Positions 1 through 64,000 of a stretch of DNA of 64,000 nt are shown here, piece by piece. Source of the stretch: an uncultured Microthrixaceae bacterium. Lineage in GTDB: Bacteria; Actinomycetota; Acidimicrobiia; Acidimicrobiales; DATDAH01. Below the pieces are notes generated by a model. That model was not told where the DNA came from. It was given only the letters and a program-made list of their open reading frames with translations, and searched no databases. A program made the translations under genes and the position numbers. The first letter of the stretch is position 1. Each line of letters starts with the position of its first letter. The DNA is taken from positions 130,550-194,549 of the forward strand of contig CAZWMT010000002.1 of the NCBI GenBank assembly GCA_964635055.1, read 5' to 3'.

Positions 1-2
1 GC

Positions 3-1160
3 CAGGCCGCCGTGCCCCGCTGGGAGCTGGCCGACCTGTCGTGCACCACCACCGCCGGCGTGGACCTCACGGGCCGGACGGTCACGGTCGTCCTCGGACC
101 CGACCAGCACGTCACCTGCACGTTCACCAACACGTCGACCGGCATCACGGTGACGCAGGACACCCGTCCCGAGGCGCCGACCGACTTCTCGTTCAACCGG
201 TGCCGGGGCACGCGCTGTGTGCCCTTCACCCTGGACGACGACGCCGACCCCGCGCGGTCGAACCGCTCGATCGCCTCCGGCCTCGCCCCTGGCCGATACG
301 TGATCAGCCAGGGCGGGGCTCGCGGCTACGACCTGTCCCGGCTGCGGTGCGATGCCGCCGCCACCGTCGACCGGGACCACGGCCGGGTGACGATCGACCT
401 GCTCGCCCGCCAGCGGGTCGCCTGCACGTTCACCAACCGCTCGGCGGCGATCACCGTGGTCGAGTCGGCGTCGCCCGTCGGGGCCGACGACTTCACCTTC
501 ACGCGGTGCCGGGGCACGCGCTGTCGGGACTTCGCCCTGGACGACGACCGGGACCCGACGCTCCCCGACCGGCGCACGTTCGGCGGATTGGCGCCGGGCA
601 CCTACCGGGTGACCCAGACCGGCGCGCCGGCGCTGGGGCTGCACGGCCTGACCTGCGACCGTGGCGAGACCGTGGACCCGGAAACCGGCCGGGCGCGGAT
701 CGCGCTGACCGCGTACGAGCACGTCACCTGCACCTTCACCAACACCCCGGCGCCGCCGGCCAACGACGACTTCGCCGACGCGGCGCTCGTCACCGGGGCC
801 GAGGGCAGCGTGGAGGTGGACAACTCCTACGCCACGGCCGAGCCCGGCGAGCCGGCCCACGCGGGCAACGACGCGATCCGCTCGGTCTGGTACCGGTGGA
901 CCGCGCCGACCACGGGGTCGTACGACTTCTACACCTGCGGCAGCTTCCCGGGCCTCGACACGGTGATGGCGGTCTACTCCGGTACGGCGGTCGGGTCGCT
1001 GGCGCCACTGGCCGGCAACGACGACGGCTGCGGCGACTTCCTGCCGATCTACACCAGCAAGGTGACCTTCAGCGCCGTCGCGGGCACCACCTACCGCATC
1101 GCGGTCGACGGCTTCGCGGGATCGGCCGGACCCATGACCGTCAGCTGGGCCCCGACGTGA
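3..1160 (+). CDS. Secreted repeat protein, 5' end outside the window: three tandem ~115-aa Cys-containing modules plus a C-terminal PPC (pre-peptidase C-terminal)-like domain
   Basis: Frame is open to the window edge (no stop in 3-11). Three modules each carry RCRGTRC..LDDDxDP..LAPGxY..CTFTN. The C-terminus has NDDFADA..EPGEPAHAG..SVWYRWTAP..YRIAVDG, typical of PPC-type domains. GC3 is high. Confidence 0.7.
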   Translation, partial: QAAVPRWELADLSCTTTAGVDLTGRTVTVVLGPDQHVTCTFTNTSTGITVTQDTRPEAPTDFSFNRCRGTRCVPFTLDDDADPARSNRSIASGLAPGRYVISQGGARGYDLSRLRCDAAATVDRDHGRVTIDLLARQRVACTFTNRSAAITVVESASPVGADDFTFTRCRGTRCRDFALDDDRDPTLPDRRTFGGLAPGTYRVTQTGAPALGLHGLTCDRGETVDPETGRARIALTAYEHVTCTFTNTPAPPANDDFADAALVTGAEGSVEVDNSYATAEPGEPAHAGNDAIRSVWYRWTAPTTGSYDFYTCGSFPGLDTVMAVYSGTAVGSLAPLAGNDDGCGDFLPIYTSKVTFSAVAGTTYRIAVDGFAGSAGPMTVSWAPT

Positions 1161-1220
1161 CGCAGCCCCGGCCGCCGCGTCGGGGCGCATCGGTCGGGCG
1201 GTCGCCCTAACCTCTGTCCC

Positions 1221-1610
1221 GTGGACTTCGGGCCCCAGGTCGTTCAGGGTGCCGCCCCCAGTGGTGCGGGGGGCACCATCGACTACCGCCTGGCCCGCCA
1301 CGCCCTCGTCTCCGAGTTCAAGAAGGGGCGGCTGGCCGAGCACGAGGTGTGCGACGCCCACCCGGAGCTGGTGCGGGCGGCGCGTGAGCTGGGCGACCCC
1401 ACCTCGCAGCCCTGCCCCATCTGCGAGGAGACCAACGTGGTGCTGGTGTCCTACGTCTTCGGTCCTCGCCTGCCGTCCCACGGCCGTTGCATCAGCCACA
1501 AGGGCGAGCTGGCCAAGCTGGCCCGCCGCTCGGGGAACTTCACCTGTTACGTCATCGAGGTCTGCCCCAACTGCGCCTGGAACCACATGGCCCGGGTGTT
1601 CTCCCTCTGA
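1221..1610 (+). CDS. DUF5318 family protein (actinobacterial, usually next to a class A PBP)
   Basis: IDYRLARHALVSEFKKGR..CDAHPEL..CPICE..VSYVFG..CPNCAWNH matches the DUF5318 pattern. GTG start has TAACCT (1208-1213) 7 nt upstream, consistent with a leaderless start. Confidence 0.85.
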   Translation: MDFGPQVVQGAAPSGAGGTIDYRLARHALVSEFKKGRLAEHEVCDAHPELVRAARELGDPTSQPCPICEETNVVLVSYVFGPRLPSHGRCISHKGELAKLARRSGNFTCYVIEVCPNCAWNHMARVFSL

Positions 1611-1661
1611 TTTCCTCTGGGCCAGGCGCGGGCGAACGGAACCAACCGGGGCCGCCCGACG

Positions 1662-1689
1662 TGTAACACCCTGATGCCCACGTTACGAT
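1662..1689 (+). promoter_or_regulatory. Candidate sigma70-type promoter upstream of the PBP gene (-35 TGTAAC, 16-nt spacer, -10 TACGAT)
   Basis: TGTAAC at 1662-1667 and TACGAT at 1684-1689 in a locally lower-GC intergenic stretch. Pattern match only. Confidence 0.35.
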
Positions 1690-1690
1690 C

Positions 1691-4087
1691 GTGTTGCGAC
1701 GCCGCGGCCCTTCTCGGCGCGACGCAAACCGACCCCTTGGCCCCGAGTCACCCATGAGCGATCCTTCCAGCGCGGTGCGAGACGTCCCCGAGGGGATGCG
1801 CGTCACCAAGCGCGGCAAGCTGAAGAAGCTGCGCAAGCGCAGCCTCCTCTGGCGCCTGCGCCGGGTGTTCTACCTGGCCCTGCTGCTGGTCGTGGCCGGT
1901 GTGGCCGGAGCGTTCTGGGTGCTGTCGCAGGTGAAGCTGCCCGCGGCCAACGACCAACTGCGCCAGACCAGCTACGTCTGCTTCGCCGACCGCCAGGGAA
2001 CCTGCGGGCCCGGCAACTCGGACTTCAAGCTGAAGGGCGACGAGGACCGGGCCGACATCCGCTACGAGGACCTGCCCGACGTCGTGGTCGAGGCCGTGAT
2101 CTCCGCCGAGGACCGCGACTTCTTCCAGCACGGCGGCATCGATCCCGTGGGCATCGCCCGGGCCGTGATGGCCAACGCCAACGACGAGCAGATCACCCAG
2201 GGCGGGTCGACCATCACCCAGCAGTACGTGAAGAACGTCTACCTCACCCGCGAGCGGTCGGTCACCCGCAAGCTGCGCGAGGCCGTCCTGGCGGTACGGG
2301 TGGACGACGAGCTCTCGAAGGAGGAGATCCTCGAGCGCTACCTCAACACGATCTACTTCGGTCGGGGCGCTTACGGCATCCAGGCCGCGTCCCAGGCCTA
2401 CTTCCGCCACGACATCCAGGAGCTCGACGGCCTCGTGCCCGATGCCGAGGGCAACCCGACCACGGCGTTCTCACCCGTCGAGCTCGCCCAGGTGGCCTAC
2501 CTGGCCGGCCTGATCCGCGCCCCCGAGCGGGCCGACGCGCAGCGAAACCCCCGGGTCGCCACCCAGCGCCGCGACTCGGTGCTCGACGCCATGCTCGAAG
2601 AGGGCTACATCGACCAGGCGCAGCGCGACGCCGCCGCGGCCGAGGGCTGGGAGGTGGACGACCTGTTCGCCTCGAAGAACATCGTGTCGCGATCGCCCGC
2701 AACCACCCTGGGGACGGTCCGCGACTGGGAGCACGGCACCGAGTACTTCGCGGAGTACGTGCGCCAGCAGCTCGTCGAGCAGTTCGGCGAGGACCAGGTC
2801 TACGGCGGCGGCCTGCGGGTGTACACGACGCTGTACCCCCAGATCCAGGACGCGGCCTACGAGACGGTCACGGGCACGCTGAACGTCCCGGGTGACCCCG
2901 CGGCGTCGATCGTGGCCCTCGACGACCGGGGCCGGGTGCGGGCCATGATGGGCGGCACCGACTTCGCCAACCAGTCCGTGAACCTGGCCGTCGGTGTGGA
3001 TGGCGGCGGCTCGGGTCGCCAGCCCGGTTCGTCGTTCAAGCCCTTCGCCATCGCCACCGCGCTGCGTCAGGGCTACTCGGCCGAGGCCCGCATCACCGTG
3101 CCTGGCAGCGCCGCGTTCAACCTGGCCGACTACGGCGCCGGTGTCGGCACCTGGCGGGTCTCTGGGGGCGGCGGCACCTACAACATGATGACCGCCCTGC
3201 CGCACTCTTCGAACATGTTCTACGCCACCTTGATGCTCAAGCTCGGGGCCCAGAGCGTCATCGACACGGCCCATCAGATGGGCATCACCGCGCCGCTCGA
3301 CCCCCCGGTGCCGTCGATTGTGCTGGGTGCCGGTGAGGTCTCGCCGCTCGACATGGCCTCGGCGTACTCGACGTTCATGAACCACGGCACCCACTACGAG
3401 CCCCAGGTGATCACCCGGGTGGAGGACAGCGACGGCAACGTGATCTGGCAGCCGCCCGAGACCGGCCAGCAGGTGCTCACGCCCGAGATCGCGGACATCA
3501 CCACCACCGCCATGCGAGGCGTGGTCACGAACGGCACGGCCACGGCGGCGCGACTCGACGACGTCGAGGTCGCGGGCAAGACGGGCACCACCCAGAACAA
3601 CAAGGACGCCTGGTTCGTGGGCTTCCGGTGCAACTTCGTGGCCTCGGTGTGGATGGGTTACCCCGGCTTCGACGGCCAGCCGGTACTGCCCATGAACAGC
3701 GTGCACGGCGAGCGCCAAGAGGGCGGTCGTCTGCCCGCGCGCATGTGGCACGACTTCATGACCCGTGTCGCCGACGAAGGGCTCCTCAACGACAACTGCG
3801 AGCTGGCCGACGTCACGGAGTTCCCCGACGGCAAGGACTTCACCGACGAGGACCTGCCCGGCGGTGCCTTCGGCGGCGGCAGCGGCGGCGGTACCTCCGT
3901 CACCGTGGCGCCCCAGACCCCGGTCGACGTCACCGTGCCGCCGGTGACGTCGCCGCCCGTCACCACGCCACCGGTCACCGACCCGCCGATCACGACGCCG
4001 ACGACCGCCAGCCCGCCGCAGGTTCCGCAGGGGTTGGCCGCCGAATCGGAGCCGGACGAGCGAAGACCGCGAGCCTCGCCGCCGTGA
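1691..4087 (+). CDS. Class A penicillin-binding protein (GT51 transglycosylase + transpeptidase) with Pro/Thr-rich C-terminal tail
   Basis: N-terminal TM. GT51 motifs EDRDFFQHGGID and GGSTITQQYVKN. Transpeptidase motifs SSFKPF (SxxK) and KTGTT. Tail is VTSPPVTTPPVTDPPITTPTT. Start is uncertain (GTG 1691, or ATG 1754 giving MSDPSSAV). Confidence 0.93.
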   Translation: MLRRRGPSRRDANRPLGPESPMSDPSSAVRDVPEGMRVTKRGKLKKLRKRSLLWRLRRVFYLALLLVVAGVAGAFWVLSQVKLPAANDQLRQTSYVCFADRQGTCGPGNSDFKLKGDEDRADIRYEDLPDVVVEAVISAEDRDFFQHGGIDPVGIARAVMANANDEQITQGGSTITQQYVKNVYLTRERSVTRKLREAVLAVRVDDELSKEEILERYLNTIYFGRGAYGIQAASQAYFRHDIQELDGLVPDAEGNPTTAFSPVELAQVAYLAGLIRAPERADAQRNPRVATQRRDSVLDAMLEEGYIDQAQRDAAAAEGWEVDDLFASKNIVSRSPATTLGTVRDWEHGTEYFAEYVRQQLVEQFGEDQVYGGGLRVYTTLYPQIQDAAYETVTGTLNVPGDPAASIVALDDRGRVRAMMGGTDFANQSVNLAVGVDGGGSGRQPGSSFKPFAIATALRQGYSAEARITVPGSAAFNLADYGAGVGTWRVSGGGGTYNMMTALPHSSNMFYATLMLKLGAQSVIDTAHQMGITAPLDPPVPSIVLGAGEVSPLDMASAYSTFMNHGTHYEPQVITRVEDSDGNVIWQPPETGQQVLTPEIADITTTAMRGVVTNGTATAARLDDVEVAGKTGTTQNNKDAWFVGFRCNFVASVWMGYPGFDGQPVLPMNSVHGERQEGGRLPARMWHDFMTRVADEGLLNDNCELADVTEFPDGKDFTDEDLPGGAFGGGSGGGTSVTVAPQTPVDVTVPPVTSPPVTTPPVTDPPITTPTTASPPQVPQGLAAESEPDERRPRASPP

Positions 4088-4275
4088 GCGAGGCCCCGCC
4101 GAACCCCGCCTGCACCTCCTGTGGGCGAGACGACGAGCCGCTGACCGCGGTGCACCGCGTGTACGTCACCCCGGAGGCGTGGGACACGCCGGGCCGGGCC
4201 GACGTGCAGGCCGAGGTCGAGCACTGGTGCTTCGTGTGCCAGACGCACTACCCCCATGAGGTCGTGCCGGGGTAG
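4084..4275 (+). CDS. Small zinc-ribbon-like protein (63 aa) translationally coupled to the PBP gene
   Basis: GTG 4084 overlaps the PBP stop (GTGA). CxxC (CTSC) and CxxC (CFVC) pairs are present. GC3 is very high. No family recognised. Confidence 0.55.
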   Translation: MSEAPPNPACTSCGRDDEPLTAVHRVYVTPEAWDTPGRADVQAEVEHWCFVCQTHYPHEVVPG

Positions 4276-4329
4276 CATTGGGCAACCGCCGGCAGCCGAG
4301 GGGCGCTGGACGGGGAAGGAGGCTCAGAC

Positions 4330-5223
4330 ATGAGCACAGCCAAGATGACCGCTCCTGCTGCACGCGCCCGCACCGCACCGGAGGTGCGCAGGTGCAAGGT
4401 CGCCGACGGTGCCGACCCGCTGGTGATGGTGACGGCGTACGACGCGCCCGGTGCCCGCATCGCCGACGAGGCCGGGGTCGACCTGATCCTGGTCGGGGAC
4501 TCGCTGGCCATGGTGGTGCTGGGCTACGACGACACGTTGCAGGTGACCATCGAGGACATGGCCCACCACACCGCCGCCGTCGCCCGGGCCAAGCCCCGGG
4601 CGCTGATCGTGGGCGACCTGCCGTGGATGAGCTACCACGTGTCGGTCGAGGACACGGTGCGCAACGCCGCCGCCCTGGTCCGGGCCGGCGCCCAGTGCGT
4701 GAAGCTCGAGGGGGGGCGCAAGCGCCTGCCCATGATCGAGGCCATCGTGGCCGCCGAGATCCCGGTGATGGGCCACCTGGGCCTCACCCCGCAGTCGGTC
4801 CACGCCATGGGCGGGTTCAAGGTGCAGGGCAAGGAGCACGAGGCCGCGCTCGAGCTGGTGGCCGAGGCCAAGGCCCTGGCCCACGCGGGCTGCTTCGCCA
4901 TCGTGCTGGAGGGCGTCCCGGACGTGGTGGCCGCCATGGTCACCGACGCGGTGGACGTGCCCACCATCGGCATCGGCGCCGGCGGCCGCTGCGACGGCCA
5001 GGTGCTGGTCTTCCACGACCTGCTCGGCATCGAGGACCGGGTGGCGCCGAAGTTCGTGCGCCGCTACGCATCGCTCAAGGACGACGCCGTCGCGGCCATG
5101 TCGGCCTTCGCCGACGACGTGCGGTCCGGCCGCTTCCCGAGCGACGACGAGAGCTACCACGTCAGCGCGGACGTGGCCGAGACCCTCGAGCTCTACGGCT
5201 CGACGCCTCCCCCCGGCGCCTGA
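4330..5223 (+). CDS. panB: 3-methyl-2-oxobutanoate hydroxymethyltransferase (pantothenate biosynthesis)
   Basis: VMVTAYDAPGARIADEAGVDLILVGDSLAMVVLGYDDT..VKLEGG..GHLGLTPQS are PanB signatures. SD GGAAGGAGG lies upstream of the ATG. Confidence 0.95.
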   Translation: MSTAKMTAPAARARTAPEVRRCKVADGADPLVMVTAYDAPGARIADEAGVDLILVGDSLAMVVLGYDDTLQVTIEDMAHHTAAVARAKPRALIVGDLPWMSYHVSVEDTVRNAAALVRAGAQCVKLEGGRKRLPMIEAIVAAEIPVMGHLGLTPQSVHAMGGFKVQGKEHEAALELVAEAKALAHAGCFAIVLEGVPDVVAAMVTDAVDVPTIGIGAGGRCDGQVLVFHDLLGIEDRVAPKFVRRYASLKDDAVAAMSAFADDVRSGRFPSDDESYHVSADVAETLELYGSTPPPGA

Positions 5224-5235
5224 GGGCCTCGAACT

Positions 5236-5264
5236 CGGGCCGGGCAGCGCAGCTGGCCGGCCCG
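5236..5264 (+). terminator. GC-rich hairpin 13 nt after the panB stop
   Basis: CGGGCCGG (5236-5243) pairs with CCGGCCCG (5257-5264), with inner CAGC/GCTG pairing. No U-tract, as is common in high-GC actinobacteria. Confidence 0.45.
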
Positions 5265-5385
5265 TAAGGTGTACCCTGTGCGTCACGGGAGGGGTCCCGA
5301 CGTCGGGGTACGAGTGCTCGACCCGCTCGACGTCGAGGTCGACGGACGACAGCTCGCGTCTATCGCCCGGGACCGCGGGTAGCTC

Positions 5386-7341
5386 GTGGCGACGGAGGGG
5401 GACGACCCGACGGTCGTCGATGTGCGGGTGCTCGGTGCCCTCGAGGTCGAGGTGGGGGGTGTCGCGCTCGCGCTCCCGTCGAAGGTGGAGCGGTCCGTGT
5501 TCGTGGCCCTCGCACTGCGGCCGGGGCGAACGGTCACCGTGGCGACGCTCGCCGCCGACGTGTGGGGCGACGAGTTGCCTCGCTCCTGGCGCAAGAACAT
5601 CCACGTGCGGATCTCGCGCCTGCGCCAGCGGCTGGGGAGCCAGACCGGGGGGTCCGAGCTGCTGATCACCGCCGATGACGGGTACCGCTTGGCGGTGGAC
5701 CCGGATCGGGTGGACGCCGTGCGGTTCGAACGCCTCCTCACCGAGGGGAGCCGGCTGCTCGCCGACGGCGCGCCGCACGAGGCGGAGCGCGTGCTGGGGG
5801 CGGCCATGACCCTGTGGCGGGGCGAGCCGCTGTCGGAGATCGCCGACACCCCGGTCGGCCAGGTGGAGACCACCCGGCTCACCGAGCTTCGCGACGTGGC
5901 CATCGACGAGCGGCACGAGGCGCTGCTGGCCGTCGGCGGGCACCACACGCTGGTCGCCGCCCTCGAGGGTGGGGTGGCCGCCCACCCCCTCCGGGAGCGG
6001 CGCTGGGCACAGCTGATGCTCGCGCTGTACCGCAGCGGCCGTCAGGGTGAGGCCCTCCGCGCCTACCAGCGGGCGAGAGCGGTGCTCGGCCACCAACTGG
6101 GCATCGAGCCGGGCGCCCAGCTCCGCCGGCTCGAGGCGGCCATCCTCCGCAACGACCCGGCGCTCGACCTCCCCGCCTCGCCGACGCCCGGCGAGATGCC
6201 GTCGGGCCAGATCGTCGACGCGGCACCGGGCGGGCCGCCGGAGGTGGTGGCGTCGCACCTCGAGTGGGCCGAACGTCACCGGGAGGTGGTGGCGTTCATC
6301 GGCCGCGCTGAGGACGTCGAGCGTCTCCACGCGGTCTGGCGGCGGTGCCGGGACGACGAGGTGGTCGGGGTGCTCGCCGTGCGCGGCGACGCAGGGGTGG
6401 GCAAGACCCGGTTGGCGGCGGAGGTCGCGCTGCAGGTCGCCGGCGAGGGCGGGCTGGTGTTGCACGGTCGCTGCGAGCCCGACATCCCGTTGTCGATCCT
6501 CCGGGGCTCGGTCCGTTCCTTCGGGCTGCGCCCGGGGGACGACGCCTCCCTGGGGTCGTCCGCGGTCGTCGACCTCGGCCTGGAGGTCTACGAGGCCATG
6601 AAGGCCGAGGCTCGCCGGCGGCCGGTGTTGCTGGTGATCGACGACGCCCAGTGGGCTGATCCCTACACGGTCATGATGGTGCGGTTCCTGTGCGACCGGC
6701 CGATGCTCGACGATTCCCTCCCCGTCCTGGCGCTCGTGTTGCTCCGCGACGGCTCGTCGTGGCCCGCCGGCCTGGCCGAGGTCTTGAACGAGATGCAGCG
6801 CCACGAGGTCTACCGGACCCTCCACGTCGAGCCTCTCGGACGCGCCGATGCCGAGGCGCTGCTCGCCGAACGACTGGGCGAGGAGGTCGACCCCGACGAG
6901 GTCCGCCCCCTCCTCGACGATCTCGGGGGCATCCCCGAGGTCGTGCTGGCGATGGCGAAGCACCTGCTCGACACGAACCAGCCGCCGACCCTCGGAGGGG
7001 TGGACGTGGTCGGCGTGCCCGATCCCACCCGAGTGGCGATCGGCCGCCAACTCGACGAGTTGTCCGACGAGGTGCTGCGCCTCCTGCGGGCGGCGTCGGT
7101 CCTCGGGAACCGCTTCGCGCTGGTCGATGCCGCCGCCGCGGCAGGGCTCGACGAGGAGGCCGTCCTCGATCAGCTCGACCACGCCATCGAGGCGCGCCTC
7201 GTCGACCCGGTCGCCGGTGACGCCGCCAGTTTCACCTTCGTGACCGGCGCCGTGCGGCGGGTGCTCCTCGACCGGCTCACCGCCGCCCGCCGGGCCCGGA
7301 TCGAGGCGCGCTTGTCCCGGGCAGCGGGCGGCGCGACCTGA
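5386..7341 (+). CDS. AfsR/SARP-family regulator (OmpR-type winged helix + BTAD + P-loop NTPase), copy 1
   Basis: VRVLGALEVEVGG..VWGDELP..NIHVRISRLRQRLG (wHTH). BTAD is WRGEPL..RERRWAQLMLALYRSGRQGEALRAYQRARAVLGHQLGIEPG. Walker A is GDAGVGKTRLAAE. Confidence 0.9.
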   Translation: MATEGDDPTVVDVRVLGALEVEVGGVALALPSKVERSVFVALALRPGRTVTVATLAADVWGDELPRSWRKNIHVRISRLRQRLGSQTGGSELLITADDGYRLAVDPDRVDAVRFERLLTEGSRLLADGAPHEAERVLGAAMTLWRGEPLSEIADTPVGQVETTRLTELRDVAIDERHEALLAVGGHHTLVAALEGGVAAHPLRERRWAQLMLALYRSGRQGEALRAYQRARAVLGHQLGIEPGAQLRRLEAAILRNDPALDLPASPTPGEMPSGQIVDAAPGGPPEVVASHLEWAERHREVVAFIGRAEDVERLHAVWRRCRDDEVVGVLAVRGDAGVGKTRLAAEVALQVAGEGGLVLHGRCEPDIPLSILRGSVRSFGLRPGDDASLGSSAVVDLGLEVYEAMKAEARRRPVLLVIDDAQWADPYTVMMVRFLCDRPMLDDSLPVLALVLLRDGSSWPAGLAEVLNEMQRHEVYRTLHVEPLGRADAEALLAERLGEEVDPDEVRPLLDDLGGIPEVVLAMAKHLLDTNQPPTLGGVDVVGVPDPTRVAIGRQLDELSDEVLRLLRAASVLGNRFALVDAAAAAGLDEEAVLDQLDHAIEARLVDPVAGDAASFTFVTGAVRRVLLDRLTAARRARIEARLSRAAGGAT

Positions 7342-7435
7342 GCGCTCCGCCCGGTCAGGCGGGCCGGTGCTCGGCGGGCCGCTCGGGTGGGCCGAGGCTC
7401 GGTCGGCGCTGACGTACGGCCGGCACTGCCGTCCC

Positions 7436-7466
7436 GATGTCGCCGTGGTTGGGATGTGGTGTCGCC
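7436..7466 (+). promoter_or_regulatory. Direct repeat GATGTCGCC / GGTGTCGCC, 22-nt register, upstream of the LPVTG protein gene
   Basis: GATGTCGCC at 7436-7444 and GGTGTCGCC at 7458-7466. The same nonamer recurs upstream of the two downstream paralogue genes. Confidence 0.35.
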
Positions 7467-7542
7467 ACCATCGGATTGAGTCCGGGGTGTGCCTCGGGCC
7501 GAGCGGTCGGGGTGGACCAACGGAAAGGGCACGGCATCGGCC

Positions 7543-10152
7543 ATGCGACCCCAGCGCCACAGGACGCGTGGCGTGCACCGCGCCGTGCGGTCGCGCGGGT
7601 CCGGGCGTTCGATCGTGTCCATGGGGGGGACCGCGGCGCGGCTCGGCGCGGTCCTCACACTGCTCGGTGTGTTGGCCGCGACGACGGGCGTGTTCGCCGC
7701 CGTCACCGACAGCGCCGAGACCGGCGTGGCCCAGGTCGACTCGTCGGAGGCGCCGCCGCTCGAGCTCGGGTCCGTTGGCGACCGGGTGTGGGCCGACGTC
7801 GACCACGACGGCATCCAGGACCTGGGTGAGCCAGGGGTCGGCGGGGTCACGGTGACCCTGCTCGACGAGTCGGGAGCACCCGTCACCGCCGGCGCACTCG
7901 GCGCGCCGGTGGCGCCGGCCGTCACCGACGCCGCCGGCACCTACGGCTTCGGCGATCTGGCGCCGGCCACCTATCTCGTGCGGTTCTCCGGGTTGCCCAC
8001 CGGTGCCCGTTTCACCTACCACGGCTCGGTCCCCGGCGACGGCACGGATTCCGACGCCGATCCCGACACCGGGGTCACCGCGCCCATCGCCGTGGCCTCC
8101 GGGGAGCGCGACACCGGCGTGGACGCCGGGCTCTGGACGCCGGCACCCGGCCTCTCGCTCGAGAAGCGGGCCCAGGGCGCTGACGCCGACACCGCGCCGG
8201 GACCGTCCCTCCCCATCGGCGACACGGTCACCTTCGACTACCTGGTCACGAACACCGGGAACGAGCCCCTGCGGGACCTCGCGGTGACCGACGACCGGGG
8301 CGTGGAGGTGACCTGCGCACAGACCGAGATCGGCCGGGGTCAGGCGGTCGCCTGCCGCGGTACCGACGATGCGGTCGCCGGTGCCTACACGAACACCGGC
8401 ACCGCGACGGCGAACGGGGCCGACTCGGGCGAGCCCTCGCCACCGGCACGGGATTCGGCCCACTACACCGGCGTGGAGCCGATGCTCTCGCTCGAGAAGT
8501 CGGTCAACGGATCCCCGGCCGACTCGGCATCCGATCCCGTTGCTCTCGACATCGGGCGCCCGGTCACCTTCACGTTCCGGGTGGAGAACCTGGGCACGGA
8601 GCCGCTCGGCGCGATCACGCTCACCGACGAGGCGACGGTGGTGGCCTGCCCGCGTGCCGAGTTGGGCCCTGGGGAATCCATGGAGTGCGACCCGATGGGA
8701 GGGGTGGCGGAGGCGGGCCTGCACACCAACGTGGCGTCGGTCTCCGGTACGGGCACGAGCACGGGGCGGCCTGCGGGTGCGACGGACAGTGCCTCGTACT
8801 TCGGTCAGGATCGCCGGGTCTCGTTCCTGAAGGAGGTGCTCGACCCGGTCTCGGGCGGCTACCTGGACGCCGATGCGGACGCGGGCACCCCGGGGAGCAA
8901 CGACGGCGTGCTGGCGGTCGTTGCCGCGGGCGGGACCGGCCACTTCCGGTTCTCCCTGGCCAACCAGGGGAACGAGCCGTTGCCGGACGCGGTCGTCACC
9001 GATCCCGCCTGCGATGCTCCGCCCGAGCTCGTCAGTGGCGACACCGAACCGGTGGGAAGCCTCGACGTGGGGGAGACCTGGGTGCTCACGTGCGAGCGCC
9101 GTGACCTCACCGCCGGGTTCGTGAACACGGCCTCGGCCAGTGCCGGCGGGCTGACGGCGGTCGAGCGGGCCGGCATCGCCGTCGTCACCGGCACCCCCGA
9201 CGTGCGCATCACCAAGAAGGTGTTCGATCCGCAGACGCAGCAGTTCGGTGACGGCGCCACCATCACCATCGGCGACAGTGCGACGTTCCGCATCCGCGTG
9301 ACGAACACGGGTGAGCGGGGCCTCGCCGATGTCGTGGTGAGCGATCCGCAGGTGTCGGGATGCGGGCGGACCCTCCCGGGGGTGCTGGCACCAGGTGCGA
9401 CCGAGATCTGGACCTGCGAGCGCCACGGTCTCACCTCCGGGTTCACCAATCAGGCGTCGGTCCGCGCCCAGCCCGTCGGCGGCGGTGACCGTGTGCGGGC
9501 GCACGACACCGCCAGCGTCCAGGTGATCGACCCCACGGCCGCAGACCTCGAGCTCACGAAGTCGCTCGTCGGGCAGTCCGGCGGCCTGGCGGTGTGGCGG
9601 TTGCTGGTGACCAACCACGGACCCGGCCCGATCGCCGGGCCGGTGACGGTGCGCGACGACCTACCCGGTGAGCTGACCTACGTCTCGGCCGCCGGCGGCG
9701 GGTTCACCTGCTCCGCCCGTTCGCGCCTCGTGACGTGCGTGCGCGCCGCGGCGCTGGCCGACGGCGCCACCGCCACGATCACGCTCACCACCAGGGTCGT
9801 CGTCACGGCGCCCACCACGATCACCAACCAGGCGCAGGTCTTCGCGCCCTCGGCCGACGCCAGGGTCGACAACAACATCGACACGGCCACCGTGCAGGCC
9901 TCGGGCGGGGGCGGCAACGGGGGGACGATCCCGGGTGATCCCGGGCCGGCTCATGTTCCGGGCCCCCCGGGCGGCGCGGCCGGGCCCGACGGGTTGCCTG
10001 ACCGCGCCGTGCCCCACGCCGGCCCCCTCCCCGTCACGGGTGTGGACGAGGCCGCGCTGGTCGCCCTCGGTATCTGCCTGCTGGGGATCGGCATCGTGTT
10101 GCTCTGGGGCGTGGCCCGCCGGCGTCGGGCCGAGGAGGAGGCAGTGTCCTGA
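7543..10152 (+). CDS. Large surface protein: SipW-type signal peptide, SdrD/Cna-B-like domain, multiple DUF11-like Cys-pair domains, LPVTG cell-wall sorting signal
   Basis: Signal region is LGAVLTLLGVLAATTGVFAAVTDSAETG. GDRVWADVDHDGIQDLGEPGVGGVTVTLLD is SD-repeat B-domain-like. Repeated ~100-aa modules have paired Cys. The terminal DUF11-like module is LELTKSL..WRLLVTNHGPGP. LPVTG (10027-10041) is followed by a TM and RRRRAEEE. Start is ATG 7543 or ATG 7621. Confidence 0.85.
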   Translation: MRPQRHRTRGVHRAVRSRGSGRSIVSMGGTAARLGAVLTLLGVLAATTGVFAAVTDSAETGVAQVDSSEAPPLELGSVGDRVWADVDHDGIQDLGEPGVGGVTVTLLDESGAPVTAGALGAPVAPAVTDAAGTYGFGDLAPATYLVRFSGLPTGARFTYHGSVPGDGTDSDADPDTGVTAPIAVASGERDTGVDAGLWTPAPGLSLEKRAQGADADTAPGPSLPIGDTVTFDYLVTNTGNEPLRDLAVTDDRGVEVTCAQTEIGRGQAVACRGTDDAVAGAYTNTGTATANGADSGEPSPPARDSAHYTGVEPMLSLEKSVNGSPADSASDPVALDIGRPVTFTFRVENLGTEPLGAITLTDEATVVACPRAELGPGESMECDPMGGVAEAGLHTNVASVSGTGTSTGRPAGATDSASYFGQDRRVSFLKEVLDPVSGGYLDADADAGTPGSNDGVLAVVAAGGTGHFRFSLANQGNEPLPDAVVTDPACDAPPELVSGDTEPVGSLDVGETWVLTCERRDLTAGFVNTASASAGGLTAVERAGIAVVTGTPDVRITKKVFDPQTQQFGDGATITIGDSATFRIRVTNTGERGLADVVVSDPQVSGCGRTLPGVLAPGATEIWTCERHGLTSGFTNQASVRAQPVGGGDRVRAHDTASVQVIDPTAADLELTKSLVGQSGGLAVWRLLVTNHGPGPIAGPVTVRDDLPGELTYVSAAGGGFTCSARSRLVTCVRAAALADGATATITLTTRVVVTAPTTITNQAQVFAPSADARVDNNIDTATVQASGGGGNGGTIPGDPGPAHVPGPPGGAAGPDGLPDRAVPHAGPLPVTGVDEAALVALGICLLGIGIVLLWGVARRRRAEEEAVS

Positions 10153-10180
10153 GGAGGCAGTGTCCTGAGGAGGCAGTGCC
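10135..10180 (+). repeat. 16-bp tandem repeat (2.9 copies) spanning the stop codon of the LPVTG gene
   Basis: GAGGAGGCAGTGTCCT at 10135-10150 and 10151-10166, then GAGGAGGCAGTGCC at 10167-10180. The TGA stop (10150-10152) straddles the boundary between copies 1 and 2. Confidence 0.9.
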
Positions 10181-10211
10181 ACGCGGCTGGTCAGGAGACC
10201 TCGGTCGGCGC

Positions 10212-10257
10212 GGTGTCGCCGCCGTTGCGCCGCGGCGACACCACGGGTCGCGACGAT
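10212..10257 (+). promoter_or_regulatory. Conserved upstream element of TasA-like gene 1: GGTGTCGCCGCCGTTG, perfect 11-bp hairpin, GACGAT box
   Basis: GGTGTCGCCGC (10212-10222) pairs with GCGGCGACACC (10232-10242). GACGAT at 10252-10257 lies 40 nt from the motif start, the same spacing as upstream of paralogue 2. Confidence 0.45.
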
Positions 10258-10307
10258 CCCGACGAGGGTGGAGGACCGCTCTCGACCGACCACAGGGAGA
10301 CAAGGCC

Positions 10308-11018
10308 ATGAACCGGAGACGAGGAGCCGCCCTGGTGGCGGTCGGCGTGGTGATGACCATGGCCACGGTGCTCGGCGTGTTCGCCGCACTGACCGACACC
10401 GCCGAGACGGGGACGCTGCAGGCCACGTCGACCGGGCTCTCCGAGTCGACCAACCTGCAGATCGACAACACCGGGGCCATCTCGAGCTCGTCCACGAACT
10501 GCGCCACCCGCACCAACTATGTCGACAACCAGAACGTGGTGCCGCTCAGCTGGACGAACGCCGCCGAAGGCGGCACGTTCACCCGGTTCATCTGCCTCAA
10601 GAACACCGGCGTCGAGGTCGCGCAGATGTCGATCTCCCTTCACGGCGTGACGAACACGGACACCGGCTGCACCGGCGACGAGATCGACTTCGACGCGACG
10701 AGCTGTGGCACAGGCGCCGGTGAGCTGGGCCCGAACCTCCAGGCGGAGATCCAGAAGGTCGGCACCTCCGACACGTCCAACGTGCTCTGCAACGAGGGCG
10801 ACATCTCCGGTGCGGTCAACTCGTACTCGACGATCGTCAACGCGACGACGCCGCGCACCCTCGACACGCTCTCGGCCAACGGGAAGATCCAACCGAACAC
10901 GTACGCCTGCTACCGGATCACGATGGAGTACCCGACGAGCATCTCGGACACCAACGTGCAGAAGGCGCAGTCCGACAAGGTGGAGTGGCAGTTCCAGTTC
11001 CACGCCGAGATCGACTGA
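10308..11018 (+). CDS. Secreted 6-Cys protein with SipW-cognate-type signal peptide (TasA/camelysin-like candidate), paralogue 1
   Basis: MNRRRGAALVAVGVVMTMATVLGVFAALTDTAETG. SD AGGGAGA lies 7 nt upstream of ATG 10308. Motifs shared with paralogue 2: NCAT, CLKNTG, NTDTGCTGDE, SCGTGAGELGP, YACYRI, AQSDKVEWQFQF. Confidence 0.85.
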   Translation: MNRRRGAALVAVGVVMTMATVLGVFAALTDTAETGTLQATSTGLSESTNLQIDNTGAISSSSTNCATRTNYVDNQNVVPLSWTNAAEGGTFTRFICLKNTGVEVAQMSISLHGVTNTDTGCTGDEIDFDATSCGTGAGELGPNLQAEIQKVGTSDTSNVLCNEGDISGAVNSYSTIVNATTPRTLDTLSANGKIQPNTYACYRITMEYPTSISDTNVQKAQSDKVEWQFQFHAEID

Positions 11019-11043
11019 GTCGCTGTCGCCGCTGGTCCGCCGC

Positions 11044-11071
11044 GGGCCGACCCCCTATGGGGGGTCGGCCC
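11044..11071 (+). terminator. Strong hairpin after paralogue 1
   Basis: GGGCCGACCCCC (11044-11055), loop TATG, GGGGGTCGGCCC (11060-11071). Perfect 12-bp stem, 26 nt after the stop. Confidence 0.6.
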
Positions 11072-11093
11072 GTGCTCGCGCCTGTGGCGCGGT

Positions 11094-11160
11094 GGTGTCG
11101 CCCGCAGCGTGGCTGGTGTCGCCGCCGTTGGGTCGGCGCGGCACCAGCCGTTGGGACGAT
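11094..11160 (+). promoter_or_regulatory. Conserved upstream element of TasA-like gene 2: GGTGTCGCC direct repeat (21-nt register), imperfect hairpin, GACGAT box
   Basis: GGTGTCGCC at 11094-11102 and 11115-11123. The 16-mer GGTGTCGCCGCCGTTG is identical to 10212-10227. CTGGTG/CACCAG arms are present. GACGAT is at 11155-11160. Confidence 0.45.
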
Positions 11161-11207
11161 CTGAGCAGGCGGGCGTGGGCCCGTCGTCCACCTTCTGGAG
11201 GGATCCT

Positions 11208-11900
11208 ATGAACCGCAAGAAGAGCATCAGCCTGCTCGTGGTCGGCGTCATCATGACGTTCGCCACGCTGCTGGGTGTCTTTGCCGCACAGTTCGACTCG
11301 GCCTCGACGGGGACGCTGGAGGTGAACTCGAGCTCGCTGACGTCGTCGGTCGACCTCAAGATCGCCGACCAGGTGATCTCGACCAACGCCACGGACTGCG
11401 CGACCATCAGCGCCGCCACCTACCTCGACAACCAGACGGTCCAGCCGCTGGTGTTCGCCAACGCCGATCCGGGCGACGACCTCGTCCGCTACGTCTGCGT
11501 CAAGAACACGGGCGCCGAGACCGCCAACATCAACCTCGACCTGTTCGCGGCCACGAACACCGACACGGCGTGCACGGGTGACGAGTTGAGCTTCGACCCC
11601 GCCAGCTGCGGTACCGGTGCCGGTGAGCTGGGACCGCTGCTCAACGTGGACGTCTTCCGGGTGGGCGCGGCGGCCACCGCCAACGTCGGCTGTGACGAGC
11701 TCCTCTCGCTCTCCGGCGCCACCTACAACAGCGGCATCGTGAACGCCACGGGCAACGCCATCGGCTCCATCGGCGCCGGCGAGTACGCCTGCTACCGGAT
11801 CGACGTCGACTACCCCTCCATCAGCACCAGCGGTGACGAGGAGCAGGAGGCCCAGTCGGACCGGGTCACCTGGAAGTTCCGGTTCAACGGCAACGCCTGA
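11208..11900 (+). CDS. Secreted 6-Cys protein with SipW-cognate-type signal peptide (TasA/camelysin-like candidate), paralogue 2
   Basis: MNRKKSISLLVVGVIMTFATLLGVFAAQFDSASTG. SD GGAGGG lies upstream of ATG 11208. Aligns along its length with paralogue 1. Confidence 0.85.
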   Translation: MNRKKSISLLVVGVIMTFATLLGVFAAQFDSASTGTLEVNSSSLTSSVDLKIADQVISTNATDCATISAATYLDNQTVQPLVFANADPGDDLVRYVCVKNTGAETANINLDLFAATNTDTACTGDELSFDPASCGTGAGELGPLLNVDVFRVGAAATANVGCDELLSLSGATYNSGIVNATGNAIGSIGAGEYACYRIDVDYPSISTSGDEEQEAQSDRVTWKFRFNGNA

Positions 11901-11930
11901 GCCCGTAGCAGTCCGGTAGCAAACCGTGAC

Positions 11931-11969
11931 GGGGTGGGTGCCGGCCGACGATGGCCCTGCACCCACCCC
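11931..11969 (+). terminator. Hairpin between paralogue 2 and the signal peptidase gene (terminator or attenuator candidate)
   Basis: GGGGTGGGTGC (11931-11941) pairs with GCACCCACCCC (11959-11969). Perfect 11-bp stem with a 17-nt loop. Confidence 0.4.
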
Positions 11970-12021
11970 TCCGGGCGTTTCGAGAAGGGTTGGTCGAGAT
12001 GGACGACGGGGGAGGGGTGCG

Positions 12022-12774
12022 ATGAGCGGAGCGGGCGTCACCGACGCCGGGAGGTCCGGGGCCAGGGGTTCGGCGGCGGGAGGCGGCCGCACGGCCCGCC
12101 GTCGCCGCGGTTCGACCGTCACCGGGGGCGTGGCCCTGATCGCCACCATCGTGATGCTGCCGGTGGCCCTGCTCTTCGTCATCGTGTGGTTGGCCGGCTG
12201 GCAGCTCGGCTTCGTGCGCACGGGCTCGATGGATCCCGCGCTCCCCCCGGGATCGATGATCGTGAGCAGCCCCATCTCCGCGGACGAGGTCGAGGTGGGG
12301 ATGGTGATGCAGTTCGTCGATCCCCGTGACAACACCCGGATGATCACCCACCGGGTGATCGAGGTGAACCGCGACGACGCCGGGCAGCTGTCGTTCGTCA
12401 CGAAGGGTGACGCGAACGTCGACCGAGACACCGACGAGGTACCGGCCGAGAACGTGCGGGCCGAGGTCCGCTGGCACGTGAAGCGCCTCGGGTCCCTGCT
12501 CTGGGCGGTGCGGTGGCCGCGGTCACTCGGCTTCACCCTGGTACCGCTGCTGCTGGTCGGACTGGGCCTGCTCCTCGGCCGACGCGACGACGCTCCCACG
12601 GGTGACCGAGCGAGGCGCGCGGGCTCGGTGATCGAGTCGCCCGCGCCGTGCGCCGGCTGTCGCGTCGTCATCGACGAGGTGGACCGCTACTGCCGGCGGT
12701 GTGGCACCCGCCAGCCCGCACACCGGCACCCGGCGACGCTCGAGCGGGGGGAGCGGGCCCCGGTCGACACCTGA
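12022..12774 (+). CDS. Signal peptidase I, ER/archaeal (S26B, SipW-like) type, with extra C-terminal TM and cytoplasmic zinc-ribbon tail
   Basis: TGSMDPALPPGS (catalytic Ser), MITHRVIEV (His), FVTKGDANVDRDTDEV. An N-terminal TM and a second TM (FTLVPLLLVGLGLLL) are present. The tail is CAGC..x10..CRRC (12649-12702). SD GGGGGAGGGG lies upstream of ATG 12022. Confidence 0.88.
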   Translation: MSGAGVTDAGRSGARGSAAGGGRTARRRRGSTVTGGVALIATIVMLPVALLFVIVWLAGWQLGFVRTGSMDPALPPGSMIVSSPISADEVEVGMVMQFVDPRDNTRMITHRVIEVNRDDAGQLSFVTKGDANVDRDTDEVPAENVRAEVRWHVKRLGSLLWAVRWPRSLGFTLVPLLLVGLGLLLGRRDDAPTGDRARRAGSVIESPAPCAGCRVVIDEVDRYCRRCGTRQPAHRHPATLERGERAPVDT

Positions 12775-12898
12775 GGGCCCCCGGCGGAGGGCCGGTGAGC
12801 GTCCTTGGGCCGTGATACCCCCCCTTCACCATGCCGATACCACCTGCTCGCGACGGTGGTCACCGTCCAGTCGGTTCGAAGGGGAGGCAGGAGTCGCT

Positions 12899-14989
12899 GT
12901 GGGGGACGTCTCGCAAGTCCGCATCATGCTGTTGGGGCCGTGCCGCTTGGAGATCGGTGGGGCAGAGGTGGCGATGCCCGCTCGCAAGGAGCGGATGGCG
13001 CTGGCCACGCTGGCCCTCAGGCCCGGTCGCCCGCTCGGGGTCCACGAGCTCGCCGCCGTCCTCTGGGGTGAGCCGTTGCCGGACGCCGCCCGCAAGAGCG
13101 CGCAGGCCGTGGCCTCGCGCCTGCGCCGGCGACTGGCTGCCGCGGCCCCCGGCATCGAAGCCAGGTTCGCCACCCACGACGATGGCTACACCCTCCGCGT
13201 GGAGCCCGCCGACGTCGACGCCTTCTGCTTCGAACGACTGGTCGACGACGCCGACCGAGCCCTCCACGAGGGCAACGCCGAACAGGCGCTCAGCCTGCTC
13301 GGTGAGGCCACGGCCCTGTGGCGGGGTGACCCGGTCCCCGAGCTCGCCGACGCGGCCCTCGGCCAGATCGAGGCGGCCCGCCTCACGGGGCTCCGGGTCC
13401 GTGCCCTCGAGCTGTGGAACGACGCCGAGCTCACCGTCGGGCGGAACGACCCTGTCGTCGGTCGCGCCGAGGGACTGCTGGCCGAGGAGCCGTTCCGCGA
13501 GAACCTGTGGGCGCAGCTGATGCTCGCGCTCTACCGCTCCGGCCGTCAGGCCGAGGCGCTCCGTGCCTATCAGCGAGCCCGTGCCGCACTGGTCGATCAG
13601 CTCGGCATCGAGCCTGGGCCCGAGCTGCGCCGGCTCGAGGCCGCCATCGTGACCCAGGCACGCGAGCTCGACCTCAGGACGCTCGAGCCCTCGGCCCCGG
13701 GACCCGCTCCGCGGGGCACTCCCCCGCCGCCCGCCAGCCGGCGCGATGCCGGCGTGCCGGACTGGGTGACCCGTTCGTGCGTCGGCCCGTTCGTGGACCG
13801 CCAGGTCGAGATCGCCCGCATCGAGTCGGCGTTCGACGCCGCTGCGTCCGGTCTGCGGGTCGTGGGGGTGTCGGGCGAGGACGGCATCGGCAAGTCGCGC
13901 CTCGTCGCCGAGGCCGCTCGCCGCTTCGCCGAAGCCGGCGCGCTCGTCCTCGGCGGGCAGTGCCACACCGACCGGTCGTCGCTGGCCCCCTTCCGCCACC
14001 TGCTCGACCGCTACGCCGCCCAGGTGCCGAGCTCTGCCGACGATTGGACGACCGGCACCGCCGCCACCTTCGGTGCGCTGAGCGCCGTCATGGCCGAGCA
14101 ACTCGGCGGCACCTGCCAGCCCGACCTCGACGACCCGTACACCGCGGCGTCCGGTGTCATGTCGCTGGTCCGCTCCGCCGGTCATCGCCGGCCCACGGTC
14201 CTCGTCCTCGATGACCTGCACCTCGCCGACCCGTCGACCATCGAGGCCGTGCGCCAGCTGGTGGACGGACACCCCAACGTGTCGATGCTCGTCGTTCTCG
14301 TGTTCCGCGGCGCGGACGCACGGTTGCGGCCGGAGCTGCTCGATCTCCTCGACGACCTGCACCGACTACAGGGCTACGAACGCATCCCGCTGGGCCCGCT
14401 GCCGAGCGACGACGGTGCGGCGCTCCTCGCCGAGCTGCTCGGGGGCCCGGTAGGAGCCCACTGGGAGCGGGCGTTCGTGACCCTGAACGAGGAGGTGGGC
14501 GGGAAGCCCCGCTACCTGCTGGCCCTCGCTCGCGCCGTCGCCGATCGCCGCGGGGTGGAGGCGGACGACTGGGTGCCGGCGGGCATCGCCGAGCTGGGTC
14601 TGCCCCGGAGCCTCCATGACCTGATCCGGCGCAACCTACGGGCACTACCGGTGGCGTACCGCGCCGTGCTGGACGCGGCCGCGGTGGTCGACAGCCCGTT
14701 CGGTGTCGGCCTGGTCGCCGATCTGGCCGGCTGCAGCACCGACACCGTCCTGGCGGCGCTCGATTGGCTGCGGGTGGCGGGCTTGGTCGTCCAGTCGGAT
14801 CTCGGCACCGCCGCGTTCAGCTGTGAGGCGGTCCGCCGGGCGGTCCGGGACGACCTTGTGCCGGCGCACCTCCTGCGTCTCCGCGCGCGGCGCTCGGATC
14901 CTCGCACGACCGGCGAGGGCGGCGAGGCCGGCGAAGGCGGCGAGGGCACCCGACCCCTCCACCGCGAGCTCTTCTCGACCCCGACCTGA
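12899..14989 (+). CDS. AfsR/SARP-family regulator (winged helix + BTAD + P-loop NTPase), copy 2
   Basis: VRIMLLGPCRLEIGG..LWGEPLP. BTAD is WRGDPVPEL..RENLWAQLMLALYRSGRQAEALRAYQRARAALVDQLGIEPG. Walker A is GEDGIGKSRLVAEAA. GTG 12899 is preceded by GGGGAGGCAGGAG. Confidence 0.88.
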   Translation: MGDVSQVRIMLLGPCRLEIGGAEVAMPARKERMALATLALRPGRPLGVHELAAVLWGEPLPDAARKSAQAVASRLRRRLAAAAPGIEARFATHDDGYTLRVEPADVDAFCFERLVDDADRALHEGNAEQALSLLGEATALWRGDPVPELADAALGQIEAARLTGLRVRALELWNDAELTVGRNDPVVGRAEGLLAEEPFRENLWAQLMLALYRSGRQAEALRAYQRARAALVDQLGIEPGPELRRLEAAIVTQARELDLRTLEPSAPGPAPRGTPPPPASRRDAGVPDWVTRSCVGPFVDRQVEIARIESAFDAAASGLRVVGVSGEDGIGKSRLVAEAARRFAEAGALVLGGQCHTDRSSLAPFRHLLDRYAAQVPSSADDWTTGTAATFGALSAVMAEQLGGTCQPDLDDPYTAASGVMSLVRSAGHRRPTVLVLDDLHLADPSTIEAVRQLVDGHPNVSMLVVLVFRGADARLRPELLDLLDDLHRLQGYERIPLGPLPSDDGAALLAELLGGPVGAHWERAFVTLNEEVGGKPRYLLALARAVADRRGVEADDWVPAGIAELGLPRSLHDLIRRNLRALPVAYRAVLDAAAVVDSPFGVGLVADLAGCSTDTVLAALDWLRVAGLVVQSDLGTAAFSCEAVRRAVRDDLVPAHLLRLRARRSDPRTTGEGGEAGEGGEGTRPLHRELFSTPT

Positions 14990-15002
14990 GCCGGGCGCCA
15001 CC

Positions 15003-16247
15003 TCAGGGAGGGGCGGCCACGAACAGTGCGACGTGGTCGCCCTGCTTGGCCTGGCTCTCGGCCGTGGGTGACTGGCTGTAGACGGTGCCTGGCGGCCGGT
15101 TGGTCCCCCCGGCGGCGGTCACGTCCACGATGAGGCCCAGGTCGGACAGGATGGCCTCCGCCTCCGCGACCGGCCGGTCGAGGACGCTCGGCACGATGAC
15201 GTCGTCGCCTCCCAGGCTGACCAGGAGCGTGACCTTGTCGCCCGCGTGCAACTCGGTACCGGGCGTGGGGGTCTGCCGGATCACCTGGCCCCTCGTGACC
15301 TCGGCGTTCACCTGGTTCTCGAAACGGGGATGCAGTCCCGCCGCTTCGACGCGGGCGGCGGCGAGTTGCTCGTTCACGCCGGTCACGTCGGGCACGCGGG
15401 CCGGTGCCGGGTCGTCTGGGCGCAAGCCCAGCCGACCGGCCATGAAGAACGCGAAGGTGAGCACCGCGCCGAGGCAGAGGACCCCCAGCAGCAGCTTCCC
15501 GATGAGGGGCAGCGAGGCGATGACCCCCGGCCGATCGCCCACGGGGTCGGCGGGGCCGGTAGCGGTGGCCGGCCGGTGGCCGTTGAGGAGCAGGTCGAGG
15601 TCGGCCTGGGCCCCGGCCGCCGACCCGTAGCCACCCTCGGAGCCCGCGGCGGTCAGCCGGGCGAGCGCGGCGCCGAGTCCGTCGGGCGCCGGCCGATCCC
15701 CGAGCGCCGACGAGATCACCGCGGCCAATGCGTGCAGATCGTCCAGCGGGGCCGGTCCCTCCTCGATGCCGTCCGGTCCGTCGAGGGCGTAGACCCGCCC
15801 GAAGCCGGTCACGATGACGCGTCCATCGTCGTTGAGGAGCACGACCTCGGCGGTCAGGCCCCCGTGGACGACACCGGCCCGGTGGGCGGCGACGAGGACG
15901 TCGGCGACGTCGAGGGCGACCTCGATCACCCGGCGGTCGTCGAGTGACGTCGCGGCCAGGGGTTGGCCGAGGGGCGCCTCGCTGGCGACGTAGTAGCTGC
16001 CTCGTTCGATGCCGGCGCCGAGGACACGACCCACGTTGCCGTGGTCGAGGGCGGCCAACGAGCGCATCGCCCGCTCGAAGCGTTCGCGGGCCCTTGGCGA
16101 CAGGTCACAGGCCTCGGGCCGGAAGACCTCGAGCACGACCTCGGCGTCGGTCGTCAGGTCGGTGGCCCGGAAGATCCATCCCGCATCGCTGACGGCGACC
16201 TGCTCGGCAGGCAGGAACCGCCCGCCGTACTCGACCCGGAGCGCCAC
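15003..16247 (-). CDS. PASTA-domain membrane protein with degenerate (pseudo)kinase domain
   Basis: Kinase-like fold but no GxGxxG. VVLEVF replaces VAIK, HGGLTAEV replaces HRDLKPxN, and GFG replaces DFG. One TM (LLGVLCLGAVLTFAFFMAG) is followed by two PASTA repeats (VPDVTGVNEQLAAARVEAAGL.. and VIVPSVLDRPVAEAEAILSDLGL..). Confidence 0.8.
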   Translation of the reverse strand: MALRVEYGGRFLPAEQVAVSDAGWIFRATDLTTDAEVVLEVFRPEACDLSPRARERFERAMRSLAALDHGNVGRVLGAGIERGSYYVASEAPLGQPLAATSLDDRRVIEVALDVADVLVAAHRAGVVHGGLTAEVVLLNDDGRVIVTGFGRVYALDGPDGIEEGPAPLDDLHALAAVISSALGDRPAPDGLGAALARLTAAGSEGGYGSAAGAQADLDLLLNGHRPATATGPADPVGDRPGVIASLPLIGKLLLGVLCLGAVLTFAFFMAGRLGLRPDDPAPARVPDVTGVNEQLAAARVEAAGLHPRFENQVNAEVTRGQVIRQTPTPGTELHAGDKVTLLVSLGGDDVIVPSVLDRPVAEAEAILSDLGLIVDVTAAGGTNRPPGTVYSQSPTAESQAKQGDHVALFVAAPP

Positions 16248-16330
16248 CCGGCGATCCTACGGCGGTGGGGCTCCCGGTGGCGGTGCGGCTCGTGGTGCCG
16301 ACCCCTGTGCGGCACCACCGGGCCCCGCGC

Positions 16331-16879
16331 TCAGTGCTCCGAGGTGGCCCGCATCCCGCTGGATGCGCCGAATGGGCGCGCTGGGCGGTCGGGCACCTGC
16401 TCGTAGGTGCCGAACACCAGGTCCCAGAGGGGGCTGGTCACGCCGAAGTTGGTGGTGCCGGACGAGGCGTGGTGCTGCAGGTGGCGGCGCTGCTGCCAGC
16501 GGGCGTAGCGGGTGCGGGCGGGACGGAAGTGGGCGCGGAAGTGCACCCGCTCGTAGACCAGGTAGGTGGCGATGCCCGACAGGCCCACCAGCGCACCGGT
16601 GAACCAGGGCGCGCCGACCGCGGTGGCCAGCCAGGCGCCGACCGGGCACAGCACCCCCAGCCCCACCACGAGGGTCATCATCAGCGACAGCGGCGAGGCG
16701 AGCGGCCGGCGGGTGGGGTGGCGGTGGTGGTCGAGGTGACCGCGCGAGGCGATGGCCGGTCCGAGCTCGGCGTGCATGAACCAGCGGTGGATCACGTACT
16801 CGGTGAAGCTCCAGGCCCCTATGCCCGCCAGCACGGCCGCCAGCGCCACGGCCACGCCCGCCACGAAACTGTCGCTCAC
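16331..16879 (-). CDS. Fatty acid hydroxylase / sterol desaturase superfamily membrane protein
   Basis: His boxes HRWFMH, HLDHHRH, HFRAHF, HLQHH. Only the 3' third of ORF 16331..17593 is coding. GTG 16879 has CATACT 7 nt upstream. Confidence 0.7.
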   Translation of the reverse strand: MSDSFVAGVAVALAAVLAGIGAWSFTEYVIHRWFMHAELGPAIASRGHLDHHRHPTRRPLASPLSLMMTLVVGLGVLCPVGAWLATAVGAPWFTGALVGLSGIATYLVYERVHFRAHFRPARTRYARWQQRRHLQHHASSGTTNFGVTSPLWDLVFGTYEQVPDRPARPFGASSGMRATSEH

Positions 16880-16885
16880 AACGGG

Positions 16886-16892
16886 CAGTATG
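16886..16892. promoter_or_regulatory. Overlapping face-to-face -10 boxes for two divergent leaderless genes
   Basis: CAGTAT (16886-16891, + strand) lies 6 nt before GTG 16898. CATACT (complement of 16887-16892) lies 7 nt before GTG 16879. Confidence 0.35.
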
Positions 16893-16897
16893 GCCGG

Positions 16898-17569
16898 GTG
16901 CGACGCCGCCGCGCCCCCCGACCCGCCACGCCGGTGGTCCACGCCGTACCCCGGGCTCGGCCGGCGCCGCCACCCGCGGCCGGTGCACGGCTGGTCGTCG
17001 GGGTCCTTCTGGCCGTCCTGGTCCTCACCGGCCTCCTGGGCGCCTGCTCGGGTGACGACGGCGGCGCCGCCGACCCGGCCACGCCCACGAGCACGCCCGG
17101 CACCACCGGCGCCACGTCGCCCGGCAGTGGCGGCGGCGCCGAGGCGCCCGGTGAGCCGTGTGCCGACCTGCACCCCATCGGGGCCTTCGGCGAGGTCGAG
17201 GTGGCCATCGGCGACGACCCGGAGTGCCTGCTCCTGGCCCAGACCGTGGAGGAGCGGGCCCGGGGCCTGATGCAGGTCACCGACCTGGCCGGCTATCCCG
17301 GCATGCTGTTCGTGTTCCCCGACGACTCGACGGGTGGCTTCTGGATGCGCAACACGCCGATGCCCCTGTCGATCGCCTACCTCGACGCCGACGGCGCCAT
17401 CGTGTCGACCGCCGACATGGATCCGTGCGACGACGTGCCCAGCTGCCCTTCGTACCCCGCCGGGGGTGCCTACCGGTTCACCGTCGAGGTGCCCCAGGGC
17501 CGCCTCGACGACCTGGGCCTCACCGGCGACGCCCGCCTCACCGTCGTCAGCCCCGTCGAGCCCAGCTGA
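16898..17569 (+). CDS. DUF192-domain lipoprotein
   Basis: Lipobox LTGLLGAC. DUF192 core is RARGLMQVTDLAGYPGMLFVFPDDSTGGFWMRNTPMPLSIAYLDADG. Only the 3' half of ORF 16265..17569 is coding. Start is uncertain (GTG 16898 or GTG 16934). Confidence 0.72.
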   Translation: MRRRRAPRPATPVVHAVPRARPAPPPAAGARLVVGVLLAVLVLTGLLGACSGDDGGAADPATPTSTPGTTGATSPGSGGGAEAPGEPCADLHPIGAFGEVEVAIGDDPECLLLAQTVEERARGLMQVTDLAGYPGMLFVFPDDSTGGFWMRNTPMPLSIAYLDADGAIVSTADMDPCDDVPSCPSYPAGGAYRFTVEVPQGRLDDLGLTGDARLTVVSPVEPS

Positions 17570-17620
17570 GCGGGTTGCCACCGTCGACAGCACAGCGCGC
17601 GATGGGCGCTCGACCAGCCG

Positions 17621-20600
17621 TCACGGCGAGCGGTCGCACGTGGAGCGGTACGCCAACCCGCCCAGGTACTGCTCCCACTCCGCCCGGGTGAGGTCACGCG
17701 CCACCAGAGAGCACGCGGCCTCGAGCCACCGGCCCGGGTCGAGGTCCCACACGGCGATCGTGCCGTCGAAGGCCGGGATGGCCACGGCGCGGCCGTCGGG
17801 GCTGAACGCCGGGCGGCTGCCCTGGTAGTGGGTGAGCTCGAAGGTCGAGAAGGTGAAGGGTGTCCGGCCGCCGATGAGCTCCTCGCCGATGGCGGCGCCG
17901 GTGTCGGCCTGCCACAGGCGGCTGCGGCTGAACCCGAGGGTCGTGGCGACCAACGTGGTGCCGTCGGGGCTGTAGGCCACGCCGCCGATCGGCCCGGCGT
18001 GGTCCTCGAGCGCCGGACCGACCGCCTCGTGGGTCGCCACCGACCACTGCTGTAGGACGCCGGCGGTCGTCCCGGTGGCGAGACGCCGGCCGTCGGGCGA
18101 GAAGGCAACGGCCAGGAACGGTGCGTCCACGCTCTCGAGCGGCTCGCCCTGCTCGGCGTGCTCGCCGTGGGCGTCCAGCAGGTGGACCAGGTTGTTCTCC
18201 GCGATGACCGCGATCGTGGCCCCGTCGGGGCTCCAGGCCACGCCCAGGGGGAAGCCGCCGCGCACCGGGATCTCCGTGGTCGCCGCGGCGCCGGGATCAG
18301 CGCGCGGGTCCCACAAGGTGACGTTCCCGGCGTTCTCGGTGACGTCATCGGTCGTGGCCCCCTGGCTGCTCACCGCGGCGGCGAGCCGCCCGGAGACCGG
18401 ATCGAAGGCCAGCTGGTAGACCCACGCGTCGCCGAGGTCGAGGCGAGCCTCGGGTGCACCGCTGGCGACCTCGACGAGCTGCACCGTTCCCGTGGTGCCG
18501 GCGACCGCGACCCGCTCACCGGTCGGGTCGACGGCCACGGTCAGGACCTCGCCCCCGATGTCGATGCGGCGCGTCGACCCGTCGGCCAGGTCCCGGATGA
18601 GCAGGCGCCCGTCCGCCCCGCTGCTGACGAGGAACCTCCCGTCGGGGGTGTAGGCCACTTCGGTGGCCGCCGCCCGGTGCCCGCCCACCTCGGCGGCGAT
18701 CACCCGCCGGCCATCGAGGCGCCAGATGGCGCCCCGTCGGTCGAGGCCGCCGGTGGCGAGGGCCCGCCCGTCGGCGCTGAAGGTGACGTCGTTGATCGCC
18801 GTGGAGGAGGCCGCTAGCGGGGGACCGAGCTCGAGACGCGAGGCGACGTCGAACAGCTGGGTGTGCCCGTCGGTGTTGCCCACGGCGAGCACGGTGCCAT
18901 CGGGACTGAACTCCGCGGTCGTCGGCCCCCCGTCCGGCAGCCGCATCGCCGGCTGTTCCTCGCCCGTCACCGGATCGACCAGGGCCACGCGGCTGTCCTC
19001 ACCGCCGACGGCCAGCGTCCCGTCGGGTGCGAACGCGAGGGCGGTGGGCAGGCCCACGTCCGGCTGGAGCCGGTCGCCGAGGGGCTGGCGGTCGTCGACC
19101 GTCCACACCGCCACATCACCGTCGGCGGTGAGGTGGGCGAGCCGCTCGCCGTCGGGGCTCACCGTGATGACCCGGTCACCGGGGTACACCGGGTCGAGCA
19201 CCCACGGCTCGCCCTCCGGCGTCCACGTGGACGTGTCCCAGATCACCGCATCCAGCGACGCCCCCTCGGCCGTGGGCGCACCGCCCTGGGTCACGAGGCG
19301 CCGGCCGTCGGCGCTGAAGAAGGCCGACGTGAGGGGGCCGACCGGCGCCGGGCTGGGGACGAGCCGGTCGAGCGTGCCCGTCCTCAGGTCCCAGACCTGC
19401 AGCCGCCCCTGGATGTCGTCCTCGAGCTCGACCACCGCCGGCACGGCCAGCCAGCGCCCGTCGGGGCTGACGGCGGCGCCGAGGGTGATGTCGTCCTCGT
19501 GATCCAGGACCGCGACCTGCTCCCGGGTGGCGGTGTCCCACACGATCGTGCCGGTGCCGTCGGAGGTCGGTGTGTACAGCCGGGTCGCGTCGGGCGAGAA
19601 CACCGCGGCCTCGAGGCCCGAGTCGTTCCCGTACAACAGCCCCGCGAGCAGGGGATGGGTCTCCAACGCGGTGAGCAGGGTGCTGCGGGTCTCCTCGTCG
19701 TCGTGGCGGCGGTAGGCCTCGGCGGCCAACAGCAGGCCGACGTCGGGCTGTCGCTCGGTGAGCGAGCGCGAGACCGCGGCGATGCGGGCCACCTCGGCCC
19801 GCGCTCGGGAGGTGTCGGCCTGGTGGGCCTGGACGACGGCCGCGGCGCCGGCGACCAGCGCGACCACCAGCGCCACCGCCGTCAGCGTGAGGCGACGCCG
19901 CAGCCGCCGGTTGGTCCGGACCTGGTGCTCGACGGACCGCTCCTCGATGGCCCGGCTCTCCTCGAGGAAGCGTTGCTCGAGGGTGGAGATGGGCGGCTCG
20001 GTCGTGGCCACCCACTCGAGCGCCGTCGCCAGGCGGGGGCCGCGGTAGAGCTCGCTGGGATCCTCGTCGAGCTGCGCCCATGCGGTGGCCGACGTGGTCA
20101 GGTGGCGTTGGATGCGGAGCCCGTCACGGTCCTCGTCCAGCCAGGACTGCAACCGCGGCCACTCGCGGATGAGCGCCTCGTGCGCCAGCTCGACGCCGGT
20201 GTCGTCCATGGTGACGAGCCGGGTGGCGACCGCCGTGTCGAGCACCGCCCGCACGCGGTCCTCGGCCCGATCGGCCGGGAGCAGCTCGGCCAATCGGGCC
20301 CGGCGTCGGGTGTCGGCAACCCCGTCGCCTGGCTCGACCAGGCGGACGAACAGGTGGCGGGCGAAGGCCTGGTCGGTGGGATCCAGGGCGTCGACCGCGC
20401 CGTCCGCGGTGGCCGCTATCGCGCCCTCGACCCCGCCGGTCGACCGGTAGCCCTCGAGGGTGAGGGTGCGGCCGTCGCGGACCTCCCAGGTCGAGCGCAG
20501 TGCGTGGGACAAGAGGGGGAGCGCGCCTGGCTCACCCGCGATCTTGGCGACCAGGACGTCCACGAGCCCCGGCTCGATGCGAAGGCCGGAGCAACGGGCG

Positions 20601-22414
20601 GGCTCGACGATGGCCCGACGGAGCTCGGCCTCGGTCATCGGCCCCAAGAGGACCTGGTGCTGGGCGACGGCGGCGGCGAGGCCCACGTGGTGGGCGCAGG
20701 CCCCGTAGAAGTCGGCACGGAGCCCGATCACGACCGGCTCGGGCCAGGCCAGCAACCGGTCGAGGAACGTGGTGCGGGCGACGTCGTCGTCGCAGAGGGT
20801 GAACAGCTCCTCGAACTGGTCGACGACCAGCGTTGCCGGCTCGCCGGCGTCGGCGGCGCCGGCCGCATCCATGGCGGTGACGGGCTGCGAGCCGGGCGTG
20901 ATCACCCGAGCGGCCGCGAGGCGGGGAGCGACCCCGGCGCGGAGCACCGACGACTTGCCGCTGCCCGACGCGCCGACCACGGCGAGGAACCGGTGCTGCG
21001 CCAGGCGGTCGACGATCTCGTCGACCACGTGCTCTCGTCCGAAGAAGCGCTCGGTGTCGTCCGCGCCGAACGACAGCAGCCCCGGGTAGGGGCAGGGCCC
21101 GAGCGGTGGGGGCGTGTGCACCCCCGGCGCGGCCAGGGCGAAGATCTCCTCGGGCTCGCGGAGGCCGCGCAGCTTGTGGGGGCCGAGCGGCACCAGGTCC
21201 ACGCCGTCGGGGAGGTGCTCGGCGACGAGGCCGGCCGTCACGTTGGACAGGATGACCTCGCCGGCCTCGCCCTGACCGCGGAGGCGGGCGGCCATGTTGA
21301 GGGTGGCGCCGACGTAGTCCTCGCGCCGTCGGTCGGTCTGGCCGGTGTGCACGCCGACCCGGACCTCGAGGGGCAGGGCGCCGGGCCACTCCGTGGTCGA
21401 GAGATCGTTCACGACGTCGACGGCGGCGCGCACCGCCGCGAGGGGCGACGGGTACATCGTCACCGTGGAGTCGCCCTCGCCCTGCGCCTCGAGGAACCGC
21501 CCGCCGTGACGCTCGGCGGCGGCACCGATGACGTCGTCGTGGACGGCCAGTGAGCGGGCCATGTCGCCGGGCCGTGACTCCCACTTCGCCGTCGAGCCCA
21601 CGATGTCGGTGAGGCAGAAGGTCAGGACACCGGTGGGCAAGGAGTCGTGCCACCCGGCGCGTAGGCGCTCGACCAGCTCGCCGGCGGTCTCCGGGCGCTT
21701 GTCCGGGTCGGTGCTCAGCCCCCCGCGGATGGCGGTCTCGAGTTGTTCGGCCTGCTCGGGGTCGATGCCCTCCCAGGACGGTCGGACGCCACTCGGGGGC
21801 TCACCCGTCAACAGCGCGAAGGCCGTGGCGGCCAACGAGTACACGTCGCTGGCGGTCGTCGGTTCGCCGGTGGACACGAGCTCCGGCGCGGCGAAGCCAC
21901 GGGTGCCCATCCGGCGCCGGAGCGAGGTGCGTGACGACGACAGCCCGAAGTCCACCAGCACGACCCGACCGGCGTCGGTCAACACCAGGTTGGCGGGCTT
22001 CACGTCCCCGTGGACCACCGGCGGGTGTTGGCCGTGCAGGTGGGTGAGCGCGGTCGCGGCGTCGGCCAGCCAGGGCAGCACCTGGGACGGCCCCAGCCCC
22101 GGACGGCCCCGGGCGTGGAGCAGGCGGTCGAGGTCGGTGCCCTCCACCCAGTCCATCGCGATGACGTACTTGTCGCCGTCGAAGAAGTCGTCCCGCACCA
22201 GGGGCACGTGCGGGTTGGGTGGGATGGCGAGCAGCACGCGGGCCTCGGCCAGCAGCGCCTCGCTCTCGGGCTCGGAGCTGACCGAGCGGATCTTCAGGGC
22301 GACGAAGCGGTCGTGCTGGTGGTCGAGGGCCTTGACCACGCGACCCTCGCCGCCCTCGCCGAGCACCTCCAGCAGCTCGTACCGGCCGCGCATCAGCTCC
22401 GTCACGGCGGTCAT
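17621..22414 (-). CDS. Multidomain signalling protein: Ser/Thr kinase + class III nucleotidyl cyclase + STAND P-loop NTPase + TM helix + ~700-aa WD40/beta-propeller region (1597 aa)
   Basis: Kinase: GEGGEGRVV, VALKIR, HGDVKPANL, DFGLS (aa 10-255). Cyclase: FCLTDIVGST, GEGDSTVTMY, GVHTG, GATLNMAARL (aa ~263-395). NTPase: FFGRE..AVVGASGSGKSS and LVVDQFEELF (aa ~455-700). TM: LTLTAVALVVALVAGAAAVV (aa 842-861). These are followed by many SPDG/DG..LA repeats. Confidence 0.92.
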   Translation of the reverse strand: MTAVTELMRGRYELLEVLGEGGEGRVVKALDHQHDRFVALKIRSVSSEPESEALLAEARVLLAIPPNPHVPLVRDDFFDGDKYVIAMDWVEGTDLDRLLHARGRPGLGPSQVLPWLADAATALTHLHGQHPPVVHGDVKPANLVLTDAGRVVLVDFGLSSSRTSLRRRMGTRGFAAPELVSTGEPTTASDVYSLAATAFALLTGEPPSGVRPSWEGIDPEQAEQLETAIRGGLSTDPDKRPETAGELVERLRAGWHDSLPTGVLTFCLTDIVGSTAKWESRPGDMARSLAVHDDVIGAAAERHGGRFLEAQGEGDSTVTMYPSPLAAVRAAVDVVNDLSTTEWPGALPLEVRVGVHTGQTDRRREDYVGATLNMAARLRGQGEAGEVILSNVTAGLVAEHLPDGVDLVPLGPHKLRGLREPEEIFALAAPGVHTPPPLGPCPYPGLLSFGADDTERFFGREHVVDEIVDRLAQHRFLAVVGASGSGKSSVLRAGVAPRLAAARVITPGSQPVTAMDAAGAADAGEPATLVVDQFEELFTLCDDDVARTTFLDRLLAWPEPVVIGLRADFYGACAHHVGLAAAVAQHQVLLGPMTEAELRRAIVEPARCSGLRIEPGLVDVLVAKIAGEPGALPLLSHALRSTWEVRDGRTLTLEGYRSTGGVEGAIAATADGAVDALDPTDQAFARHLFVRLVEPGDGVADTRRRARLAELLPADRAEDRVRAVLDTAVATRLVTMDDTGVELAHEALIREWPRLQSWLDEDRDGLRIQRHLTTSATAWAQLDEDPSELYRGPRLATALEWVATTEPPISTLEQRFLEESRAIEERSVEHQVRTNRRLRRRLTLTAVALVVALVAGAAAVVQAHQADTSRARAEVARIAAVSRSLTERQPDVGLLLAAEAYRRHDDEETRSTLLTALETHPLLAGLLYGNDSGLEAAVFSPDATRLYTPTSDGTGTIVWDTATREQVAVLDHEDDITLGAAVSPDGRWLAVPAVVELEDDIQGRLQVWDLRTGTLDRLVPSPAPVGPLTSAFFSADGRRLVTQGGAPTAEGASLDAVIWDTSTWTPEGEPWVLDPVYPGDRVITVSPDGERLAHLTADGDVAVWTVDDRQPLGDRLQPDVGLPTALAFAPDGTLAVGGEDSRVALVDPVTGEEQPAMRLPDGGPTTAEFSPDGTVLAVGNTDGHTQLFDVASRLELGPPLAASSTAINDVTFSADGRALATGGLDRRGAIWRLDGRRVIAAEVGGHRAAATEVAYTPDGRFLVSSGADGRLLIRDLADGSTRRIDIGGEVLTVAVDPTGERVAVAGTTGTVQLVEVASGAPEARLDLGDAWVYQLAFDPVSGRLAAAVSSQGATTDDVTENAGNVTLWDPRADPGAAATTEIPVRGGFPLGVAWSPDGATIAVIAENNLVHLLDAHGEHAEQGEPLESVDAPFLAVAFSPDGRRLATGTTAGVLQQWSVATHEAVGPALEDHAGPIGGVAYSPDGTTLVATTLGFSRSRLWQADTGAAIGEELIGGRTPFTFSTFELTHYQGSRPAFSPDGRAVAIPAFDGTIAVWDLDPGRWLEAACSLVARDLTRAEWEQYLGGLAYRSTCDRSP

Positions 22415-22434
22415 CGACGTCCTACGCTGGCGCG

Positions 22435-23037
22435 GTGGTTGCCGCAGTCGAGGTGTGGTCGGTCGGAGGGCGCCGCCAGGTCGACCTGTCCGACGACCGG
22501 GTCACCGTGGGCAAGGGTGACGAGAACGACATCGTCCTCGACGGTGACCCCACCGTCAGCCGCCTGCACGCCGTGCTCGAGCAGTTTCCGGCGGGGTGGT
22601 GCGTGAACGACCTGGGCTCGTCGAACGGCACCTTCTTGAACGGTGAGCGCATCTGGGCGCCGCAGCGACTGCGCCACGGCGACGAGGTGAGGGTCGGGCG
22701 CACCCGCCTGCTGTTCCGCAACTCGTCCGACGTCGGCCGCACCGTGACGGCCTCCGAGGACGAGCCTCCGGCCCTGACCCCTCGCGAGCACGATGTGCTG
22801 GCGGTGCTGTGCCGTCCCCTGCTCGACCGGGACCTCTTCACCGAGCCCTCGTCGATCCGGGAGATCGCCGCCGACCTGGTGGTCAGTGAGGCCGCCATCA
22901 AGGCGCACCTGGCCAACCTCTACCTCAAGTTCGGCGTCGAGGAGGGGGTGTCCAGCCGGCGGTCCCGCCTCGCCAACGAGGCGCTCCGCCGGGGGGCCGT
23001 GACGCTCGCCGACCTGCGCCGCGGCCGCGAGCAGTAG
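22435..23037 (+). CDS. FHA domain + LuxR-type HTH transcriptional regulator
   Basis: FHA: VTVGKGDENDIVLDGDPTVSRLHAVLE..NDLGSSNGTFLNGERI. LuxR HTH: LTPREHDVLAVL..IREIAADLVVSEAAIKAHLANLYLKFGV. GTG 22435 has TACGCT (22423-22428) 6 nt upstream, consistent with a leaderless start. Confidence 0.88.
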   Translation: MVAAVEVWSVGGRRQVDLSDDRVTVGKGDENDIVLDGDPTVSRLHAVLEQFPAGWCVNDLGSSNGTFLNGERIWAPQRLRHGDEVRVGRTRLLFRNSSDVGRTVTASEDEPPALTPREHDVLAVLCRPLLDRDLFTEPSSIREIAADLVVSEAAIKAHLANLYLKFGVEEGVSSRRSRLANEALRRGAVTLADLRRGREQ

Positions 23038-23053
23038 CTCGCGGCCCTGACCG

Positions 23054-23986
23054 TCAGGCACCGCAGACCTGCTCCTCGTAGGCGGCGACCCGGGCGAACT
23101 GGTCACGGATGGCGTCGGCGGTGAGCTGCAGGTCCGCCCGCTCCTCGGGTGTCCCCTCCCGGATGACGCCGACGAAGTCGTACCCGTGCGCCGCGAGCAC
23201 GTCGCGCTGCTCGCCCGCGGTCCAGGCCGCCACTGCGGCGACGTCGTCCTGGATGGACGCCGGCGCGGCGTCGACCTGCGCCGGCCCGCCCTCGACCAGC
23301 TCCGCGACGAGTGCTTCGACGTCGGCGGGATCGGCGCCGCCGCCCATCACCTCGCCGATCCGCTCCTGCTCAGCGGCCACCGCGTCACAGTACGCCCCGG
23401 CCTCCTCGCCTTCGAAGGAGACGTTCGCCGGCCGCGGTTGCTGGGCGCCGCAGACGTCGCCCTCGTACGTGAGGATGCGGTCCTGGGCCGCCTCGACGTC
23501 GGGCGGTGCCTCGAGGGCGGCCAGCTCCTCGGGGGTCCCGTTCTCCTGGAGGGCGACGACGTCGTAGTCGTAGCGCTCGAGCACCGGGTTGATGGTCTCG
23601 TTCTCCGCGTCGACCTTGCGCTGCCAGTCCTCGGCCAGCTCGTCCGGCGCGGTCTCGAGCGCGGTCTGCTCGAAGGCCAGGAACTCGTTCCAGTAGGCCT
23701 CGAACGCCGCCGGGTCGGTCTCGTCCACGGGCTGGGTCACCTCGTGGATGGCCCATTCCCGGGCCGCGTCGCAGTAGGCGCTCTCGGCAGGGTCGTCGGC
23801 CGGCTCCGTCGCCGGGGCGGTCGTGGTGGCGGCCCCGTCGTCACCGGCGCCGCTGCTGGTGCAGGCCCCCGCCATGAGGCCGAGCGCGAGCGCGAGCGCG
23901 AGCGCGGCCGGGCGGGTTCGGCCCTGTCGTTCGGTTCGTGTGGGCGTGGTTCGTGTGGGCGTGGTTCGCGTGAGCAGGGTTCGCAT
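23054..23986 (-). CDS. Acidic lipoprotein with two tandem ~120-aa Cys-bracketed domains, function unknown
   Basis: MRTLLTRTTPTRTTPTRTE..LALALGLMAGAC (lipobox). Both halves start with YCDA and end with Y-E-x-x-VCGA, and share (Y/HGY)DxVxxxxxGTPEE. Only the 3' part of ORF 23054..24433 is coding. Confidence 0.7.
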   Translation of the reverse strand: MRTLLTRTTPTRTTPTRTERQGRTRPAALALALALGLMAGACTSSGAGDDGAATTTAPATEPADDPAESAYCDAAREWAIHEVTQPVDETDPAAFEAYWNEFLAFEQTALETAPDELAEDWQRKVDAENETINPVLERYDYDVVALQENGTPEELAALEAPPDVEAAQDRILTYEGDVCGAQQPRPANVSFEGEEAGAYCDAVAAEQERIGEVMGGGADPADVEALVAELVEGGPAQVDAAPASIQDDVAAVAAWTAGEQRDVLAAHGYDFVGVIREGTPEERADLQLTADAIRDQFARVAAYEEQVCGA

Positions 23987-24218
23987 GCCGGTGAGTGTCC
24001 GGCGGCGGGCGGGACCATGCCATGGCCTCGGAAGGCATGCGCACCCTCCTCCGAGGGAAGGTCGATCTGCCCCTCGGGCAAGGGTGCGGTGCGGGCCGGC
24101 GCCGCCGCGTCGCTGGAAACCGGGGGTATCCGGCGACGCTCGGAAGGTGGTGCAACACTGTCCGTGAGGGCGGTTCCACCACAGTTGGGCGCGAGCGACG
24201 GACAGGAGGACCACACCT

Positions 24219-25955
24219 GTGGCCAATGGTGAGGAGCTGCTCCGCCCCGGCGTCGGCCCCCTGCAGGACACCGTCGCTCCCGCCGGCGAGCCCGACGCGG
24301 GTGGGCACGACCTGACCGATCGCGGCCGCACGGAGGCCAAGTTCCAGGGCCTCCTCGACGCCGCCCCCGACGCGATCGTCGCGGTCGACGCCGACGGCCT
24401 GATCCAACTCATCAACCGGCAGGCCGAAGCCATGTTCGGCTACCGCCGTGAGCACCTGGTGGGCCAGTCGCTCGAGCTCCTCATCCCCGAGCGGGTGCGG
24501 TCGCAGCACCCTGCCCACCGTGACGGGTACTTCGCACACCCCGTCACCCGCCCGATGGGCGCGGGCCTCGAGCTGTCGGCCCGGCGGAGCGACGGCACGG
24601 AGTTCCCGGTGGACATCTCGCTCTCGTCGCTCGACACCGAGGACGGTCGGTTGGTCACCGCCGCGGTGCGCGACATCACCGACCGCAAGCGCAGCGAGGC
24701 CGAGCAGGCCGCGTTGGAGGCCCGGCTCCGCAAGGCCGAGGTCGACGAGGCCCGCGCCCACCTCGAGGCCCAGCTGCAGCAGTCGCAACGGCTCGAGAGC
24801 ATCGGGCAGCTCGCGGGCGGCGTCGCCCACGACTTCAACAACCTGCTCGCGGGGATCATGAACTACGCCGAGCTGGTGGCTGCGGGCCTCTCGTCGGCGC
24901 TGCAGCGGCCGGCGGCCGATCCCGAGCTGTCCACGGTGATGGCCGACGCGCTCGAGATCGTGAAGGTGGCCCGGCGGGCGGCCGAGCTGGTCCGTCAACT
25001 GTTGATCTTCTCGCGCCGTGAGGTGTCCCAGCCGGTGGTGCTCGACCTGAACTCGGTGGTGGTCGAGATGGAGCGGTTGCTGGCCCGCACCATCGGTGAG
25101 GACGTCGACCTGCAGACGTCGCTCCGCGACGACCTGGCCCACACGCGGATCGACAAGGGTCAGCTCGAACAGGTGCTGATGAACCTGGTCGTGAACGCCC
25201 GCGACGCCATGCCCGACGGCGGCCGCCTCACCCTGACCACCTCCGACTTCCACGCCGACGAGAGCTACGCGCAGGCGCACGGCATCGTGGCCGGCCGCTA
25301 CGTGCGGCTCACCGTGTCGGACACGGGCGTCGGGATGGCCCCCGACGTGGTGGAGCGGGCCTTCGAGCCCTTCTTCTCCACCAAGCCCAAGGATCGTGGC
25401 TCGGGCCTCGGCCTGGCCACGGTGTACGGCATCGTCACCCAGGCCGGAGGCGACGTCACGATCTACTCCGAGCAGGGCCTGGGCACCACGGTCCGCGTGA
25501 ACCTCCCTGCCACCACCGACGACGCCAGCACCGGTGCCGGTGACGTGGGCGACCCCCGATCGGGACGGGGCGAGACGGTCCTGCTGGTCGAGGACGAGGA
25601 GATGGTGCGCGAGCCGGCGCGGCGGTTGCTCAGCCAGCGGGGCTACAGCGTGCTCGCGGCTGGCGATGCCGAGCAGGCCCTTCGTCTGGTCGCGGCGCAC
25701 CACGGACCCATCGACCTACTGCTCACCGACGTGGTGATGCCGGGACGCTCCGGCAAGGAGCTGGCCGAGCAGGTGTGCGAGGACCGCCCGGGGTGCCGGG
25801 TGATCTTCATGAGCGGCTACAGCCAGGACGTGATCGCCCACCAGGGGGTCCTGGAGCCCGGCGTGACGTTGCTCGAGAAGCCCTTCGCGGCCGATGCCCT
25901 GCTGGGCGCGGTGCGCGACAGCCTTGATCCAGCGAGGGAGGTCCGCGATGGCTGA
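24219..25955 (+). CDS. Hybrid sensor histidine kinase (PAS + HisKA + HATPase_c + C-terminal receiver)
   Basis: PAS: FQGLLDAAPDAIVAVDADGLIQLINRQAEAMFGY. H-box: GQLAGGVAHDFNNLL. ATPase: NLVVNARDAM, DTGVGM, GSGLGLATV. REC: VLLVEDEEMVRE..LLLTDVVMPG. SD GGAGG lies 9 nt before GTG 24219. Confidence 0.92.
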   Translation: MANGEELLRPGVGPLQDTVAPAGEPDAGGHDLTDRGRTEAKFQGLLDAAPDAIVAVDADGLIQLINRQAEAMFGYRREHLVGQSLELLIPERVRSQHPAHRDGYFAHPVTRPMGAGLELSARRSDGTEFPVDISLSSLDTEDGRLVTAAVRDITDRKRSEAEQAALEARLRKAEVDEARAHLEAQLQQSQRLESIGQLAGGVAHDFNNLLAGIMNYAELVAAGLSSALQRPAADPELSTVMADALEIVKVARRAAELVRQLLIFSRREVSQPVVLDLNSVVVEMERLLARTIGEDVDLQTSLRDDLAHTRIDKGQLEQVLMNLVVNARDAMPDGGRLTLTTSDFHADESYAQAHGIVAGRYVRLTVSDTGVGMAPDVVERAFEPFFSTKPKDRGSGLGLATVYGIVTQAGGDVTIYSEQGLGTTVRVNLPATTDDASTGAGDVGDPRSGRGETVLLVEDEEMVREPARRLLSQRGYSVLAAGDAEQALRLVAAHHGPIDLLLTDVVMPGRSGKELAEQVCEDRPGCRVIFMSGYSQDVIAHQGVLEPGVTLLEKPFAADALLGAVRDSLDPAREVRDG

Positions 25956-27777
25956 TGACGCGCCCGGCACCGTCCTGGTGGTCGACGACGACGAGACGCT
26001 CCGGCTCGTCGTCGTCCGCATGCTCGAGCGCGAGGGCTACGTGTGTGTCCAGGCGGCCAGCGCGTCGGCCGCCCGGGCCGCCCTCGAGACCCGCGGAGAG
26101 GGTGTGGCTGGAGCAGGTGTGGGTGGAGAGGGTGTGGGTGGAGCAGGTGAGGGCGCGACGGGGGTCGACGCCGTCCTGTGCGACATCCGCATGCCCGGCG
26201 AATCGGGCCTCGAGCTGCTCCGGTCGCTGGTGGCCGACCATCCCACGATCGCGGTGGTGATGATCACCGGGATCACCGACCCCGCCACCGCCGCCCTCGC
26301 GGTCGAGATCGGTGCCGACGCCTACCTGGTCAAGCCGTTCGATCGCACCGAGCTCGTCATCGCGCTGGCCACCGCGTTCAAGCGACGCTCGCTGGAGCAC
26401 ACCCGGCAGCTCCTCTCGGAGGGCCACGGGCGGGCGGTGGTGGCCGTGCGCGACCTCAACATCACCCTCGAGCACTTCGAGGTGGCCGCCGGCCTCGAGT
26501 CGGGGCCCGGCGAACACCGGCTCACCGACGTCGGCATCGCCGAGCTCATCGACCGACTGTCCCGTTCGGTGTCGCTGCGCCACGAGGAAACCGCGCAGCA
26601 CCTCGAGCGCATGAGCCGCTACACGGCCGTGCTGGCCTCGGCGGTGGGGTTCGACGAGGTCCCGGTCGATGACCTGCGCCTGGCGGCAGCCCTGCACGAC
26701 GTGGGCAAGATCGGCGTGCCCGACGCGGTGCTGTTGAAGCCCGGCCGCCTCACCGCCGCCGAGTTCGGCGTGATCCAGAAGCACGCCTCCTACGGCTACC
26801 GGTTGTTGGCGGGCTCGCAGTCGCCGCTGCTGGCCGAGGCCGCGATCATCGCCCTGTGCCACCACGAGTGGTGGGACGGCTCGGGCTACCCGTTGGGCAT
26901 CCGCGGCGCCGAGATCGCCGAGACCGCCCGCATCGTGGCGGTCGCCGACGTGTTCGACGCGCTCACGTCCGATCGTGTCTACCGGCCTCGCCACTCGTTC
27001 GCGGAGGCCGCGGCGATCATGGCGGGCCGGCGTGGCAGCCAGTTCGAGCCGCGCCTGCTCGACGCCTTCCTCGACTCGATGGACGCCATCGCGGCGATCG
27101 CCGCCGAGTACCCCGAGCGGGCCCCGGCCGACCGTCGCGTGCGGGTGCTGGTGGTGGACGACCACGAGATCTTCGTCGACAGCCTGGTGCGCCGCCTGGC
27201 GCTCGAGGACGACCTGCGGGTGGTGGGTGTGGCGGGCACGGTCGCGGCGGCCCGGAAGGCCGCGATCGACTACGAGCCGGACGTGGTGCTGATGGACTTC
27301 GAACTGCCTGACGGCGACGGCGCCCAGGCGACCGAGCAGGTGAAGCGGTACTCGCCGGCGGTGAAGGTCGTGATGTTGACGGCGCGGACCGACCGGGCCG
27401 CCCTCGTGCGCGCCCTGGCCGCCGGGTGCTCGGGCTTCGTCACCAAGGGCGAGGGAGCCGACCGCCTCATCGCCGCCATCCACCACGCCCACCTGGGTGA
27501 GGCGGTGACGTCGCCGGACGAGCTGGCGCCCCTGCTGGCGGAGCTGCGGTCCACCCAGCGCGGCCTCGGGGCCACGCTCACGAGCCGTGAGATCGAAGTG
27601 CTCGAGCTGGTGGCCGCGGGGCTGCCCAACAAGGCCATCGGCGAGCAGCTGTACCTCAGCGTGCACACCATCCGGAACCACGTGCAGCGGATCCTGGAGA
27701 AGCTGCAGGTGCACTCGAAGCTGGAAGCGGTGGCCGTGGGTGTGCGCGAGGGCGTGGTGGCGATCCCTCGGTCGTAG
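25948..27777 (+). CDS. Response regulator with REC + HD-GYP + REC + LuxR HTH architecture
   Basis: ATG 25948 overlaps the kinase stop (ATGGCTGA), with SD GGGAGG upstream. REC1: VLVVDDDETLR..LCDIRMPG. HD-GYP: LHDVGKIGVPD..HHEWWDGSGYP. REC2: VLVVDDHEIFV..VVLMDFELPDGDG. HTH: LTSREIEVLELVAAGLPNKAIGEQLYLSVHTIRNHV. Confidence 0.9.
   Translation: MADDAPGTVLVVDDDETLRLVVVRMLEREGYVCVQAASASAARAALETRGEGVAGAGVGGEGVGGAGEGATGVDAVLCDIRMPGESGLELLRSLVADHPTIAVVMITGITDPATAALAVEIGADAYLVKPFDRTELVIALATAFKRRSLEHTRQLLSEGHGRAVVAVRDLNITLEHFEVAAGLESGPGEHRLTDVGIAELIDRLSRSVSLRHEETAQHLERMSRYTAVLASAVGFDEVPVDDLRLAAALHDVGKIGVPDAVLLKPGRLTAAEFGVIQKHASYGYRLLAGSQSPLLAEAAIIALCHHEWWDGSGYPLGIRGAEIAETARIVAVADVFDALTSDRVYRPRHSFAEAAAIMAGRRGSQFEPRLLDAFLDSMDAIAAIAAEYPERAPADRRVRVLVVDDHEIFVDSLVRRLALEDDLRVVGVAGTVAAARKAAIDYEPDVVLMDFELPDGDGAQATEQVKRYSPAVKVVMLTARTDRAALVRALAAGCSGFVTKGEGADRLIAAIHHAHLGEAVTSPDELAPLLAELRSTQRGLGATLTSREIEVLELVAAGLPNKAIGEQLYLSVHTIRNHVQRILEKLQVHSKLEAVAVGVREGVVAIPRS
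26095..26154 (+). repeat. 30-bp in-frame tandem duplication inside REC1 (Gly-rich insert)
   Basis: GGAGAGGGTGTGGCTGGAGCAGGTGTGGGT followed by GGAGAGGGTGTGGGTGGAGCAGGTGAGGGC. It encodes GEGVAGAGVG / GEGVGGAGEG. Confidence 0.9.
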
Positions 27778-27787
27778 GGGGCGCGGA

Positions 27788-29527
27788 TCAGCCCCGCCAC
27801 ACCACCGTTCCGACGAGCGACCGGCCCAGGTGGATGAGCGCGCGCACCGCGAACACCAGCCCCACGATCGCGAGCAGGCCCATGGCCGCGGCGCCGGCCC
27901 CGGCGACCACGGCCTCGTCCCGGGCCAGGACGCCGTGGGGCTCCAGCACGGCAACGCCGTAGGTGAGGGCCACGGTGGCGGGGATCGGCACCAGCGACAG
28001 GCAGAGCCCGAGCAGCGACGAGAACGCCGCGTAGGTGCGCCACCCGGCACGGGTGAGCCCCTGGCGGGCCACGACGGCGCGCGTGATCCGCTGGGCCGCG
28101 AAGGCCAGGGCCAGGAAGGCCACGATGGGCCAGAGCGCCCACGCCATGTTCCACGCGTCGACCACGCGGCTCTCCTCGACACTGGTCGGGATCACGCCGT
28201 CGTCCACCCGGTCGTAGGCCAGCACCGTCACCAGGTACACGAGGGCCGAGAGCGTGCCCACCCAGCCGAAGTCGGGCAGGCGCTGGGCCCACCGGGCCAA
28301 CCAGGTGACGGGGTAGCGGGCGGGCGGCGCCGGGCGGGGCGGGGGCGGTGCCGGCACCACCGGGGCGGGCGGGGCCGGACGGGCCGGGGGAGGGGCCTGG
28401 GGTCGGGTCTGGGGACGCGCCTGGGGTCGAGTCTGGGGACGGGCCTGGGGTCGGGCCGGTGGGGGCGCTGGTGGACGCGGGGGGGTGTACACCACGTTCG
28501 GTGGCTCTGGCTCGGGCGGGAGCCGCAGCACCAGCGGGGCTCCCGGTGTGGACGGTCCGGGTGCCTGGGTCGGGCCGGGCGCCTGGGCCGGGCCGGGCGA
28601 CGGCGCCACGGGTGTGGGCGGGGACGGCGGCGGCGACGGTGGGGGGGTGGGGATCAGGTGCCACGTGCGCTCGACCAGCATCACCGAGGTGCGCACCGGG
28701 TCGTCCGCCGCGGGCTCCCGCAGCGCGACGAGACGGGCCACCAGGGTGGTGGCCGTGGGCCGATCGCCCGGCTCCTTGGCGTGGGCCCAGCGGGCCAGCT
28801 CGGCCAGCGGTGCCGGCAGCGTGCTGTGGTCGGCGTCGGTGTGGAGCACCTGGTACATCACCGCCGAGGCGTTGCCGGACTCGTCGCGGAACGGGGCCCG
28901 GCCGGTGGCGGCGAAGTGCAGCACCGACCCCCACGCGAACACGTCGATGGCGGGGCTGGCCCCGGTGCCGGTGAACTGCTCGGGCGCCATGTACGGGCCC
29001 GTGCCCATCACCAGGCCGGTGGCGGTGAGGCGGTCGAGGCCCACCGCCGAGGCGATGCCGAAGTCGACGACCACCGGGGTGCGGGCGGTGAGCAACACGT
29101 TGCCCGGCTTGAGGTCGCGGTGGATCACCCCCGACCCGGCGATCGACGAGATGGCTTCGGCGAGGGCCAGGGCCAGGGCGTAGAGGTTGTCGCCGGCGAG
29201 TGGGCCCCGCAGGCTGACCTCCTCGTGCAGCGTGGGGCCGCTCACGTACTCGGTCACCAGGTAGGGCGGGGAGGCGTCGAGGTCGTAGTCCAACACGTTG
29301 GCCACGTGTTCGCCCCGCACCCGCTGGGCCAACGCCACCTCGCGCCCGAAGCGGGCCACGTAGTCCGCCTCCCGGGCCAGGTGGCGGTGCATCACCTTCA
29401 CCGCGCCCCGCTGCCAGTCCGCCCGGACGCCGGCGTAGACGACGCCGAACCCGCCCTCGCCCAGCCGGGCGGTGAGACGCCACCCGCCGATCTGGCGGGG
29501 GTCGTCGTCCAGCAGCGGTCGGGACAT
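27788..29527 (-). CDS. Ser/Thr protein kinase with Pro-rich linker and C-terminal polytopic membrane domain
   Basis: GEGGFGVVY, AVKVM, HRDLKPGNVLL, DFGIAS. The linker has ARPQARPQTRPQARPQTRPQ repeats, followed by ~4 predicted TM helices. ATG 29527 is chosen so the protein starts MSRPLLDDDP. Confidence 0.9.
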   Translation of the reverse strand: MSRPLLDDDPRQIGGWRLTARLGEGGFGVVYAGVRADWQRGAVKVMHRHLAREADYVARFGREVALAQRVRGEHVANVLDYDLDASPPYLVTEYVSGPTLHEEVSLRGPLAGDNLYALALALAEAISSIAGSGVIHRDLKPGNVLLTARTPVVVDFGIASAVGLDRLTATGLVMGTGPYMAPEQFTGTGASPAIDVFAWGSVLHFAATGRAPFRDESGNASAVMYQVLHTDADHSTLPAPLAELARWAHAKEPGDRPTATTLVARLVALREPAADDPVRTSVMLVERTWHLIPTPPPSPPPSPPTPVAPSPGPAQAPGPTQAPGPSTPGAPLVLRLPPEPEPPNVVYTPPRPPAPPPARPQARPQTRPQARPQTRPQAPPPARPAPPAPVVPAPPPPRPAPPARYPVTWLARWAQRLPDFGWVGTLSALVYLVTVLAYDRVDDGVIPTSVEESRVVDAWNMAWALWPIVAFLALAFAAQRITRAVVARQGLTRAGWRTYAAFSSLLGLCLSLVPIPATVALTYGVAVLEPHGVLARDEAVVAGAGAAAMGLLAIVGLVFAVRALIHLGRSLVGTVVWRG

Positions 29528-29705
29528 GGAGGAGAGTCTTGCGGAACCAGGGCGGCTGGGGGTCGGGGCCCGGTGGTCGGTCAGGGGCGGTCCGGGCACG
29601 GGAGAGAGTGTGCTGCGCCCGGTCGCCGAAGGGGGCGCGCCCCCCGCCGGCCGGGCCTCCCGAGCGGCGCGCTCCGGACGGGGCCGTCAGCGGTGACGGT
29701 GGTGG

Positions 29706-29993
29706 TCAGAGCACGAGGTACGCGAGCAGGGTGGCCAGGCCGGCCAGTGCGATCACGATGGCACCGATGGCCAGCCGGCGGTTGCGCCGACGGTGGTGGC
29801 CCAGGCCGAAGTCGACCAGGTCCTCCTCGCGGCGCCGGCGCAGGTAGGCGTCGTCGCGCCGGCTGCCCACCTTCGGCAGGTGCTGGTGGGGCTGCTGCTT
29901 GCGCCGCCGGGCCTCCTGGGCCGCCCGCTTCTGGCCCCGCTGGCTCTGCGCCCGTGCCCGCTGGGCACTCTTGTTCTTCGCCACGGCGGGCAT
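29706..29993 (-). CDS. Small highly basic protein with C-terminal TM anchor (95 aa), hypothetical
   Basis: High GC3. Arg/Lys/Gln-rich N-terminal 70 aa, then LAIGAIVIALAGLATLLAYLVL. No family recognised. Confidence 0.5.
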   Translation of the reverse strand: MPAVAKNKSAQRARAQSQRGQKRAAQEARRRKQQPHQHLPKVGSRRDDAYLRRRREEDLVDFGLGHHRRRNRRLAIGAIVIALAGLATLLAYLVL

Positions 29994-30076
29994 GGTAGAT
30001 CGCGGGCGGCGGTGGCGGGGGTCCGAGCACCGCGGCCGTGGCCAGTTCGGCGTCCCGGAGACTTAAGGAGAAGTCC

Positions 30077-30105
30077 TTGACAGAGTAAGGAGAATCACTT
30101 ACCGT
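30077..30105 (+). promoter_or_regulatory. Promoter of the TetR gene: -35 TTGACA, 17-nt spacer, -10 TACCGT, in a low-GC island with inverted and direct repeats
   Basis: TTGACA at 30077-30082 and TACCGT at 30100-30105. In-frame GTG 30113 lies 7 nt downstream (leaderless candidate). GACTT-aaggag-AAGTC (30060-30075) and the TAAGGAGAA direct repeat are operator candidates. Confidence 0.5.
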
Positions 30106-30799
30106 GCCACTCGTGACCGACGCCGCCCAGCAGATGCTCGACGCCGCGGAGCGCCTCGTCGCCGAGCGCGGCCTCGCCGCGCTGACCGTCCAGGCGGTGC
30201 AGGAAGCAGCCGGCCAGCGCAACAAGTCCGCCGTCCAGTACCACTTCGGGGGCCGTCAGGGGCTGGTCAACGCGCTGGTCGCGGCCCGCATGGCCCCGAC
30301 GAACGAGCGCCGCACCGCCATGCTGTTGGCGCTCGGTCCCGACCCCTCCACACGCGAGCTGGTCGAGGCCTTGGTCGTTCCACTGGTCGAGTCGGTGCGC
30401 GGGCGCCGTCCCAGTTACTGGGCCCGGTTCCTGGTCCAGGCCATCGGCGACCCGACGACGGGACTCGCGGCGCTCGCCGCGGTCGACGACCGTGCGATCC
30501 AGGCCGCCCAGTCCCGACTCGAGGCCCGCCTCACCCACCTGCCGCCGGCCGTGCGCACCCTCCGGGTCCAGTCGATCTTCGCGTACACGTGCGTCGCGCT
30601 GGCCGCGTACGAAGTGGGCGCGCTGCCCCCCGAGCTCACGGGCGACGCGCTGACCATCGAGATCGTGGACGCCTGCTGCGGCCTCGTCGATGCCCCCACC
30701 TCAGCCCATCACCCACTCGCCGCCACCCCGACCGCCACCCCGACCGCCACCCCCACCCCCACCCCCGCCCCGACTGCCACGAAAGAGGACCACCCATGA
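30104..30799 (+). CDS. TetR/AcrR family transcriptional regulator with (A/P)T-repeat C-terminal tail
   Basis: LDAAERLVAERGLAALTVQAVQEAAGQRNKSAVQYHFGGRQGLVNAL (TetR HTH). Tail is ATPTATPTATPTPTPAPTAT. The true start may be the leaderless GTG 30113. The stop overlaps the next ATG (ATGA). Confidence 0.88.
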   Translation: MPLVTDAAQQMLDAAERLVAERGLAALTVQAVQEAAGQRNKSAVQYHFGGRQGLVNALVAARMAPTNERRTAMLLALGPDPSTRELVEALVVPLVESVRGRRPSYWARFLVQAIGDPTTGLAALAAVDDRAIQAAQSRLEARLTHLPPAVRTLRVQSIFAYTCVALAAYEVGALPPELTGDALTIEIVDACCGLVDAPTSAHHPLAATPTATPTATPTPTPAPTATKEDHP

Positions 30800-31647
30800 A
30801 GACGATGACCGTCACCCCGCACCCCGGCGCCGGGATCGAGATCTCGGGCGTCGACGTCCGCTCGCTCGGCGACGCCGACTTCGACGAGATCCGCACCCTG
30901 TTCCACCACCACGGGCTGGTGTTCCTCCGCGGCCAACAGCTGTCGGAGACCGACCACATCGACCTGGCCCGCCGCTTCGGCACGATCAACGTCAACCGCT
31001 TCTTCCTCAAGCATCCCGAGCACCCCGAGATCGCCATGGTGGCCAAGGAGGCCGACCAGCGCCTCAACGTCGGTGGGTTCTGGCACACCGATCACAGCTA
31101 CGACGTCGAGCCGGCACTGGGCTCGGTCCTCGTCGCCCGCGAGCTGCCGACCAGCGGTGGCGACACCAAGTTCCTCAGCACCTACGACGCCTTCGAGACC
31201 CTGCCCGCCGGGCTGCAGGACCGCCTCCGGGACATGCGGGCGGTGCACTCGGCGAAGCACGCGTTCGGCACCACGGCCGCACGCATCCGCGAGTGGATCG
31301 ACCCGCACGTGATGTCCGAGAACACCGAGGTCGCCGACGCGCTCGAGACGGTCACCCACCCTGCGGTGATCCGCCACCCCCTGTCGGGACGCGAGGCGCT
31401 GTTCGTCAACCCGAGCTTCACCATCGGCTTCGAGGGCTGGTCGATGGTGCGCTCCGCTCCGCTGCTGGCCCAGATCTACGCCCGGGTCCTGCGGGCCCGG
31501 CGCATCGCGAGCTTCCGATGGGAGCCCGGCTCCGTGGCGATCTGGGACAACCGCGCCACCTGGCACAACGCCAAGAACGACTACCGCGGCCAGCGCCGGG
31601 TGATGCACCGCATCACCGTCGACGGCTGCGCCCTCGACGCCGCCTGA
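30796..31647 (+). CDS. TauD/TfdA-family Fe(II)/2-oxoglutarate-dependent dioxygenase
   Basis: GAGIEISGVDV..FHHHGLVFLRGQ..FWHTDHSYD..GGDTKF..VHS and WDNRATWHNA..R.MHRITV are TauD family signatures. Confidence 0.88.
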   Translation: MKTMTVTPHPGAGIEISGVDVRSLGDADFDEIRTLFHHHGLVFLRGQQLSETDHIDLARRFGTINVNRFFLKHPEHPEIAMVAKEADQRLNVGGFWHTDHSYDVEPALGSVLVARELPTSGGDTKFLSTYDAFETLPAGLQDRLRDMRAVHSAKHAFGTTAARIREWIDPHVMSENTEVADALETVTHPAVIRHPLSGREALFVNPSFTIGFEGWSMVRSAPLLAQIYARVLRARRIASFRWEPGSVAIWDNRATWHNAKNDYRGQRRVMHRITVDGCALDAA

Positions 31648-31735
31648 GGGCTCGGGGCGCAGCGCGCCGGCACCGCTGTTGTTCTGGCGCCCGATTCGGC
31701 TGCCCTGGCAACCGAATCGGGCGCCAGTTCAGCCG

Positions 31736-32872
31736 TTAGCCGACCGCCGCCGCTGCTTCGTTCAGGGCGTCGAGGTGGCCGGTGGCGTCGAGGTACTCGT
31801 TGACCCAGCGCTCGATGACCGCGGCGGACTTCTCGACCTTCTCGAACTGGCCGACCACCTGGCCGACCGGGTTGAAGGCCACATCGACGGTCTGGTCGGG
31901 CCAGCGGTGCGTGGCCGACACGGCCATGCCCGACACCATGTACTGGAGCGGCATGCCGAGGGGCTCGGGGTTGCCCTCGGCCTCCCAGGCCTCGGTCCAG
32001 TCGTTGCGGAGCATGCGGCAGGGCTTGCCGGTGAACGAGCGGGAGCGGACGGTGTCGCGCGAGCCGGCCTCGATGTAGGCCTGCTGCTGCACCGGGGTGT
32101 TCTCCGCCTCCTCGACCATCAGCCACTGCGAACCCGACCAGGCGCCCTGGCAGCCGAGGGCCAGCGCCGCCGCGATCTGCTGGCCGCTGCCGATGCCGCC
32201 GGCGGCGAGCACAGGGCGGGGGGCCACGGCCTTCACCACCTGGGGCCACAGCACGATCGAGCCCACCTCGCCGCAGTGGCCGCCGCCCTCGCCGCCCTGG
32301 GCGATGATGATGTCGACATCAGCGGCGGCGTGCTTCATGGCCTGGTACGGCGAGCCGCACAGCGCCGCCACCTTGCGGCCGGCGTCGTGGATGTGGGTGA
32401 TCATGTCCGGCGGGGGCGTGCCCAGCGCGTTGGCGATCAGCGTCATCTTGGGGTGGTTCAACGCGATCTCGACCTGCGGCGTCGCGGTGGCCTCGGTCCA
32501 GCCCAGCAGCTGCAAGGAGTTGTCGTCACCCTCCTCGAGGGGCACGCCGTGGTCCTTGAGCAGGTTGCGGGCGAAGTCGAGGTGGCCCTGGGGGACCATG
32601 TCCTGGAGCATCTTGGTGAGGTCGTCGGCGGACATGTCCGCGTCCATGCCCTCGTACTTGTTGGGGATCACGATGTCGACGCCGTAGGGGTGGTCGCCGA
32701 TGTGCTCGTCGATCCAGTTGAGCTCGATCTCGAGCTGCTCGGTCGAGAAGCCCACGGCGCCGAGCACGCCGAAGCCGCCGGCCTTCGACACCGCCACGAC
32801 GACGTCGCGGCAGTGGGTGAAGGCGAAGATGGGGAACTCGATCCCCAGGTCGTCACAGATGGGTGTGCGCAT
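31736..32872 (-). CDS. Nitronate monooxygenase (NMO/2-nitropropane dioxygenase-like) FMN oxidoreductase
   Basis: IEFPIFAFTHCRDVVVAVSKAGGFGVLG..IIAQGGEGGGHCG..LAAGGIGSG are NMO family signatures. Confidence 0.88.
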   Translation of the reverse strand: MRTPICDDLGIEFPIFAFTHCRDVVVAVSKAGGFGVLGAVGFSTEQLEIELNWIDEHIGDHPYGVDIVIPNKYEGMDADMSADDLTKMLQDMVPQGHLDFARNLLKDHGVPLEEGDDNSLQLLGWTEATATPQVEIALNHPKMTLIANALGTPPPDMITHIHDAGRKVAALCGSPYQAMKHAAADVDIIIAQGGEGGGHCGEVGSIVLWPQVVKAVAPRPVLAAGGIGSGQQIAAALALGCQGAWSGSQWLMVEEAENTPVQQQAYIEAGSRDTVRSRSFTGKPCRMLRNDWTEAWEAEGNPEPLGMPLQYMVSGMAVSATHRWPDQTVDVAFNPVGQVVGQFEKVEKSAAVIERWVNEYLDATGHLDALNEAAAAVG

Positions 32873-32902
32873 TGGTGGTGGGTCCTTTCACGGGGTTCTT
32901 GG

Positions 32903-34123
32903 TCACCAGGTGACGGGCATCCGCTTGATGCCGTTGACGAAGTCGCTGCGGAGCCGGACGGGCGGGCCGTCCAGCGCGATGTTCGGGAGGCGGTCGACGA
33001 TCTGGCGCATGGTGGCCTTGATCTCGGCCCGGGCCAGGCTGGCGCCCAGGCAGTAGTGCACGCCGCCACCGCCGAAGGCGACGTGGTCGTTCGGGGTGCG
33101 TCCGACGTCGAAGACGTGGGGGTCCGGGAACACGGCGTCGTCGCGGTTGGCCGACGCGTAGTAGATGACCACCTTGTCGCCGGCCTTGATGGGGACGCCG
33201 GAGAGCTCGGTGTCGCGGGTGGCGGTGCGCCGGAAGTTGTGGATCGAGCTGCCCCAGCGCAGCATCTCGTCGACCGCGGTGTCCCACAGCGACGGGTCGT
33301 CGCGGAGGCGCTGGGCCTGGTCGGGATGGTCCAGCAGGGCCAGCAGCGAGTGGTTGATGAGGTTGCGGGTGGTCTCGTTGCCGGCCACCACCAGGCTGAT
33401 GAAGAACAGGTCGAGCTCCATGTTGTCGAGGCGCTCGCCGTCCAGCTCGGCCTCGACCAGGGCGGTCATCAAGTCATCGCGCGGGTTCTGGCGGCGGTCC
33501 TCGGCGGTGGCGTCGCAGAGGGCGTAGACCTCCATCGACGCGAGCTCAGGGTTGACGTGGGCGAACTCGGGGTCGTCACGCGACCCGATCAGGTCGTTGG
33601 ACGCCTCGAACATGCGCGGCCACTGCTCCTTCTCGAGGCCGATCATCTCGCAGATCATCTGGACGGGGACCTGGGCGGCGATGTCGGCCACGAACTCGGC
33701 CTCGCCGCGTTCGATGACGTTGTCGATGACCCGTTCGGCGCGCTGCTCGATGTCCTCGACCAGCTGGGCGATCCTGCGCGGGGTGAACGCCCGCGACACC
33801 AGGCGACGGACGCGGTTGTGCTTGGGCGGGTCCATGTTGAGGATGGACAGGCTCAGCTGGGCCATCGACTCCTCGTCCTGGGTGGGGATGAAGGTGGCGC
33901 CCAGCGCGCTGGAGAAGGTCTCCCAGTCCTGGCTCACGGCGCGCACGTCGGCGTGCTTGGTGACCGCCCAGAACCCCGTGTCGCCCGGTTCGGGGTGCCA
34001 GTAGACCGGCGCCTCGCGACGCAGCCGGTCGAACTGGTCGTGGGGGACGGTGCGCCCCCACGTCTCGGCCAGCAGGTCGATGCCCTCGAGGCCTGCGGTG
34101 GTGGGTTCGTCGGTCATGGTCAT
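32903..34123 (-). CDS. Cytochrome P450 (CYP124/125/142-like by motif)
   Basis: LVVAGNETTRN (I-helix), EMLRW (ExxR), FGGGGVHYCLG (heme Cys). ATG 34123 overlaps the upstream TetR stop (ATGA). Only the 3' 406 codons of ORF 32903..34675 are coding. Confidence 0.92.
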   Translation of the reverse strand: MTMTDEPTTAGLEGIDLLAETWGRTVPHDQFDRLRREAPVYWHPEPGDTGFWAVTKHADVRAVSQDWETFSSALGATFIPTQDEESMAQLSLSILNMDPPKHNRVRRLVSRAFTPRRIAQLVEDIEQRAERVIDNVIERGEAEFVADIAAQVPVQMICEMIGLEKEQWPRMFEASNDLIGSRDDPEFAHVNPELASMEVYALCDATAEDRRQNPRDDLMTALVEAELDGERLDNMELDLFFISLVVAGNETTRNLINHSLLALLDHPDQAQRLRDDPSLWDTAVDEMLRWGSSIHNFRRTATRDTELSGVPIKAGDKVVIYYASANRDDAVFPDPHVFDVGRTPNDHVAFGGGGVHYCLGASLARAEIKATMRQIVDRLPNIALDGPPVRLRSDFVNGIKRMPVTW

Positions 34124-34866
34124 GCGGTGGATGCTCCTGTCAGTTGGTCGCCGGCCGGCGTGGCGTCGGCGGCGGTGCGTCTCGTTCCCGCGACCACGCC
34201 GCGCAGGGCGCCGAGGGCGAGGTCGTCGTCGACGGTGGAGGGGTCGACGCGGCGCATCATCTCGAGCCCGAGCAGCACGCCGATCACCGCCGGGCCCAGT
34301 CCCCTCTCTGAGGGGTCGCTCGGGCCTGCTCTGCGCTCTGGGGGGTCGCTCGGGCCCGCTCCCCGCTCTGAGGGGTCGCTCGGGCCGGCTCCCCGCTCTG
34401 AGGGGCCGCTCGGGCCCGGCCCGGTCGAGTCGTCGCCGGACTGGCCGGCCAGCTCGACGATGCCCCGCCAGGCGCCCCGGTAGCGGCGCACGAGGTGCTC
34501 GCGGGCCACCGGGTTGCGGGCGGCGTGGGTCCACAGCTCGAGCTCGAGGGTGATCCAGCGGTCGCCGCCCACCACCGGCGCGGACACGTTGCGCCACAGC
34601 ACGCCGAGGCGCTCGTCGAGGGTGCCGGCGGTGGCCAACTCGGCCCCGATCACCGCGCCAAGCTCCTCCACCCACGTGTCGAGCAGGGCGAACAGCACGC
34701 CGTCCTTGCCGCCGAAGTGGTCGTACACCGCCCCCGACGTGCGGTCGGCCCGCTCGGCGATGGCGTCGATCGACGTGCCGTCCACGCCGCGCTCGGCGAA
34801 CAGCTCTGCTGCGGCGAGCAGCAGCCGGCGGCGGGTGTCGGCCCGCCGCTCCCCCTGAGTGGCCAC
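34120..34866 (-). CDS. TetR/AcrR family regulator carrying a 4x decapeptide repeat insertion
   Basis: TRRRLLLAAAELFAERGVDGTSIDAIAERADRTSGAVYDHFGGKDGVLFALL (HTH). The insert is GPSGPSERGA-GPSDPSERGA-GPSDPPERRA-GPSDPSERGL. GTG 34866 is a leaderless candidate. Confidence 0.88.
   Translation of the reverse strand: MATQGERRADTRRRLLLAAAELFAERGVDGTSIDAIAERADRTSGAVYDHFGGKDGVLFALLDTWVEELGAVIGAELATAGTLDERLGVLWRNVSAPVVGGDRWITLELELWTHAARNPVAREHLVRRYRGAWRGIVELAGQSGDDSTGPGPSGPSERGAGPSDPSERGAGPSDPPERRAGPSDPSERGLGPAVIGVLLGLEMMRRVDPSTVDDDLALGALRGVVAGTRRTAADATPAGDQLTGASTA
34296..34425. repeat. 30-bp tandem repeat (~4 copies) inside the TetR coding sequence
   Basis: Units of ...CTCTGAGGGGTCGCTCGGGCC(N)GCTC(N)(N)CG... 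at about 34306, 34336, 34366 and 34396. In-frame (10 codons per unit). Confidence 0.9.
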
Positions 34867-34872
34867 GGCGAA

Positions 34873-34890
34873 AGCATAGGACGTCCTATG
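34873..34890 (-). promoter_or_regulatory. Perfect 16-bp palindrome (TetR operator candidate) overlapping a -10 box, 8 nt upstream of the TetR start
   Basis: CATAGGACGTCCTATG at 34875-34890 is its own reverse complement. On the minus strand, TATGCT (34878-34873) lies 6 nt before GTG 34866. Confidence 0.55.
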
Positions 34891-35050
34891 TATCTCGGCG
34901 AACCGATGAGAAGTAGCGGCAGGTGGGTGGACGACGCCCCCGGCAGACGCGCACGCCGAGCCGACCGCTCGCCGCCGGAGAGCATCCCCGCCTCCTGCCG
35001 GGGTAGGGACGGTCCAGAGGAGCGCGCCTGCGGCACCGACGGCTGAGCTT

Positions 35051-35138
35051 TGGCGGAGGGAGCGGGATTCGAACCCGCGGGACCTTGCGGCCCACTGGTT
35101 TTCAAGACCAGCGCATTCGTCCGCTCTGCCATCCCTCC
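35051..35138 (-). tRNA. tRNA-Ser (anticodon UGA), CCA-encoded, long variable arm
   Basis: Sense strand: GGAGGGA acceptor pairs with TCCCTCC, then G and CCA. Anticodon stem-loop is CTGGT-CTTGAAA-ACCAG (TGA at 35104-35102). Variable arm is GTGGGCCGCAAGGTCCC. T-arm has GGTTCGAATCC. Length 88 nt. Confidence 0.93.
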
Positions 35139-35180
35139 GGCGACGAGGCTAGCGGCGTCGGTCTGGTTGCCCGGCGGCGT

Positions 35181-35672
35181 TCAGGTGAACGCCGCGAACA
35201 GGATCGTCATGGCCCCGACGCCGATGCCGGCGAGCGTGAGCATCCGGTGGAAGGTCTTGTCGCTCTCGGCGGCGATCTGGTGGGCGACGTCCACCCGCAG
35301 CTCGTTGATCTGGCGGCCCACGTCCAGGCGCAGCTCGACGACCTCGGACCGCAGGTCATCGAGCTTGCTGTTGAACTCGGCCCGGAGTGCGTCGAGCTTG
35401 CGGTCGAACTCGGCGTTCTGCGCTTCGAAGCGCCTGTCGATGCCGGCGTTCTGTTCGGTGAAGCGCTGGTCGATGTCGGCTCGGATGGCGATCAGTCGGG
35501 CGTCGATGCCGGCGTTCTGTTCGGTGAAGCGCTGGTCGATGTCGGCTCGGATCACGATCAGCTGGGCGTCGATGCCGGCGTTCTGCTCCGCGAGGCGCCG
35601 GTCGAGGTGCTCCCGGGTGACCGACTCCTCCACGTCGCGGGCCGGGAAGTGCGACAGCACGGCTTCGGTCAC
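35181..35672 (-). CDS. Coiled-coil protein with C-terminal TM anchor and 22-aa tandem repeats
   Basis: The repeat IDA(Q/R)LI(V/A)IRADIDQRFTEQNAG occurs twice, followed by a related third unit. The C-terminal TM is MLTLAGIGVGAMTILFAAF. Start is uncertain (GTG 35672 is preceded by GGGAGAGGAG). Only the 3' third of ORF 35181..36713 is coding. Confidence 0.6.
   Translation of the reverse strand: MTEAVLSHFPARDVEESVTREHLDRRLAEQNAGIDAQLIVIRADIDQRFTEQNAGIDARLIAIRADIDQRFTEQNAGIDRRFEAQNAEFDRKLDALRAEFNSKLDDLRSEVVELRLDVGRQINELRVDVAHQIAAESDKTFHRMLTLAGIGVGAMTILFAAFT
35436..35590. repeat. 66-bp tandem repeat (about 2.4 copies) within the coiled-coil gene
   Basis: GTCGATGCCGGCGTTCTGTTCGGTGAAGCGCTGGTCGATGTCGGCTCGGAT... 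starts at 35436, 35502 and 35568. Confidence 0.9.
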
Positions 35673-35952
35673 CTCCTCTCCCAGCAACGGGACGAACGCG
35701 TTGCAGACGGTGTTGCGGTGCTTCTCCTGCAGCGCCTTGGGCGGTGCTCCTGACGGTGGTGCCGGACGGGTGCGGGGAAGCGGCCTCAGGCTACCCAGGC
35801 TCACCGCCGGTGGACAGGCCCTTCGTCCGGAGCGGACGGTCCCTCGTCCGGATGGGGATGCGCAGGACCGTGGGCCGCCGCCAGGGGCCGCCGGGATGCG
35901 GCTGGCGGCGACGGCGATGCCGAGGGCACCACCGCCTGGGAGACTGCCGGGC

Positions 35953-36447
35953 ATGAAGCGAGGTGTGGTGGGCTTCGGTGGGGTGATGGCCCTGGCCGGC
36001 GCCTTCACCGCGGTGGTGGGCGCCGGCCCGCCAACGGGGGCCGAGACGTTCTTCGCGGTGAGCGAGCGGGCCAGCGTGACGTCCGGGGGCATCGAGGGCG
36101 ACCACCTGTCCACCGCCCCGTTCGTGTCCGCCGACGGCGACTCGATCGTCTTCCTGTCGGATGCCACCAACCTGGTGGGCGGGGATGCCAACGCGACGCG
36201 CGACGCGTTCGTGCGCCGGCGGTCGACGGGAGCGACCACGCGGGTGTCGGTGGGTGACGACGAGCAGGAGGGCAACGGCGAGGTCGAGGACGCGGCGATC
36301 TCCGCAGACGGGCGATACGTCGCGTTCGCCTCGCGGGCCACCGACCTGGTGGCCGACGACACGAACAAAGCGGTCGATGTGTTCGTGCGGGACACCCAGC
36401 TCGGCACCACCAACCGGGTCAGCTTGACCGACGGCGACGCCAGGTGA
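35953..36447 (+). CDS. Secreted PD40/TolB-like beta-propeller repeat protein, N-terminal part (signal peptide + 2 blades); likely the 5' portion of a frameshifted gene
   Basis: MKRGVVGFGGVMALAGAFTAVVGAGPPTGAE signal. Blades have ISADGRYVAFASRATDLVADDTNKAVDVFVRD. The ORF ends in TGA 36445-36447 in the middle of a blade. Confidence 0.7.
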   Translation: MKRGVVGFGGVMALAGAFTAVVGAGPPTGAETFFAVSERASVTSGGIEGDHLSTAPFVSADGDSIVFLSDATNLVGGDANATRDAFVRRRSTGATTRVSVGDDEQEGNGEVEDAAISADGRYVAFASRATDLVADDTNKAVDVFVRDTQLGTTNRVSLTDGDAR

Positions 36448-38033
36448 GTGGGTACAGCGGCGGGCCCTCGATCTCCGGCGCCGGGCGGTACGTGGCCTTC
36501 TCCACGGACGCGCCACTCGTGCCCGCCGACACCAACGCCCACACCGACGTGTACGTCCGCGACACGGTGGCTGCGTCGACGACCCTGGCCAGTGTGTCGA
36601 GCGGCGGCACGCTCGGCGACGGTTCGTCGTTCCTGGCGGTGATCTCCGCGGACGGTGGACGGGTCGCCTTCATGTCCGACGCCACCACGCTCGTGGCCGA
36701 CGACACGAACCACATGACCGATGTGTTCGTGCGTGACCTGACCGCGGGCGGCACCAGCCTGGTCAGCGTGGCCGACTCGGGGGATCAGGGCGATCTTCGC
36801 TCCGAGCTCCCGGCCATCTCCGCCGACGGCGCCGTCGTGGCGTTCCGCTCAGCCTCCACCACCCTCGTCCCGGACGACACCAACCGGGTGCCCTCGGGTG
36901 GCTCGGACAGCGGCATGGACGTGTTCGTCCGTGATCTGGCCACGGGCCACACCGAGCGGGTGAGCGTGTCGTCCGGCGGCGGTGAGGCCCACGGGTTCTC
37001 CGCGGGGCCCTCGCTGTCGAGCGATGGTCGGTACGTCGCCTTCGACTCGAGCGCCGCCGACCTCGTCGCCGACGACGCCAACGGTGAGGTGCAGGACGTG
37101 TTCCGCCACGACCGCCAGACGGGTGAGACCGTCCTCGCCAGCCGCTCGTCGAACGGTGCGCAGGGGGCGCACGGCTCCACCGAGGGAGCGTTGTCCGCCG
37201 ACGGCACGACGATGGCGTTCTTCTCCTACGCGACGAACCTCGTGCCCGGCGACTCGAACGAGGCAGGCGACGTGTTCGTCGCCTGGGCCACGACCGCGTC
37301 GCTCACCCTCACGAAGGCGGCCGACGAGTCGGCCGTCGCGGTGGGCGACGACATCCACTACCGGCTGACGGTCGAGAACACCGGCGACGTCGCGCTCACC
37401 GGCGTGACCGTCACCGATCCGGCGGCGCCCGGCTGCGACACGGCCGTCGGCACGCTGGCCGTCGCCGAGGAGCAGACGCTTGACTGCGTGCACACCGCCG
37501 TCGAGGCCGATGCGGGCACGTTCTCGAACACCGCGATCGCCGACGCCGACCAGACCGCGGCGGTGGCGTCGAACCAGGTTGATGTGGCGGTGACCACGCC
37601 GCCGCGACCCGATCTGGTGATCCGCCGCAAGGGTGGTCCCCGCGTCGGTGCCGGGATCGTCGATGCCGACGCCGCCGGCCAGACCGTCACCGTCGGCCGG
37701 GCCCGCGGCGGCCGGGGCATCTTCTACGTCCAGGTCGTCAACGCCGGGCTCGAGCCGGGCACCTTCCGCGTGGTGCGGGTGGGTGCCGCCGATCCCCACG
37801 TGTCGATGCGGGTGTTCCAGGGCCGCTCCAGCGTCGAGGTCACCGACCGGATCCTGCGGCGCACCTACCGGACGCGATCGCTGGCGCCGGGCGAGGCCAT
37901 GACACTGCGGATCGAGCTGTCGGTCGGCGCCGGCGCGCCCCACGGCGGCACCGCCGTGACGCTGCTGCGGGCCCGCTCGGACGGCCCGACCGTGCGCCGC
38001 GACACCGTCGGCGCGGCCGTGCACGTCCGCTGA
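36444..38033 (+). CDS. PD40/TolB-like beta-propeller repeats + DUF11-like domain + C-terminal domain (continuation of the preceding ORF in the -1 frame)
   Basis: Starts mid-blade (SGYSGGPSISGAGRYVAFSTDAPLVPADTNAHTDVYVRD) and has no signal peptide. Five more blades follow, then LTLTKAADESAVAVGDDIHYRLTVENTGDVALTGVTVTDP (DUF11-like). Confidence 0.7.
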   Translation: MSGYSGGPSISGAGRYVAFSTDAPLVPADTNAHTDVYVRDTVAASTTLASVSSGGTLGDGSSFLAVISADGGRVAFMSDATTLVADDTNHMTDVFVRDLTAGGTSLVSVADSGDQGDLRSELPAISADGAVVAFRSASTTLVPDDTNRVPSGGSDSGMDVFVRDLATGHTERVSVSSGGGEAHGFSAGPSLSSDGRYVAFDSSAADLVADDANGEVQDVFRHDRQTGETVLASRSSNGAQGAHGSTEGALSADGTTMAFFSYATNLVPGDSNEAGDVFVAWATTASLTLTKAADESAVAVGDDIHYRLTVENTGDVALTGVTVTDPAAPGCDTAVGTLAVAEEQTLDCVHTAVEADAGTFSNTAIADADQTAAVASNQVDVAVTTPPRPDLVIRRKGGPRVGAGIVDADAAGQTVTVGRARGGRGIFYVQVVNAGLEPGTFRVVRVGAADPHVSMRVFQGRSSVEVTDRILRRTYRTRSLAPGEAMTLRIELSVGAGAPHGGTAVTLLRARSDGPTVRRDTVGAAVHVR

Positions 38034-38135
38034 GCGGTGCGGGGGCGCGGGTCCTCCGCGGTCGCGGGTTCGATCCGGGTCGGGGCGCGAGACCCGACAC
38101 TCGAGACGCCGGCTCCGGCGACCGAGTGGCCCCTG

Positions 38136-38247
38136 CGTTCTGGTGGCTGGATCGTGTCGTGACGGTGGCGTTCGAGCCACCGGAAGGGTGGGTTGCTCGT
38201 TCTGGTGGCTGGATCGTGTCGTGACGGTGGCGTTGGAGCCACCGGAA
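38136..38247. repeat. Intergenic hairpin repeat family B: two 50-bp copies, 62-bp period
   Basis: CGTTCTGGTGGCTGGATCGTGTCGTGACGGTGGCGTT(C/G)GAGCCACCGGAA at 38136-38185 and 38198-38247 (one mismatch). Arms TTCTGGTGGCT and AGCCACCGGAA can pair. Confidence 0.9.
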
Positions 38248-38299
38248 CGGGCGGGACGGTGACCGCCTCGCGCTCGCTGGAGCGCGGCGTGCGCCGTGC

Positions 38300-40657
38300 T
38301 CACGCCGGCGGGGCGACCTCGACCCGCACGACGGGCGTGCGCGGCGACCAGGGGACGCGTCCCAGGTGGCGGAGGCCGGGCGCCTCGGCGCTGACCGGCC
38401 GGCTCGTGATCCAGAGGCACTCGCCCTCGGGCGAGGTGAGGAGCTCGTCGAACGCCGCCTCGTGCCGGTCGATCTGGGCCAGCACGGGGTCGAGCGACGC
38501 GCTCACCGAGATCGTCCGCAGCGTGGGATCGGAGCCGCCCACCAGGTCGCCGAACGCCGCCGGCGGGCCCAGGATCAGGAAGCGGGTGATCGAGCCGGAC
38601 AGGTCGTCGACCTCGCGCTCGGCCACCCGCAGCCCCAACGCCGCCCCGCGTTCGGCGCCGGCCAGCGCCACCATCGCCTCGCCGGCACCGGCGGCGGCCA
38701 CGAGGGCCAGCGCCTCTGTGGTGGAGTCGCAGGCCACCGGCTCGAGCTCCCAGCGGCGGATGAACGCCGAGCACTGCGCCAGTCCCTGCGGGTGGCTGAG
38801 CGCCTTCGCGCCGCGGAGGTCGGCGAGGCTCTCGTCGGGGCGGACGTAGGCGTCGAAGCGTACGGCCACGTCGACCACGCCGCCGGCCACCACGTCGCCC
38901 CGGTGGCGGAGCAACGATCGCGCGGCGCGCGACACCAGGCCCGACGCCGAGCTCGAGATGGGCAGCACCCCCAGGTCGCCGGCGTCGATGCCGGCGAGCA
39001 CGGCGTCGAAGTCGGGCTGGGGCACCAGCGTGGGTGCATCCATCCCCACGGTGCGGGCGGCGTGCACGGCCGCGTCCTCCGAGAACGTGCCCGCCGGCCC
39101 GAGGTGGTGCAGGCGGGCCGGCGCCGGCGCCGGCAGCGACACCCCGGGGGGCCACACGTAGGCCCGCTGCACACGGGTGCGCAGCGCCTCCACCATCTCG
39201 TCGACGTCGTGGTCGGCCCGGATGCCCACCCGCACCACCACGCTGCGCTGGCCGGTCCGCACCACCTCGGACACCACCTCGGCGTCGCGTATGCCGGCAC
39301 CGCTGCCCACCACGTCGAGCACGCCGGCGCCGGCCACCGACTCGGGCACGAGGAAACGGATGTCGCGGCGGATGTGCGCCAGCCACCCGTCGAGCTCGTC
39401 CTCGAGCTCGTCGCCGAGCACCACGTCGATGTGGGCCAGCCCGAACACGGTGTCCTTGGGCTTGCCGCCCCGCCCCACCCGGGCCGCGTTGCGCCGCCCG
39501 GGCCCCTCCAGGAGCGTGGCCGTGCCCCGCGTGCCCACCATCACCTCACGGAGCGCGACGGAGGTGGGGGTGACGTCGATGATGTGGCCGACCCGGAGCG
39601 AGTCGGGGCGGTTGACCGGCCGCACCCCGACGAGCGCGCCGGTGCGCCCCCGGTGGGCCAGCTCGGCGCGCTTGGCCTGCGCCGCCGACACCGCGGCGGC
39701 CGCCGTCGCCTGGATCGCCTCGAACAGGGCGCCGCTGAACCGGTCGCGGGTGGCCCGCACCAGCCGGGACACCTCCTCGGTGGAGCCGGAGCCGACGGCC
39801 GCGGCGGTGCGCTCGGCGGCGGCCCGCAGCTCCTCGGCCACCCGGCCCCCGTCGAGCGCGGTCTGGATCTCGGCGGTGGCCTCCTCCCTGCTCTCGGCCA
39901 CCACCCGCGACGCGAGGCCGAACAGCGCCTCGAACAGCGGGGTGCGGACCTCCCAGACCTCCTCGAGGTCGAGGCCCGAGCTGGCCACGGCGTCGATCAG
40001 GTTCAACAGGGTCTGGTGCGCCATCGTCTGCACGTACGACATGTCGCGGTCGTGGGCCTCGGCCGACACGAGCTTGGCGATGCCGCCGGCACGGTGGATG
40101 TCGGCGCTCAGCCACAGGTGGTCGTCGCCGGCACGGCCCTCGTCGGGCACGACCAGGATGGTCTGGCCGTCGAGGCCCCGGGCGGAGCTGTCGAACAGGG
40201 GGTGGGCGCCGAACACCGACCGCCCCGGCCACTGGCGGCGGAGGTCGGCGAGCGACGGCCCGAGGCTCGCCGACACGTGCAGCAGCGGGGCGCCGGGGGC
40301 GACCAGCGGGTCGAGCCACGTGCCCACCTGGGGCAGGGCCGACCGGGGGACGGCCAGGCACACGACCAGCCCGGAGGTTGCCAACTCGATGTCGCGACCG
40401 GTGCGCAGGTCGCGCAGCCCCGCGGGGTGGCCGTCGGGCACGGCGGCGGTGGCGACCGGGCACGAGAAGGCCCGCCCCACCTGGGTCAGCGCCTCGGACG
40501 ACCGGGACGTGTCGACGAGCACCACGTCGGCCCAGGGCCCGGCGGGGAAGACGTGCTCCGCGAGCCAGCGGCCCATGCCCGCCGCCGCGCCCACCACCAG
40601 CAGCGACGTGGGGCGGTCGTCGGGCTCGGGCCACGACGTGTGCGGCGGCTCGGTCAT
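38300..40657 (-). CDS. Fusion protein: TyrA-like prephenate/arogenate dehydrogenase (N) + ~200-aa middle region + PheA-like prephenate dehydratase with ACT-like C-terminus (785 aa)
   Basis: N-terminus: LLVVGAAAGMGRWLAEHV (Rossmann), FGAHPLF, and AEAHDRDMSYVQTMAHQT (compare E. coli TyrA HDQNMAFIQALRH). C-terminus: LHHLGPAGTFSEDAA..GVLPISSSASG..SITRFLILG (PDT). Only the lower 785 codons of ORF 38300..42592 are coding. Confidence 0.8.
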   Translation of the reverse strand: MTEPPHTSWPEPDDRPTSLLVVGAAAGMGRWLAEHVFPAGPWADVVLVDTSRSSEALTQVGRAFSCPVATAAVPDGHPAGLRDLRTGRDIELATSGLVVCLAVPRSALPQVGTWLDPLVAPGAPLLHVSASLGPSLADLRRQWPGRSVFGAHPLFDSSARGLDGQTILVVPDEGRAGDDHLWLSADIHRAGGIAKLVSAEAHDRDMSYVQTMAHQTLLNLIDAVASSGLDLEEVWEVRTPLFEALFGLASRVVAESREEATAEIQTALDGGRVAEELRAAAERTAAAVGSGSTEEVSRLVRATRDRFSGALFEAIQATAAAAVSAAQAKRAELAHRGRTGALVGVRPVNRPDSLRVGHIIDVTPTSVALREVMVGTRGTATLLEGPGRRNAARVGRGGKPKDTVFGLAHIDVVLGDELEDELDGWLAHIRRDIRFLVPESVAGAGVLDVVGSGAGIRDAEVVSEVVRTGQRSVVVRVGIRADHDVDEMVEALRTRVQRAYVWPPGVSLPAPAPARLHHLGPAGTFSEDAAVHAARTVGMDAPTLVPQPDFDAVLAGIDAGDLGVLPISSSASGLVSRAARSLLRHRGDVVAGGVVDVAVRFDAYVRPDESLADLRGAKALSHPQGLAQCSAFIRRWELEPVACDSTTEALALVAAAGAGEAMVALAGAERGAALGLRVAEREVDDLSGSITRFLILGPPAAFGDLVGGSDPTLRTISVSASLDPVLAQIDRHEAAFDELLTSPEGECLWITSRPVSAEAPGLRHLGRVPWSPRTPVVRVEVAPPA

Positions 40658-40756
40658 CCGCCGGCCGCGCGCTGGTGCAACGGGCACGTGGGTGTCGACA
40701 GCACCGAGATCCGCCACCGTGGCCCCGCGAGCGGTCCTGATGGGGCGGGCGGGACC

Positions 40757-41596
40757 ATGAGCGGTCAGGATAGTGAGGTGGACGAATCGGCCCTTCGGGC
40801 GTTGATCGACGACCTCCGCGGCGGGCGCCTCGAACCCGATGACGCCGTTGCCCGCCTGCGTCGCCTGCCCTTCGCCGACCTGGGCTTCGCCCGCGTCGAC
40901 CACCATCGGGCCCTGCGCCAGGGCATGGCCGAGGCGGTCTACGGCCCGGGCAAGACCCCCGACCAGTGCGTGGCGATCGTGGCCGAGTTGTTGCGGTCCG
41001 AGGGCTCGTCGCCGGTGGTCCTGAGCCGGGCCGACGACGCGCAGGTGGACGCGGTGCTGGCCGCCCATCCGGGCGGACGGCTGTCCGGCGGCCAGCCCGC
41101 CACGGTGGTGTGGCAGGCCGCCCCCGAGCGCCCCGGCCGGGTGCTGGTGGTCACGGCCGGCACCTCCGACCTGCCGGTGGCCGACGAGTGCGCCGCCGTA
41201 CTGCATGCCCACGGGCTGCGCCCCGAGCGCCTGGCCGACGTGGGCGTGGCCGGCATCCACCGCCTGCTGGCCGCCGCCGACGAGCTGGCCGCGGCCGACG
41301 CGGTGGTGGCGGTGGCCGGCATGGAGGGCGCGCTGGCCAGCGTGATCGGGGGCCTCACCGCGGCGCCCGTGGTCGCCGTGCCCACCAGCACGGGCTACGG
41401 CGCCGGCCTCGAAGGCGTCACCGCCCTGCTGGCCATGCTGGCGTCGTGCGCGTCGGGCATGACGGTGGTGGGCATCGACAACGGCTTCGGCGCCGCCTAC
41501 GCCGTCGTGCGCATGCTCGACCTGGCCACCCGACTGGGCGGGGCCGCGCCGGCGGCGCCCGTCTTGCCCGTCGACCCCGCGAACTCGACGCAATGA
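40757..41596 (+). CDS. larB: Nickel-pincer cofactor biosynthesis protein LarB (AIR-carboxylase-like)
   Basis: LPFADLGFARVDHHRALRQGMAEAVYGPGKTPDQ..VLVVTAGTSDLPVADE..DVGVAGIHRLL..VAGMEGALASVIGGL..PVVAVPTSTGYG are LarB signatures. Confidence 0.88.
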   Translation: MSGQDSEVDESALRALIDDLRGGRLEPDDAVARLRRLPFADLGFARVDHHRALRQGMAEAVYGPGKTPDQCVAIVAELLRSEGSSPVVLSRADDAQVDAVLAAHPGGRLSGGQPATVVWQAAPERPGRVLVVTAGTSDLPVADECAAVLHAHGLRPERLADVGVAGIHRLLAAADELAAADAVVAVAGMEGALASVIGGLTAAPVVAVPTSTGYGAGLEGVTALLAMLASCASGMTVVGIDNGFGAAYAVVRMLDLATRLGGAAPAAPVLPVDPANSTQ

Positions 41597-41640
41597 CCGT
41601 CGGATTCCGACAGGTGGAGCGTCGAGTTCAGGCAGTTCGC
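41579..41640. repeat. Hairpin repeat family A, solo copy overlapping the larB stop codon
   Basis: GAACTCGACGC (41581-41591) pairs with GCGTCGAGTTC (41619-41629). Outer GCGAAC/GTTCGC arms are present. The larB TGA (41594-41596) lies inside the element. Confidence 0.8.
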
Positions 41641-41657
41641 GCCGTCGGGGGTGGCGG

Positions 41658-42953
41658 GTGACTCGCCTGGCGTGGTTCCACTGCTTCTCGGGCATCGCCG
41701 GCGACATGGCCCTCGGTGCGCTGGTCGACGCCGGCGCCGACCTCGACGAGGTGCGGGCCCTGTGCCAGCGGGTGCCGGTGTCGGGATGGGGGCTCGAGGC
41801 CGAGGCGGTGATGCGCAACGGCATCGCCGCCACGCACATCAACGTGCTGGCCGAGGCCACCACCGTGGTGCGCACCGCATCGCACATCACCGGCCTGCTG
41901 GAAGAGGCCCGGCTGCCGGACCGGGTGCGCGAGCGGGCCGTGGCCGTGTTCGGCGCGCTGGCCCGGGCCGAGGGCAAGCTCCACAACCGGCCGCCCGAGC
42001 AGGTGCACTTCCACGAGGTTGGTGCCCTCGACGCCATCATCGACGTGGTCGGCACCTGCGCCGCCCTCGAGTTGCTCGAGGTCGACCAGGTGCACGCCAG
42101 CCCCGTCGCCCACGGCATCGGGATGATCCGCAGCGCCCACGGGGCCCTGCCCAACCCGCCGCCGGCGGTGGTCGAGCTGCTCCGCGACGCCCCCGTGTAC
42201 GGGCTCGACATCCCTCTCGAGCTCACCACGCCCACCGGCGCGGCGCTGCTGTCGGCGCTGGCGGTGGGCTTCGGGCCGATGCCGGCCATGACCGTCGACG
42301 CCAGCGGCTTCGGCGCCGGCACCGCCGAGCTGGACGATCGCCCCAACCTCACCCAGGTGGTGCTGGGCGCCGAGGCCGCCGACCTGGTGCCGGGGCAGCC
42401 CGTCCAGCTGCTCGAGGTGAACGTGGACGACGCCACCGGCGAGACCCTGTCGCACACGCTCAGCGCCGTGCTCAACGCCGGCGCCCACGACGCGTGGATC
42501 ACCCCGATCCTGATGAAGAAGGGGCGGCCCGGCCACACGGTCAGCGCGCTGGCCGACGAGGCGGTCGCGGCGCAGGTGGCCGCCGCCCTCACGCGCGAGA
42601 CCGGGTCGCTGGGCGTGCGGGGCCAGTCGTTGCAGCGGTGGCCTCAGGCCCGCCTGTTCGACGAGGTGACCGTCGACGGCCTGCCGGTGCGGGTGAAGGT
42701 GAGCGCCGGCCGGGTGAAGGTCGAGCACGACGACGCCGCCCGCGCCGCCCGGCGTCTGGGGCGGCCCGTGCGCGACGTGGTGTCGATCGCCGAGGCCGAG
42801 TGGCGGGGGCGCCCGGGCCCGGTGACGGGCCCCGAGGCGGTGCCCGACCTCGAGCCGGAACCGCACGAGCTCGGGCACGTGCACGATCACGACGCACCCA
42901 CCCAGGTCCATCCCGACGATCCCGATCCGGCCCCCGACGACGACGTCAGCTGA
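41658..42953 (+). CDS. larC: Nickel insertion protein LarC (DUF111 family)
   Basis: LAWFHCFSGIAGDMALGALVDAGADLDEV..HFHEVGALDAIIDVVG..LELTTPTGAALL..ITPILMKKGRPGHTVS are LarC signatures. Confidence 0.9.
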   Translation: MTRLAWFHCFSGIAGDMALGALVDAGADLDEVRALCQRVPVSGWGLEAEAVMRNGIAATHINVLAEATTVVRTASHITGLLEEARLPDRVRERAVAVFGALARAEGKLHNRPPEQVHFHEVGALDAIIDVVGTCAALELLEVDQVHASPVAHGIGMIRSAHGALPNPPPAVVELLRDAPVYGLDIPLELTTPTGAALLSALAVGFGPMPAMTVDASGFGAGTAELDDRPNLTQVVLGAEAADLVPGQPVQLLEVNVDDATGETLSHTLSAVLNAGAHDAWITPILMKKGRPGHTVSALADEAVAAQVAAALTRETGSLGVRGQSLQRWPQARLFDEVTVDGLPVRVKVSAGRVKVEHDDAARAARRLGRPVRDVVSIAEAEWRGRPGPVTGPEAVPDLEPEPHELGHVHDHDAPTQVHPDDPDPAPDDDVS

Positions 42954-43023
42954 CGTGCGCTTCGCCGCCGCCGGCGGCCTCCCGGCCACTGCCGCCGATC
43001 GTCGCGCCGCGCTGTCGCCGGCC

Positions 43024-43262
43024 GCGAACTCGAGGCAATGACTGGCGGGTTCCGGGGGCCGATGCCTCGAGAATGAGTCGGGCTCCGAACTCGAGGCAAT
43101 GACTGGCGGGTTCCGGGGGCCGATGCCTCGAGAATGAGTCGGGCGGGGAACTTGAGGCAATGACTGGCGGGTTCAGGGGGTCATTGCCTCGAGTTCAGCG
43201 CGACCGGCATTCTCGGGGCACCAACCACCGATTCCGGGGGGCATCGCCTCGAATGAACTGCT
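43024..43262. repeat. Hairpin repeat family A: tandem array of 3 good + 1 degenerate copies, ~61-bp period
   Basis: GAACTCGAGGCAATGACTGGCGGGTTCCGGGGGCCGATGCCTCGAGAATGAGTCGGGC starts at 43026 and 43087. A variant at 43148 has near-perfect arms GAACTTGAGGCAATGA / TCATTGCCTCGAGTTC. A degenerate copy follows at about 43208. Confidence 0.9.
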
Positions 43263-43471
43263 TCTCGGCTCGCGTCGCCGAGCGTCACGGTTGACGCGCA
43301 TCGGAGGGCTCGTCGGCGCCGGGTGGCCAGCAGCGCAGCCTCCTCGCGGGAGTTCGCTCGACCGGCGAACACCCGAGCGCTACCGAGAGCGTGAGCATCC
43401 GAGGGCCAATCACGGTGCCTCCAGCCGCGGTGCGTCCGACTGAAACACGGGGTGCCGGCTGAACGATTGCG

Positions 43472-44584
43472 TCAGGCGGGCGCCGGCGCCGCCTCGCGGG
43501 ACGCGAGGGCCCGCCACAGCAGCACGTAGTTCGGGTAGGTGAGGTCGGGAGTGACCCAGCCGGCATCGACCAGCTCGCGGTGCAGGGCGGGCAGGTGGTG
43601 GAAGGGGATGCCCATGTCCACGTGGTGGGCCAGGTGCCAACCGGTGTTGAACGGGGCGATCCAGAACCGGGCCGGCCAGTGCTGGTCGACGTGGTGGGTG
43701 GTCTGGCGCCGGTCGGGCGAGCGGGTCATGCCACCGTGCTCGGCGATGGCCCGCAGGCGGTTCAGCACGCGCCACACGGTCATCCAGGGGGCCAGCCAGA
43801 GCAGGACGTACAGCTCGGGCCGGCCGATCAGGGTGAACCCCACCAGCAGCACCGCCTGCGCGCCCAGGATGCGCAGTGCGACGGGCCGGGCGGTGGGGCT
43901 GCGCACGGCCAGCAGCAGGCCCTTCAGGTTCTTCCAGCCCGAGTTGCCGTAGGCGTCGCGGGTGAGCTTGCGGCGCATCGAGGCGCGGGTGATCGGGTAG
44001 CGGGCGTAGAGGGCGAGGTCGGGCTCGTCGGGGCCCAGCTCGTCGCGGTGGTGGGCGAAGTGCGAGCGGCGGTACGCGTCGAAGGGCACGAACGCCGGGT
44101 AGGCCAGCAGCCAGCGCCCCACCCCGTCGTTCAGCCACCGCGTGGAGAACAGCAGCCGGTGGGCGGCCTCGTGGGCCAGGATGGCGTAGAGGGCGAAGGC
44201 CCGCCCCATCAACAAGAAGGCGGCCACCCAGGCCAGGGGGTGGTCGAGCCAGACCGCCAGCGCGATCACCCCGAACGACTGCACCAGCACGCCCAGGACG
44301 TTGGCCACGTTGCGGGCGTTCGGGATGCGGCGCAGCTCGGCGCGGAGCGCCGGCACCGGCTTGCCGCCGGCGAGGAGGCGGTCGGTGGGCAACACCTGGG
44401 GCAGGCGGCCGTCGTCCGGCGCCATGCCCGCCAACCCCAGGGCCGCCTCGCGCTCGCGGTCCCGGGCCTTGGGAGCGGGGGTGACGGGCGCCTCGGCCGT
44501 GTCGGACTCCCCGGAGGCGAGGACGTCCGTGCCCGACCCGCCGTTCGAGCGCGTGGGCAGGTCGGTCGATGCCATGCTCGCCAT
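43472..44584 (-). CDS. Membrane fatty acid desaturase family protein
   Basis: His boxes HEAAHR, HFAHHR, HLAHHVD. Several TM segments. ATG 44584 (MASMAS). Only the 3' 370 codons of ORF 43472..46426 are coding. Confidence 0.85.
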   Translation of the reverse strand: MASMASTDLPTRSNGGSGTDVLASGESDTAEAPVTPAPKARDREREAALGLAGMAPDDGRLPQVLPTDRLLAGGKPVPALRAELRRIPNARNVANVLGVLVQSFGVIALAVWLDHPLAWVAAFLLMGRAFALYAILAHEAAHRLLFSTRWLNDGVGRWLLAYPAFVPFDAYRRSHFAHHRDELGPDEPDLALYARYPITRASMRRKLTRDAYGNSGWKNLKGLLLAVRSPTARPVALRILGAQAVLLVGFTLIGRPELYVLLWLAPWMTVWRVLNRLRAIAEHGGMTRSPDRRQTTHHVDQHWPARFWIAPFNTGWHLAHHVDMGIPFHHLPALHRELVDAGWVTPDLTYPNYVLLWRALASREAAPAPA

Positions 44585-44602
44585 ATTACACTTCCCGATC
44601 AC

Positions 44603-45415
44603 ATGAGCAATATCAGTAATGCCCACGGTACGAGCGACGCCGCAGTGGGCGAGCGGCCGCTCACGGCCCGTTCGGTGATCGCCAGCACCCTGCTGGGCAC
44701 GTCGCCGCCCACGCTCCCCGCCCGGCTGCTGGTGCGGGCGGGGGCGCTGTTCGGCATCACCGAGGGCACGGTGCGCACCGCGCTGTCCCGCATGGTGGCC
44801 GCCGGCGAGCTGACCACCGCCGTGGGCGACTACACGCTGGCGGGCGCCCTGGTGGCCCGCCAGGCGCGGCAGGCCGAGAGCCGCGGGGCGGCGCGACGGG
44901 CGTGGGACGGCTCGTGGGCCATGGCCGTGGTGCACGGCGACCCCCGCACGTCCGACCGGCGCGCCGAGCTGCGCGACGCGGCGTCGGCGCTCCGGCTGGC
45001 CGAGCTGCGTGAGGGCGTCTGGCTCCGCCCCGACAACCTCGACCCCACCCGGCTGCCGGCGGCGACCGCGGTGCTCGAGGCCCAGTGCGCCCGGTTCTCG
45101 TCGCGACCGGAGGCGCCGTCGGACCCGATGCTGGCCGCCACCCTCTGGGATCTCGACGGCTGGGCGCAGCGGGCCGGATCGTTGCGCGAGCGCATGGCCG
45201 ACGTGGTGGCCCAGCTCGAGGCCGGCGACGTCGGCGCCCTGGCCCCCGGCTTCGTCCTGTCGGCGTCGGTGCTGCGCCTCACCCAGGCCGACCCGCTGCT
45301 GCCTCCCGAGCTGCTGCCGGCCGACTGGCCGGGCACCGCCCTCCGCACCGACTACGACCGCTACGACCGGGCCTACCAGTCGCTCCTGCGCACCTGGTTC
45401 CGCGCCCAACAGTGA
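44603..45415 (+). CDS. PaaX-family transcriptional regulator
   Basis: PLTARSVIASTLLGTSPPTLPARLLVRAGALFGITEGTVRTALSRMVAAGEL..LRLAELREGVWLRPDNL. Divergent from the desaturase gene across an 18-bp AT-rich gap. Confidence 0.8.
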   Translation: MSNISNAHGTSDAAVGERPLTARSVIASTLLGTSPPTLPARLLVRAGALFGITEGTVRTALSRMVAAGELTTAVGDYTLAGALVARQARQAESRGAARRAWDGSWAMAVVHGDPRTSDRRAELRDAASALRLAELREGVWLRPDNLDPTRLPAATAVLEAQCARFSSRPEAPSDPMLAATLWDLDGWAQRAGSLRERMADVVAQLEAGDVGALAPGFVLSASVLRLTQADPLLPPELLPADWPGTALRTDYDRYDRAYQSLLRTWFRAQQ

Positions 45416-45417
45416 CC

Positions 45418-45470
45418 GCTCCTTCGTCGCAGTGCCTTCGGCATCCGGTTCGCCGGCTCGCTGGCTCCGC
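45418..45470 (-). repeat. Hairpin repeat family C, diverged solo copy in inverted orientation
   Basis: GCTCCTTCGTCGCAGTGCCTTCGGCATCCGGTTCGCCGGCTCGCTGGCTCCG aligns to the reverse complement of the 48361 unit. Lies directly after the paaX-like stop. Confidence 0.7.
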
Positions 45471-45583
45471 AGCTCCGCTCCGTCGATGGCGCGTGCAACC
45501 TCGCCTCCGGCATCGCCGGCGGCGCCACCCCGGAGGATGACGACTTGACTCGGGGACCGCGACCACACCGGTAGCGTGGATCG

Positions 45584-46297
45584 GTGCCCGAGAGCCGCTT
45601 GTACTTCCGTCAACTGCTGGCCGGCCGCGACTTCGCCACCGGCGACCCCGTGGCCCGCCAGATGGTCAACTTCGTCTACCTGGTGGGCGACCGCGAGACG
45701 GGCGAGGCCGTCGTGATCGACCCTGCCTACGACATCGACGGGTTGCTCGACCTCCTGGCCGCCGACGAGATGCGCCTCGTGGGGGCGCTCGCCACCCACT
45801 ACCACCCCGACCACGTGGGCGGCGACATGATGGGCTACTCCATCGAGGGCGTGGGCCGCCTCCTCGAGCGCACCTCGGTGCCGGTGCACGTGCAGGCCGA
45901 CGAGGCCCCGTGGGTGCAGCGGGTGACCGGCGCCGCCGCCACCGACCTCGTCGAGCACGCCAGCGGCGACATCGTGCGCGTGGGCGAGGTGCCCATCGAG
46001 CTCATCCACACCCCCGGCCACACCCCGGGCAGTCAGTGCTTCCTGGTCGACAACCGGCTGGTGGCCGGCGACACCCTCTTCCTGGAGGGCTGTGGCCGCA
46101 CCGACCTGCCGGGGGGCGACCCGGCCGCCCTCTACGAGAGCCTCACCCAGAAGCTGGCCAAGGTGCCCGACGACGCCACCCTGTTCCCCGGCCACCTCTA
46201 CTCCGCCGAGCCGTCCGCGTCGATGGCCGACACCCGGGCCCACAACTTCGTGTTCCGCCCACGGAGCGCCCGCGAGTTCCTGGCCATGTTCGGTTAG
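45584..46297 (+). CDS. MBL-fold metallo-hydrolase (glyoxalase II-like)
   Basis: THYHPDHVGG (HxHxDH), HTPGHTPGS, GDTLF..GCGRTDLPGGD. GTG 45584 has TAGCGT 6 nt upstream. Confidence 0.88.
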   Translation: MPESRLYFRQLLAGRDFATGDPVARQMVNFVYLVGDRETGEAVVIDPAYDIDGLLDLLAADEMRLVGALATHYHPDHVGGDMMGYSIEGVGRLLERTSVPVHVQADEAPWVQRVTGAAATDLVEHASGDIVRVGEVPIELIHTPGHTPGSQCFLVDNRLVAGDTLFLEGCGRTDLPGGDPAALYESLTQKLAKVPDDATLFPGHLYSAEPSASMADTRAHNFVFRPRSAREFLAMFG

Positions 46298-46559
46298 GCC
46301 GTCGGGCTCGCTCAGCGCCGCCGACCAGCACGGCGCGCAGAACGAGGGTGGGTCTGCTCGCGCTCGATCCCACGCTCGGTGGCCGACCGGCCCGCGAACG
46401 GCTGTTCTGGAGGAAATGACCGTCACCCGTGACTGCTATTCCCTCCAGTGTCGACCACGCGGGCGGGACACCCCTGGCCGGCCACGCACCGTGGAGCGGT
46501 GAGGCGCCGACGCTCCAGGCGCGGATCGTCGCCTCCAAGAGCCCGCCTCTGGTGGTGTG

Positions 46560-47225
46560 CTACGGCGAGCGACGACCAGTCGAGAGCCCTTCGAGCGCCT
46601 CGCACAAGGAGTCGGCCGTCCACCGGCCGGCGGCGCCGGGGTGCGAGCACAGGTAGTCGACGATGGCGGCGTCGTCGAGGCCGTGGGCCTCGCGCAGGCC
46701 CTCGGCCAACATGTGCAGATAGCCGGCGACCGGCGCCGCGGTCGGGTTGGCACGCATCGGTGCAGGGTGGGTGAAGGTCACCATCGTCACGCCGTCGCGC
46801 TCGCCCAGGACCACCAGCTCGTCGTAGCGCCCCGGTCCCACCGTCGCCCGGCCGTCGCGGTGGAGCGCGGCCCAGTCGACCGGGGCGTGCGCCCGCTTGC
46901 TCTCCTGGGCCACGAGGTCCTCGAACTGCTCGCCGGTGATGACGTAGCCGCGCGCGTAGGTGGGACCGTCGTCGGTGTCGCGGCGCTCGGCGTGGTCGAG
47001 GAAGGCCACGCCGCCGCCCCACACCCGACTCTCGCCCGAGAAGTAGAGGGGGAAGCGCAGGTGGAGCGCCTCGTCGGCCCGGGGCGGTGACGGATCGCGG
47101 CACCCGGTGTCGGCGCGGCGGCCCCCCGGCATCACGCCGCCACGGAGGTAGGACAGGAAGCGGGCCCGGTGGAGGTTGGACCCGTAGCTGACATACCACA
47201 CGAGGTCGGGCGGACCGCCACGCAC
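46560..47225 (-). CDS. Hypothetical protein, gamma-glutamylcyclotransferase (AIG2/GGCT)-like N-terminal motif
   Basis: The only family cue is VWYVSYGSNLHRARF, which resembles the YGSN motif of GGCT-fold proteins. High GC3. Confidence 0.5.
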   Translation of the reverse strand: MRGGPPDLVWYVSYGSNLHRARFLSYLRGGVMPGGRRADTGCRDPSPPRADEALHLRFPLYFSGESRVWGGGVAFLDHAERRDTDDGPTYARGYVITGEQFEDLVAQESKRAHAPVDWAALHRDGRATVGPGRYDELVVLGERDGVTMVTFTHPAPMRANPTAAPVAGYLHMLAEGLREAHGLDDAAIVDYLCSHPGAAGRWTADSLCEALEGLSTGRRSP

Positions 47226-47247
47226 ACCACCAGCCTACGGTGATCGT

Positions 47248-48282
47248 ATGGACGACGGGCGTGGAGACGGGAACCTACCGGACGACGGCGCGACGGTGGC
47301 GCGGACGGAGCTCGCCCACCTGCCGACGCCGCTCGCCCGCATGGATCGGCTGGCGGCGGCGCTGGGCCTGCCGGACGGGTCGTTGTGGATCAAGCACGAC
47401 GACCTCACCGGGGTGGCCGGTGGGGGCAACAAGGTGCGCAAGCTGGAGTACCTGGCCGCCGCCGCGCTGGCCACCGGCGCCGACACCCTGGTCACCGGCG
47501 GCGGCCGCCAGAGCAACCACGTGCGCCTCACGGCGGCGGTGGCGAACCGGTTGGGGCTCGCCGCCACCGTCGTGCTGGCCAGTGACCGGCCCGAGCGGCC
47601 CACCGGCAACGTGGTGCTCGACGAGCTGCTCGCACCCCACTTCGTGTGGGCCGGCGACCTCGACTACTACGGCCTCGAGGCCGCCATCGCCGAGGCCGCG
47701 GACGTCGTCGCCGCCGAGGGCCACCACCCGTACACCATCCCGGTCGGTGGCGCCTCGGCCACGGGTGCCCTGGGCTACGTCGCCGCGGCCGACGAGTTGA
47801 CCGCGCAGCTCGCGGCCCACGTCGGCGACGGCGGCGACGAGGCGCTGGTGGTGGTGGCCGACGGCTCCGGCGGCACGCACGCCGGTCTGGTAGCCGGTCT
47901 GGGCGCCCACCACCGGGTGCTCGGGGTCGACGTGGGCACCCGTCCCGATCTGGACGACGCGGTGCCCGCCATGGCCGCGGCCACGGCCGACCTGGCCGGC
48001 CGCCCGGCTCCCGTGGGGGCGGCGCGGCTCGACCACGACCGCATCGGCGACGGCTACGGAGCGCCCAGCGACGCCTGCCGCGAGGCACTCGACCTGATCG
48101 CTCGAGCCGAGGGGGTGCTGCTCGACCCCGTGTACACGGGCAAGGCGCTCGCCGGCCTGATCGCCGCGGTGCGCGACGGGCGCATCGACGGCTCGACGCC
48201 CACCGTGTTCCTCCACACCGGCGGCCTCCCCGCCCTCCTGACCCCCCGCTACGCCGACTGGGTGCGGGCTCGATCGACCTGA
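47248..48282 (+). CDS. PLP-dependent ACC deaminase / D-cysteine desulfhydrase family enzyme
   Basis: [64 protein letters not shown] 47248 has TACGGT 6 nt upstream. Confidence 0.9.
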
Positions 48283-48360
48283 GCTCACCCATCGGCCCAT
48301 CGGTCCATCGGCTGGCGCGATCCGGGCGCTGGTCGGGGACGGTGAGGCTGCGGAGCGGAG

Positions 48361-48482
48361 CGGAGCAGCGGCGCCGGCGAACCGGATGGCGAAGCCGCTC
48401 CGACGAAGGAGGAGCCAATGTGGTGTGCGGAGCAGCGGCGCCGGCGAACCGGATGGCGAAGCCGCTCCGACGAAGGAGGAGC
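48361..48482 (+). repeat. Hairpin repeat family C: two identical 55-bp copies, 67-bp period
   Basis: CGGAGCAGCGGCGCCGGCGAACCGGATGGCGAAGCCGCTCCGACGAAGGAGGAGC at 48361-48415 and 48428-48482. Confidence 0.9.
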
Positions 48483-48581
48483 AAGGTCATAGGCCGTTCG
48501 GCCCAGACGAGCTCCTCAAGGTCGCCGCTCAGCTGCCGACGAATGGGTGGAGAACGCCTCACCCTCCGAGGAGCGCAGCGG

Positions 48582-49445
48582 ATGTCCGACACTTCTGTGG
48601 CAGTCCCCATCGCCGACGAGCGAACCCGACGGATCTTCGGCGACCTCGCGTTCAGCTCGGCGAAGCGCGGCTTCGACCCGGCCGAGGTGACGGCGTTCCT
48701 GGTGAACGCCAGCGGCGCGGTCGAGCGCATGCTCACCCGCCTCAAGGACGCCGAGCAACGGGCCGAGTCGGCCGAGGCGCAACTGCTCGAGGCGCAGGCC
48801 CAGGCCGCGCCGGTCGCACTCGCCGTCCCGGCAGCTCCCACCGAGGACAACTCGGGGCTGCTCGAGCGCACCCTGGCCCTCGCCGAGAAGACCGCGGTCG
48901 CCGCGGTGTCCGACGCCCGGGCACGGGCGCAGGCGATCCTCACCCAGGCCCAGGAGCAGGCCCGCGAGTACTTCGCCACCGAGCGCGCCGCCATCGCGTC
49001 GGAGTGGGAGCGGGTGCAGCTCGAGGCGAGCCAGCTCGAGACGCTCCGACTGGCCGTCGCCGCCGAGACCGTGGCCCTGGAAGGCGTGCGGTCGCACCTG
49101 CGGGCCCGCATCGCCGCCGCCGCCACCGAGTTGGCGGGTATCGCCGACGATCCCGATCTGCTGAACTACGCGATCAGCCGCAAGCCCGGTGAGTCCGACC
49201 TGACCATCGCACCGGGCGCTCCGGCCACCGACGGCAGGGGTGCCATCGGGTCGGCGGCGGAGCCGTCGTTGCCGTCGGCGCCTCCCGTCGATGCCATCAA
49301 CGCCTCGTCGGTGAGCGCGCCCGAGAAGAGCTTCGGGGCAGGGTGGGCCCACGAGGAGGACGACGCCGCCGAGGAGGCGTTCGACCGCTTCTTCAGCGCC
49401 GACGTGGAGCCCGAGCCCACCCAGCAGTGGATCCTCGCCGGCTGA
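48582..49445 (+). CDS. DivIVA-domain coiled-coil protein
   Basis: FSSAKRGFDPAEVTAFL (DivIVA N-terminal motif), followed by a long Ala/Glu/Gln-rich coiled coil. Only the 3' part of ORF 47646..49445 is coding. Confidence 0.8.
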   Translation: MSDTSVAVPIADERTRRIFGDLAFSSAKRGFDPAEVTAFLVNASGAVERMLTRLKDAEQRAESAEAQLLEAQAQAAPVALAVPAAPTEDNSGLLERTLALAEKTAVAAVSDARARAQAILTQAQEQAREYFATERAAIASEWERVQLEASQLETLRLAVAAETVALEGVRSHLRARIAAAATELAGIADDPDLLNYAISRKPGESDLTIAPGAPATDGRGAIGSAAEPSLPSAPPVDAINASSVSAPEKSFGAGWAHEEDDAAEEAFDRFFSADVEPEPTQQWILAG

Positions 49446-49557
49446 GGGCTCGAGCGGCCTGACGTCGGCCGGTCTCTCCGGAGCGCCGTCGCCTGTCCGG
49501 TTTGGCACTGATCGGGCGGTGGGCCCCGTTGCCGTGGGGCCGGTTGCCGGAGCGGCA

Positions 49558-50448
49558 TCAGGCCAGGAGCAGATCGATGGTGGCCCGCACCTGACCCCAC
49601 GCCGGGCTCGCCGGTTGGAGCACCGTGAAGTGGTTGGCGTCGGCCTGCTCGGTGAGCGCGGCGTCGTCGCCGGCGGCCTGGGCCGCCGACACGTAGGAAC
49701 GGCTGTAGTCCAGCGGCACGACGTCATCGACGGTGCCATGGAACAGCCGCTGGGGCACGCCCAGGGGCAGCCGCTGTTGGGGTGACGCGACGGCATAGCG
49801 CTCGGGAACCTGATCGGGCATGCCGCCGAGGACGGCGGCGCAGCTGCCGTCGACCAGGCCCTCCGTGGCGCACCGCGCCAGGTCGGCGACGGGGGCCAGG
49901 GCCACGACGGCCCGCGGCGTGGAACGCGGTGCGCGAACGGGGGAGCCAGGGGTCAGGCCGTCGCCGGCTCCGGCCCACAGGGCCAGCTGGCCACCGGCGG
50001 AGTGCCCCACGAGCACCAGCCGGTCGGGGTCGACCTGCACCTCGTCGGCGCGGCCCACCAGGTCGTCGATGGCGGCGGCCACATCGGTGAACGTGCCGGG
50101 CCAGCCGCCGCCGCGCTGGCCGAGGCGGCGGTACTCGATGTTCCAGACGGCGACGCCGTGATCGGCGAGGTCGCGGGCCACGTCGTGCATGAACGTGCAG
50201 TCGGTGCTCTCGCTCCAGGACCCACCGTGGATCATCACCACCACCGGCCACGGGGACGGGCCTGATGGGCGCCACAGCTCCGAGAACTGCGACGGGTGGC
50301 TCCCGTAGGCGATGCGCTCGGGCCCGTCGTCGTCGAACAGCCCGCACGAGGCGGCGACGCCGACCACGCCGAGGGCCATCCCTCCGACCAGCAGCCGGCG
50401 CCGGGTGAACCCGCCCGGGGGACCCACTGGATTCCCGTCGTCACCCAT
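49558..50448 (-). CDS. Secreted alpha/beta hydrolase (esterase/lipase-like), Tat-type signal
   Basis: FTRRRLLVGGMALGVVGVAASC. Oxyanion motif VVVMIHGGSW. Nucleophile elbow GHSAGG. Start is ATG 50448 (alternative 50547). Confidence 0.82.
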   Translation of the reverse strand: MGDDGNPVGPPGGFTRRRLLVGGMALGVVGVAASCGLFDDDGPERIAYGSHPSQFSELWRPSGPSPWPVVVMIHGGSWSESTDCTFMHDVARDLADHGVAVWNIEYRRLGQRGGGWPGTFTDVAAAIDDLVGRADEVQVDPDRLVLVGHSAGGQLALWAGAGDGLTPGSPVRAPRSTPRAVVALAPVADLARCATEGLVDGSCAAVLGGMPDQVPERYAVASPQQRLPLGVPQRLFHGTVDDVVPLDYSRSYVSAAQAAGDDAALTEQADANHFTVLQPASPAWGQVRATIDLLLA

Positions 50449-50589
50449 CGCTGCGACCGTACCGTCGGCGCGAGAACGGGTGCGGGCGGGGGCGTCGGTG
50501 GCACTGGCGCGGCCGCCTTCGGGGACCGTCACGTTACGATCTCCCACCTACCGTGGCCCGCTTCGCCGAGCTGCGTACCGAGGACAACG

Positions 50590-52326
50590 ATGGGCGAGCA
50601 GCCACCAGGGCCACGAAGGCCCCCAGCCTCCACGCGGGCGCGGCCGTCCGGTGAGGGCGCGCGCCCGGCCGGCGACCGCGCTCGACCGCAGGTCGTCGTC
50701 GCTCTGGCGGTGGTCACGGTGCTCATCCTCGGCTTCCTGGTGTTCCGGTCGGTGTCGTCGTCGGGAGGGCCTACCCACCTGGCCGAGGCCGATGCCTACC
50801 TGGCCGCGTGGACCGCCGGCGACCTCGAGACCATGGCGGCGGCCACGGCCGACCCGCCACCGGGGTTCGCGCTGGCCCACCAACAGATGCAGTCCGCGTT
50901 GCAGGTGCGCGACGCCGTGTACGAGCCCGGTGCCGCCGAGATCACCGACGACCGCGCCACCGTGGCCTTCACCGCCGAGCTGACCCTGGCGGGCCTCGGC
51001 ATGTGGCACTACGACAACACGCTCGACATGGTTCGGCGAGACGGCACCTGGCTGGTCGACTGGTCGCTGGCCACGCTCTACCCGGGCATGGTGGAGGGCC
51101 AGCACTTCGCCCGCACCCGTACCGCCCCGGTTCGGGCCCCGGTGGTGGACCGCAACGGCGCGCCGCTGGCCGAGGGTACGGCACCGCTCATCGTGGGCAC
51201 CACGGCGCCGGCCACCCCCGAGCAGGCCGCCGCCCTCGGTCCCCTCGTCGAGGCAGGTGACACCGTCGGCACCCAGGGCCTGCAGGCCCGCTTCAACGAC
51301 GTGTTGTCGGGAGAACCGTCGGGGCAGGTGCAGCTGGTGGGGGCGTCGGGCGTCCCCGAGGTGATCCATGTGTTCGAGGGCGCTCCGGGCGACCCCCTCG
51401 TCACCTCCTTCGACCCGGTCATCCAGGCCGCGGCCGAGAACGCCATCGCCGTCGCGTCGGGCCCCGCCGCCTTCGTGGCGATCCAGCCCGGCACCGGCGA
51501 GATCCTGGCCGTGGCCCAGAACCCCGACGACGGCCTCAACCGTCCGATCAGCGGGGCGTACCCACCCGGGTCGACGTTCAAGATCGTCACCACCAACGCC
51601 CTGCTCGGGGTGGGGGTCGACCCCGACGTGGCGGTGGCCTGCCCTGCCACCGCCAACGGCTTCGGCAACTACGCCGGGGAGGCGTTCGGCACCATCCCGT
51701 TCCGTGAGGCGTTCTACCGATCGTGCAACACGTCGTTCATCATCCAGGCGGGGCTGCTGCCCGACGGCTCGCTCGAGGCCTCGGCCGACCAGTTCGGCTT
51801 CAACACGCCCTACGACATCGGCATCGACTCGGTGGGCGGCAGTTTCCCGGCCCCTGACGGCCAAGCCGACCTGCTGGCCGCCGCCATCGGCCAGGGACGG
51901 GTCACGGCCAGCCCGCTGCACATGGCGTCGGTGGCCGCGGCCGTGAAGGACGGCTCCTGGCGGGCGCCCACCCTGATCCACGGCGACCAGGCCCCCGAAC
52001 GTCCCGAGCCCATCCCGCTGGACGAGGGCATCGACGACACCATCCGGGAGTTGATGCACGAGGTGGTCACCCTGGGCACCGGCACCAACGCCGCGGTTCA
52101 GGGGCGCGACGTGGCCGGCAAGACCGGCACCGCCGAGTTCGGGGCCGAGGACCCGCCCGAGACCCACGCCTGGTTCGTGGGGTTCGACGAGGACGTGGCC
52201 TTCGCCTGCCTGGTGGAGGGTGGTGGCAGCGGGGGCTCGGCCGCGGCGCCCCTCGCCGCCCGTTTCGTGGCCGCCACCCCGGCACCGCCGCCGCCCACCA
52301 CGACCACCACCGCCAGCGACGGCTGA
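50590..52326 (+). CDS. Class B penicillin-binding protein (NTF2/MecA_N-like N-domain + transpeptidase)
   Basis: TM: VVVALAVVTVLILGFLVF. N-domain: AYLAAWTAGDLETMAA... Transpeptidase: GSTFKIVT (SxxK), SCN, KTGTAE. Confidence 0.9.
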   Translation: MGEQPPGPRRPPASTRARPSGEGARPAGDRARPQVVVALAVVTVLILGFLVFRSVSSSGGPTHLAEADAYLAAWTAGDLETMAAATADPPPGFALAHQQMQSALQVRDAVYEPGAAEITDDRATVAFTAELTLAGLGMWHYDNTLDMVRRDGTWLVDWSLATLYPGMVEGQHFARTRTAPVRAPVVDRNGAPLAEGTAPLIVGTTAPATPEQAAALGPLVEAGDTVGTQGLQARFNDVLSGEPSGQVQLVGASGVPEVIHVFEGAPGDPLVTSFDPVIQAAAENAIAVASGPAAFVAIQPGTGEILAVAQNPDDGLNRPISGAYPPGSTFKIVTTNALLGVGVDPDVAVACPATANGFGNYAGEAFGTIPFREAFYRSCNTSFIIQAGLLPDGSLEASADQFGFNTPYDIGIDSVGGSFPAPDGQADLLAAAIGQGRVTASPLHMASVAAAVKDGSWRAPTLIHGDQAPERPEPIPLDEGIDDTIRELMHEVVTLGTGTNAAVQGRDVAGKTGTAEFGAEDPPETHAWFVGFDEDVAFACLVEGGGSGGSAAAPLAARFVAATPAPPPPTTTTTASDG

Positions 52327-52419
52327 GCCGGTGAGTGCCAGCCGCCGGCCGATCCCCGCACCGCGCGGTCGCGCGGGCGAGAATCGGGGCGTGCGCCGTC
52401 TCACGACCAGACTCCGCTG

Positions 52420-52803
52420 ATGGCTGCCGCCCCGTGTGTCCCGTGGTGCCATCTCGGAGACGCCGTCCGCGCGGGGGACGACGGGGCCGGGCAACAGGGC
52501 TTGCGCATCTCGCCCCAGGTCAGCTGCGGCGGGGGGTGCCAACCGGCGTTCACCGTGGCGTGGCTGTGCCTGGGGGCCGACAACGTCGACTGGAAGTCGG
52601 GGTTCGCCGGCAACACCTACCAGCCACTGCGGATCATCGATCCCGACCAGGCCGCCCAGGTCCAGGTGACGGCCACGGTGACGGTGTCGTGTGCGCCGGA
52701 CGGCTCGGCGGCCCAGTGCTCGACCACCTGGCTCGTGGCCTGGGCCCCGGGCGCGCTGTTGCACTCCATCACCGAGCTCGACAGCACCTGTCCCGGGTCC
52801 TGA
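52420..52803 (+). CDS. Cys-rich hypothetical protein (127 aa)
   Basis: It is the only ORF in this gap with high GC3 that does not overlap a recognised gene. It has 9 Cys, no signal peptide and no recognisable family. Confidence 0.35.
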   Translation: MAAAPCVPWCHLGDAVRAGDDGAGQQGLRISPQVSCGGGCQPAFTVAWLCLGADNVDWKSGFAGNTYQPLRIIDPDQAAQVQVTATVTVSCAPDGSAAQCSTTWLVAWAPGALLHSITELDSTCPGS

Positions 52804-52862
52804 GCCCCCGTCGGCTCTTCGGCTGACGCCGTGTCGTCGGTCGGAGTGCTACAAGAGGAGCG

Positions 52863-53414
52863 ATGCACGAGACCCCCGACGAGCTGGCCCGCCTGAAGGC
52901 GGTGCTGGACGACAGCTACGCCCACGCCGGCGCCCATCTGGAGCGGGTGCACACGCCCGACCGCCGCCTCGACGCCGCCCAGGTGGTGGAGCGATTGGCG
53001 GGCATGTGCCTCCTCACGCTGGCCACCACCACCGCCGACGGTCGGCCGCTGGCGGGCCCGGTGGACGGGTTCTTCTACCGTGGCCGCTTCTGGTTCGGGT
53101 CCTCGCCCGACTCGGTGCGCTTCACCCACTTGCGGTCCCGGCCGTCGGTGAGCGCCTGCTTCCTGCCGGGCGAGCACCTGTGCGTCACGGTGCACGGTGA
53201 GGCCCACGAGGTGCCCGCGGACGACCCCGAGGTGCCCGGGTACCGCGACTACGTGCTGGGCCACTACGGCCCGGGCTGGTGGGACAACTGGGAATGGGGC
53301 GTCACCGCGTCCTACGCGCGCATCACCCCCCGCCGCATGTTCACCTTCCACATGGATCCCGACGAGGCCGGGGCCGGAGGCGGGGAGTCCGGGCCCGACG
53401 AGTCGGCCGGCTGA
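52863..53414 (+). CDS. Pyridoxamine 5'-phosphate oxidase family protein
   Basis: CLLTLATTTADGRPLAGPVDGFFYRGRFWFGSSPDSVRFTHLRSRPSVSA is the PPOX split-barrel pattern. Confidence 0.8.
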   Translation: MHETPDELARLKAVLDDSYAHAGAHLERVHTPDRRLDAAQVVERLAGMCLLTLATTTADGRPLAGPVDGFFYRGRFWFGSSPDSVRFTHLRSRPSVSACFLPGEHLCVTVHGEAHEVPADDPEVPGYRDYVLGHYGPGWWDNWEWGVTASYARITPRRMFTFHMDPDEAGAGGGESGPDESAG

Positions 53415-53420
53415 GCCCGC

Positions 53421-53705
53421 TCAGTCCGACGGGCGGTCGCGCAGGCCGTCGTTGAACGATCGGTACAGGTCGTAGACGTCCTTGCACGCCTGGCACAGCG
53501 GCAGGCTGCGGGGGTCGCGGGACGGCACCCACACGAACCCGCACAGGGCCTCGATGGGCGTGCCGTTGATCCGGGCCTCGAGCACCTTGGCCTGGGCGTC
53601 CTCGCCCGGCTCGACCTTCACGATGTGGGCCACGACGGGGGGTCCCTCGTCGAGCTCGGGGTCCGACGGCCGGACCGTGATGACCGGGGTGGTCTGGGTG
53701 GACAT
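53421..53705 (-). CDS. DUF3039 domain protein
   Basis: AHIVKVEPGEDAQAKVLEARINGTPIEALCGFVWVPSRDPRSLPLCQACKDVY matches the DUF3039 pattern. ATG 53705 (MSTQTT) is preferred over 53831. Confidence 0.82.
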   Translation of the reverse strand: MSTQTTPVITVRPSDPELDEGPPVVAHIVKVEPGEDAQAKVLEARINGTPIEALCGFVWVPSRDPRSLPLCQACKDVYDLYRSFNDGLRDRPSD

Positions 53706-53904
53706 CAGCCCGGAGCGTACCTGGCCGATCTCGGCCACCTGGGCGAGACTCCGGGCGTGAGCTGGCGCGACCTCGACGGCGAGGCCGGCGACGGCGACCT
53801 CGACGGCCCCCTCGAGCGCCGCCGGCTGCACCCGGCGGTCGTGGTCGTGGCCTGGCTGGTGGTGTGGCGATGCTGGGCTCGGTCCTGGCGGCCTTCACCG
53901 TCCT

Positions 53905-53936
53905 GACCTTCGGCTGAGGAGCCTCAGCCGAAGGTC
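53905..53936 (-). terminator. Hairpin overlapping the last codons and stop of the RTX-like gene
   Basis: GACCTTCGGCTGA pairs with TCAGCCGAAGGTC (13-bp arms, 6-nt loop). It spans the stop of gene 53924..55303. Confidence 0.5.
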
Positions 53937-55303
53937 TCGCAGTTCTCGCTGAACGGTGGCTCTGGCTTGGCCCCGAGGCAGGTGTCGTTGCCGAGGCCGC
54001 CGGAGATGTAGTCTCCGTCGTTCTCGCCGGTCGGCCCGCCGGCGTCGAGGTAGTCGTCGCCGAAGGGGCCCGCGGGTGCCACGGCATCGTTGTCGCCCAC
54101 GAGGTTGTCGACCCCGGCCAGGCCGAAGATCAGGTCGTTGCCGCCGTCGCCCACGAAGAAGTCCTGCCCGTCGCCGCCGATCAGGACGTTGGGGCCGCCG
54201 TCGCCGTCCAGGTGGTTCTGGCCGTGCTTGACGCCTCGGATGCTCTCGACGCCGGAGAACTCGTCGTGGCCGACCCCGTCCGCTCCGGGTGGGGTCCCGA
54301 TGAATCCCGGCAGGAGAAAGGCCTCGAACGTGTTGCGCCCGTCGTGGGGGATGATCGTGTCGCCCTGGTAGGAGACCAGGTCGCCGTGGGCGCCGCTGCT
54401 GGTGACGGGGGTGTTGGCCCCGCCGTCGACGAAGTCGTCGCCTGGCCCGGGGAACAGGGTGTCGTCGCCACCACCACCCTCGAGCACGTCGTTGCCCTGC
54501 TTGCCCTTGATGACGTCATCGCCGCCGCCGCCGAGCAGATGGTTGTTGATGTCGCCGTCGCCGAGCAACCGGTCATCGAACCGGGTGCCGATCGCGGTCT
54601 CGAACCGCTCGATCCGGTCCTCGGTGGTGCCCACGGTGGCTTCTTCGGTCGCCAGGTCCACGTGCACCGCCGCGTTCGACGCCGCATAGGTGACCGTGTC
54701 GTTGCCGCCGCTGCCGTCGAGCACGTCGATGCCCCCGCGGCCGTCGATGGTGTCGTTGCCGGCCTTTCCGACGAGGTTCTCGCGGGCGGCCCCGCCGATG
54801 AGACGGTCGTCGTGGAGGCTGCCGAGCACGATCTCGACGCCCAGGATCCCGCCGTTGAGCCCGGCGCCGGCCATGTGGACGACGCCGGTGCTCTGGTTGA
54901 CCTCCACGCCCGCGGGCAGGGTTTCGTAGTGCGCGGCGTCGAGGTCTCTGCTGCCGCCGGTGATGAGGTCCTGACCGAGGTCGGCGCCCACGAAGTCGTC
55001 GCTGCCGTCCTGGCCGAACAGCTCGTCTCGAGCCGCCCCGCCGTCGACGGTGTCGGGCCCGCCCCCGCCGCACACGAAGTCCTCGCCGCCGAAGGCGTTG
55101 ATGGTCTCGCCGGTCGGCCCGCCCTGGATCACGTCCGGCCCGCCGGTCCCGTTGATCGTGTTCCCCACGCCTGGGTCCTGCCACGAGATGGTCACCGCGC
55201 GACCGGCGCAGGTGCCGCCCGCCTCGGCTTGGGCACTCGCCGGCACGGTGACGATCACCACCAAGGCGGTCGCGATCAGCACCCGGCTCGACACCCGTCT
55301 CAT
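53924..55303 (-). CDS. Secreted calcium-binding RTX-like repeat protein, paralogue 1 (459 aa)
   Basis: Sec signal: MRRVSSRVLIATALVVIVTVPASAQA. Many GGxGxD nonapeptide-type repeats (GGGGDDVIKGKQGNDVLEGGGGDDTL). Conserved Cys near both termini. Ends in NCETFG. Confidence 0.88.
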   Translation of the reverse strand: MRRVSSRVLIATALVVIVTVPASAQAEAGGTCAGRAVTISWQDPGVGNTINGTGGPDVIQGGPTGETINAFGGEDFVCGGGGPDTVDGGAARDELFGQDGSDDFVGADLGQDLITGGSRDLDAAHYETLPAGVEVNQSTGVVHMAGAGLNGGILGVEIVLGSLHDDRLIGGAARENLVGKAGNDTIDGRGGIDVLDGSGGNDTVTYAASNAAVHVDLATEEATVGTTEDRIERFETAIGTRFDDRLLGDGDINNHLLGGGGDDVIKGKQGNDVLEGGGGDDTLFPGPGDDFVDGGANTPVTSSGAHGDLVSYQGDTIIPHDGRNTFEAFLLPGFIGTPPGADGVGHDEFSGVESIRGVKHGQNHLDGDGGPNVLIGGDGQDFFVGDGGNDLIFGLAGVDNLVGDNDAVAPAGPFGDDYLDAGGPTGENDGDYISGGLGNDTCLGAKPEPPFSENCETFG

Positions 55304-55472
55304 CCGTGCACGGTGGCACCAACAGGCGGCCGACGCAAGGGTCGCGCCCGAGCAGCGGCGCCAGCAGTCGGGGTCGTTGTGGGCCTGGATCAGCCTGATC
55401 GGACGATGGCGATGGCGATGCCCGATCGGCCCGTTCTGCGATCGGCGGGGCGCCGGGATGTCGCCGGCCGCC

Positions 55473-56864
55473 TCAGAAGACCGTCTCGCACTCCGTCAGG
55501 TGGTCGCCGTCGTCGACCGCCCCCGTGCAGGTGTCGTCGCCGCCGTTGCCGTGCACCGAGTCGCCGTCGCCGCCGCCGTGCCCGTCGGGCGGGCCACCGG
55601 TGGGCGCGCCGCCGTCGAGGTAGTCGTCGCCGAAGATGGCGTCGTTGCTGTGGGCGGCGTAGTCGCCGTTGAGGATGTCGACGCCGCCCAGGCCGTACAC
55701 CAGGTCGTTGCCGCCCCGCGCGTTCAGGAAGTCCTGGCCGTCGCCGCCGATGATCACGTTCGGTCCGTCGTTGCCCTGGACGTGGGTCTTCCCGTTCTTC
55801 ACCCCGCGGGCGCTCTCGATGCCGACGAGCTCGTCCTCGCCGATCCCCGAGGCGTAGGGCGGGCTGCTCGGAGAGAAGGCGTACAAGCCGATGTCGAGGA
55901 AGGTCACGCCGGGAGGCAGGGTGTCACCCTGGTACGAGACGAGGTCGCCGTGCTCCCCGCTGCTGGTGACGGGGTCGTTGGCGCCGCCGTCGACGACGTC
56001 GTCGCCGGGACCCGGGAAGATCGTGTCGTCGCCGCCGCCACCCTCGAGGATGTCGTCACCCGCTTTGCCCTTGAGGACGTCGTCCCCGTTGTCGCCGATG
56101 AAGTGGTCGTTGCCCTCGTCGCTCACGAACCGGTCGTCGAACCGGCTCCCCTCGATGACCTCGAACCCGCCGACCACGTCGACGTCGTCCCCGACGGTCA
56201 CGGCGTTGAGCGCCACGTTGGCGTTGATGCCGCTCGCGGCGTTGGCGTAACTCAGCCGGTCGATGGCTGGGCCGCCGGTGAGGACGTCGTCGCCTCCTCG
56301 ACCATCGACGAAGTCAGCGCCGCCCTCCGCGTTGAGGTGGTTGCGCCCTGGTCCGCCGATCAATCGGTCGTCGAACGTTGTTCCGTCGACAGCCTCGATC
56401 CCCAGGACCCCGCCGTTCGCGACGGCACCGGTGGCGTGGACCACGTGGGTGGTCATGTTCACCTCCACCGCCGCGGTCGACTGGCCGTAATCGGCCGTGT
56501 CGAAATCCCCCGTCCCACCCGTGAGGACATCCTGACCCAGGTCGACACCCCTGAAGGTGTCGCTGCCATCCTGGCCGATCAACTCGTCGCGGCCGGCACC
56601 CCCGTTGATGATGTCGCCACCGCTCCCCCCACACACCACGTCCTCGCCGCCGCCGGCGTTGATCCTCTCCGTCGACGGGCCGCCCTGGATCACGTCGGGC
56701 CCGCTGGTGCCGGTGATGGTGGTGCCCACGCCAGGATCGTCGAACGAGATGGTCACGGCGTGGCCGGCGCAGGTCGCGGCGGCCTCGCTCTGGGCCCCGG
56801 ACGCGACCGCTCCGGTGACGGACAGCAAGGAGAAGCCGAGGACCCCGATCACGACCCGCTGCAC
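55473..56864 (-). CDS. Secreted calcium-binding RTX-like repeat protein, paralogue 2 (463 aa)
   Basis: Sec signal: MQRVVIGVLGFSLLSVTGAVASGAQS. Colinear with paralogue 1 (TCAGHAVTISFDDPGVGTTITGTSGPDVIQGGP..). Ends in TECETVF. Confidence 0.88.
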   Translation of the reverse strand: MQRVVIGVLGFSLLSVTGAVASGAQSEAAATCAGHAVTISFDDPGVGTTITGTSGPDVIQGGPSTERINAGGGEDVVCGGSGGDIINGGAGRDELIGQDGSDTFRGVDLGQDVLTGGTGDFDTADYGQSTAAVEVNMTTHVVHATGAVANGGVLGIEAVDGTTFDDRLIGGPGRNHLNAEGGADFVDGRGGDDVLTGGPAIDRLSYANAASGINANVALNAVTVGDDVDVVGGFEVIEGSRFDDRFVSDEGNDHFIGDNGDDVLKGKAGDDILEGGGGDDTIFPGPGDDVVDGGANDPVTSSGEHGDLVSYQGDTLPPGVTFLDIGLYAFSPSSPPYASGIGEDELVGIESARGVKNGKTHVQGNDGPNVIIGGDGQDFLNARGGNDLVYGLGGVDILNGDYAAHSNDAIFGDDYLDGGAPTGGPPDGHGGGDGDSVHGNGGDDTCTGAVDDGDHLTECETVF

Positions 56865-56927
56865 GGCGCAATGATCTCACCTGGGGCCCGGATCCTCAAT
56901 GGGATCCGCAGGCCGTGGCGCCGGCGG

Positions 56928-56981
56928 TCAGGGGACGATGGTCTCGCAGTCGGTGGAGAAGAGGGGGTCCGCCGCATCGAG
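56928..56981 (-). pseudogene. Relic of the 3' end of a third RTX-like paralogue (17 codons + stop)
   Basis: The minus strand reads LDAADPLFSTDCETIVP*, closed upstream by an in-frame TGA (56982-56984). Compare ..PPFSENCETFG* and ..DHLTECETVF* at the ends of the two intact genes. Confidence 0.55.

Positions 56982-64000: not shown

Follow-up and report, generated by a model that had tools for sequence, protein, structure and literature searches.

A probable TasA-like surface-fibre locus bordered by SARP regulators in an uncultured actinobacterium

The window investigated here, meaning the whole 64-kb stretch of DNA, contains between positions 5386 and 14989 a locus whose most likely product is a protein fibre anchored to the cell wall and akin to TasA, the biofilm fibre of Bacillus. 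All of its genes lie on the + strand, in the order SARP1, A (an LPVTG multi-domain surface protein), B, C, a SipW-class signal peptidase and SARP2 (Table 1). An earlier note made from the letters alone had proposed an actinobacterial analogue of tapA/tasA/sipW with an anchor, two subunits and a dedicated peptidase, and profile homology, fold models and a kept gene neighbourhood support this. What it had described in the sequence itself was confirmed throughout. We regard the full mechanism of a TasA-superfamily surface fibre system, SARP-driven transcription of A, B and C included, as moderately probable.

Table 1. Features of the putative fibre locus and its surroundings, in window positions.
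Feature	Position	Strand	Basis or remark
SARP1, AfsR-type (winged HTH + BTAD + P-loop NOD), 651 aa	5386..7341	+	Pfam BTAD 8e-42, AAA_16 3e-18, Trans_reg_C 1e-7
Candidate SARP box 5' of A	7437..7480	+	ATGTCGCC and GTGTCGCC 22 bp apart, each then GTTG/ATCG
Gene A, LPVTG-anchored stalk protein	7543..10152	+	motif, Pfam domains, orthologues in L001/L002
16-bp tandem repeat (GAGGAGGCAGTGTCCT x2.8) spanning the gene A stop codon	10135..10178	+	
Candidate SARP box 5' of B	10213..10256	+	GTGTCGCCGCCGTTG, then GCGACACC 22 bp downstream
Gene B, TasA-superfamily subunit, 236 aa, six Cys	10308..11018	+	cut predicted after nt 10385, giving a mature start ALTDTAETG
Perfect 15-bp G+C-rich hairpin just 3' of the B stop	11041..11074	+	
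Candidate SARP box 5' of C	11095..11160	+	GTGTCGCC at 11095 and 11116, GCGGCACC at 11138
Gene C, second TasA-superfamily subunit, 230 aa, six Cys	11208..11900	+	cut predicted after nt 11285, giving a mature start AQFDSASTG
SipW-class (S26B, Ser/His) signal peptidase	12022..12774	+	TIGR02228, catalytic motifs, TM segments
SARP2, second AfsR-type regulator	12701..14989	+	BTAD 6e-42, AAA_16 6e-20
PASTA-domain Ser/Thr kinase	15003..16247	-	Pfam PASTA 3e-25 + kinase

Profile comparison makes B and C distant homologues of TasA, and their predicted models have a TasA-like jelly-roll. Both had been described beforehand as paralogues with six Cys and a terminal AQSDxVxWxFxF strand, which agrees with 49% identity between them (E 3e-72), with the invariance of all six Cys among 46 family members and with a C-terminal strand AQSD.V.W.F.F that is kept across the family. 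The supposed kinship to TasA was invisible to direct scans of B and C against Pfam (including PF12389) and NCBIfam, which gave no match, as did a sequence-profile search of the PDB; it emerged when profiles were compared. Using hhalign, the B/C family profile was aligned to a TasA-family profile of 36 PF12389 proteins with 95.4% probability (E 1.7e-8) over 188 columns that extend from signal peptide through final strand and pair FAALTD with WAAFND and AQSDkVTWRF.F with YQGDSi...F.fEA. Against a lone TasA sequence the family scored 60% (E 8.6e-5). The expected resemblance to the TasA fold was recovered when B (pLDDT 80) and mature C (pLDDT 89) were modelled with AlphaFold: for each, the TasA fibre 8AUR was the best PDB match in Foldseek (E 1e-5 and 4e-5, probability 1.00). 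AbpA (7UEG) came next for both models; B also matched the Sulfolobus thread 7PNB, and CanA, among the next matches of B, scored with both.

A further hint arises from the signal peptides. A, B and C have in common the motif G-V-F-A/A-x-x-D (the slash marks the predicted cut), which follows the signal-peptide core as GVFAAVTDSAETG in A (motif G at nt 7687), GVFAALTDTAETG in B and GVFAAQFDSASTG in C, where one and the same motif had indeed been noted. A regular-expression search over the window retrieved exactly these three ORFs, all adjoining the peptidase gene. The motif is universal in the B/C family, and 5 of 46 members reach the model TIGR04088 ("SipW-dependent-type signal peptide"). The peptidase, already recognized as an ER/archaeal-type S26B enzyme, contains GSMDP (Ser70), THRV (His110) and GDAN and scores 73.1 bits with TIGR02228 (archaeal/eukaryote-type signal peptidase I; cutoff 51.85), while the Bacillus SipW model gives 58.5 bits, under its cutoff of 190. 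TM segments lie at both its ends, and its zinc-ribbon tail in the cytoplasm (CxxC..CxxC, nt 12649-12702) is kept in the related locus L002.

Related loci were collected from MAGs of Actinomycetota and Chloroflexota as well as metagenome contigs, and the family relatives all come from uncultured organisms. Wherever enough downstream DNA was available (53 loci), we counted the gene directly 3' of a B/C-family gene: it is of SipW type in 51, and in the two exceptions B is followed by C. The peptidase is thus essentially always linked to the family, and the neighbourhood proposed for the locus is conserved across two phyla. The pattern is not due to chance, as this adjacency and the occurrence of the motif in just three ORFs show. 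In L004 and L006 the translations show a core-only paralogue after sipW, with an ordinary signal peptide and without the donor motif; a second family-HMM match after sipW in L007, L014 and L015 suggests the same paralogue there. In L001 and L002 the stalk gene is immediately followed, at the position of the tandem repeat, by a gene for a donor-strand-less paralogue that bears a LAxTG sorting signal. The 64-kb window does not contain this donor-less paralogue of its closest relatives.

Gene A complements this picture. Its reading frame is open from 7489 onwards and could also start at 7573 or 7621; its SipW-type signal peptide (predicted cleavage after nt 7698) is followed by the N-terminal strand AVTDSAETGVAQVDSS. 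The SdrD/Cna-B-like and DUF11-like modules and LPVTG anchor attributed to it were found as SdrD_B, four DUF7507, three DUF11 and DUF7617 domains, ending in LPVTG (nt 10027-10041), a hydrophobic stretch and an RRRR tail. The B/C family HMM matches the N-terminus of A alone (E 2e-6), and orthologues of the same architecture with the donor motif are present in L001 and L002. That A shares with B and C a motif found in no other protein of the 64 kb supports a TapA-like role for it, in which a sortase-anchored stalk would donate a strand. No sortase gene was found in the window. The core-only paralogues and the recurrence of the donor-motif stalk in L001 and L002 form an anatomy typical of donor-strand polymers.

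From these data we infer that a fibre forms, where the precursors are cut and that the SARPs bind. The dedicated peptidase would cut all three precursors within the common motif, leaving mature N-termini with Asp at position 4; this Asp and the acidic composition of the subunits (24-27 D+E) agree with AbpX donor strands as reported. About 20 unstructured N-terminal residues of one subunit could then complete the beta-sheet of the next, so that B would polymerise by donor-strand complementation, with C as a second or minor subunit and each subunit stabilised by three disulfides. A, like TapA, would bring an N-terminal strand but no TasA-like core; by occupying the groove of the first subunit, this strand would start the fibre. 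A sortase encoded elsewhere would use the LPVTG signal, fixing an Ig-like stalk of about 800 residues to the peptidoglycan.

It seems to us somewhat unlikely that B and C are instead TasA-fold monomers that never polymerise (adhesins, lectin-like or spore/cell-coat proteins), with A an independent LPXTG adhesin and only SipW-type export and processing in common. One must keep in mind that TasA itself crystallises as a monomer, that the C. perfringens paralogue BsaB makes dimers only, according to the available part of PMC11580942, and that Pfam and NCBIfam do not recognise the family. The Foldseek TM-scores are modest (0.36-0.42) with large rmsd, yet the top structural matches of both models are without exception donor-strand filaments. 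The first approximately 23 mature residues are coil outside the fold in both models, though highly conserved in sequence, and the paralogues described above lack exactly this N-terminal segment. A multi-domain stalk that carries only the donor segment is hard to explain without strand exchange.

Regarding the regulation of such a fibre, the paralogous AfsR/SARP genes seen earlier at both borders share Trans_reg_C, BTAD and AAA_16 domains and 36% identity over about 680 aa. The ORF of SARP2 is open from 12701 with its true start probably near 12893; its orthologue in L023 was called as 693 aa. A conserved 22-bp-periodic element (GTGTCGCC..GTTG) stands upstream of A, B and C in the window, as it does in orthologous loci. 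When the box of A is aligned with its orthologous L001 promoter and with the B and C promoters, TGTCGCC..GTTG.G is invariant in 8 of 8 promoters from three genomes. The box of B is conserved in L001 and L023, and the exact 15-mer GTGTCGCCGCCGTTG occurs within 64 kb only 5' of B and of C (11116). L002 has GGTTGCC-type heptamers at 11-bp spacing instead. The element was noticed post hoc, and the argument for it is one of position and conservation. According to PMC10936776, the AfsR box is a pair of 11-bp direct repeats that overlaps the -35 element. A search for a sigma-70-like promoter found none here. Three promoters, each with this direct-repeat box, would drive A, B and C, and the flanking SARPs most likely bind the boxes. 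Between B and C lies a likely terminator or attenuator: the 72-nt hairpin region has -53 kcal/mol (z = -5.0, 0 of 200 shuffles as stable) and is conserved in L001 and L023.

For the SARP control suggested in the earlier note, the element and the recurrence of STAND regulators give circumstantial support. Large regulators of this kind (SARP or LuxR type) flank 14 of the 26 long related loci. That the SARPs stand here for historical reasons and serve other targets (e.g. secondary metabolism), the element being another factor's site or a remnant of the B/C duplication, is in our view unlikely. Paralogy alone could explain the likeness of the B and C promoters, but the element also precedes A, which is no paralogue of either, and the orthologous promoters of L001 and L023 carry it unchanged. 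In favour of this reading are the 8-mer GTGTCGCC, which shows no window-wide enrichment (15 observed vs 10.3 expected), the lack of a sigma-70-like promoter and the roughly half of the long loci in whose fetched DNA a STAND regulator is missing. On the other side, SARPs adjoin the module in lineages independent of one another (the window clade, Gaiellaceae with L014 and L015, and Limnocylindrales with L012), and loci without a SARP often have a divergently upstream LuxR-type regulator on the same NOD-TPR chassis. The PASTA kinase, which also adjoins the locus in L001, L002 and L023, is by association only a possible upstream signal and may feed input to the SARPs.

That SARPs serve antibiotic clusters and not surface structures, as the earlier note had it, was overstated: they are not confined to such clusters. 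The products of embCAB are cell-wall arabinosyltransferases. EmbR of M. tuberculosis is described as regulating the expression of virulence factors and is treated together with the embCAB operon (PMC9239209). With EmbR and the Streptomyces AfsR-type SARPs (PMC10936776) the regulators share wHTH and BTAD (and NOD) and the 11/22-bp candidate direct-repeat boxes, and a Ser/Thr kinase gene lies nearby as in AfsK-AfsR and PknH-EmbR. They differ in that Pfam finds no TPR in either window SARP, in the box sequence, and in that the presumed targets are surface-fibre genes and not antibiotic clusters.

Compared to tapA-sipW-tasA of B. subtilis (8AUR; TapA strand complementation, PMC10151520), the locus has likewise a dedicated ER/archaeal-type signal peptidase, one motif for subunit and accessory protein (A/A-F-N-D there, A/A-L-T-D here), a jelly-roll subunit and an accessory protein with a donor strand but no subunit fold. 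It deviates by two subunit paralogues outside the PF12389/NCBIfam TasA models with six invariant Cys and CTGDE/GAGEL motifs, by an accessory SdrD_B/DUF11 stalk of about 870 aa in place of TapA, by a zinc-ribbon-tailed peptidase that is no SipW equivalog, and by SARP regulators and uncultured Actinomycetota and Chloroflexota hosts. PMC11580942 describes SipW with two remote TasA paralogues in one operon (C. perfringens sipW-bsaA-bsaB-bsaC) and BsaA/TasA-family operons that often include LPxTG proteins, SpaA domains, signal peptidases and several paralogues; unlike these, our locus has no N-E-K isopeptide "lock" (no Lys among 17 invariant family columns), disulfides in place of isopeptide bonds and no type IV pilus genes near. 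AbpA, AbpX, Tafi, Sulfolobus threads and cannulae (PMC9245690; bioRxiv 10.64898/2026.01.04.697558) have the same fold by structural match, and these archaeal and bacterial filaments also come with SPase I, minor subunits and bacterial LPXTG or SLH anchors predicted to be joined by donor-strand complementation. The acidic donor-strand residue at position 4 and the acidic subunits resemble AbpX; the sequence family, a 2-TM SipW-class peptidase rather than the 10-TM SPase that goes with AbpX, the missing DUF5305 accessory, and SARP or LAL STAND regulators where those systems have histidine kinases and c-di-GMP enzymes set it apart. The LPXTG sorting signal and wall-bound Ig-like-domain stalk recall SpaA-type sortase pili, but no pilus-specific sortase lies in the window, B and C lack LPXTG, and polymerisation is proposed as non-covalent strand exchange. 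The opposite topology, with the LPVTG protein as distal tip adhesin via its donor strand and another component such as the LAxTG paralogue of L001/L002 as wall-proximal acceptor, would suit the adhesin-typical SdrD_B and DUF11 domains and is decidedly unlikely, given the complete sorting signal of A and the absence of that paralogue from the window.

As a kind of system the locus is not undescribed, as it had been called: TasA homologues are reported in Actinobacteriota (PMC9245690), and operons of the TasA/BsaA/AbpX kind that combine a signal peptidase with LPXTG anchors and several paralogues are published (PMC11580942; bioRxiv 10.64898/2026.01.04.697558), such lineages being covered by bioinformatics only. 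In the bacterium studied here, a fibre locus of this kind appears to be turned on by regulators better known from antibiotic genes.

The G+C content of the window is high (0.68-0.75), and the locus comprises six + strand genes between panB and a minus-strand PASTA Ser/Thr kinase gene. Positions are collected in the table, together with those of regulators at related loci. The motifs which the earlier note had described for A (stalk protein with LPVTG anchor), B and C (Cys-rich paralogues) and the signal peptidase were all recovered at the positions it had given. An ORF at 4278-5267 was considered as the upstream gene and rejected as an out-of-frame artefact with an Arg/Gly-rich translation, the real gene being panB. 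Across 10001-12000, which covers genes B and C, the G+C content falls to 0.68 compared to 0.72-0.75 on either side; we tentatively attribute this to a Thr/Ser/Asn-rich composition rather than to foreign origin.

Coordinates of the genes at the locus and of LAL-type regulators at related loci
Sequence	Feature	Position	Strand or orientation	Remark
Window	panB	4330-5223		Upstream neighbour of the locus; Pfam Pantoate_transf 4e-107
Window	SARP1	5386-7341	+	
Window	Gene A	ORF open from 7489, likely ATG 7543, end 10152	+	
Window	Gene B	10308-11018	+	
Window	Gene C	11208-11900	+	
Window	Signal peptidase	12022-12774	+	
Window	SARP2	ORF 12701-14989	+	
Window	PASTA Ser/Thr kinase	15003-16247	-	Immediately after SARP2
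L016	LAL regulator	4321-7158	Opposite strand	Upstream
L020	LAL regulator	4669-7731	Opposite strand	Upstream
L046	LAL regulator	2170-5175	Opposite strand	Upstream
L053	LAL regulator	635-3583	Opposite strand	Upstream
L070	LAL regulator	3128-6259	Opposite strand	Upstream
L004	LAL regulator	8899-11568	Same strand	Downstream

B and C are 49% identical and possess six Cys each. HMM scans against Pfam and NCBIfam gave zero matches for either protein at E <= 0.1, and this includes the TasA/camelysin models (PF12389 Peptidase_M73, NCBIfam TasA) by which the earlier note had proposed to recognize them. Only one of the 46 members of the family alignment reaches NF046066 TasA, at E 0.16, and the family profile has 0 matches among PDB sequences at E <= 10. 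The 44 relatives retrieved from 5.8 billion proteins are all unnamed or “hypothetical” and none has a Pfam domain, and an exhaustive profile search of 1.84 billion representatives returned 887 clusters at E <= 1e-3, including 193 at E <= 1e-30. The family alignment contains 17 invariant columns, among them all six Cys, D30 (in FAALTD), N99, a CTG.E motif and Q221/D223 (in AQSD).

To relate this family to TasA its alignment was compared by hhalign with an alignment of 36 PF12389 TasA-family proteins, resulting in a probability of 95.4% and an E-value of 1.7e-8 over 188 columns (query 5-223), from the signal peptide to the C-terminal strand. For the family profile against a single TasA sequence the values are 60% and 8.6e-5. 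AlphaFold monomer models were obtained for B (pLDDT 80.4, pTM 0.70) and mature C (pLDDT 89.4, pTM 0.81), and the comparison with the TasA jelly roll suggested in the earlier note turned out positive: the best PDB match by Foldseek is the TasA fibre 8AUR for B (E 1e-5) as well as for C (4.3e-5), with prob 1.00. Further filament matches are the AbpA bundling pili 7UEG and the cannula CanA for both proteins, and the Sulfolobus thread 7PNB for B. The TM-scores of 0.36-0.42 are modest (about 0.4), so that the likeness to TasA is one of fold and not close. Two independent lines, profile-profile comparison and predicted structure, support a remote homology of B and C to TasA. The proposed analogy to tapA-sipW-tasA holds in function and, for TasA, as homology at the superfamily level, but not as membership in PF12389 by direct HMM search. 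We regard it as very probable that B and C are TasA-superfamily proteins, with predicted processing by the adjacent peptidase. An isopeptide “exchange-and-lock” of the BsaA type was rejected for B and C, as N99 and E125 are invariant in the family alignment but Lys is not.

The peptidase scores 73.1 bits against TIGR02228 (archaeal/ER-type SPase I, cutoff 51.85) and possesses the catalytic motifs GSMDP with Ser70 and THRV with His110; GDAN is also present. Against the Bacillus SipW equivalog NF046067 it reaches 58.5 bits, below the cutoff of 190. By these profile scores it is assigned to the SipW class, but not as an orthologue of Bacillus SipW. For an analysis of gene linkage we fetched related loci, 16 from GTDB genomes, 49 from metagenomes and several others via exact protein look-up. 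The gene neighbourhood is conserved: a SipW-type gene follows directly 3' of a family gene in 51 out of the 53 loci whose downstream sequence extends over 450 bp or more, and the two exceptions are B followed by C. The GTDB hosts, all represented by MAGs, belong to Acidimicrobiia, Gaiellaceae, Solirubrobacterales, Nocardioidaceae and Chloroflexota (Dehalococcoidia, Limnocylindrales). The window is syntenic with an Acidimicrobiales MAG, which points to a related actinobacterium as its source. Positions 12649-12702 of the peptidase gene encode a cytoplasmic CxxC-x10-CxxC zinc-ribbon tail beyond the second TM segment (Pfam Zn_ribbon_15, weak), which is kept in the Acidimicrobiales orthologue of locus L002 and absent from the short peptidases of the distant loci L004 and L006. 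In SipW of B. subtilis the C-terminal tail serves a regulatory function of its own.

All members of the B/C family share the N-terminal pattern M-R-R...G-x-F-A-A-[LF]-[TS]-D-[TR]-A-x-T-G, and a regular expression for the signal/N-terminal motif retrieves A, B and C only from the whole window. The isolated N-termini of the window proteins have no match in NCBIfam even at E <= 10, including TIGR04088 (“SipW-dependent-type signal peptide”), which is matched by 5 of the 46 family members with a best E of 4e-4. In the hhalign comparison FAALTD of the B/C family is paired with WAAFND of TasA, whose mature N-terminus is AFND. Based on this alignment and the mature end of TasA, the cut in A, B and C is predicted between the two alanines of G-V-F-A-A. 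The mature proteins would then start with AVTD (A), ALTD (B) and AQFD (C), each having Asp at position 4. In the donor strands of AbpX such an acidic fourth residue was reported to be critical (bioRxiv 10.64898/2026.01.04.697558). Most family members, judged from the alignment and the N-termini of L004-L073, start with M-R-R-[SP]-x-L-L, a twin-arginine-like n-region; the corresponding residues in the window proteins are NRRRG (B) and NRKK (C). The haloarchaeal TasA-like “tafi” is Tat-dependent, and together with the twin-arginine-like n-regions this means that the export route, Sec or Tat, may differ within the family.

Gene A encodes SdrD_B, four DUF7507, three DUF11 and a DUF7617 domain (Pfam), and its C-terminus (LPVTGVDEAALVALGICLLGIGIVLLWGVARRRR) has the makeup of a sortase substrate with LPVTG, a hydrophobic segment and an RRRR basic tail. 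The called genes of the window that were scanned against Pfam yielded no sortase domain; a cognate sortase must be encoded elsewhere. The family HMM matches A at the N-terminus only: the conserved segment leads straight into a Pro-rich linker and then SdrD_B, leaving a strand without TasA-like core. This stalk architecture recurs with motif and LPxTG signal in L002 (an Acidimicrobiales MAG) and, frameshifted, in L001. Core-only paralogues with an ordinary signal peptide and without donor motif are seen 3' of sipW in the translations of L004 and L006, and second family-HMM matches after sipW suggest the same arrangement in L007, L014 and L015. L001 and L002 contain a core-only paralogue with an LAxTG sorting signal between the stalk gene and B, which the window lacks, having a 16-bp tandem repeat at the corresponding place. 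The repeat is perfect (GAGGAGGCAGTGTCCT x2.8, 10135-10178) and runs across the stop codon of A with a TGA in every copy; a similar one is present in L023. A stretch of 22 aa from the tail of the LAxTG paralogue matches window positions 10213-10278 with 73% identity. Given this residual match and the presence of the paralogue at the junction in L001 and L002, the tandem repeat may mark a deletion.

Mature B and C begin with ~23 residues that form the most conserved part of the family but are coil in both monomer models. The conserved coil N-terminus and the donor-less paralogues are indirect signs that B and C could polymerise by donor strands. Accessories that are strand-only or groove-only, beside subunits with strand plus groove, would correspond to the needs of the two ends of such a polymer. 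We assign to each step towards a stalk-anchored donor-strand fibre under SARP control a likelihood at most somewhat above even, and consider all steps jointly to be doubtful. Two other putative surface proteins of the window are without the SipW-type motif, one with three SpaA-like prealbumin-fold domains entering from the window edge (12-1160, +), and one with DUF7507/DUF11 and PD40 (36444-38033, +).

SARP1 and SARP2, the AfsR-type regulators at the borders, are 36% identical and both contain Trans_reg_C, BTAD (about 1e-42) and AAA_16; their best NCBIfam match is AfsR with a score of 154, far below the equivalog cutoff of 1430. A candidate operator is found upstream of A, B and C. The exact 15-mer GTGTCGCCGCCGTTG has two copies in 64 kb, one situated 95 bp upstream of the ATG of B and the other 92 bp upstream of that of C, and two variants, ATGTCGCC ... 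GTGTCGCC, lie in front of A at a distance of 22 bp from each other. The three upstream elements consist of 22-bp units (GYGNCRCC-N3-GTYG..) in two or three repeats each. In an alignment of eight A, B and C promoters (window, L001, L023), TGTCGCC..GTTG.G is invariant. The more distant L002 has GGTTGCC-like heptamers with 11-bp spacing before the stalk gene and the first subunit gene. The AfsR box spans 22 bp, in which two direct repeats of 11 bp overlap the -35 element, and is bound by a side-by-side dimer (PMC10936776). The motif was noticed post hoc, and an 8-mer of the element shows no enrichment across the window (15 observed, 10.3 expected). A scan for sigma-70 promoters in 5200-15200 gave 0 sites. 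A box copy with one mismatch at 31152-31166 (-) was dismissed as chance, reading as minus-strand coding sequence. A perfect 15-bp hairpin lies 3' of B (11041-11074; -53 kcal/mol for the 72-nt region, z = -5) and suggests separate transcription of B; the terminator scan of 5200-15200 missed it because it has no T-run.

A large STAND regulator is located beside the module in 14 out of 26 long loci. It is of the SARP type in the window, L001, L002 and L023 (the window clade), in L014 and L015 (Gaiellaceae) and in L012 (Limnocylindrales), of the LuxR type (AAA_16-TPR-GerE) in L004, L016, L020, L046, L053 and L070, and an AAA_16 protein with unknown head in L021. The LuxR-type regulator stands directly and divergently upstream in L020, L046 and L053, and 0.8-1.7 kb from the family gene in L016 and L070. 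These LAL/MalT-type AAA_16-TPR-LuxR proteins of SARP-less loci have ~900-1040 aa, lie near the fibre-subunit gene, and have the sensor chassis in common with the SARPs but a different DNA-binding head. In an all-vs-all clustering of the 26 long loci the recurrent genes were the family gene, the peptidase, the STAND regulators and, in the window clade, the PASTA kinase; no sortase or other conserved neighbour recurred. Homologues of the PASTA kinase adjoin the locus in L001, L002 and L023, and it is a conserved neighbour in this clade only. One may speculate that the kinase feeds into the SARPs, by analogy with AfsK-AfsR and PknH-EmbR.

Other signalling genes were observed in the window. A 1597-aa protein (17621-22414, -) combines a Ser/Thr kinase, an nSTAND1 NTPase (2e-118) and WD40 propellers; it is kept downstream of the locus in L023, a kinase occupies the equivalent position in L002, and the next gene encodes an FHA-LuxR protein (22336-23037). 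Genes of a kind often tied to biofilm control (24168-27777 and 61322-63952, both +) encode a PAS hybrid histidine kinase, an HD-GYP-like HD_5 + LuxR response regulator, a homologue of which adjoins the locus in L001, and a PAS-GGDEF-EAL protein. RTX calcium-binding nonapeptide repeats occur in two adjacent proteins (53924-55495 and 55473-56876, both -). The sole Rfam/ARAGORN match in the window is a tRNA-Ser (anticodon TGA; 35051-35138, -). A 1430-aa ORF with a prephenate dehydratase domain only, at its C-terminal end (38300-42592, -), overlaps 41463-42953 (+) with equally good codon-position G+C, and gene calls are therefore ambiguous there.

To our knowledge, all experimental cases of TasA-type donor-strand fibres come from Bacillota and Archaea. 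The earlier note had regarded the locus as a candidate for an undescribed system. This stands insofar as full-text literature searches yielded no experimental study of a locus of this type in Actinomycetota, but the kind of system is already in the literature. PF12389 homologues in Actinobacteriota and Chloroflexota were recorded previously (PMC9245690), as was a TasA cluster with Actinomycetota members, along with AbpX loci that have their own dedicated SPase I as well as minor subunits, and LPXTG anchors predicted to join by strand complementation (bioRxiv 10.64898/2026.01.04.697558). The BsaA/TasA family comprises 2,172 proteins, and LPxTG proteins, SpaA domains, signal peptidases, sortases and several paralogues are frequent in its operons (PMC11580942). 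Compared to TapA the stalk protein has a different domain set (SdrD_B, DUF7507, DUF11), and their likeness would be functional, via the donor-type N-terminus.

New aspects are a distinct family of Cys-rich proteins that lacks a model and has SipW as its obligate partner, a strand-only sortase-anchored stalk, the association with SARP/LAL regulators including a concrete candidate operator, and the zinc-ribbon tail on the peptidase. We tentatively propose one joint reading, which as a whole is possible yet rather unlikely: Actinomycetota and Chloroflexota would have in this locus their first donor-strand fibre system of the TasA type, with a disulfide-stabilised fibre family of about 900 sequence clusters invisible to Pfam/NCBIfam, a sortase-anchored, donor-strand-only stalk that would prime the fibre and tether it to peptidoglycan, and control as an AfsR-type SARP regulon, by LuxR-type STAND proteins elsewhere and possibly by the PASTA kinase.

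Donor-strand fibres of the TasA type are an emerging cross-domain means of building biofilm matrix, and the B/C family is a sizeable and entirely unannotated group from uncultured soil Actinomycetota and Chloroflexota. To the superfamily it adds three predicted disulfides per subunit, a sortase-anchored stalk in the role of TapA, and STAND regulators of SARP or LuxR type. New Pfam/NCBIfam models are justified and would end the “hypothetical” calls for genes of the family. If the joint reading is true, these would be the first SARPs governing a surface appendage instead of metabolism. The locus offers testable material in its two regulators and three candidate operator sequences, besides three predicted cleavage sites, which could reveal whether SARPs govern cell-surface architecture outside Streptomyces.

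What the first reader, a model, noticed from the sequence alone, without database searches (positions are those of the whole stretch)
7436..11160. Shared GGTGTCGCC cis-element upstream of all three SipW-substrate genes (candidate SARP boxes or 5' hairpin)
Seen: (G/A)GTGTCGCC-type nonamers occur as direct repeats 22 nt apart (7436 and 7458) upstream of the LPVTG gene. They occur 21 nt apart (11094 and 11115) upstream of paralogue 2, and once at 10212 upstream of paralogue 1. The 16-mer GGTGTCGCCGCCGTTG is identical at 10212 and 11115, although the coding regions have diverged substantially. In both cases the motif starts a hairpin (perfect 11-bp stem 10212-10242; imperfect at 11113-11146). It also lies exactly 40 nt before a GACGAT box (10252 and 11155), and 96 or 93 nt before the ATG. 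Established: SARPs bind direct heptameric repeats spaced by integral helical turns (11 or 22 bp) next to or overlapping the -35 region. Inference: these are binding sites for one or both flanking SARPs, or alternatively a conserved 5'-UTR RNA structure.
Basis: partly seen in the sequence, partly recalled or inferred. Interest (0 to 1): 0.6.

Follow-up and report, generated by a model that had tools for sequence, protein, structure and literature searches.

The report
SARP-type activator boxes before surface-protein genes
The repeated GGTGTCGCC motif is real and conserved, and is best read as part of three ordinary SARP-activator promoters: three 11-nt-spaced boxes ending 9 nt before a -10-like hexamer, in front of three secreted surface-protein genes.

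Summary
The bare nonamer is common (711 copies in the 6.2-Mb genome). The composite element is not: TGTCGCC-N4-TTG-N8-nGnCnCC occurs four times genome-wide, and three of those are these promoters.

Two orthologous loci (L008, L009) keep the element base for base in register. Conservation starts sharply at the first TGTCGCC.

Each promoter reads as three heptamers at an 11-nt period, then 9 nt, then a -10-like hexamer. The hexamer is GACGAT or GATCAT before the paralogues and TTGAGT before the LPVTG gene. It lies 47-64 nt before the start codon.

Other SARP/SipW modules show the same layout with different heptamers:
- CGAAGCC in contig C9 of this genome and a close variant in G015
- SGTTSCC in L010
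- a looser version (GTCTACC) in C19

This matches the published SARP promoter geometry, and two SARP genes flank the locus.

The hairpin is strong only in this genome. Orthologues fold no better than shuffles, there is no covariation, and the LPVTG promoter lacks it.

Verdict: SARP boxes (about 0.68), a new member of a known kind.

The parts
5386..7341 (+). SARP1 regulator gene (OmpR-type DNA-binding domain + BTAD + AAA_16 ATPase)
   Evidence: Pfam Trans_reg_C 1e-07, BTAD 8e-42, AAA_16 3e-18. NCBIfam partial AfsR and BagI/FevR hits. The recognition helix WRKNIHVRISRLRQRL is conserved in L008 and nearly so in L010.
7438..7444 (+).
   Evidence: Conserved in L008. Conservation against L008 begins here.
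7449..7455 (+). LPVTG promoter unit 2, TTGGGAT (divergent unit, 11 nt after unit 1)
   Evidence: L008 has TTGGGGC at the same place.
7460..7466 (+).
   Evidence: Identical in L008.
7476..7481 (+). Candidate -10 hexamer TTGAGT, 9 nt after unit 3. Weak: it has T6 but no A2.
   Evidence: Conserved in L008. There is no nAnnnT hexamer within 25 nt after unit 3, so this assignment is the least secure.
7543..10152 (+). LPVTG-anchored surface protein gene (SdrD_B, DUF7507, DUF11 repeats) with a GVFAAVTDSAETG N-terminal signal
10214..10220 (+). Paralogue-1 promoter unit 1, TGTCGCC
   Evidence: Invariant in L008 and L009. Conservation starts here.
10225..10231 (+). Paralogue-1 promoter unit 2, TTGCGCC
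   Evidence: The orthologues have TTGTGCC.
10236..10242 (+). Paralogue-1 promoter unit 3, CGACACC. It is also the 3' arm of the 11-bp palindrome 10212-10242.
   Evidence: The orthologues have AGGCACC or CGGCACC.
10252..10257 (+). Candidate -10 hexamer GACGAT (A2, T6), 9 nt after unit 3 and 50 nt before the ATG
   Evidence: L008 has GACGAT. L009 has GATCAT, which keeps A2 and T6.
10308..11018 (+). Paralogue 1 (236 aa secreted protein, no Pfam or NCBIfam family)
11041..11074 (+). Terminator-like hairpin after paralogue 1. It makes paralogue 2 a separate transcription unit.
   Evidence: z -4.2. Kept in L008 through wobble-compatible changes.
11096..11102 (+). Extra upstream TGTCGCC of the paralogue-2 promoter, 21 nt before unit 1 (one base off phase)
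   Evidence: L008 has the same TGTCGCC at the same 21-nt offset.
11117..11123 (+). Paralogue-2 promoter unit 1, TGTCGCC
11128..11134 (+). Paralogue-2 promoter unit 2, TTGGGTC
   Evidence: Identical in L008.
11139..11145 (+). Paralogue-2 promoter unit 3, CGGCACC. It is also part of the 3' arm of the hairpin 11110-11149.
   Evidence: Identical in L008.
11155..11160 (+). Candidate -10 hexamer GACGAT, 9 nt after unit 3 and 47 nt before the ATG
   Evidence: Identical in L008.
11208..11900 (+). Paralogue 2 (230 aa, 49% identical to paralogue 1)
11931..11969 (+). Terminator-like hairpin after paralogue 2
   Evidence: z -4.1. Compensatory changes against L008.
12022..12774 (+). SipW-type (archaeal-type) signal peptidase I
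   Evidence: TIGR02228 2e-20, SipW model 6.5e-16.
12701..14989 (+). SARP2 regulator gene. The true start is probably downstream of 12701.
   Evidence: BTAD 6e-42, AAA_16 5.5e-20, Trans_reg_C 0.0035. The recognition helix ARKSAQAVASRLRRRL is identical in L008.

Best explanation
The GGTGTCGCC motif is the best-conserved unit of three activator-dependent promoters, one each for the LPVTG surface protein gene and the two secreted paralogues.

Each promoter has this layout:
- three heptamer units at a strict 11-nt period: unit 1 TGTCGCC; unit 2 TTGnG..; unit 3 TGTCGCC or CGGCACC
- a 9-nt gap
- a -10-like hexamer (GACGAT or GATCAT; TTGAGT for the LPVTG gene)
- 47-64 nt to the start codon

If transcription starts about 7 nt after the hexamer, units 2 and 3 cover roughly -39 to -18. 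That is where the two direct repeats of the AfsR box sit. Unit 1 would be a third, upstream site, as in the PimR operator.

Inferred mechanism: one or both flanking SARP regulators bind side by side on one face of the helix. They replace the missing -35 contact and recruit RNA polymerase, so the SipW substrates are switched on together.

Shown here: the sequences, their spacing, their conservation, their near-uniqueness in the genome, and the recurrence of the layout in related modules. Inferred: the -10 and TSS assignment, and binding by the SARPs.
For: 1. Two SARP genes flank the targets.

2. The orthologous promoters in L008 and L009 align to the window without a single indel over 47 nt. 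TGTCGCC is invariant. Alignability begins sharply at the first TGTCGCC and runs to the ATG.

3. The promoter block is 68-79% identical between the paralogues. Third codon positions are only 50-60% identical.

4. The composite motif is essentially private to this locus: 3 of 4 genomic hits. A matrix from orthologue sites alone ranks these three promoters first.

5. An nAnnnT hexamer has a genome frequency of 0.018 per position. It stands exactly 9 nt after the third unit in 10 of the 12 promoters tabulated from three modules, and in 8 of those 10 it is the only such hexamer within 25 nt. Those modules are C2 (with its orthologues L008 and L009), C9 (CGAAGCC) and L010 (SGTTSCC x3; zero such triples in the own genome). 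G015, the C9-type module of a same-genus genome, repeats the layout with CGAATCC/CGAAGAC. C19 shows only two GTCTACC copies 33 nt apart with divergent units between them, followed after 9 nt by CACGAT.

6. All these modules pair SipW and paralogue genes with SARP genes.

7. Published SARP targets have direct repeats 11 or 22 bp apart, with the 3' repeat 8 bp from the -10. The AfsR box lies at -40 to -19, next to a poor -10 (CACTGT) (PMC10936776). PimR binds three heptamers separated by 4-nt spacers (PMC5930380).

8. Terminator hairpins after paralogue 1 and paralogue 2 leave only 11075-11207 for the paralogue-2 promoter. The boxes and hexamer fill that space.
Against: - There is no TSS and no binding evidence.
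- Units 2 and 3 resemble unit 1 only weakly (2-5 of 7). An unbiased scan for 11-nt triples scores the window promoters within the genomic background: about 10 triples with score >=15 per 10 kb, and the generic layout occurs 70 times on the + strand.
- Matrices from the paralogue promoters and from the LPVTG promoter do not find each other.
- The LPVTG hexamer TTGAGT lacks the A at position 2.
- The extra paralogue-2 box is 21 nt from unit 1, not 22.
- Only two orthologous loci exist, so conservation rests on few, related sequences.
- The unusually strong palindromes in this genome are not explained by this reading.
- The heptamer register was chosen so that the gap is 9 nt in all modules.
Confidence: 0.68

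Rival explanations
1. A conserved RNA hairpin acts on stability, processing or translation. It would sit in the 5' UTR, or in the intercistronic part of a read-through transcript. GGUGUCGCC is its 5' arm.
For: - Strong hairpins exist in the window: -29 kcal/mol with z -2.2 at 10205-10250, and -33.7 kcal/mol with z -5.6 at 11108-11152.
- A core of 5 pairs is kept in all five paralogue-type sequences, rising to 7-8 pairs in most.
- The pairing register is specific: 85% of cells pair, against 30-58% when the partner is slid.
- Four of five sequences use a U.G pair, which RNA tolerates but a DNA palindrome does not.
Against: - Orthologues fold no better than shuffles: z -0.42, +0.42 and -0.56.
- No pair of the main helix changes on both sides. 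Departures only break pairs. The covariation term is unfavourable at +0.96, and 128 of 500 shuffles reach the observed score.
- The LPVTG promoter carries the boxes but no hairpin (z -0.33).
- Rfam gives no match.
- Genuine hairpins in the same locus, the two terminators, do show compensatory or wobble changes against L008.
- Nothing alignable lies upstream of the box to serve as its promoter.
Confidence: 0.12
2. An inverted-repeat operator (GGTGTCG ... CGRCACC, half-sites 22 bp apart) for a dimeric regulator other than the SARPs, acting as repressor or activator over the -35 region.
For: The 11-bp palindrome at 10212-10242 is perfect. Inverted half-sites are kept in all five paralogue-type promoters.
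Against: - The palindrome is degenerate in the orthologues, with a T:G mismatch in 4 of 5.
- The LPVTG promoter has direct repeats, not inverted ones.
- Among the ORFs of window 1691-14989 scanned against Pfam and NCBIfam, the only DNA-binding regulators are the two SARPs.
- Related modules have clear direct repeats.
Confidence: 0.08
3. The promoter is read by an alternative (for example ECF-type) sigma factor. TGTCGCC or CGTT would serve as -35 or -10 elements, with no activator boxes.
For: No sigma-70-type -35/-10 pair is found in 7300-12100. The short conserved GC-rich blocks with CGTT recall ECF promoters; this comparison is from memory only.
Against: - The spacing between TGTCGCC and CGTT is only 3-4 nt.
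- No sigma-factor domain was found in any of the ORFs of window 1691-14989 scanned against Pfam and NCBIfam.
- The conserved nAnnnT hexamer 9 nt after unit 3 recurs across modules whose heptamers differ. That fits one housekeeping -10 combined with module-specific activators.
Confidence: 0.05
4. The likeness is only inherited. The promoter was duplicated together with the gene and carries no specific regulatory element beyond a generic promoter.
For: Paralogues 1 and 2 are a tandem duplication. Only two orthologous loci are available.
Against: - The block is better conserved than synonymous sites: 0.68-0.79 against 0.50-0.60.
- The unrelated LPVTG gene carries the same TGTCGCC-N4-TTGGG start and the same layout, and this is conserved in L008.
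Confidence: 0.04

Closest known systems
PimR-type (SARP-LAL) operator of the pimM promoter, Streptomyces natalensis
   Same: [quoted passage not shown] The regulator carries a SARP domain plus a nucleotide-binding domain. A secondary site with off-phase (10-bp) spacing also exists, which parallels the 21-nt extra box of paralogue 2 (PMC5930380).
   Different: The PimR heptamer is CGGCAAG and its three copies are near-identical. That operator does not overlap the -35. Its target is a regulator gene of an antibiotic cluster. Here units 2 and 3 are divergent, the array ends 9 nt before the -10, and the targets are secreted surface proteins.
AfsR afs box at the afsS promoter, Streptomyces coelicolor
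   Same: Two 11-bp direct repeats lie at -40 to -19, overlapping the -35 region of a promoter with poor -35 and -10 (CACTGT) elements. The 3' repeat is 8 bp from the -10. The SARP protomers bind side by side (PMC10936776). Units 2 and 3 here would occupy the same positions.
   Different: The box sequence differs. Here there is a third, upstream and best-conserved unit. Two different SARPs are encoded next to the targets. The lineage is different: the closest named homologue comes from an Acidimicrobiales MAG.
Classical small-SARP boxes (ActII-ORF4, DnrI; heptamer TCGAGCS, recalled from memory)
   Same: Heptamer repeats at an 11-bp period close to the -10. The C9 module of this genome uses (A)TCGAAGCC, which resembles that consensus.
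   Different: The window's heptamer TGTCGCC is unrelated in sequence. The targets are not biosynthetic genes.
tapA-sipW-tasA operon control in Bacillus subtilis (SinR and partners; from general knowledge)
   Same: A SipW-type peptidase is encoded together with its secreted fibre or adhesin substrates, under dedicated transcriptional control.
   Different: The regulator family differs entirely, and here each substrate gene has its own promoter. No paper in the searched library links SipW with SARPs in this sense.

Membership tests
SARP-dependent promoter (SARP box) | Direct repeats spaced by 11 or 22 bp (whole helical turns) | tested here: met
   Units lie at 7438/7449/7460, 10214/10225/10236 and 11117/11128/11139, and in the same register in L008 and L009. 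Units 1 and 3 of the LPVTG promoter are identical. Otherwise the units are degenerate (2-5 of 7), and the extra box at 11096 is 21 nt away.
SARP-dependent promoter (SARP box) | The 3' repeat lies about 8 bp upstream of the -10 element, overlapping the -35 region | tested here: inconclusive
   At sequence level, an nAnnnT hexamer stands exactly 9 nt after unit 3 in 10 of 12 promoters tabulated from three modules. That equals 8 nt if the unit is counted as an 8-mer. The -10 itself is inferred: no TSS data were available, and the LPVTG hexamer lacks A2.
SARP-dependent promoter (SARP box) | A SARP regulator (OmpR-type DNA-binding domain + BTAD) is encoded in or next to the regulated cluster | tested here: met
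   Two such genes are present, at 5386-7341 and 12701-14989. SARP genes also stand in L008, L010, C9 and C19.
SARP-dependent promoter (SARP box) | The box is conserved in orthologous clusters and private to the cluster | tested here: met
   Conserved in L008 and L009. 3 of 4 genomic hits of the composite motif are in this locus. An orthologue-only matrix ranks the three sites first.
SARP-dependent promoter (SARP box) | Physical binding by the SARP and SARP-dependent transcription | not testable with these tools
   This needs EMSA or footprinting and reporter or in vitro transcription assays.
Structured cis-regulatory RNA (5'-UTR element) | A secondary structure conserved through compensatory changes | tested here: not met
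   No pair of the main helix changes on both sides. 128 of 500 shuffles reach the observed score. The RNAalifold covariation term is +0.96. Orthologue folds have z about 0.
Structured cis-regulatory RNA (5'-UTR element) | Match to a described RNA family | tested here: not met
   An Rfam scan of 5000-15500 at E <= 1 found nothing relevant.
Structured cis-regulatory RNA (5'-UTR element) | The element lies downstream of the transcription start | not testable with these tools
Intrinsic terminator | A GC-rich hairpin followed by a U tract | tested here: not met
   The scan found no terminator-like site at 10212-10242 or 11110-11149. No T run follows either hairpin.

The most novel reading that the evidence does not exclude
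The two different flanking SARPs could read a composite, non-identical three-unit box as a heteromeric pair. One SARP would read TGTCGCC. The other, whose recognition helix matches the L010 SARP that goes with SGTTSCC boxes, would read the (C/G)GTTG unit.

This would be one of at least three mutually insulated SARP/box/SipW-fibre modules in a single genome, each with a private heptamer code.

In addition, the sharpened palindrome between units 1 and 3 might serve as a hairpin on read-through transcripts.
Probability: 0.15. Interest if true: 0.6.

Novelty: new member of a known kind. Interest (0 to 1): 0.4.

Why it matters
SARPs are known almost only as switches of antibiotic gene clusters in Streptomyces. 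Here the same promoter grammar appears to drive a SipW-dependent surface-fibre and adhesin locus. The organism is a high-GC actinobacterium; the closest named homologue comes from an Acidimicrobiales MAG.

The genome holds at least three parallel SARP/SipW modules, each with its own repeated heptamer before its genes (TGTCGCC, CGAAGCC, GTCTACC).

If confirmed, this would do three things:
- extend the known targets of SARPs
- give a small natural set of apparently orthogonal SARP/box pairs for studying how these activators read DNA
- provide testable promoters for an uncultured lineage

It adds no new mechanism.

Tried and rejected
- Protein-based searches for more orthologous loci in metagenome contigs and genome contigs found none.
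- DNA-pattern scans of both collections gave 184 loci (185 motif matches). All look like chance: none has the extended motif, and none has a paralogue or SipW homologue nearby.
- Family-level (18 genomes) and order-level (401 genomes) searches found no close orthologue of paralogue 1.
- Distant homologues from other actinobacterial contigs (L197-L199) have no SARP neighbours, so they were not informative.
- The third genomic copy of the 16-mer (C57) and the pair in C24 lie in sequence that looks coding by eye.
- A sigma-70 consensus scan found no promoter in 7300-12100.
- Rfam gave nothing.
- A CCGTAGC/CGGTAGC pair 11 nt apart before sipW (11903, 11914) is not conserved in L008 and was dropped.
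- An alternative -10 (CAGCGT, 11105-11110) upstream of the paralogue-2 hairpin has no aligned counterpart in L008.
- An unbiased score for 11-nt triples did not single out the window promoters from the GC-rich background. The argument therefore rests on conservation, locus specificity and the shared layout, not on internal repeat similarity.

Full report
**Observation.**
- GATGTCGCC stands at 7436 and GGTGTCGCC at 7458, 10212, 11094 and 11115.
- An inverted copy lies at 10234-10242.
- The 16-mer GGTGTCGCCGCCGTTG is identical at 10212 and 11115.
- GACGAT follows 40 nt later in both paralogue promoters.
- The start codons are at 10308 and 11208.

- Two SARP regulators (OmpR-type DNA-binding domain + BTAD + AAA_16) lie at 5386-7341 and 12701-14989.
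- A DUF11/SdrD_B LPVTG protein lies at 7543-10152.
- Two 49%-identical paralogues without any family hit lie at 10308-11018 and 11208-11900.
- A SipW-type signal peptidase lies at 12022-12774.
- All three putative substrates share the N-terminal GVFAAxxDxAxTG segment. That they are SipW substrates remains an inference.

**Chance.** The nonamer alone is frequent in this 72% G+C genome: 711 copies, about 7 per 64 kb. One copy therefore proves nothing. The composite element is a different matter.
- TGTCGCC-N4-TTG-N8-nGnCnCC occurs four times in 12.5 million strand positions, and three of them are these promoters.
- A weight matrix made only from the orthologous sites of other genomes ranks the three window promoters first, second and third in the whole genome: 41.9, 41.2 and 27.8, with the next at 16.4.
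- No other site in the genome comes close, so the regulon seems confined to this locus.
- One reservation: matrices made from the paralogue promoters and from the LPVTG promoter do not find each other. What the two promoter types share is the first ~16 nt and the layout.

**Conservation.** Close relatives are rare. A search of 5.8 billion proteins gave only three useful relatives.
- L009 is a 1.5-kb contig (81% identity to paralogue 1).
- L008 is a syntenic 237-kb contig (66%).
- L010 is a distant locus (40%) from an Acidimicrobiales MAG.

In L008 and L009 the paralogue promoters align with the window over 47 nt without any indel, and TGTCGCC is invariant. In all three intergenic regions alignability begins sharply at the first TGTCGCC and then runs to the ATG. 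Upstream of it nothing aligns except the terminator hairpin of the preceding gene. Between the paralogues the block is 68-79% identical, against 50-60% at third codon positions.

**Anatomy.** Laid out at an 11-nt period, every promoter reads as three heptamers, 9 nt, a hexamer, then 47-64 nt to the start codon:
- LPVTG gene: TGTCGCC gtgg TTGGGAT gtgg TGTCGCC accatcgga TTGAGT
- Paralogue 1: TGTCGCC gccg TTGCGCC gcgg CGACACC acgggtcgc GACGAT
- Paralogue 2: TGTCGCC gccg TTGGGTC ggcg CGGCACC agccgttgg GACGAT

L009 has GATCAT as its hexamer, which keeps the A at position 2 and the T at position 6. Those are the two positions that matter most in a -10 element.

**The same grammar elsewhere.**
- In L010, three operons are each preceded by SGTTSCC three times at a strict 11-nt period, then 9 nt, then GACCGT, AACGCT or GACAGT, then 54-57 nt to the gene. 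One operon is the paralogue pair and two SARP genes follow. No such triple exists in the window's own genome.
- The window's genome holds two further paralogue/SipW/SARP modules.
- In contig C9, CGAAGCC-type heptamers stand three times at 11 nt, then 9 nt, then GAACCT or GACGAT. They precede both an LPXTG-like gene and a paralogue-like gene.
- In contig C19, GTCTACC occurs twice, 33 nt apart, and the second copy is followed after 9 nt by CACGAT. The two units between them are divergent, so this is a looser case.
- A same-genus genome (G015) repeats the C9 layout.
- Overall an nAnnnT hexamer (frequency 0.018 per position) stands exactly 9 nt after the last unit in 10 of the 12 promoters tabulated (C2 with L008/L009, C9, L010). 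In 8 of those 10 it is the only one within 25 nt.

**Comparison with what is known.** SARP targets are described as direct repeats 11 or 22 bp apart, with the 3' repeat 8 bp from the -10. The AfsR box occupies -40 to -19 of a promoter with a poor -35 and a CACTGT -10. Two protomers bind side by side and contact sigma region 4 (PMC10936776). PimR, a SARP with an added nucleotide-binding domain, binds three heptamers with 4-nt spacers, and a secondary site with 10-bp units (PMC5930380).

With a start about 7 nt after the hexamer, units 2 and 3 here fall on the AfsR positions and unit 1 is a third, upstream site. I therefore read the element as SARP boxes of three separate promoters. The separation into transcription units is supported by terminator-like hairpins after paralogue 1 (11041-11074) and paralogue 2 (11931-11969). 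Both keep their pairing in L008 through wobble or compensatory changes.

**The hairpin.** It is real in this genome: an 11-bp perfect stem at 10212-10242, and 16 bp at 11110-11149 (z -2.2 and -5.6). It does not behave like a conserved RNA structure.
- The three orthologous sequences fold no better than shuffles (z -0.42, +0.42, -0.56).
- The 5' arm never varies, and changes in the 3' arm only break pairs or make U.G.
- No pair of the main helix changes on both sides, and 128 of 500 shuffles reach the observed covariation.
- The LPVTG promoter has the boxes but no hairpin.
- Rfam has no match, and no T run follows either stem.

A core of 5 pairs is kept everywhere (7-8 in most sequences) and the register is specific. 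A minor role cannot be excluded. Why this lineage sharpened the palindrome remains unexplained.

**Weak points.**
- There is no TSS and no binding evidence.
- Units 2 and 3 are only weakly like unit 1.
- Generic 11-nt triples are common in this GC-rich genome.
- The LPVTG hexamer TTGAGT lacks A2.
- The extra paralogue-2 box is one base off phase, although this is conserved in L008.
- Conservation rests on two related loci.
- The heptamer register was chosen to give the same 9-nt gap everywhere.

**Which SARP binds?** This is unknown. The recognition helices of SARP1 and SARP2 differ from each other, and each is identical in its L008 orthologue. SARP1's helix is nearly that of one L010 SARP, whose locus uses SGTTSCC, and this resembles the window's (C/G)GTTG unit 2. 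That hints at two SARPs reading alternate units, but it is speculation.

**Verdict.** The SARP-box reading is supported in refined form (confidence about 0.68) and the RNA-structure reading is not supported (about 0.12). This is a new member of a known kind of cis-element. Its modest interest comes from the unusual target (a SipW surface-protein locus; no paper in the searched library links SipW with SARP regulators in this sense, and none mentions SARP-family regulators together with Acidimicrobiia) and from the several parallel modules, each with a private heptamer.

Noticed in passing
own genome C9:130014-136700 and C19:50044-64200: There are two further modules of paralogue-like genes, a SipW-type peptidase and SARP gene(s). 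Each has its own repeated heptamer before its genes (C9: CGAAGCC x3 at an 11-nt period; C19: two GTCTACC copies 33 nt apart), followed after 9 nt by an nAnnnT hexamer.
   Followed up: partly
L010:1457-7165: A distant homologous locus from an Acidimicrobiales MAG has textbook triple heptamers (SGTTSCC, strict 11-nt period) before three operons. One of them encodes a PI-PLC/lipase gene. Two SARP genes lie downstream.
   Followed up: partly
window 10135-10180: A short tandem repeat (GAGGAGGCAGTGTCCT-like, about 2.7 copies) straddles the stop codon of the LPVTG gene, just upstream of the paralogue-1 promoter. It is absent from the aligned part of L008 and L009.
   Followed up: no
window 11161-11207 vs L008:8921-8967: The predicted 5' UTR of paralogue 2 is almost invariant between the two genomes (about 42 of 47 nt). 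That is more conserved than the coding sequence, so a further element (RNA structure or binding site) may lie there.
   Followed up: no
window 11041-11074 and 11931-11969: Terminator-like hairpins without a clear T tract follow paralogue 1 and paralogue 2. Both are kept in L008 through wobble or compensatory changes. GACGAT also occurs in the loop of the second one (11947-11952), probably by chance.
   Followed up: partly
L008:204-900, 2275-2985, 10657-11400: The syntenic contig has two SARP1-like copies and one SARP2 orthologue. Their reading frames are broken into pieces, either by assembly indels or because they are pseudogenes.
   Followed up: no
own genome, 18 tblastn hits: The genome encodes about 16-18 SARP-domain paralogues, four others on contig C2 alone. 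Several other 11-nt triple repeats followed by nAnnnT (for example C1:246570, C18:91002, C37:53032) may be boxes of other SARPs.
   Followed up: no
window 12701-12774: The longest SARP2 ORF overlaps the end of sipW by 74 nt. Its DNA-binding domain starts about 90 residues in, so the true start is probably further downstream, and sipW and SARP2 may be co-transcribed.
   Followed up: no

Follow-up and report, generated by a model that had tools for sequence, protein, structure and literature searches.

The minus-strand gene at 17621..22414 of the window (the whole 64,000-nucleotide stretch analyzed here) encodes, in one uninterrupted open reading frame (ORF) of 1,597 amino acids (aa), a kinase, a cyclase, an nSTAND1 NTPase, a transmembrane (TM) helix, and tandem WD40 propellers. 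We give about an even chance to the reading that this protein is a single-pass, N-in/C-out receptor-type STAND protein, which, together with an FHA-LuxR transcription factor encoded next to it, makes up a two-gene module.

A continuous gene representing a widespread family

The ORF ends with a stop codon at 17621-17623, and its third-position GC content (GC3, 0.94) is typical for real genes in a window of 74% GC. Sequence comparison revealed that homologs share the domain layout of the 1,597-aa protein, and the same single-ORF fusion is present in independent assemblies, thereby excluding an assembly artifact. A preliminary description of this DNA had allowed for a frameshift or assembly error joining separate genes; we ruled out such an artifact, as the ORF is continuous, its GC3 is uniform, and the layout is common to 70 independent full-length homologs. 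The four modules and catalytic motifs described there are real: the Pkinase, Guanylate_cyc, nSTAND1, and WD40 domain models all matched, and the motifs lie where they had been placed, apart from Walker A, the end of which had been set 3 nucleotides (nt) short (20974..20948 being its full extent). AlphaFold2 (AF2) modeling was confident, with a pLDDT of 86.9 for residues 1-880 and a pLDDT of 90.2 (pTM 0.85) for residues 831-1597. An exact-sequence lookup of the 1,597-aa protein retrieved no record.

The kinase-cyclase-nSTAND1 core was present in at least 108 of the 120 best database clusters, which derive from Acidimicrobiia and Thermoleophilia metagenomes and include no characterized member. 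In the literature on kinase, cyclase, and WD40 combined with STAND, on nSTAND1, or on STAND-TM-WD40 proteins of Streptomyces, we found no description of this architecture. Thus, the earlier impression of an uncharacterized combination holds insofar as no describing paper was found; the combination is not rare, however, but the standard form of a large family. Homologs that appeared "kinase-less" or "short" were dropped as natural variants, because tblastn located the missing kinase or WD40 parts adjacently in another frame; loci L006-L008 are frameshifted long-read assemblies. In sister nSTAND1-TM-WD40 proteins (compared, together with their neighbors, as a small sample rather than a formal census), the N-termini are HTH_31, OmpR-wHTH plus BTAD, or cyclase plus AAA_16, and not toxins; judged by sequence, these N-termini are regulatory outputs. 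The nSTAND1-TM-WD40 chassis as a whole is much larger, occurring in Streptomyces, other Actinomycetota, and Chloroflexota.

Kinase and nSTAND1 modules

A Hanks-type Ser/Thr protein kinase occupies aa 12-255 (21650..22381, minus strand; Pfam Pkinase E = 1.5e-31). All sequence hallmarks of such kinases are in place, i.e., the Gly-rich loop (GEGGEG, aa 19-24), the VAIK Lys (K41 in VALK, aa 38-41), the alphaC Glu (E57), the catalytic loop (HGD, aa 135-137, with D137, K139, and N142), DFG (aa 155-157), and APE (aa 176-178). Likewise, GxGGEG, K41, E57, HGDxKPxN, DFG, and APE are near-invariant in the 120 homologs. The top Foldseek matches of the kinase were Mycobacterium tuberculosis PknA and PknI and Staphylococcus aureus PknB, with TMt values of 0.76-0.79 to PknA and PknI. 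On these sequence grounds, the protein carries a Hanks-type Ser/Thr kinase with intact motifs, for which phosphotransfer is predicted. Its non-RD character (HGD), already noticed in the preliminary description, was confirmed and holds throughout the family; in plants and animals, pattern-recognition receptors typically have kinases of the non-RD type.

The nSTAND1 NTPase spans aa 442-786 (20057..21091, minus strand) and matches Pfam PF20703 at profile positions 1-378 of 379 (E = 2e-118). This full-length match, together with a Walker A (GASGSGKSS, aa 481-489) of the form GxxGxGKS and a Walker B (LVVDQFEE, aa 529-536) of the form DQxEE, assigns the module to the nSTAND1 clade; it also has a conserved R566 and PLLSHAL (His637) in the winged-helix part. 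Residues G481, S483, G484, G486, K487, S489, D532, Q533, E535, and E536 are invariant in the family NTPase. Sequence searches against the PDB found no solved homolog of the STAND part, and Foldseek with the whole N-terminal-half model returned only kinases and is therefore uninformative on the STAND fold. The order of kinase plus cyclase, nSTAND1, and WD40 follows the tripartite STAND syntax, yet a TM helix lies between the nucleotide-binding module (NOD) and the sensor. One STAND switch may gate kinase and cyclase together.

A conserved FHA-LuxR partner gene and the question of defense

A divergent gene (22435..23037, plus strand), starting 20 bp upstream of the kinase-cyclase-STAND gene on the opposite strand, encodes a 200-aa protein with an FHA domain (Pfam FHA 1.7e-20) and a LuxR/GerE-type helix-turn-helix (HTH; GerE 2.2e-6). 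The preliminary description, which saw no support from the neighborhood, had missed this gene, orthologs of which (50-85% identity) adjoin the homolog in 13 of 15 other loci in divergent, co-directional, or downstream arrangement; none was found within the flanks examined in L004 and L015. The FHA-LuxR partner is absent beside nSTAND1 proteins with other N-termini. No other neighbor (phosphatase or cNMP receptor) is consistent across homolog loci, the flanking genes otherwise being housekeeping genes that vary between loci. The conserved adjacency of the FHA-LuxR gene points to transcriptional signaling.

PDB matches placed the partner FHA closest to the mycobacterial STPK partners Rv1747, GarA, OdhI, and EmbR. 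Its SxxH and NG are conserved, whereas the Arg of GR, which normally contacts phosphothreonine, is replaced by Lys in the window protein and by S/Q/T in its orthologs; the partner may therefore bind phosphothreonine in an atypical way. The HTH, a LuxR/GerE type by score (27.6 bits versus a cutoff of 23.5, with only 29 residues matched), gave weak PDB matches to ChrA and GerE and shows strong conservation among orthologs. The ortholog alignment also revealed an invariant Thr105 in the linker between FHA and HTH. The 20-bp divergent intergenic region (22415..22434) contains TACGCT (22423-22428, plus strand), a -10-like TAnnnT hexamer located 6 nt before the GTG of the partner; TAnnnT recurs in L001, L002, L006, and L011, where its distance to the start codon is 6-7 nt. 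Scanning the divergent region for sigma-70 consensus promoters and terminators revealed nothing.

An immunity role, which the preliminary description had raised as possible, is the most serious competitor to the receptor-type module, although we consider it unlikely. According to this explanation, the propellers would recognize an invader (phage component, epibiont, or predator) at the surface, the STAND module would oligomerize, and kinase and cyclase would trigger arrest, death, or a defense program, much as an NLR-like conflict sensor does. The non-RD kinase type fits this idea, as do matches of the kinase to PADLOC defense-kinase models (mad6 3e-43, PD-T4-6, MkoA) and the faster divergence of the sensor half (21-57% identity, versus 47-75% in the signaling half). 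Moreover, nSTAND1 was defined in predicted counter-invader systems, with kinase and FHA among the associated domains (PMC8195603), and an Esr surface WD40 sensor, STPK, and FHA output protect Actinomycetota against epibionts (PMC13622651).

However, the PADLOC kinase matches reflect generic kinase homology: whole-protein matches were confined to the kinase domain, aa 440-1597 gave only P-loop-level matches (mad8 2e-4, mad3 1e-3), and the FHA-LuxR partner gave none. Neither the window nor any of eight annotated homolog loci harbors defense or mobile genes; the neighbors are signaling and housekeeping genes, the flanking housekeeping genes differing between loci, and the conserved partner is a transcription factor. 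The sister clades carry DNA-binding N-termini and not nucleases, proteases, or TIR domains, and an external sensor would be blind to intracellular phage proteins, unlike Avs or bNACHT. A DNA-level tandem-repeat scan revealed nothing relevant and no hypervariability signature, indicating that the WD40 repeats are old and diverged. In addition, a STAND census counted 391 of 589 clades as not defense-associated (PMC13581612). Thus, we found neither a match to Avs1-5 or bNACHT models nor, in this small sample of loci and sister clades, the defense-island context or toxic effector of antiphage STANDs, and the proposed antiphage Avs/NLR role is unsupported by PADLOC, by gene context, and by sister-clade effector types.

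A class III cyclase with an atypical specificity pair

The class III nucleotidyl cyclase lies at aa 262-428 (21131..21631, minus strand). Its isolated segment scored 33.5 bits with Pfam Guanylate_cyc (cutoff, 21.9 bits), and the family profile matched Ma1120 (1e-28), GRESAG4 (3e-24), and LipJ (6e-18) in the PDB. The motifs are LTDIVGST (aa 268-275), GEGDST (aa 312-317), GVHTG (aa 354-358), and LNMAARL (aa 372-378). We fixed the residue register by profile alignment to Ma1120 and GRESAG4; a register from single-sequence alignments, in which Gln311 would correspond to the Lys and Glu313 would bind metal, was dropped, since the family profile aligns K309 and D315 with a 2-residue insertion. The metal Asp D270 and D315, the second substrate Asp D366, and the transition-state N373 and R377 are kept; the fold score and these residues are those of a class III cyclase. 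The claim that both metal Asp are present therefore stands, but the cyclase is not fully canonical, as Glu309 sits at the adenine-specifying Lys position, where the family consensus is Lys. More specifically, Glu309 with the retained Asp366 departs from the Lys-Asp pair of ATP-specific adenylyl cyclases (AC) and also differs from the canonical guanylyl cyclase (GC) pair (Glu-Cys/Gly/Ser). It corresponds to the genotype of Ma1120 K101E, in which AC kcat fell 20-fold and GC activity rose (PMC4215837). With the adenine-specifying Lys replaced by Glu, the cyclase product is uncertain.

These departures bear on a less probable explanation, which we rate as a long way behind the two-output receptor, namely that the cyclase is a non-catalytic dimerization domain or nucleotide-binding pseudo-cyclase and that only the branch from kinase to FHA-LuxR signals. 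The hexad is DEDDNR in the window protein, the substrate Lys being Glu there and in its two closest homologs, and canonical DKDDNR, although the commonest class, accounts for just 35 of 120 homologs. In one subclade (P0082 to P0116), the second metal Asp, the substrate Asp, and the Asn have been lost, whereas kinase, STAND module, and FHA-LuxR neighbor (L005) persist. A cNMP receptor linked to the module is missing among the consistent neighbors in homolog loci, and inactive cyclase domains are a common feature of related conflict systems (PMC7159879). As the canonical Lys is absent, catalytic positions vary, and they are lost in a subclade, the second output may be weak or absent. Conversely, the window protein keeps all five catalytic residues listed above, the equivalent mutant of its closest solved homolog, Ma1120, is still active with shifted specificity, and the domain is kept at ~50% identity in most of the family. 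Given the degenerate cyclase in part of the family, the two signaling outputs proposed in the preliminary description are plausible but unproven.

A single TM helix and the location of the propellers

The TM helix at aa 843-861 (19832..19888, minus strand; Kyte-Doolittle 2.49) is the sole hydrophobic segment of the protein. The hydrophobic helix reported earlier is thus real, and it is conserved in nearly all homologs: we found it in ~84 of 88 related loci, including the wider nSTAND1 chassis, and a charge-free stretch of 19-22 residues keeps its position in at least 83 loci. The helix is preceded by a conserved RxNRRLR motif and lies within one long predicted helix (aa 811-879) that runs continuously through the membrane in the AF2 model. 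Tandem WD40 beta-propellers follow at aa 923-1557 (17744..19648, minus strand; Pfam WD40 E = 1.8e-30, plus beta-propeller models) as a putative extracytoplasmic sensor. The ~56 strands modeled in residues 831-1597 imply ~14 blades, probably 2 x 7, and the repeats close into propellers (AF2 pLDDT 90) with tandem seven-bladed Foldseek matches, the listed matches being the 2ymu tandem propeller, Utp/Pwp2, Apaf-1, and Aip1. At the C-terminus, a helical cap (17624..17743, minus strand; motif ACxxAGRxLTxxEWxxYLPxxxYxxxC) carries a Cys pair (C1568 and C1593) common to family members with intact ends and to Streptomyces-type nSTAND1-TM-WD40 proteins.

Sequence statistics favor a type II (N-in/C-out) topology. 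The net charge of the TM flanks is +4.25 on the N-side versus +0.82 on the C-side, and the N-flank is the more positive one in 79 of 83 loci. The number of Cys residues after the TM helix is even in 30/34 proteins (p = 3e-6) and in 58/70 (p = 1e-8), whereas the cytoplasmic STAND part has no even-Cys bias (19/34). Together with the conservation of the helix, the charge asymmetry and even Cys counts favor the extracytoplasmic propeller suggested in the preliminary description, with the propellers probably outside the cell and the protein probably N-in/C-out and single-pass. That the protein is instead a cytoplasmic Apaf-1-like STAND, whose helix is a membrane tether or oligomerization element and whose propellers sense an intracellular ligand under classical autoinhibition, is highly improbable: although all structural neighbors of the propellers found by Foldseek are intracellular proteins (Apaf-1, Utp, Aip1) and classical STANDs require sensor or arm contacts with the nucleotide-binding domain (NBD) (PMC4381067), such a charge-free stretch across these loci is a TM segment of standard type and not long enough to form a hairpin, the charges on its two flanks differ strongly, the C-terminal side alone carries the conserved Cys pair and the even-Cys bias, and a single-pass helix must put the two halves of the protein in different compartments.

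Comparison with known systems

M. tuberculosis PknD combines an intracellular kinase with an extracellular propeller and is activated by dimerization (PMC1847690). Like PknD, the window protein would have its kinase N-terminally in the cytoplasm, followed by one TM helix and, at the C-terminus, an extracellular beta-propeller sensor, and, like PknH with EmbR, it has an FHA-containing regulator as partner, the EmbR FHA being among the best PDB matches of that partner. In contrast to PknD, PknB, and PknH, its kinase is non-RD and is separated from the membrane by a cyclase and a 345-aa STAND NTPase; its propeller is a WD40 tandem rather than the NHL propeller of PknD, and its partner has a LuxR-type HTH rather than the SARP domain of EmbR.

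M. tuberculosis PknK is a kinase with a MalT-like STAND, and Rv0386/Rv1358/Rv2488c consist of class III cyclase, STAND, TPR, and LuxR HTH; kinase-STAND and cyclase-STAND fusions thus exist separately, whereas the window protein combines both in one chain. As in MalT, AfsR, and GutR, a P-loop NOD switch would couple a repeat sensor to signaling or transcription, with LuxR-type HTH output, and not to a toxin. Those proteins are soluble, with sensor and arm touching the NBD (PMC4381067), whereas here the sensor is probably across the membrane, the NTPase belongs to the nSTAND1 clade, and the HTH resides on a separate FHA protein. The nSTAND1 conflict systems (Kaur, Iyer, Burroughs, and Aravind 2021, eLife; PMC8195603) share the clade, a variable N-terminus, a central NTPase, a C-terminal sensor, and association with kinase and FHA; they feature FGS/lectin sensors, EADs, DGRs, and toxic effectors, whereas the window family has a TM helix, WD40, and regulatory outputs, with no EADs and no defense context.

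The Esr pathway of Actinomycetales comprises a surface WD40 propeller, a MoxR/vWA NTPase, an STPK, FHA Thr phosphorylation, and transcription (Wang et al., bioRxiv 2026, PMC13622651). The window module would follow the same logic of surface propeller sensor, NTPase, Ser/Thr kinase, FHA output, and transcription; however, Esr is multi-gene, its sensor being secreted and filamentous and its NTPase a MoxR AAA+/vWA pair, whereas the window module has one membrane protein plus FHA output, a STAND NTPase, and an additional cyclase. Myxococcus xanthus Pkn2, with Glu at its first cyclase specificity position (PMC1262709), and receptor guanylyl cyclases are likewise single-pass proteins in which a kinase (or kinase-homology) domain precedes a class III cyclase-like domain, but both lack a STAND NTPase and a WD40 ectodomain, and receptor guanylyl cyclases have the opposite orientation (N-terminal ectodomain) and an inactive kinase domain. 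Apaf-1, chains of which are among the Foldseek matches, shares the succession of STAND NTPase and tandem WD40 propellers; in contrast, it is a soluble protein with a CARD adaptor rather than enzymes as output, and cytochrome c is clamped by its propellers, which also contact the NOD.

Proposed mechanism and implications

According to current understanding, STAND/NLR proteins act as switches inside the cell, the NTPase being kept shut by direct contact with the sensor, and we know of no mechanism by which a STAND NTPase could be activated from the other side of a membrane. With the membrane between sensor and NTPase, classical sensor-NBD or arm contacts cannot carry the signal. In the receptor-type module, the external double propeller would bind a ligand at the cell surface, and the signal would travel along the continuous helix (aa 811-879) and/or via ligand-driven clustering, permitting ADP/ATP exchange and oligomerization of the nSTAND1 module. 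Oligomerization would bring the N-terminal kinase and cyclase together; as class III cyclases strictly require dimerization for activity and Hanks kinases such as PknD are activated by it, both are natural proximity-activated outputs. The kinase would then phosphorylate Thr on itself and/or on the partner (Thr105 being a candidate), the FHA would read the phosphothreonine, and the LuxR-type HTH would alter transcription, while the cyclase would add a diffusible cNMP signal of uncertain identity. The module may serve to sense a cue from outside the cell or from its envelope, possibly a biotic threat borne on the surface.

We further propose, only tentatively and with less confidence than the module itself, that this family and the nSTAND1-TM-WD40 chassis are the first outside-in STAND/NLR-like NTPases, with an extracellular tandem propeller, a single membrane helix, ATP-dependent NOD oligomerization, and no autoinhibitory sensor-NOD contact, this member releasing a cNMP (possibly not cAMP, given the Lys-to-Glu replacement) along with FHA-LuxR-read Thr phosphorylation. 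A sensor across the membrane in a large conserved family would need a different coupling mechanism and would extend NLR-like signaling to extracellular cues. The module offers a compact test system, consisting of one gene plus a small partner, with measurable ATPase, kinase, and cyclase activities and a predicted transcriptional readout. The window protein also represents a naturally occurring Glu-Asp form of the specificity pair of cyclases, and its FHA-LuxR partner, at Thr105, is a specific candidate substrate for bacterial Ser/Thr kinases of an orphan class. Finally, hundreds of related proteins with HTH or SARP outputs in Streptomyces and its relatives could be reread as membrane-tethered one-component regulators.

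The megaprotein gene encodes four modules in one frame

The megaprotein is encoded by an uninterrupted open reading frame of 1597 aa (17621..22414, minus strand), whose codon-position GC content (0.76/0.53/0.94, in a window of ~74% GC) indicates that it is a true gene. All four domain families named in the preliminary description were matched by profile models: Pkinase at aa 12-209 (Pfam E = 1.5e-31), Guanylate_cyc at aa ~265-427 (33.5 bits versus a curated cut-off of 21.9, with that segment scanned alone), nSTAND1 (PF20703) at aa 442-786 (E = 2e-118, profile positions 1-378 of 379), and many WD40/propeller models from aa ~940 to 1500. We modeled the two halves with AlphaFold2 from family alignments, obtaining a mean pLDDT of 86.9 and pTM of 0.69 for residues 1-880, and 90.2 and 0.85, respectively, for residues 831-1597. 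The N-terminal model structurally matches mycobacterial and staphylococcal Hanks kinases. The C-terminal model has three helices, one long and two short, along with ~56 strands (14 blades) and a two-helix cap; WD40 propellers arranged in tandem with seven blades each (2ymu, Utp/Pwp2, Aip1, and Apaf-1) match its structure best. The open frame, the domain models and these confident structural models confirm the earlier description of a single four-module ORF, and all of its motifs lie where it placed them, save that the Walker A motif GASGSGKSS ends at 20948 rather than 20951. Judged by its sequence, the megaprotein belongs to four families: Pkinase, class III cyclase, nSTAND1, and WD40.

The architecture defines a large family

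The megaprotein is not a singular fusion. With aa 1-860 as query and 8000 candidates scored, at least 1157 proteins matched at E <= 1e-10, the closest among those scored being 75% identical; 108 of the 120 best clusters at 90% identity shared its kinase-cyclase-nSTAND1 order, and a further 11 had a degenerate middle domain. The named sources were MAGs of Solirubrobacterales, Conexibacter, Gaiellaceae, Acidimicrobiales, and "Actinomycetota," and in a scan of species-representative genomes, MAGs of this kind alone contained the kinase-cyclase-nSTAND1 triad, with identities no higher than 57%. The sensor half was 21-57% identical to the same homologs versus 47-75% for the signaling half; such faster sensor divergence suits any receptor family and discriminates between no readings.

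Apparently "kinase-less" or "short" homologs were rejected as real variants, being frameshifted gene calls with the missing parts encoded next door. On three ENA long-read metagenome contigs (L006, L007, and L008), frameshifts split the homolog into kinase and rest, or into rest and WD40, and such splits inflate the architectural diversity seen in protein databases.

Across the family, the kinase is near-invariant at the Gly loop, K41, E57, H135-G-D137-x-K139-P-x-N142, DFG, and APE, and the non-RD "HGD" is a trait of the whole kinase-cyclase-nSTAND1 family. Invariant in the nSTAND1 part are Walker A, the DQFEE Walker B, R566, and a PLLSHAL motif; we infer that R566 is the sensor-1 Arg and that PLLSHAL supplies the winged-helix His.

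A conserved FHA-LuxR gene accompanies the family

The preliminary description, which saw no support in the neighborhood for an immunity-type role, missed a conserved neighbor. On the opposite strand, 20 bp upstream of the megaprotein gene, lies a divergent gene (22435..23037, plus strand) for a 200-aa partner with an FHA domain (1.7e-20) and a LuxR/GerE-type HTH (27.6 bits versus a cut-off of 23.5). In 13 of 15 other loci, an ortholog (50-85% identity) adjoins the gene for the kinase-cyclase-nSTAND1 protein, and because its orientation differs among them (divergent in 8, co-directional just upstream in 4, downstream in 1), the link has survived rearrangement. At the loci examined, nSTAND1 proteins with different N-termini, or with only distantly related kinases, had no such partner alongside, and no other conserved neighbors were found in the homolog loci. 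The FHA domain of the partner most closely resembles those of four proteins that work with mycobacterial Hanks kinases: Rv1747, GarA, OdhI, and EmbR. SxxH, NG, the HTH, and Thr105 in the FHA-HTH linker are invariant in ten partner orthologs, and the position of the canonical GR arginine varies, being K, S, Q, or T.

A TAnnnT hexamer occurs 6-7 nt before the partner start codon in the window (TACGCT, 22423-22428) and in four homolog loci (L001, L002, L006, and L011). Since neither a 5' UTR nor a Shine-Dalgarno sequence would fit in the start region (22415-22437), the position of this hexamer suggests that the partner mRNA is leaderless, with a promoter overlapping the start of the megaprotein gene. 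In L007, a small cNMP_binding-domain gene (12851-13276) lies ~3.7 kb downstream of the homolog; none was present in the other loci, and a consistent link to a cyclic-nucleotide receptor is thus absent.

The window is otherwise ordinary, signaling-gene-rich chromosome (PBPs, acyl-CoA carboxylase, and prephenate dehydratase). One of its housekeeping proteins, a carboxyltransferase, has its nearest matches in Microthrixaceae and Acidimicrobiales, which makes an Acidimicrobiia bacterium the probable source. At 24219-27777 (plus strand), the gene for a hybrid histidine kinase (PAS-HisKA-HATPase-REC) overlaps by ~60 nt the next gene, which encodes an unusual REC-HD_5-REC-GerE protein; the dense signaling neighborhood around them is not conserved in homolog loci. 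The window also holds a further Ser/Thr kinase (27788-29599, minus strand) and two SARP-type BTAD + AAA_16 regulators (5383-7341 and 12701-14989). Between the partner gene and the hybrid histidine kinase, a 459-aa ORF (23054-24433, minus strand; coding-like GC3 of 0.88) has no Pfam match, and its start overlaps the kinase ORF. Some 1.4 kb downstream of the megaprotein gene 3' end, a 414-aa ORF (15003-16247, minus strand) has two PASTA domains (3e-25) but matches a kinase only weakly and in part (E = 1.5e-4); it may represent either a PASTA pseudokinase or the remnant of a PknB-like gene. At 16257-17620, a long minus-strand ORF (16331..17593) overlaps a long plus-strand ORF (16265..17569). Each has a real domain at its C-terminus only (FA_hydroxylase and DUF192, respectively), and the frame of high third-position GC changes near 16900, the actual genes being a pair of shorter, convergent ones. 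Finally, a 1447-aa ORF (38300-42643, minus strand) matches its family (prephenate dehydratase) in its last ~180 residues only, and its N-terminal extension, which overlaps the plus-strand ORF 41463-42953, is probably a high-GC open-frame artifact.

Sister clades and the question of defense

The closest sister clades on the nSTAND1-TM-WD40 chassis carry N-termini of HTH_31 (XRE-type), of OmpR-type winged helix plus BTAD (SARP), or of cyclase plus a second NTPase (AAA_16). All of these are outputs of a regulatory kind, as opposed to nucleases, proteases, or TIR domains. Across loci L017-L088, such relatives are very widespread, combining nSTAND1, a TM helix, ~700 aa of WD40, and a Cys-pair cap with XRE-type HTH or SARP N-termini; they would be STAND proteins that bind DNA while tethered to the membrane, and the chassis appears uncharacterized. 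In L022 (Ilumatobacteraceae MAG) and L064 (Gaiellales MAG), the N-terminal ~470 aa before nSTAND1 consist of cyclase and an AAA_16/nSTAND3-like domain, giving what would be two tandem STAND-type NTPases per membrane protein.

The same machinery could instead sense threats or act in immunity, as the preliminary description had allowed: nSTAND1 received its name in work on putative counter-invader systems, whose sensors have lectin folds and which use effector-associated domains (PMC8195603). In a recent census, however, only 198 of 589 prokaryotic STAND clades are linked to defense (PMC13581612). The megaprotein system has neither those lectin-fold sensors nor those effector-associated domains, and the megaprotein fails tests for known antiphage STAND systems. 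PADLOC matches are confined to the kinase domain, reflecting generic homology to defense kinases, with nothing on the STAND/WD40 part or on the partner. Together with the regulatory sister outputs and a window free of mobile or defense genes, this makes a threat-sensing or immune role rather unlikely.

The cyclase domain is plausibly active

The cyclase register, ambiguous in single-sequence alignments, was settled by aligning a 24-sequence family profile to solved cyclases. The profile matches Ma1120 (1e-28), the closest solved relative, and GRESAG4 (3e-24), and it places the family K309 as the substrate-specifying Lys, followed by a 2-residue insertion and D315 as the second metal Asp. The six catalytic positions of the megaprotein are D270-E309-D315-D366-N373-R377, five of which are canonical, with Glu for Lys; its two closest homologs have the same set. 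Canonical DKDDNR is the largest class (35/120), and both specificity positions are highly variable. With E309 at the Lys position, the megaprotein lacks the Lys-Asp pair expected of an ATP-specific cyclase. In Ma1120, the K101E change alone makes turnover as an adenylyl cyclase 20-fold slower while making the enzyme a better guanylyl cyclase (PMC4215837); this behavior, and the five canonical residues alongside E309, suggest that the domain is plausibly active, with a product that may or may not be cAMP. One subclade lacks several catalytic residues; that the megaprotein's own cyclase is catalytically silent seems distinctly unlikely given the residues it retains.

The propellers are predicted to lie outside the membrane

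Residues 843-861 form the sole hydrophobic segment of the megaprotein (Kyte-Doolittle 2.49), preceded by a conserved RxNRRLR, and a TM helix occupies the equivalent place in essentially all homologs long enough to reach it. Among 88 related loci, which come from Streptomyces, Amycolatopsis, Lentzea, Nonomuraea, other Actinomycetota, and Chloroflexota, ~84 keep the order of nSTAND1, ~410 residues, one TM helix, and 600-750 residues. As the three enzymatic modules (kinase, cyclase, and NTPase) depend on nucleotides of the cytoplasm and the helix is single-pass, the propellers would lie outside.

Consistently, the 15-residue flanks of the helix carry a net charge of +4.25 on the N-side versus +0.82 on the C-side, the N-side being more positive in 79/83 loci. 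The sequence beyond the helix finishes in a cap, ACxxAGRxLTxxEWxxYLPxxxYxxxC, that carries a conserved Cys pair; in the megaprotein, these two (C1568 and C1593) are the only Cys among 736 post-helix residues. Post-TM Cys counts are even in 30/34 capped loci (p = 3e-6) and in 58/70 overall (p = 1e-8), whereas the cytoplasmic STAND part shows no parity bias (19/34); Daniels et al. are said to have found, in 2010, that exported proteins of Actinobacteria are biased to even Cys counts. The agreement of three independent signals (flank charge, Cys pair, and Cys parity) is good circumstantial evidence, though short of proof, for the external propellers that the preliminary description had called putative. 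Apaf-1 is a precedent for joining STAND and WD40; a cytoplasmic Apaf-1-like arrangement is extremely improbable beside these signals.

A proposed route from sensor to outputs

The reading we favor, with about an even chance of being correct, is an external-propeller receptor acting through STAND oligomerization on a kinase/FHA-LuxR branch and a cyclase. A ligand would be bound by the external tandem propeller. In classical STANDs (MalT), the sensor and "arm" touch the NBD, keeping the closed state (PMC4381067); here the membrane rules out sensor-NBD contact, so coupling would proceed via a continuous helix and/or ligand-driven clustering. In the AlphaFold2 model, an unbroken helix from aa 811 to 879 spans the membrane. 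The signal would then cause nucleotide exchange and nSTAND1 oligomerization, and both N-terminal enzymes are of kinds turned on by proximity. Class III cyclases build their active sites across the dimer interface. PknD-type kinases are activated allosterically by dimerization (PMC1847690). The kinase would make phosphothreonine sites, the best candidate being partner Thr105; the FHA domain would read the phosphothreonine, thereby altering the LuxR-type regulator, and the cyclase would add a diffusible signal (cAMP, cGMP, or other).

Precedents include the kinase-STAND fusion PknK and the cyclase-STAND-LuxR fusion Rv0386. PknH-EmbR, a precedent for an STPK-FHA transcription module, and the GarA/OdhI switch share the logic of the proposed kinase-FHA branch. 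PknD, a receptor STPK with an extracellular propeller, is a precedent for the sensor placement, as is Pkn2 for a kinase-cyclase-TM fusion (PMC1262709). In the recently reported Esr pathway, sensing by a WD40 protein at the cell surface results in an FHA output protein being phosphorylated on Thr and in a response at the level of transcription, a logic resembling the proposed megaprotein-partner signaling (PMC13622651). Our literature search found no account of a membrane lying between a STAND NTPase and its sensor, of a single STAND that carries both kinase and cyclase, or of a dedicated FHA-LuxR partner, in line with the earlier remark that this exact combination was not recognized as characterized. 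The megaprotein system, as yet uncharacterized, is real and conserved, is built from familiar modules, and is common in soil Actinomycetota.
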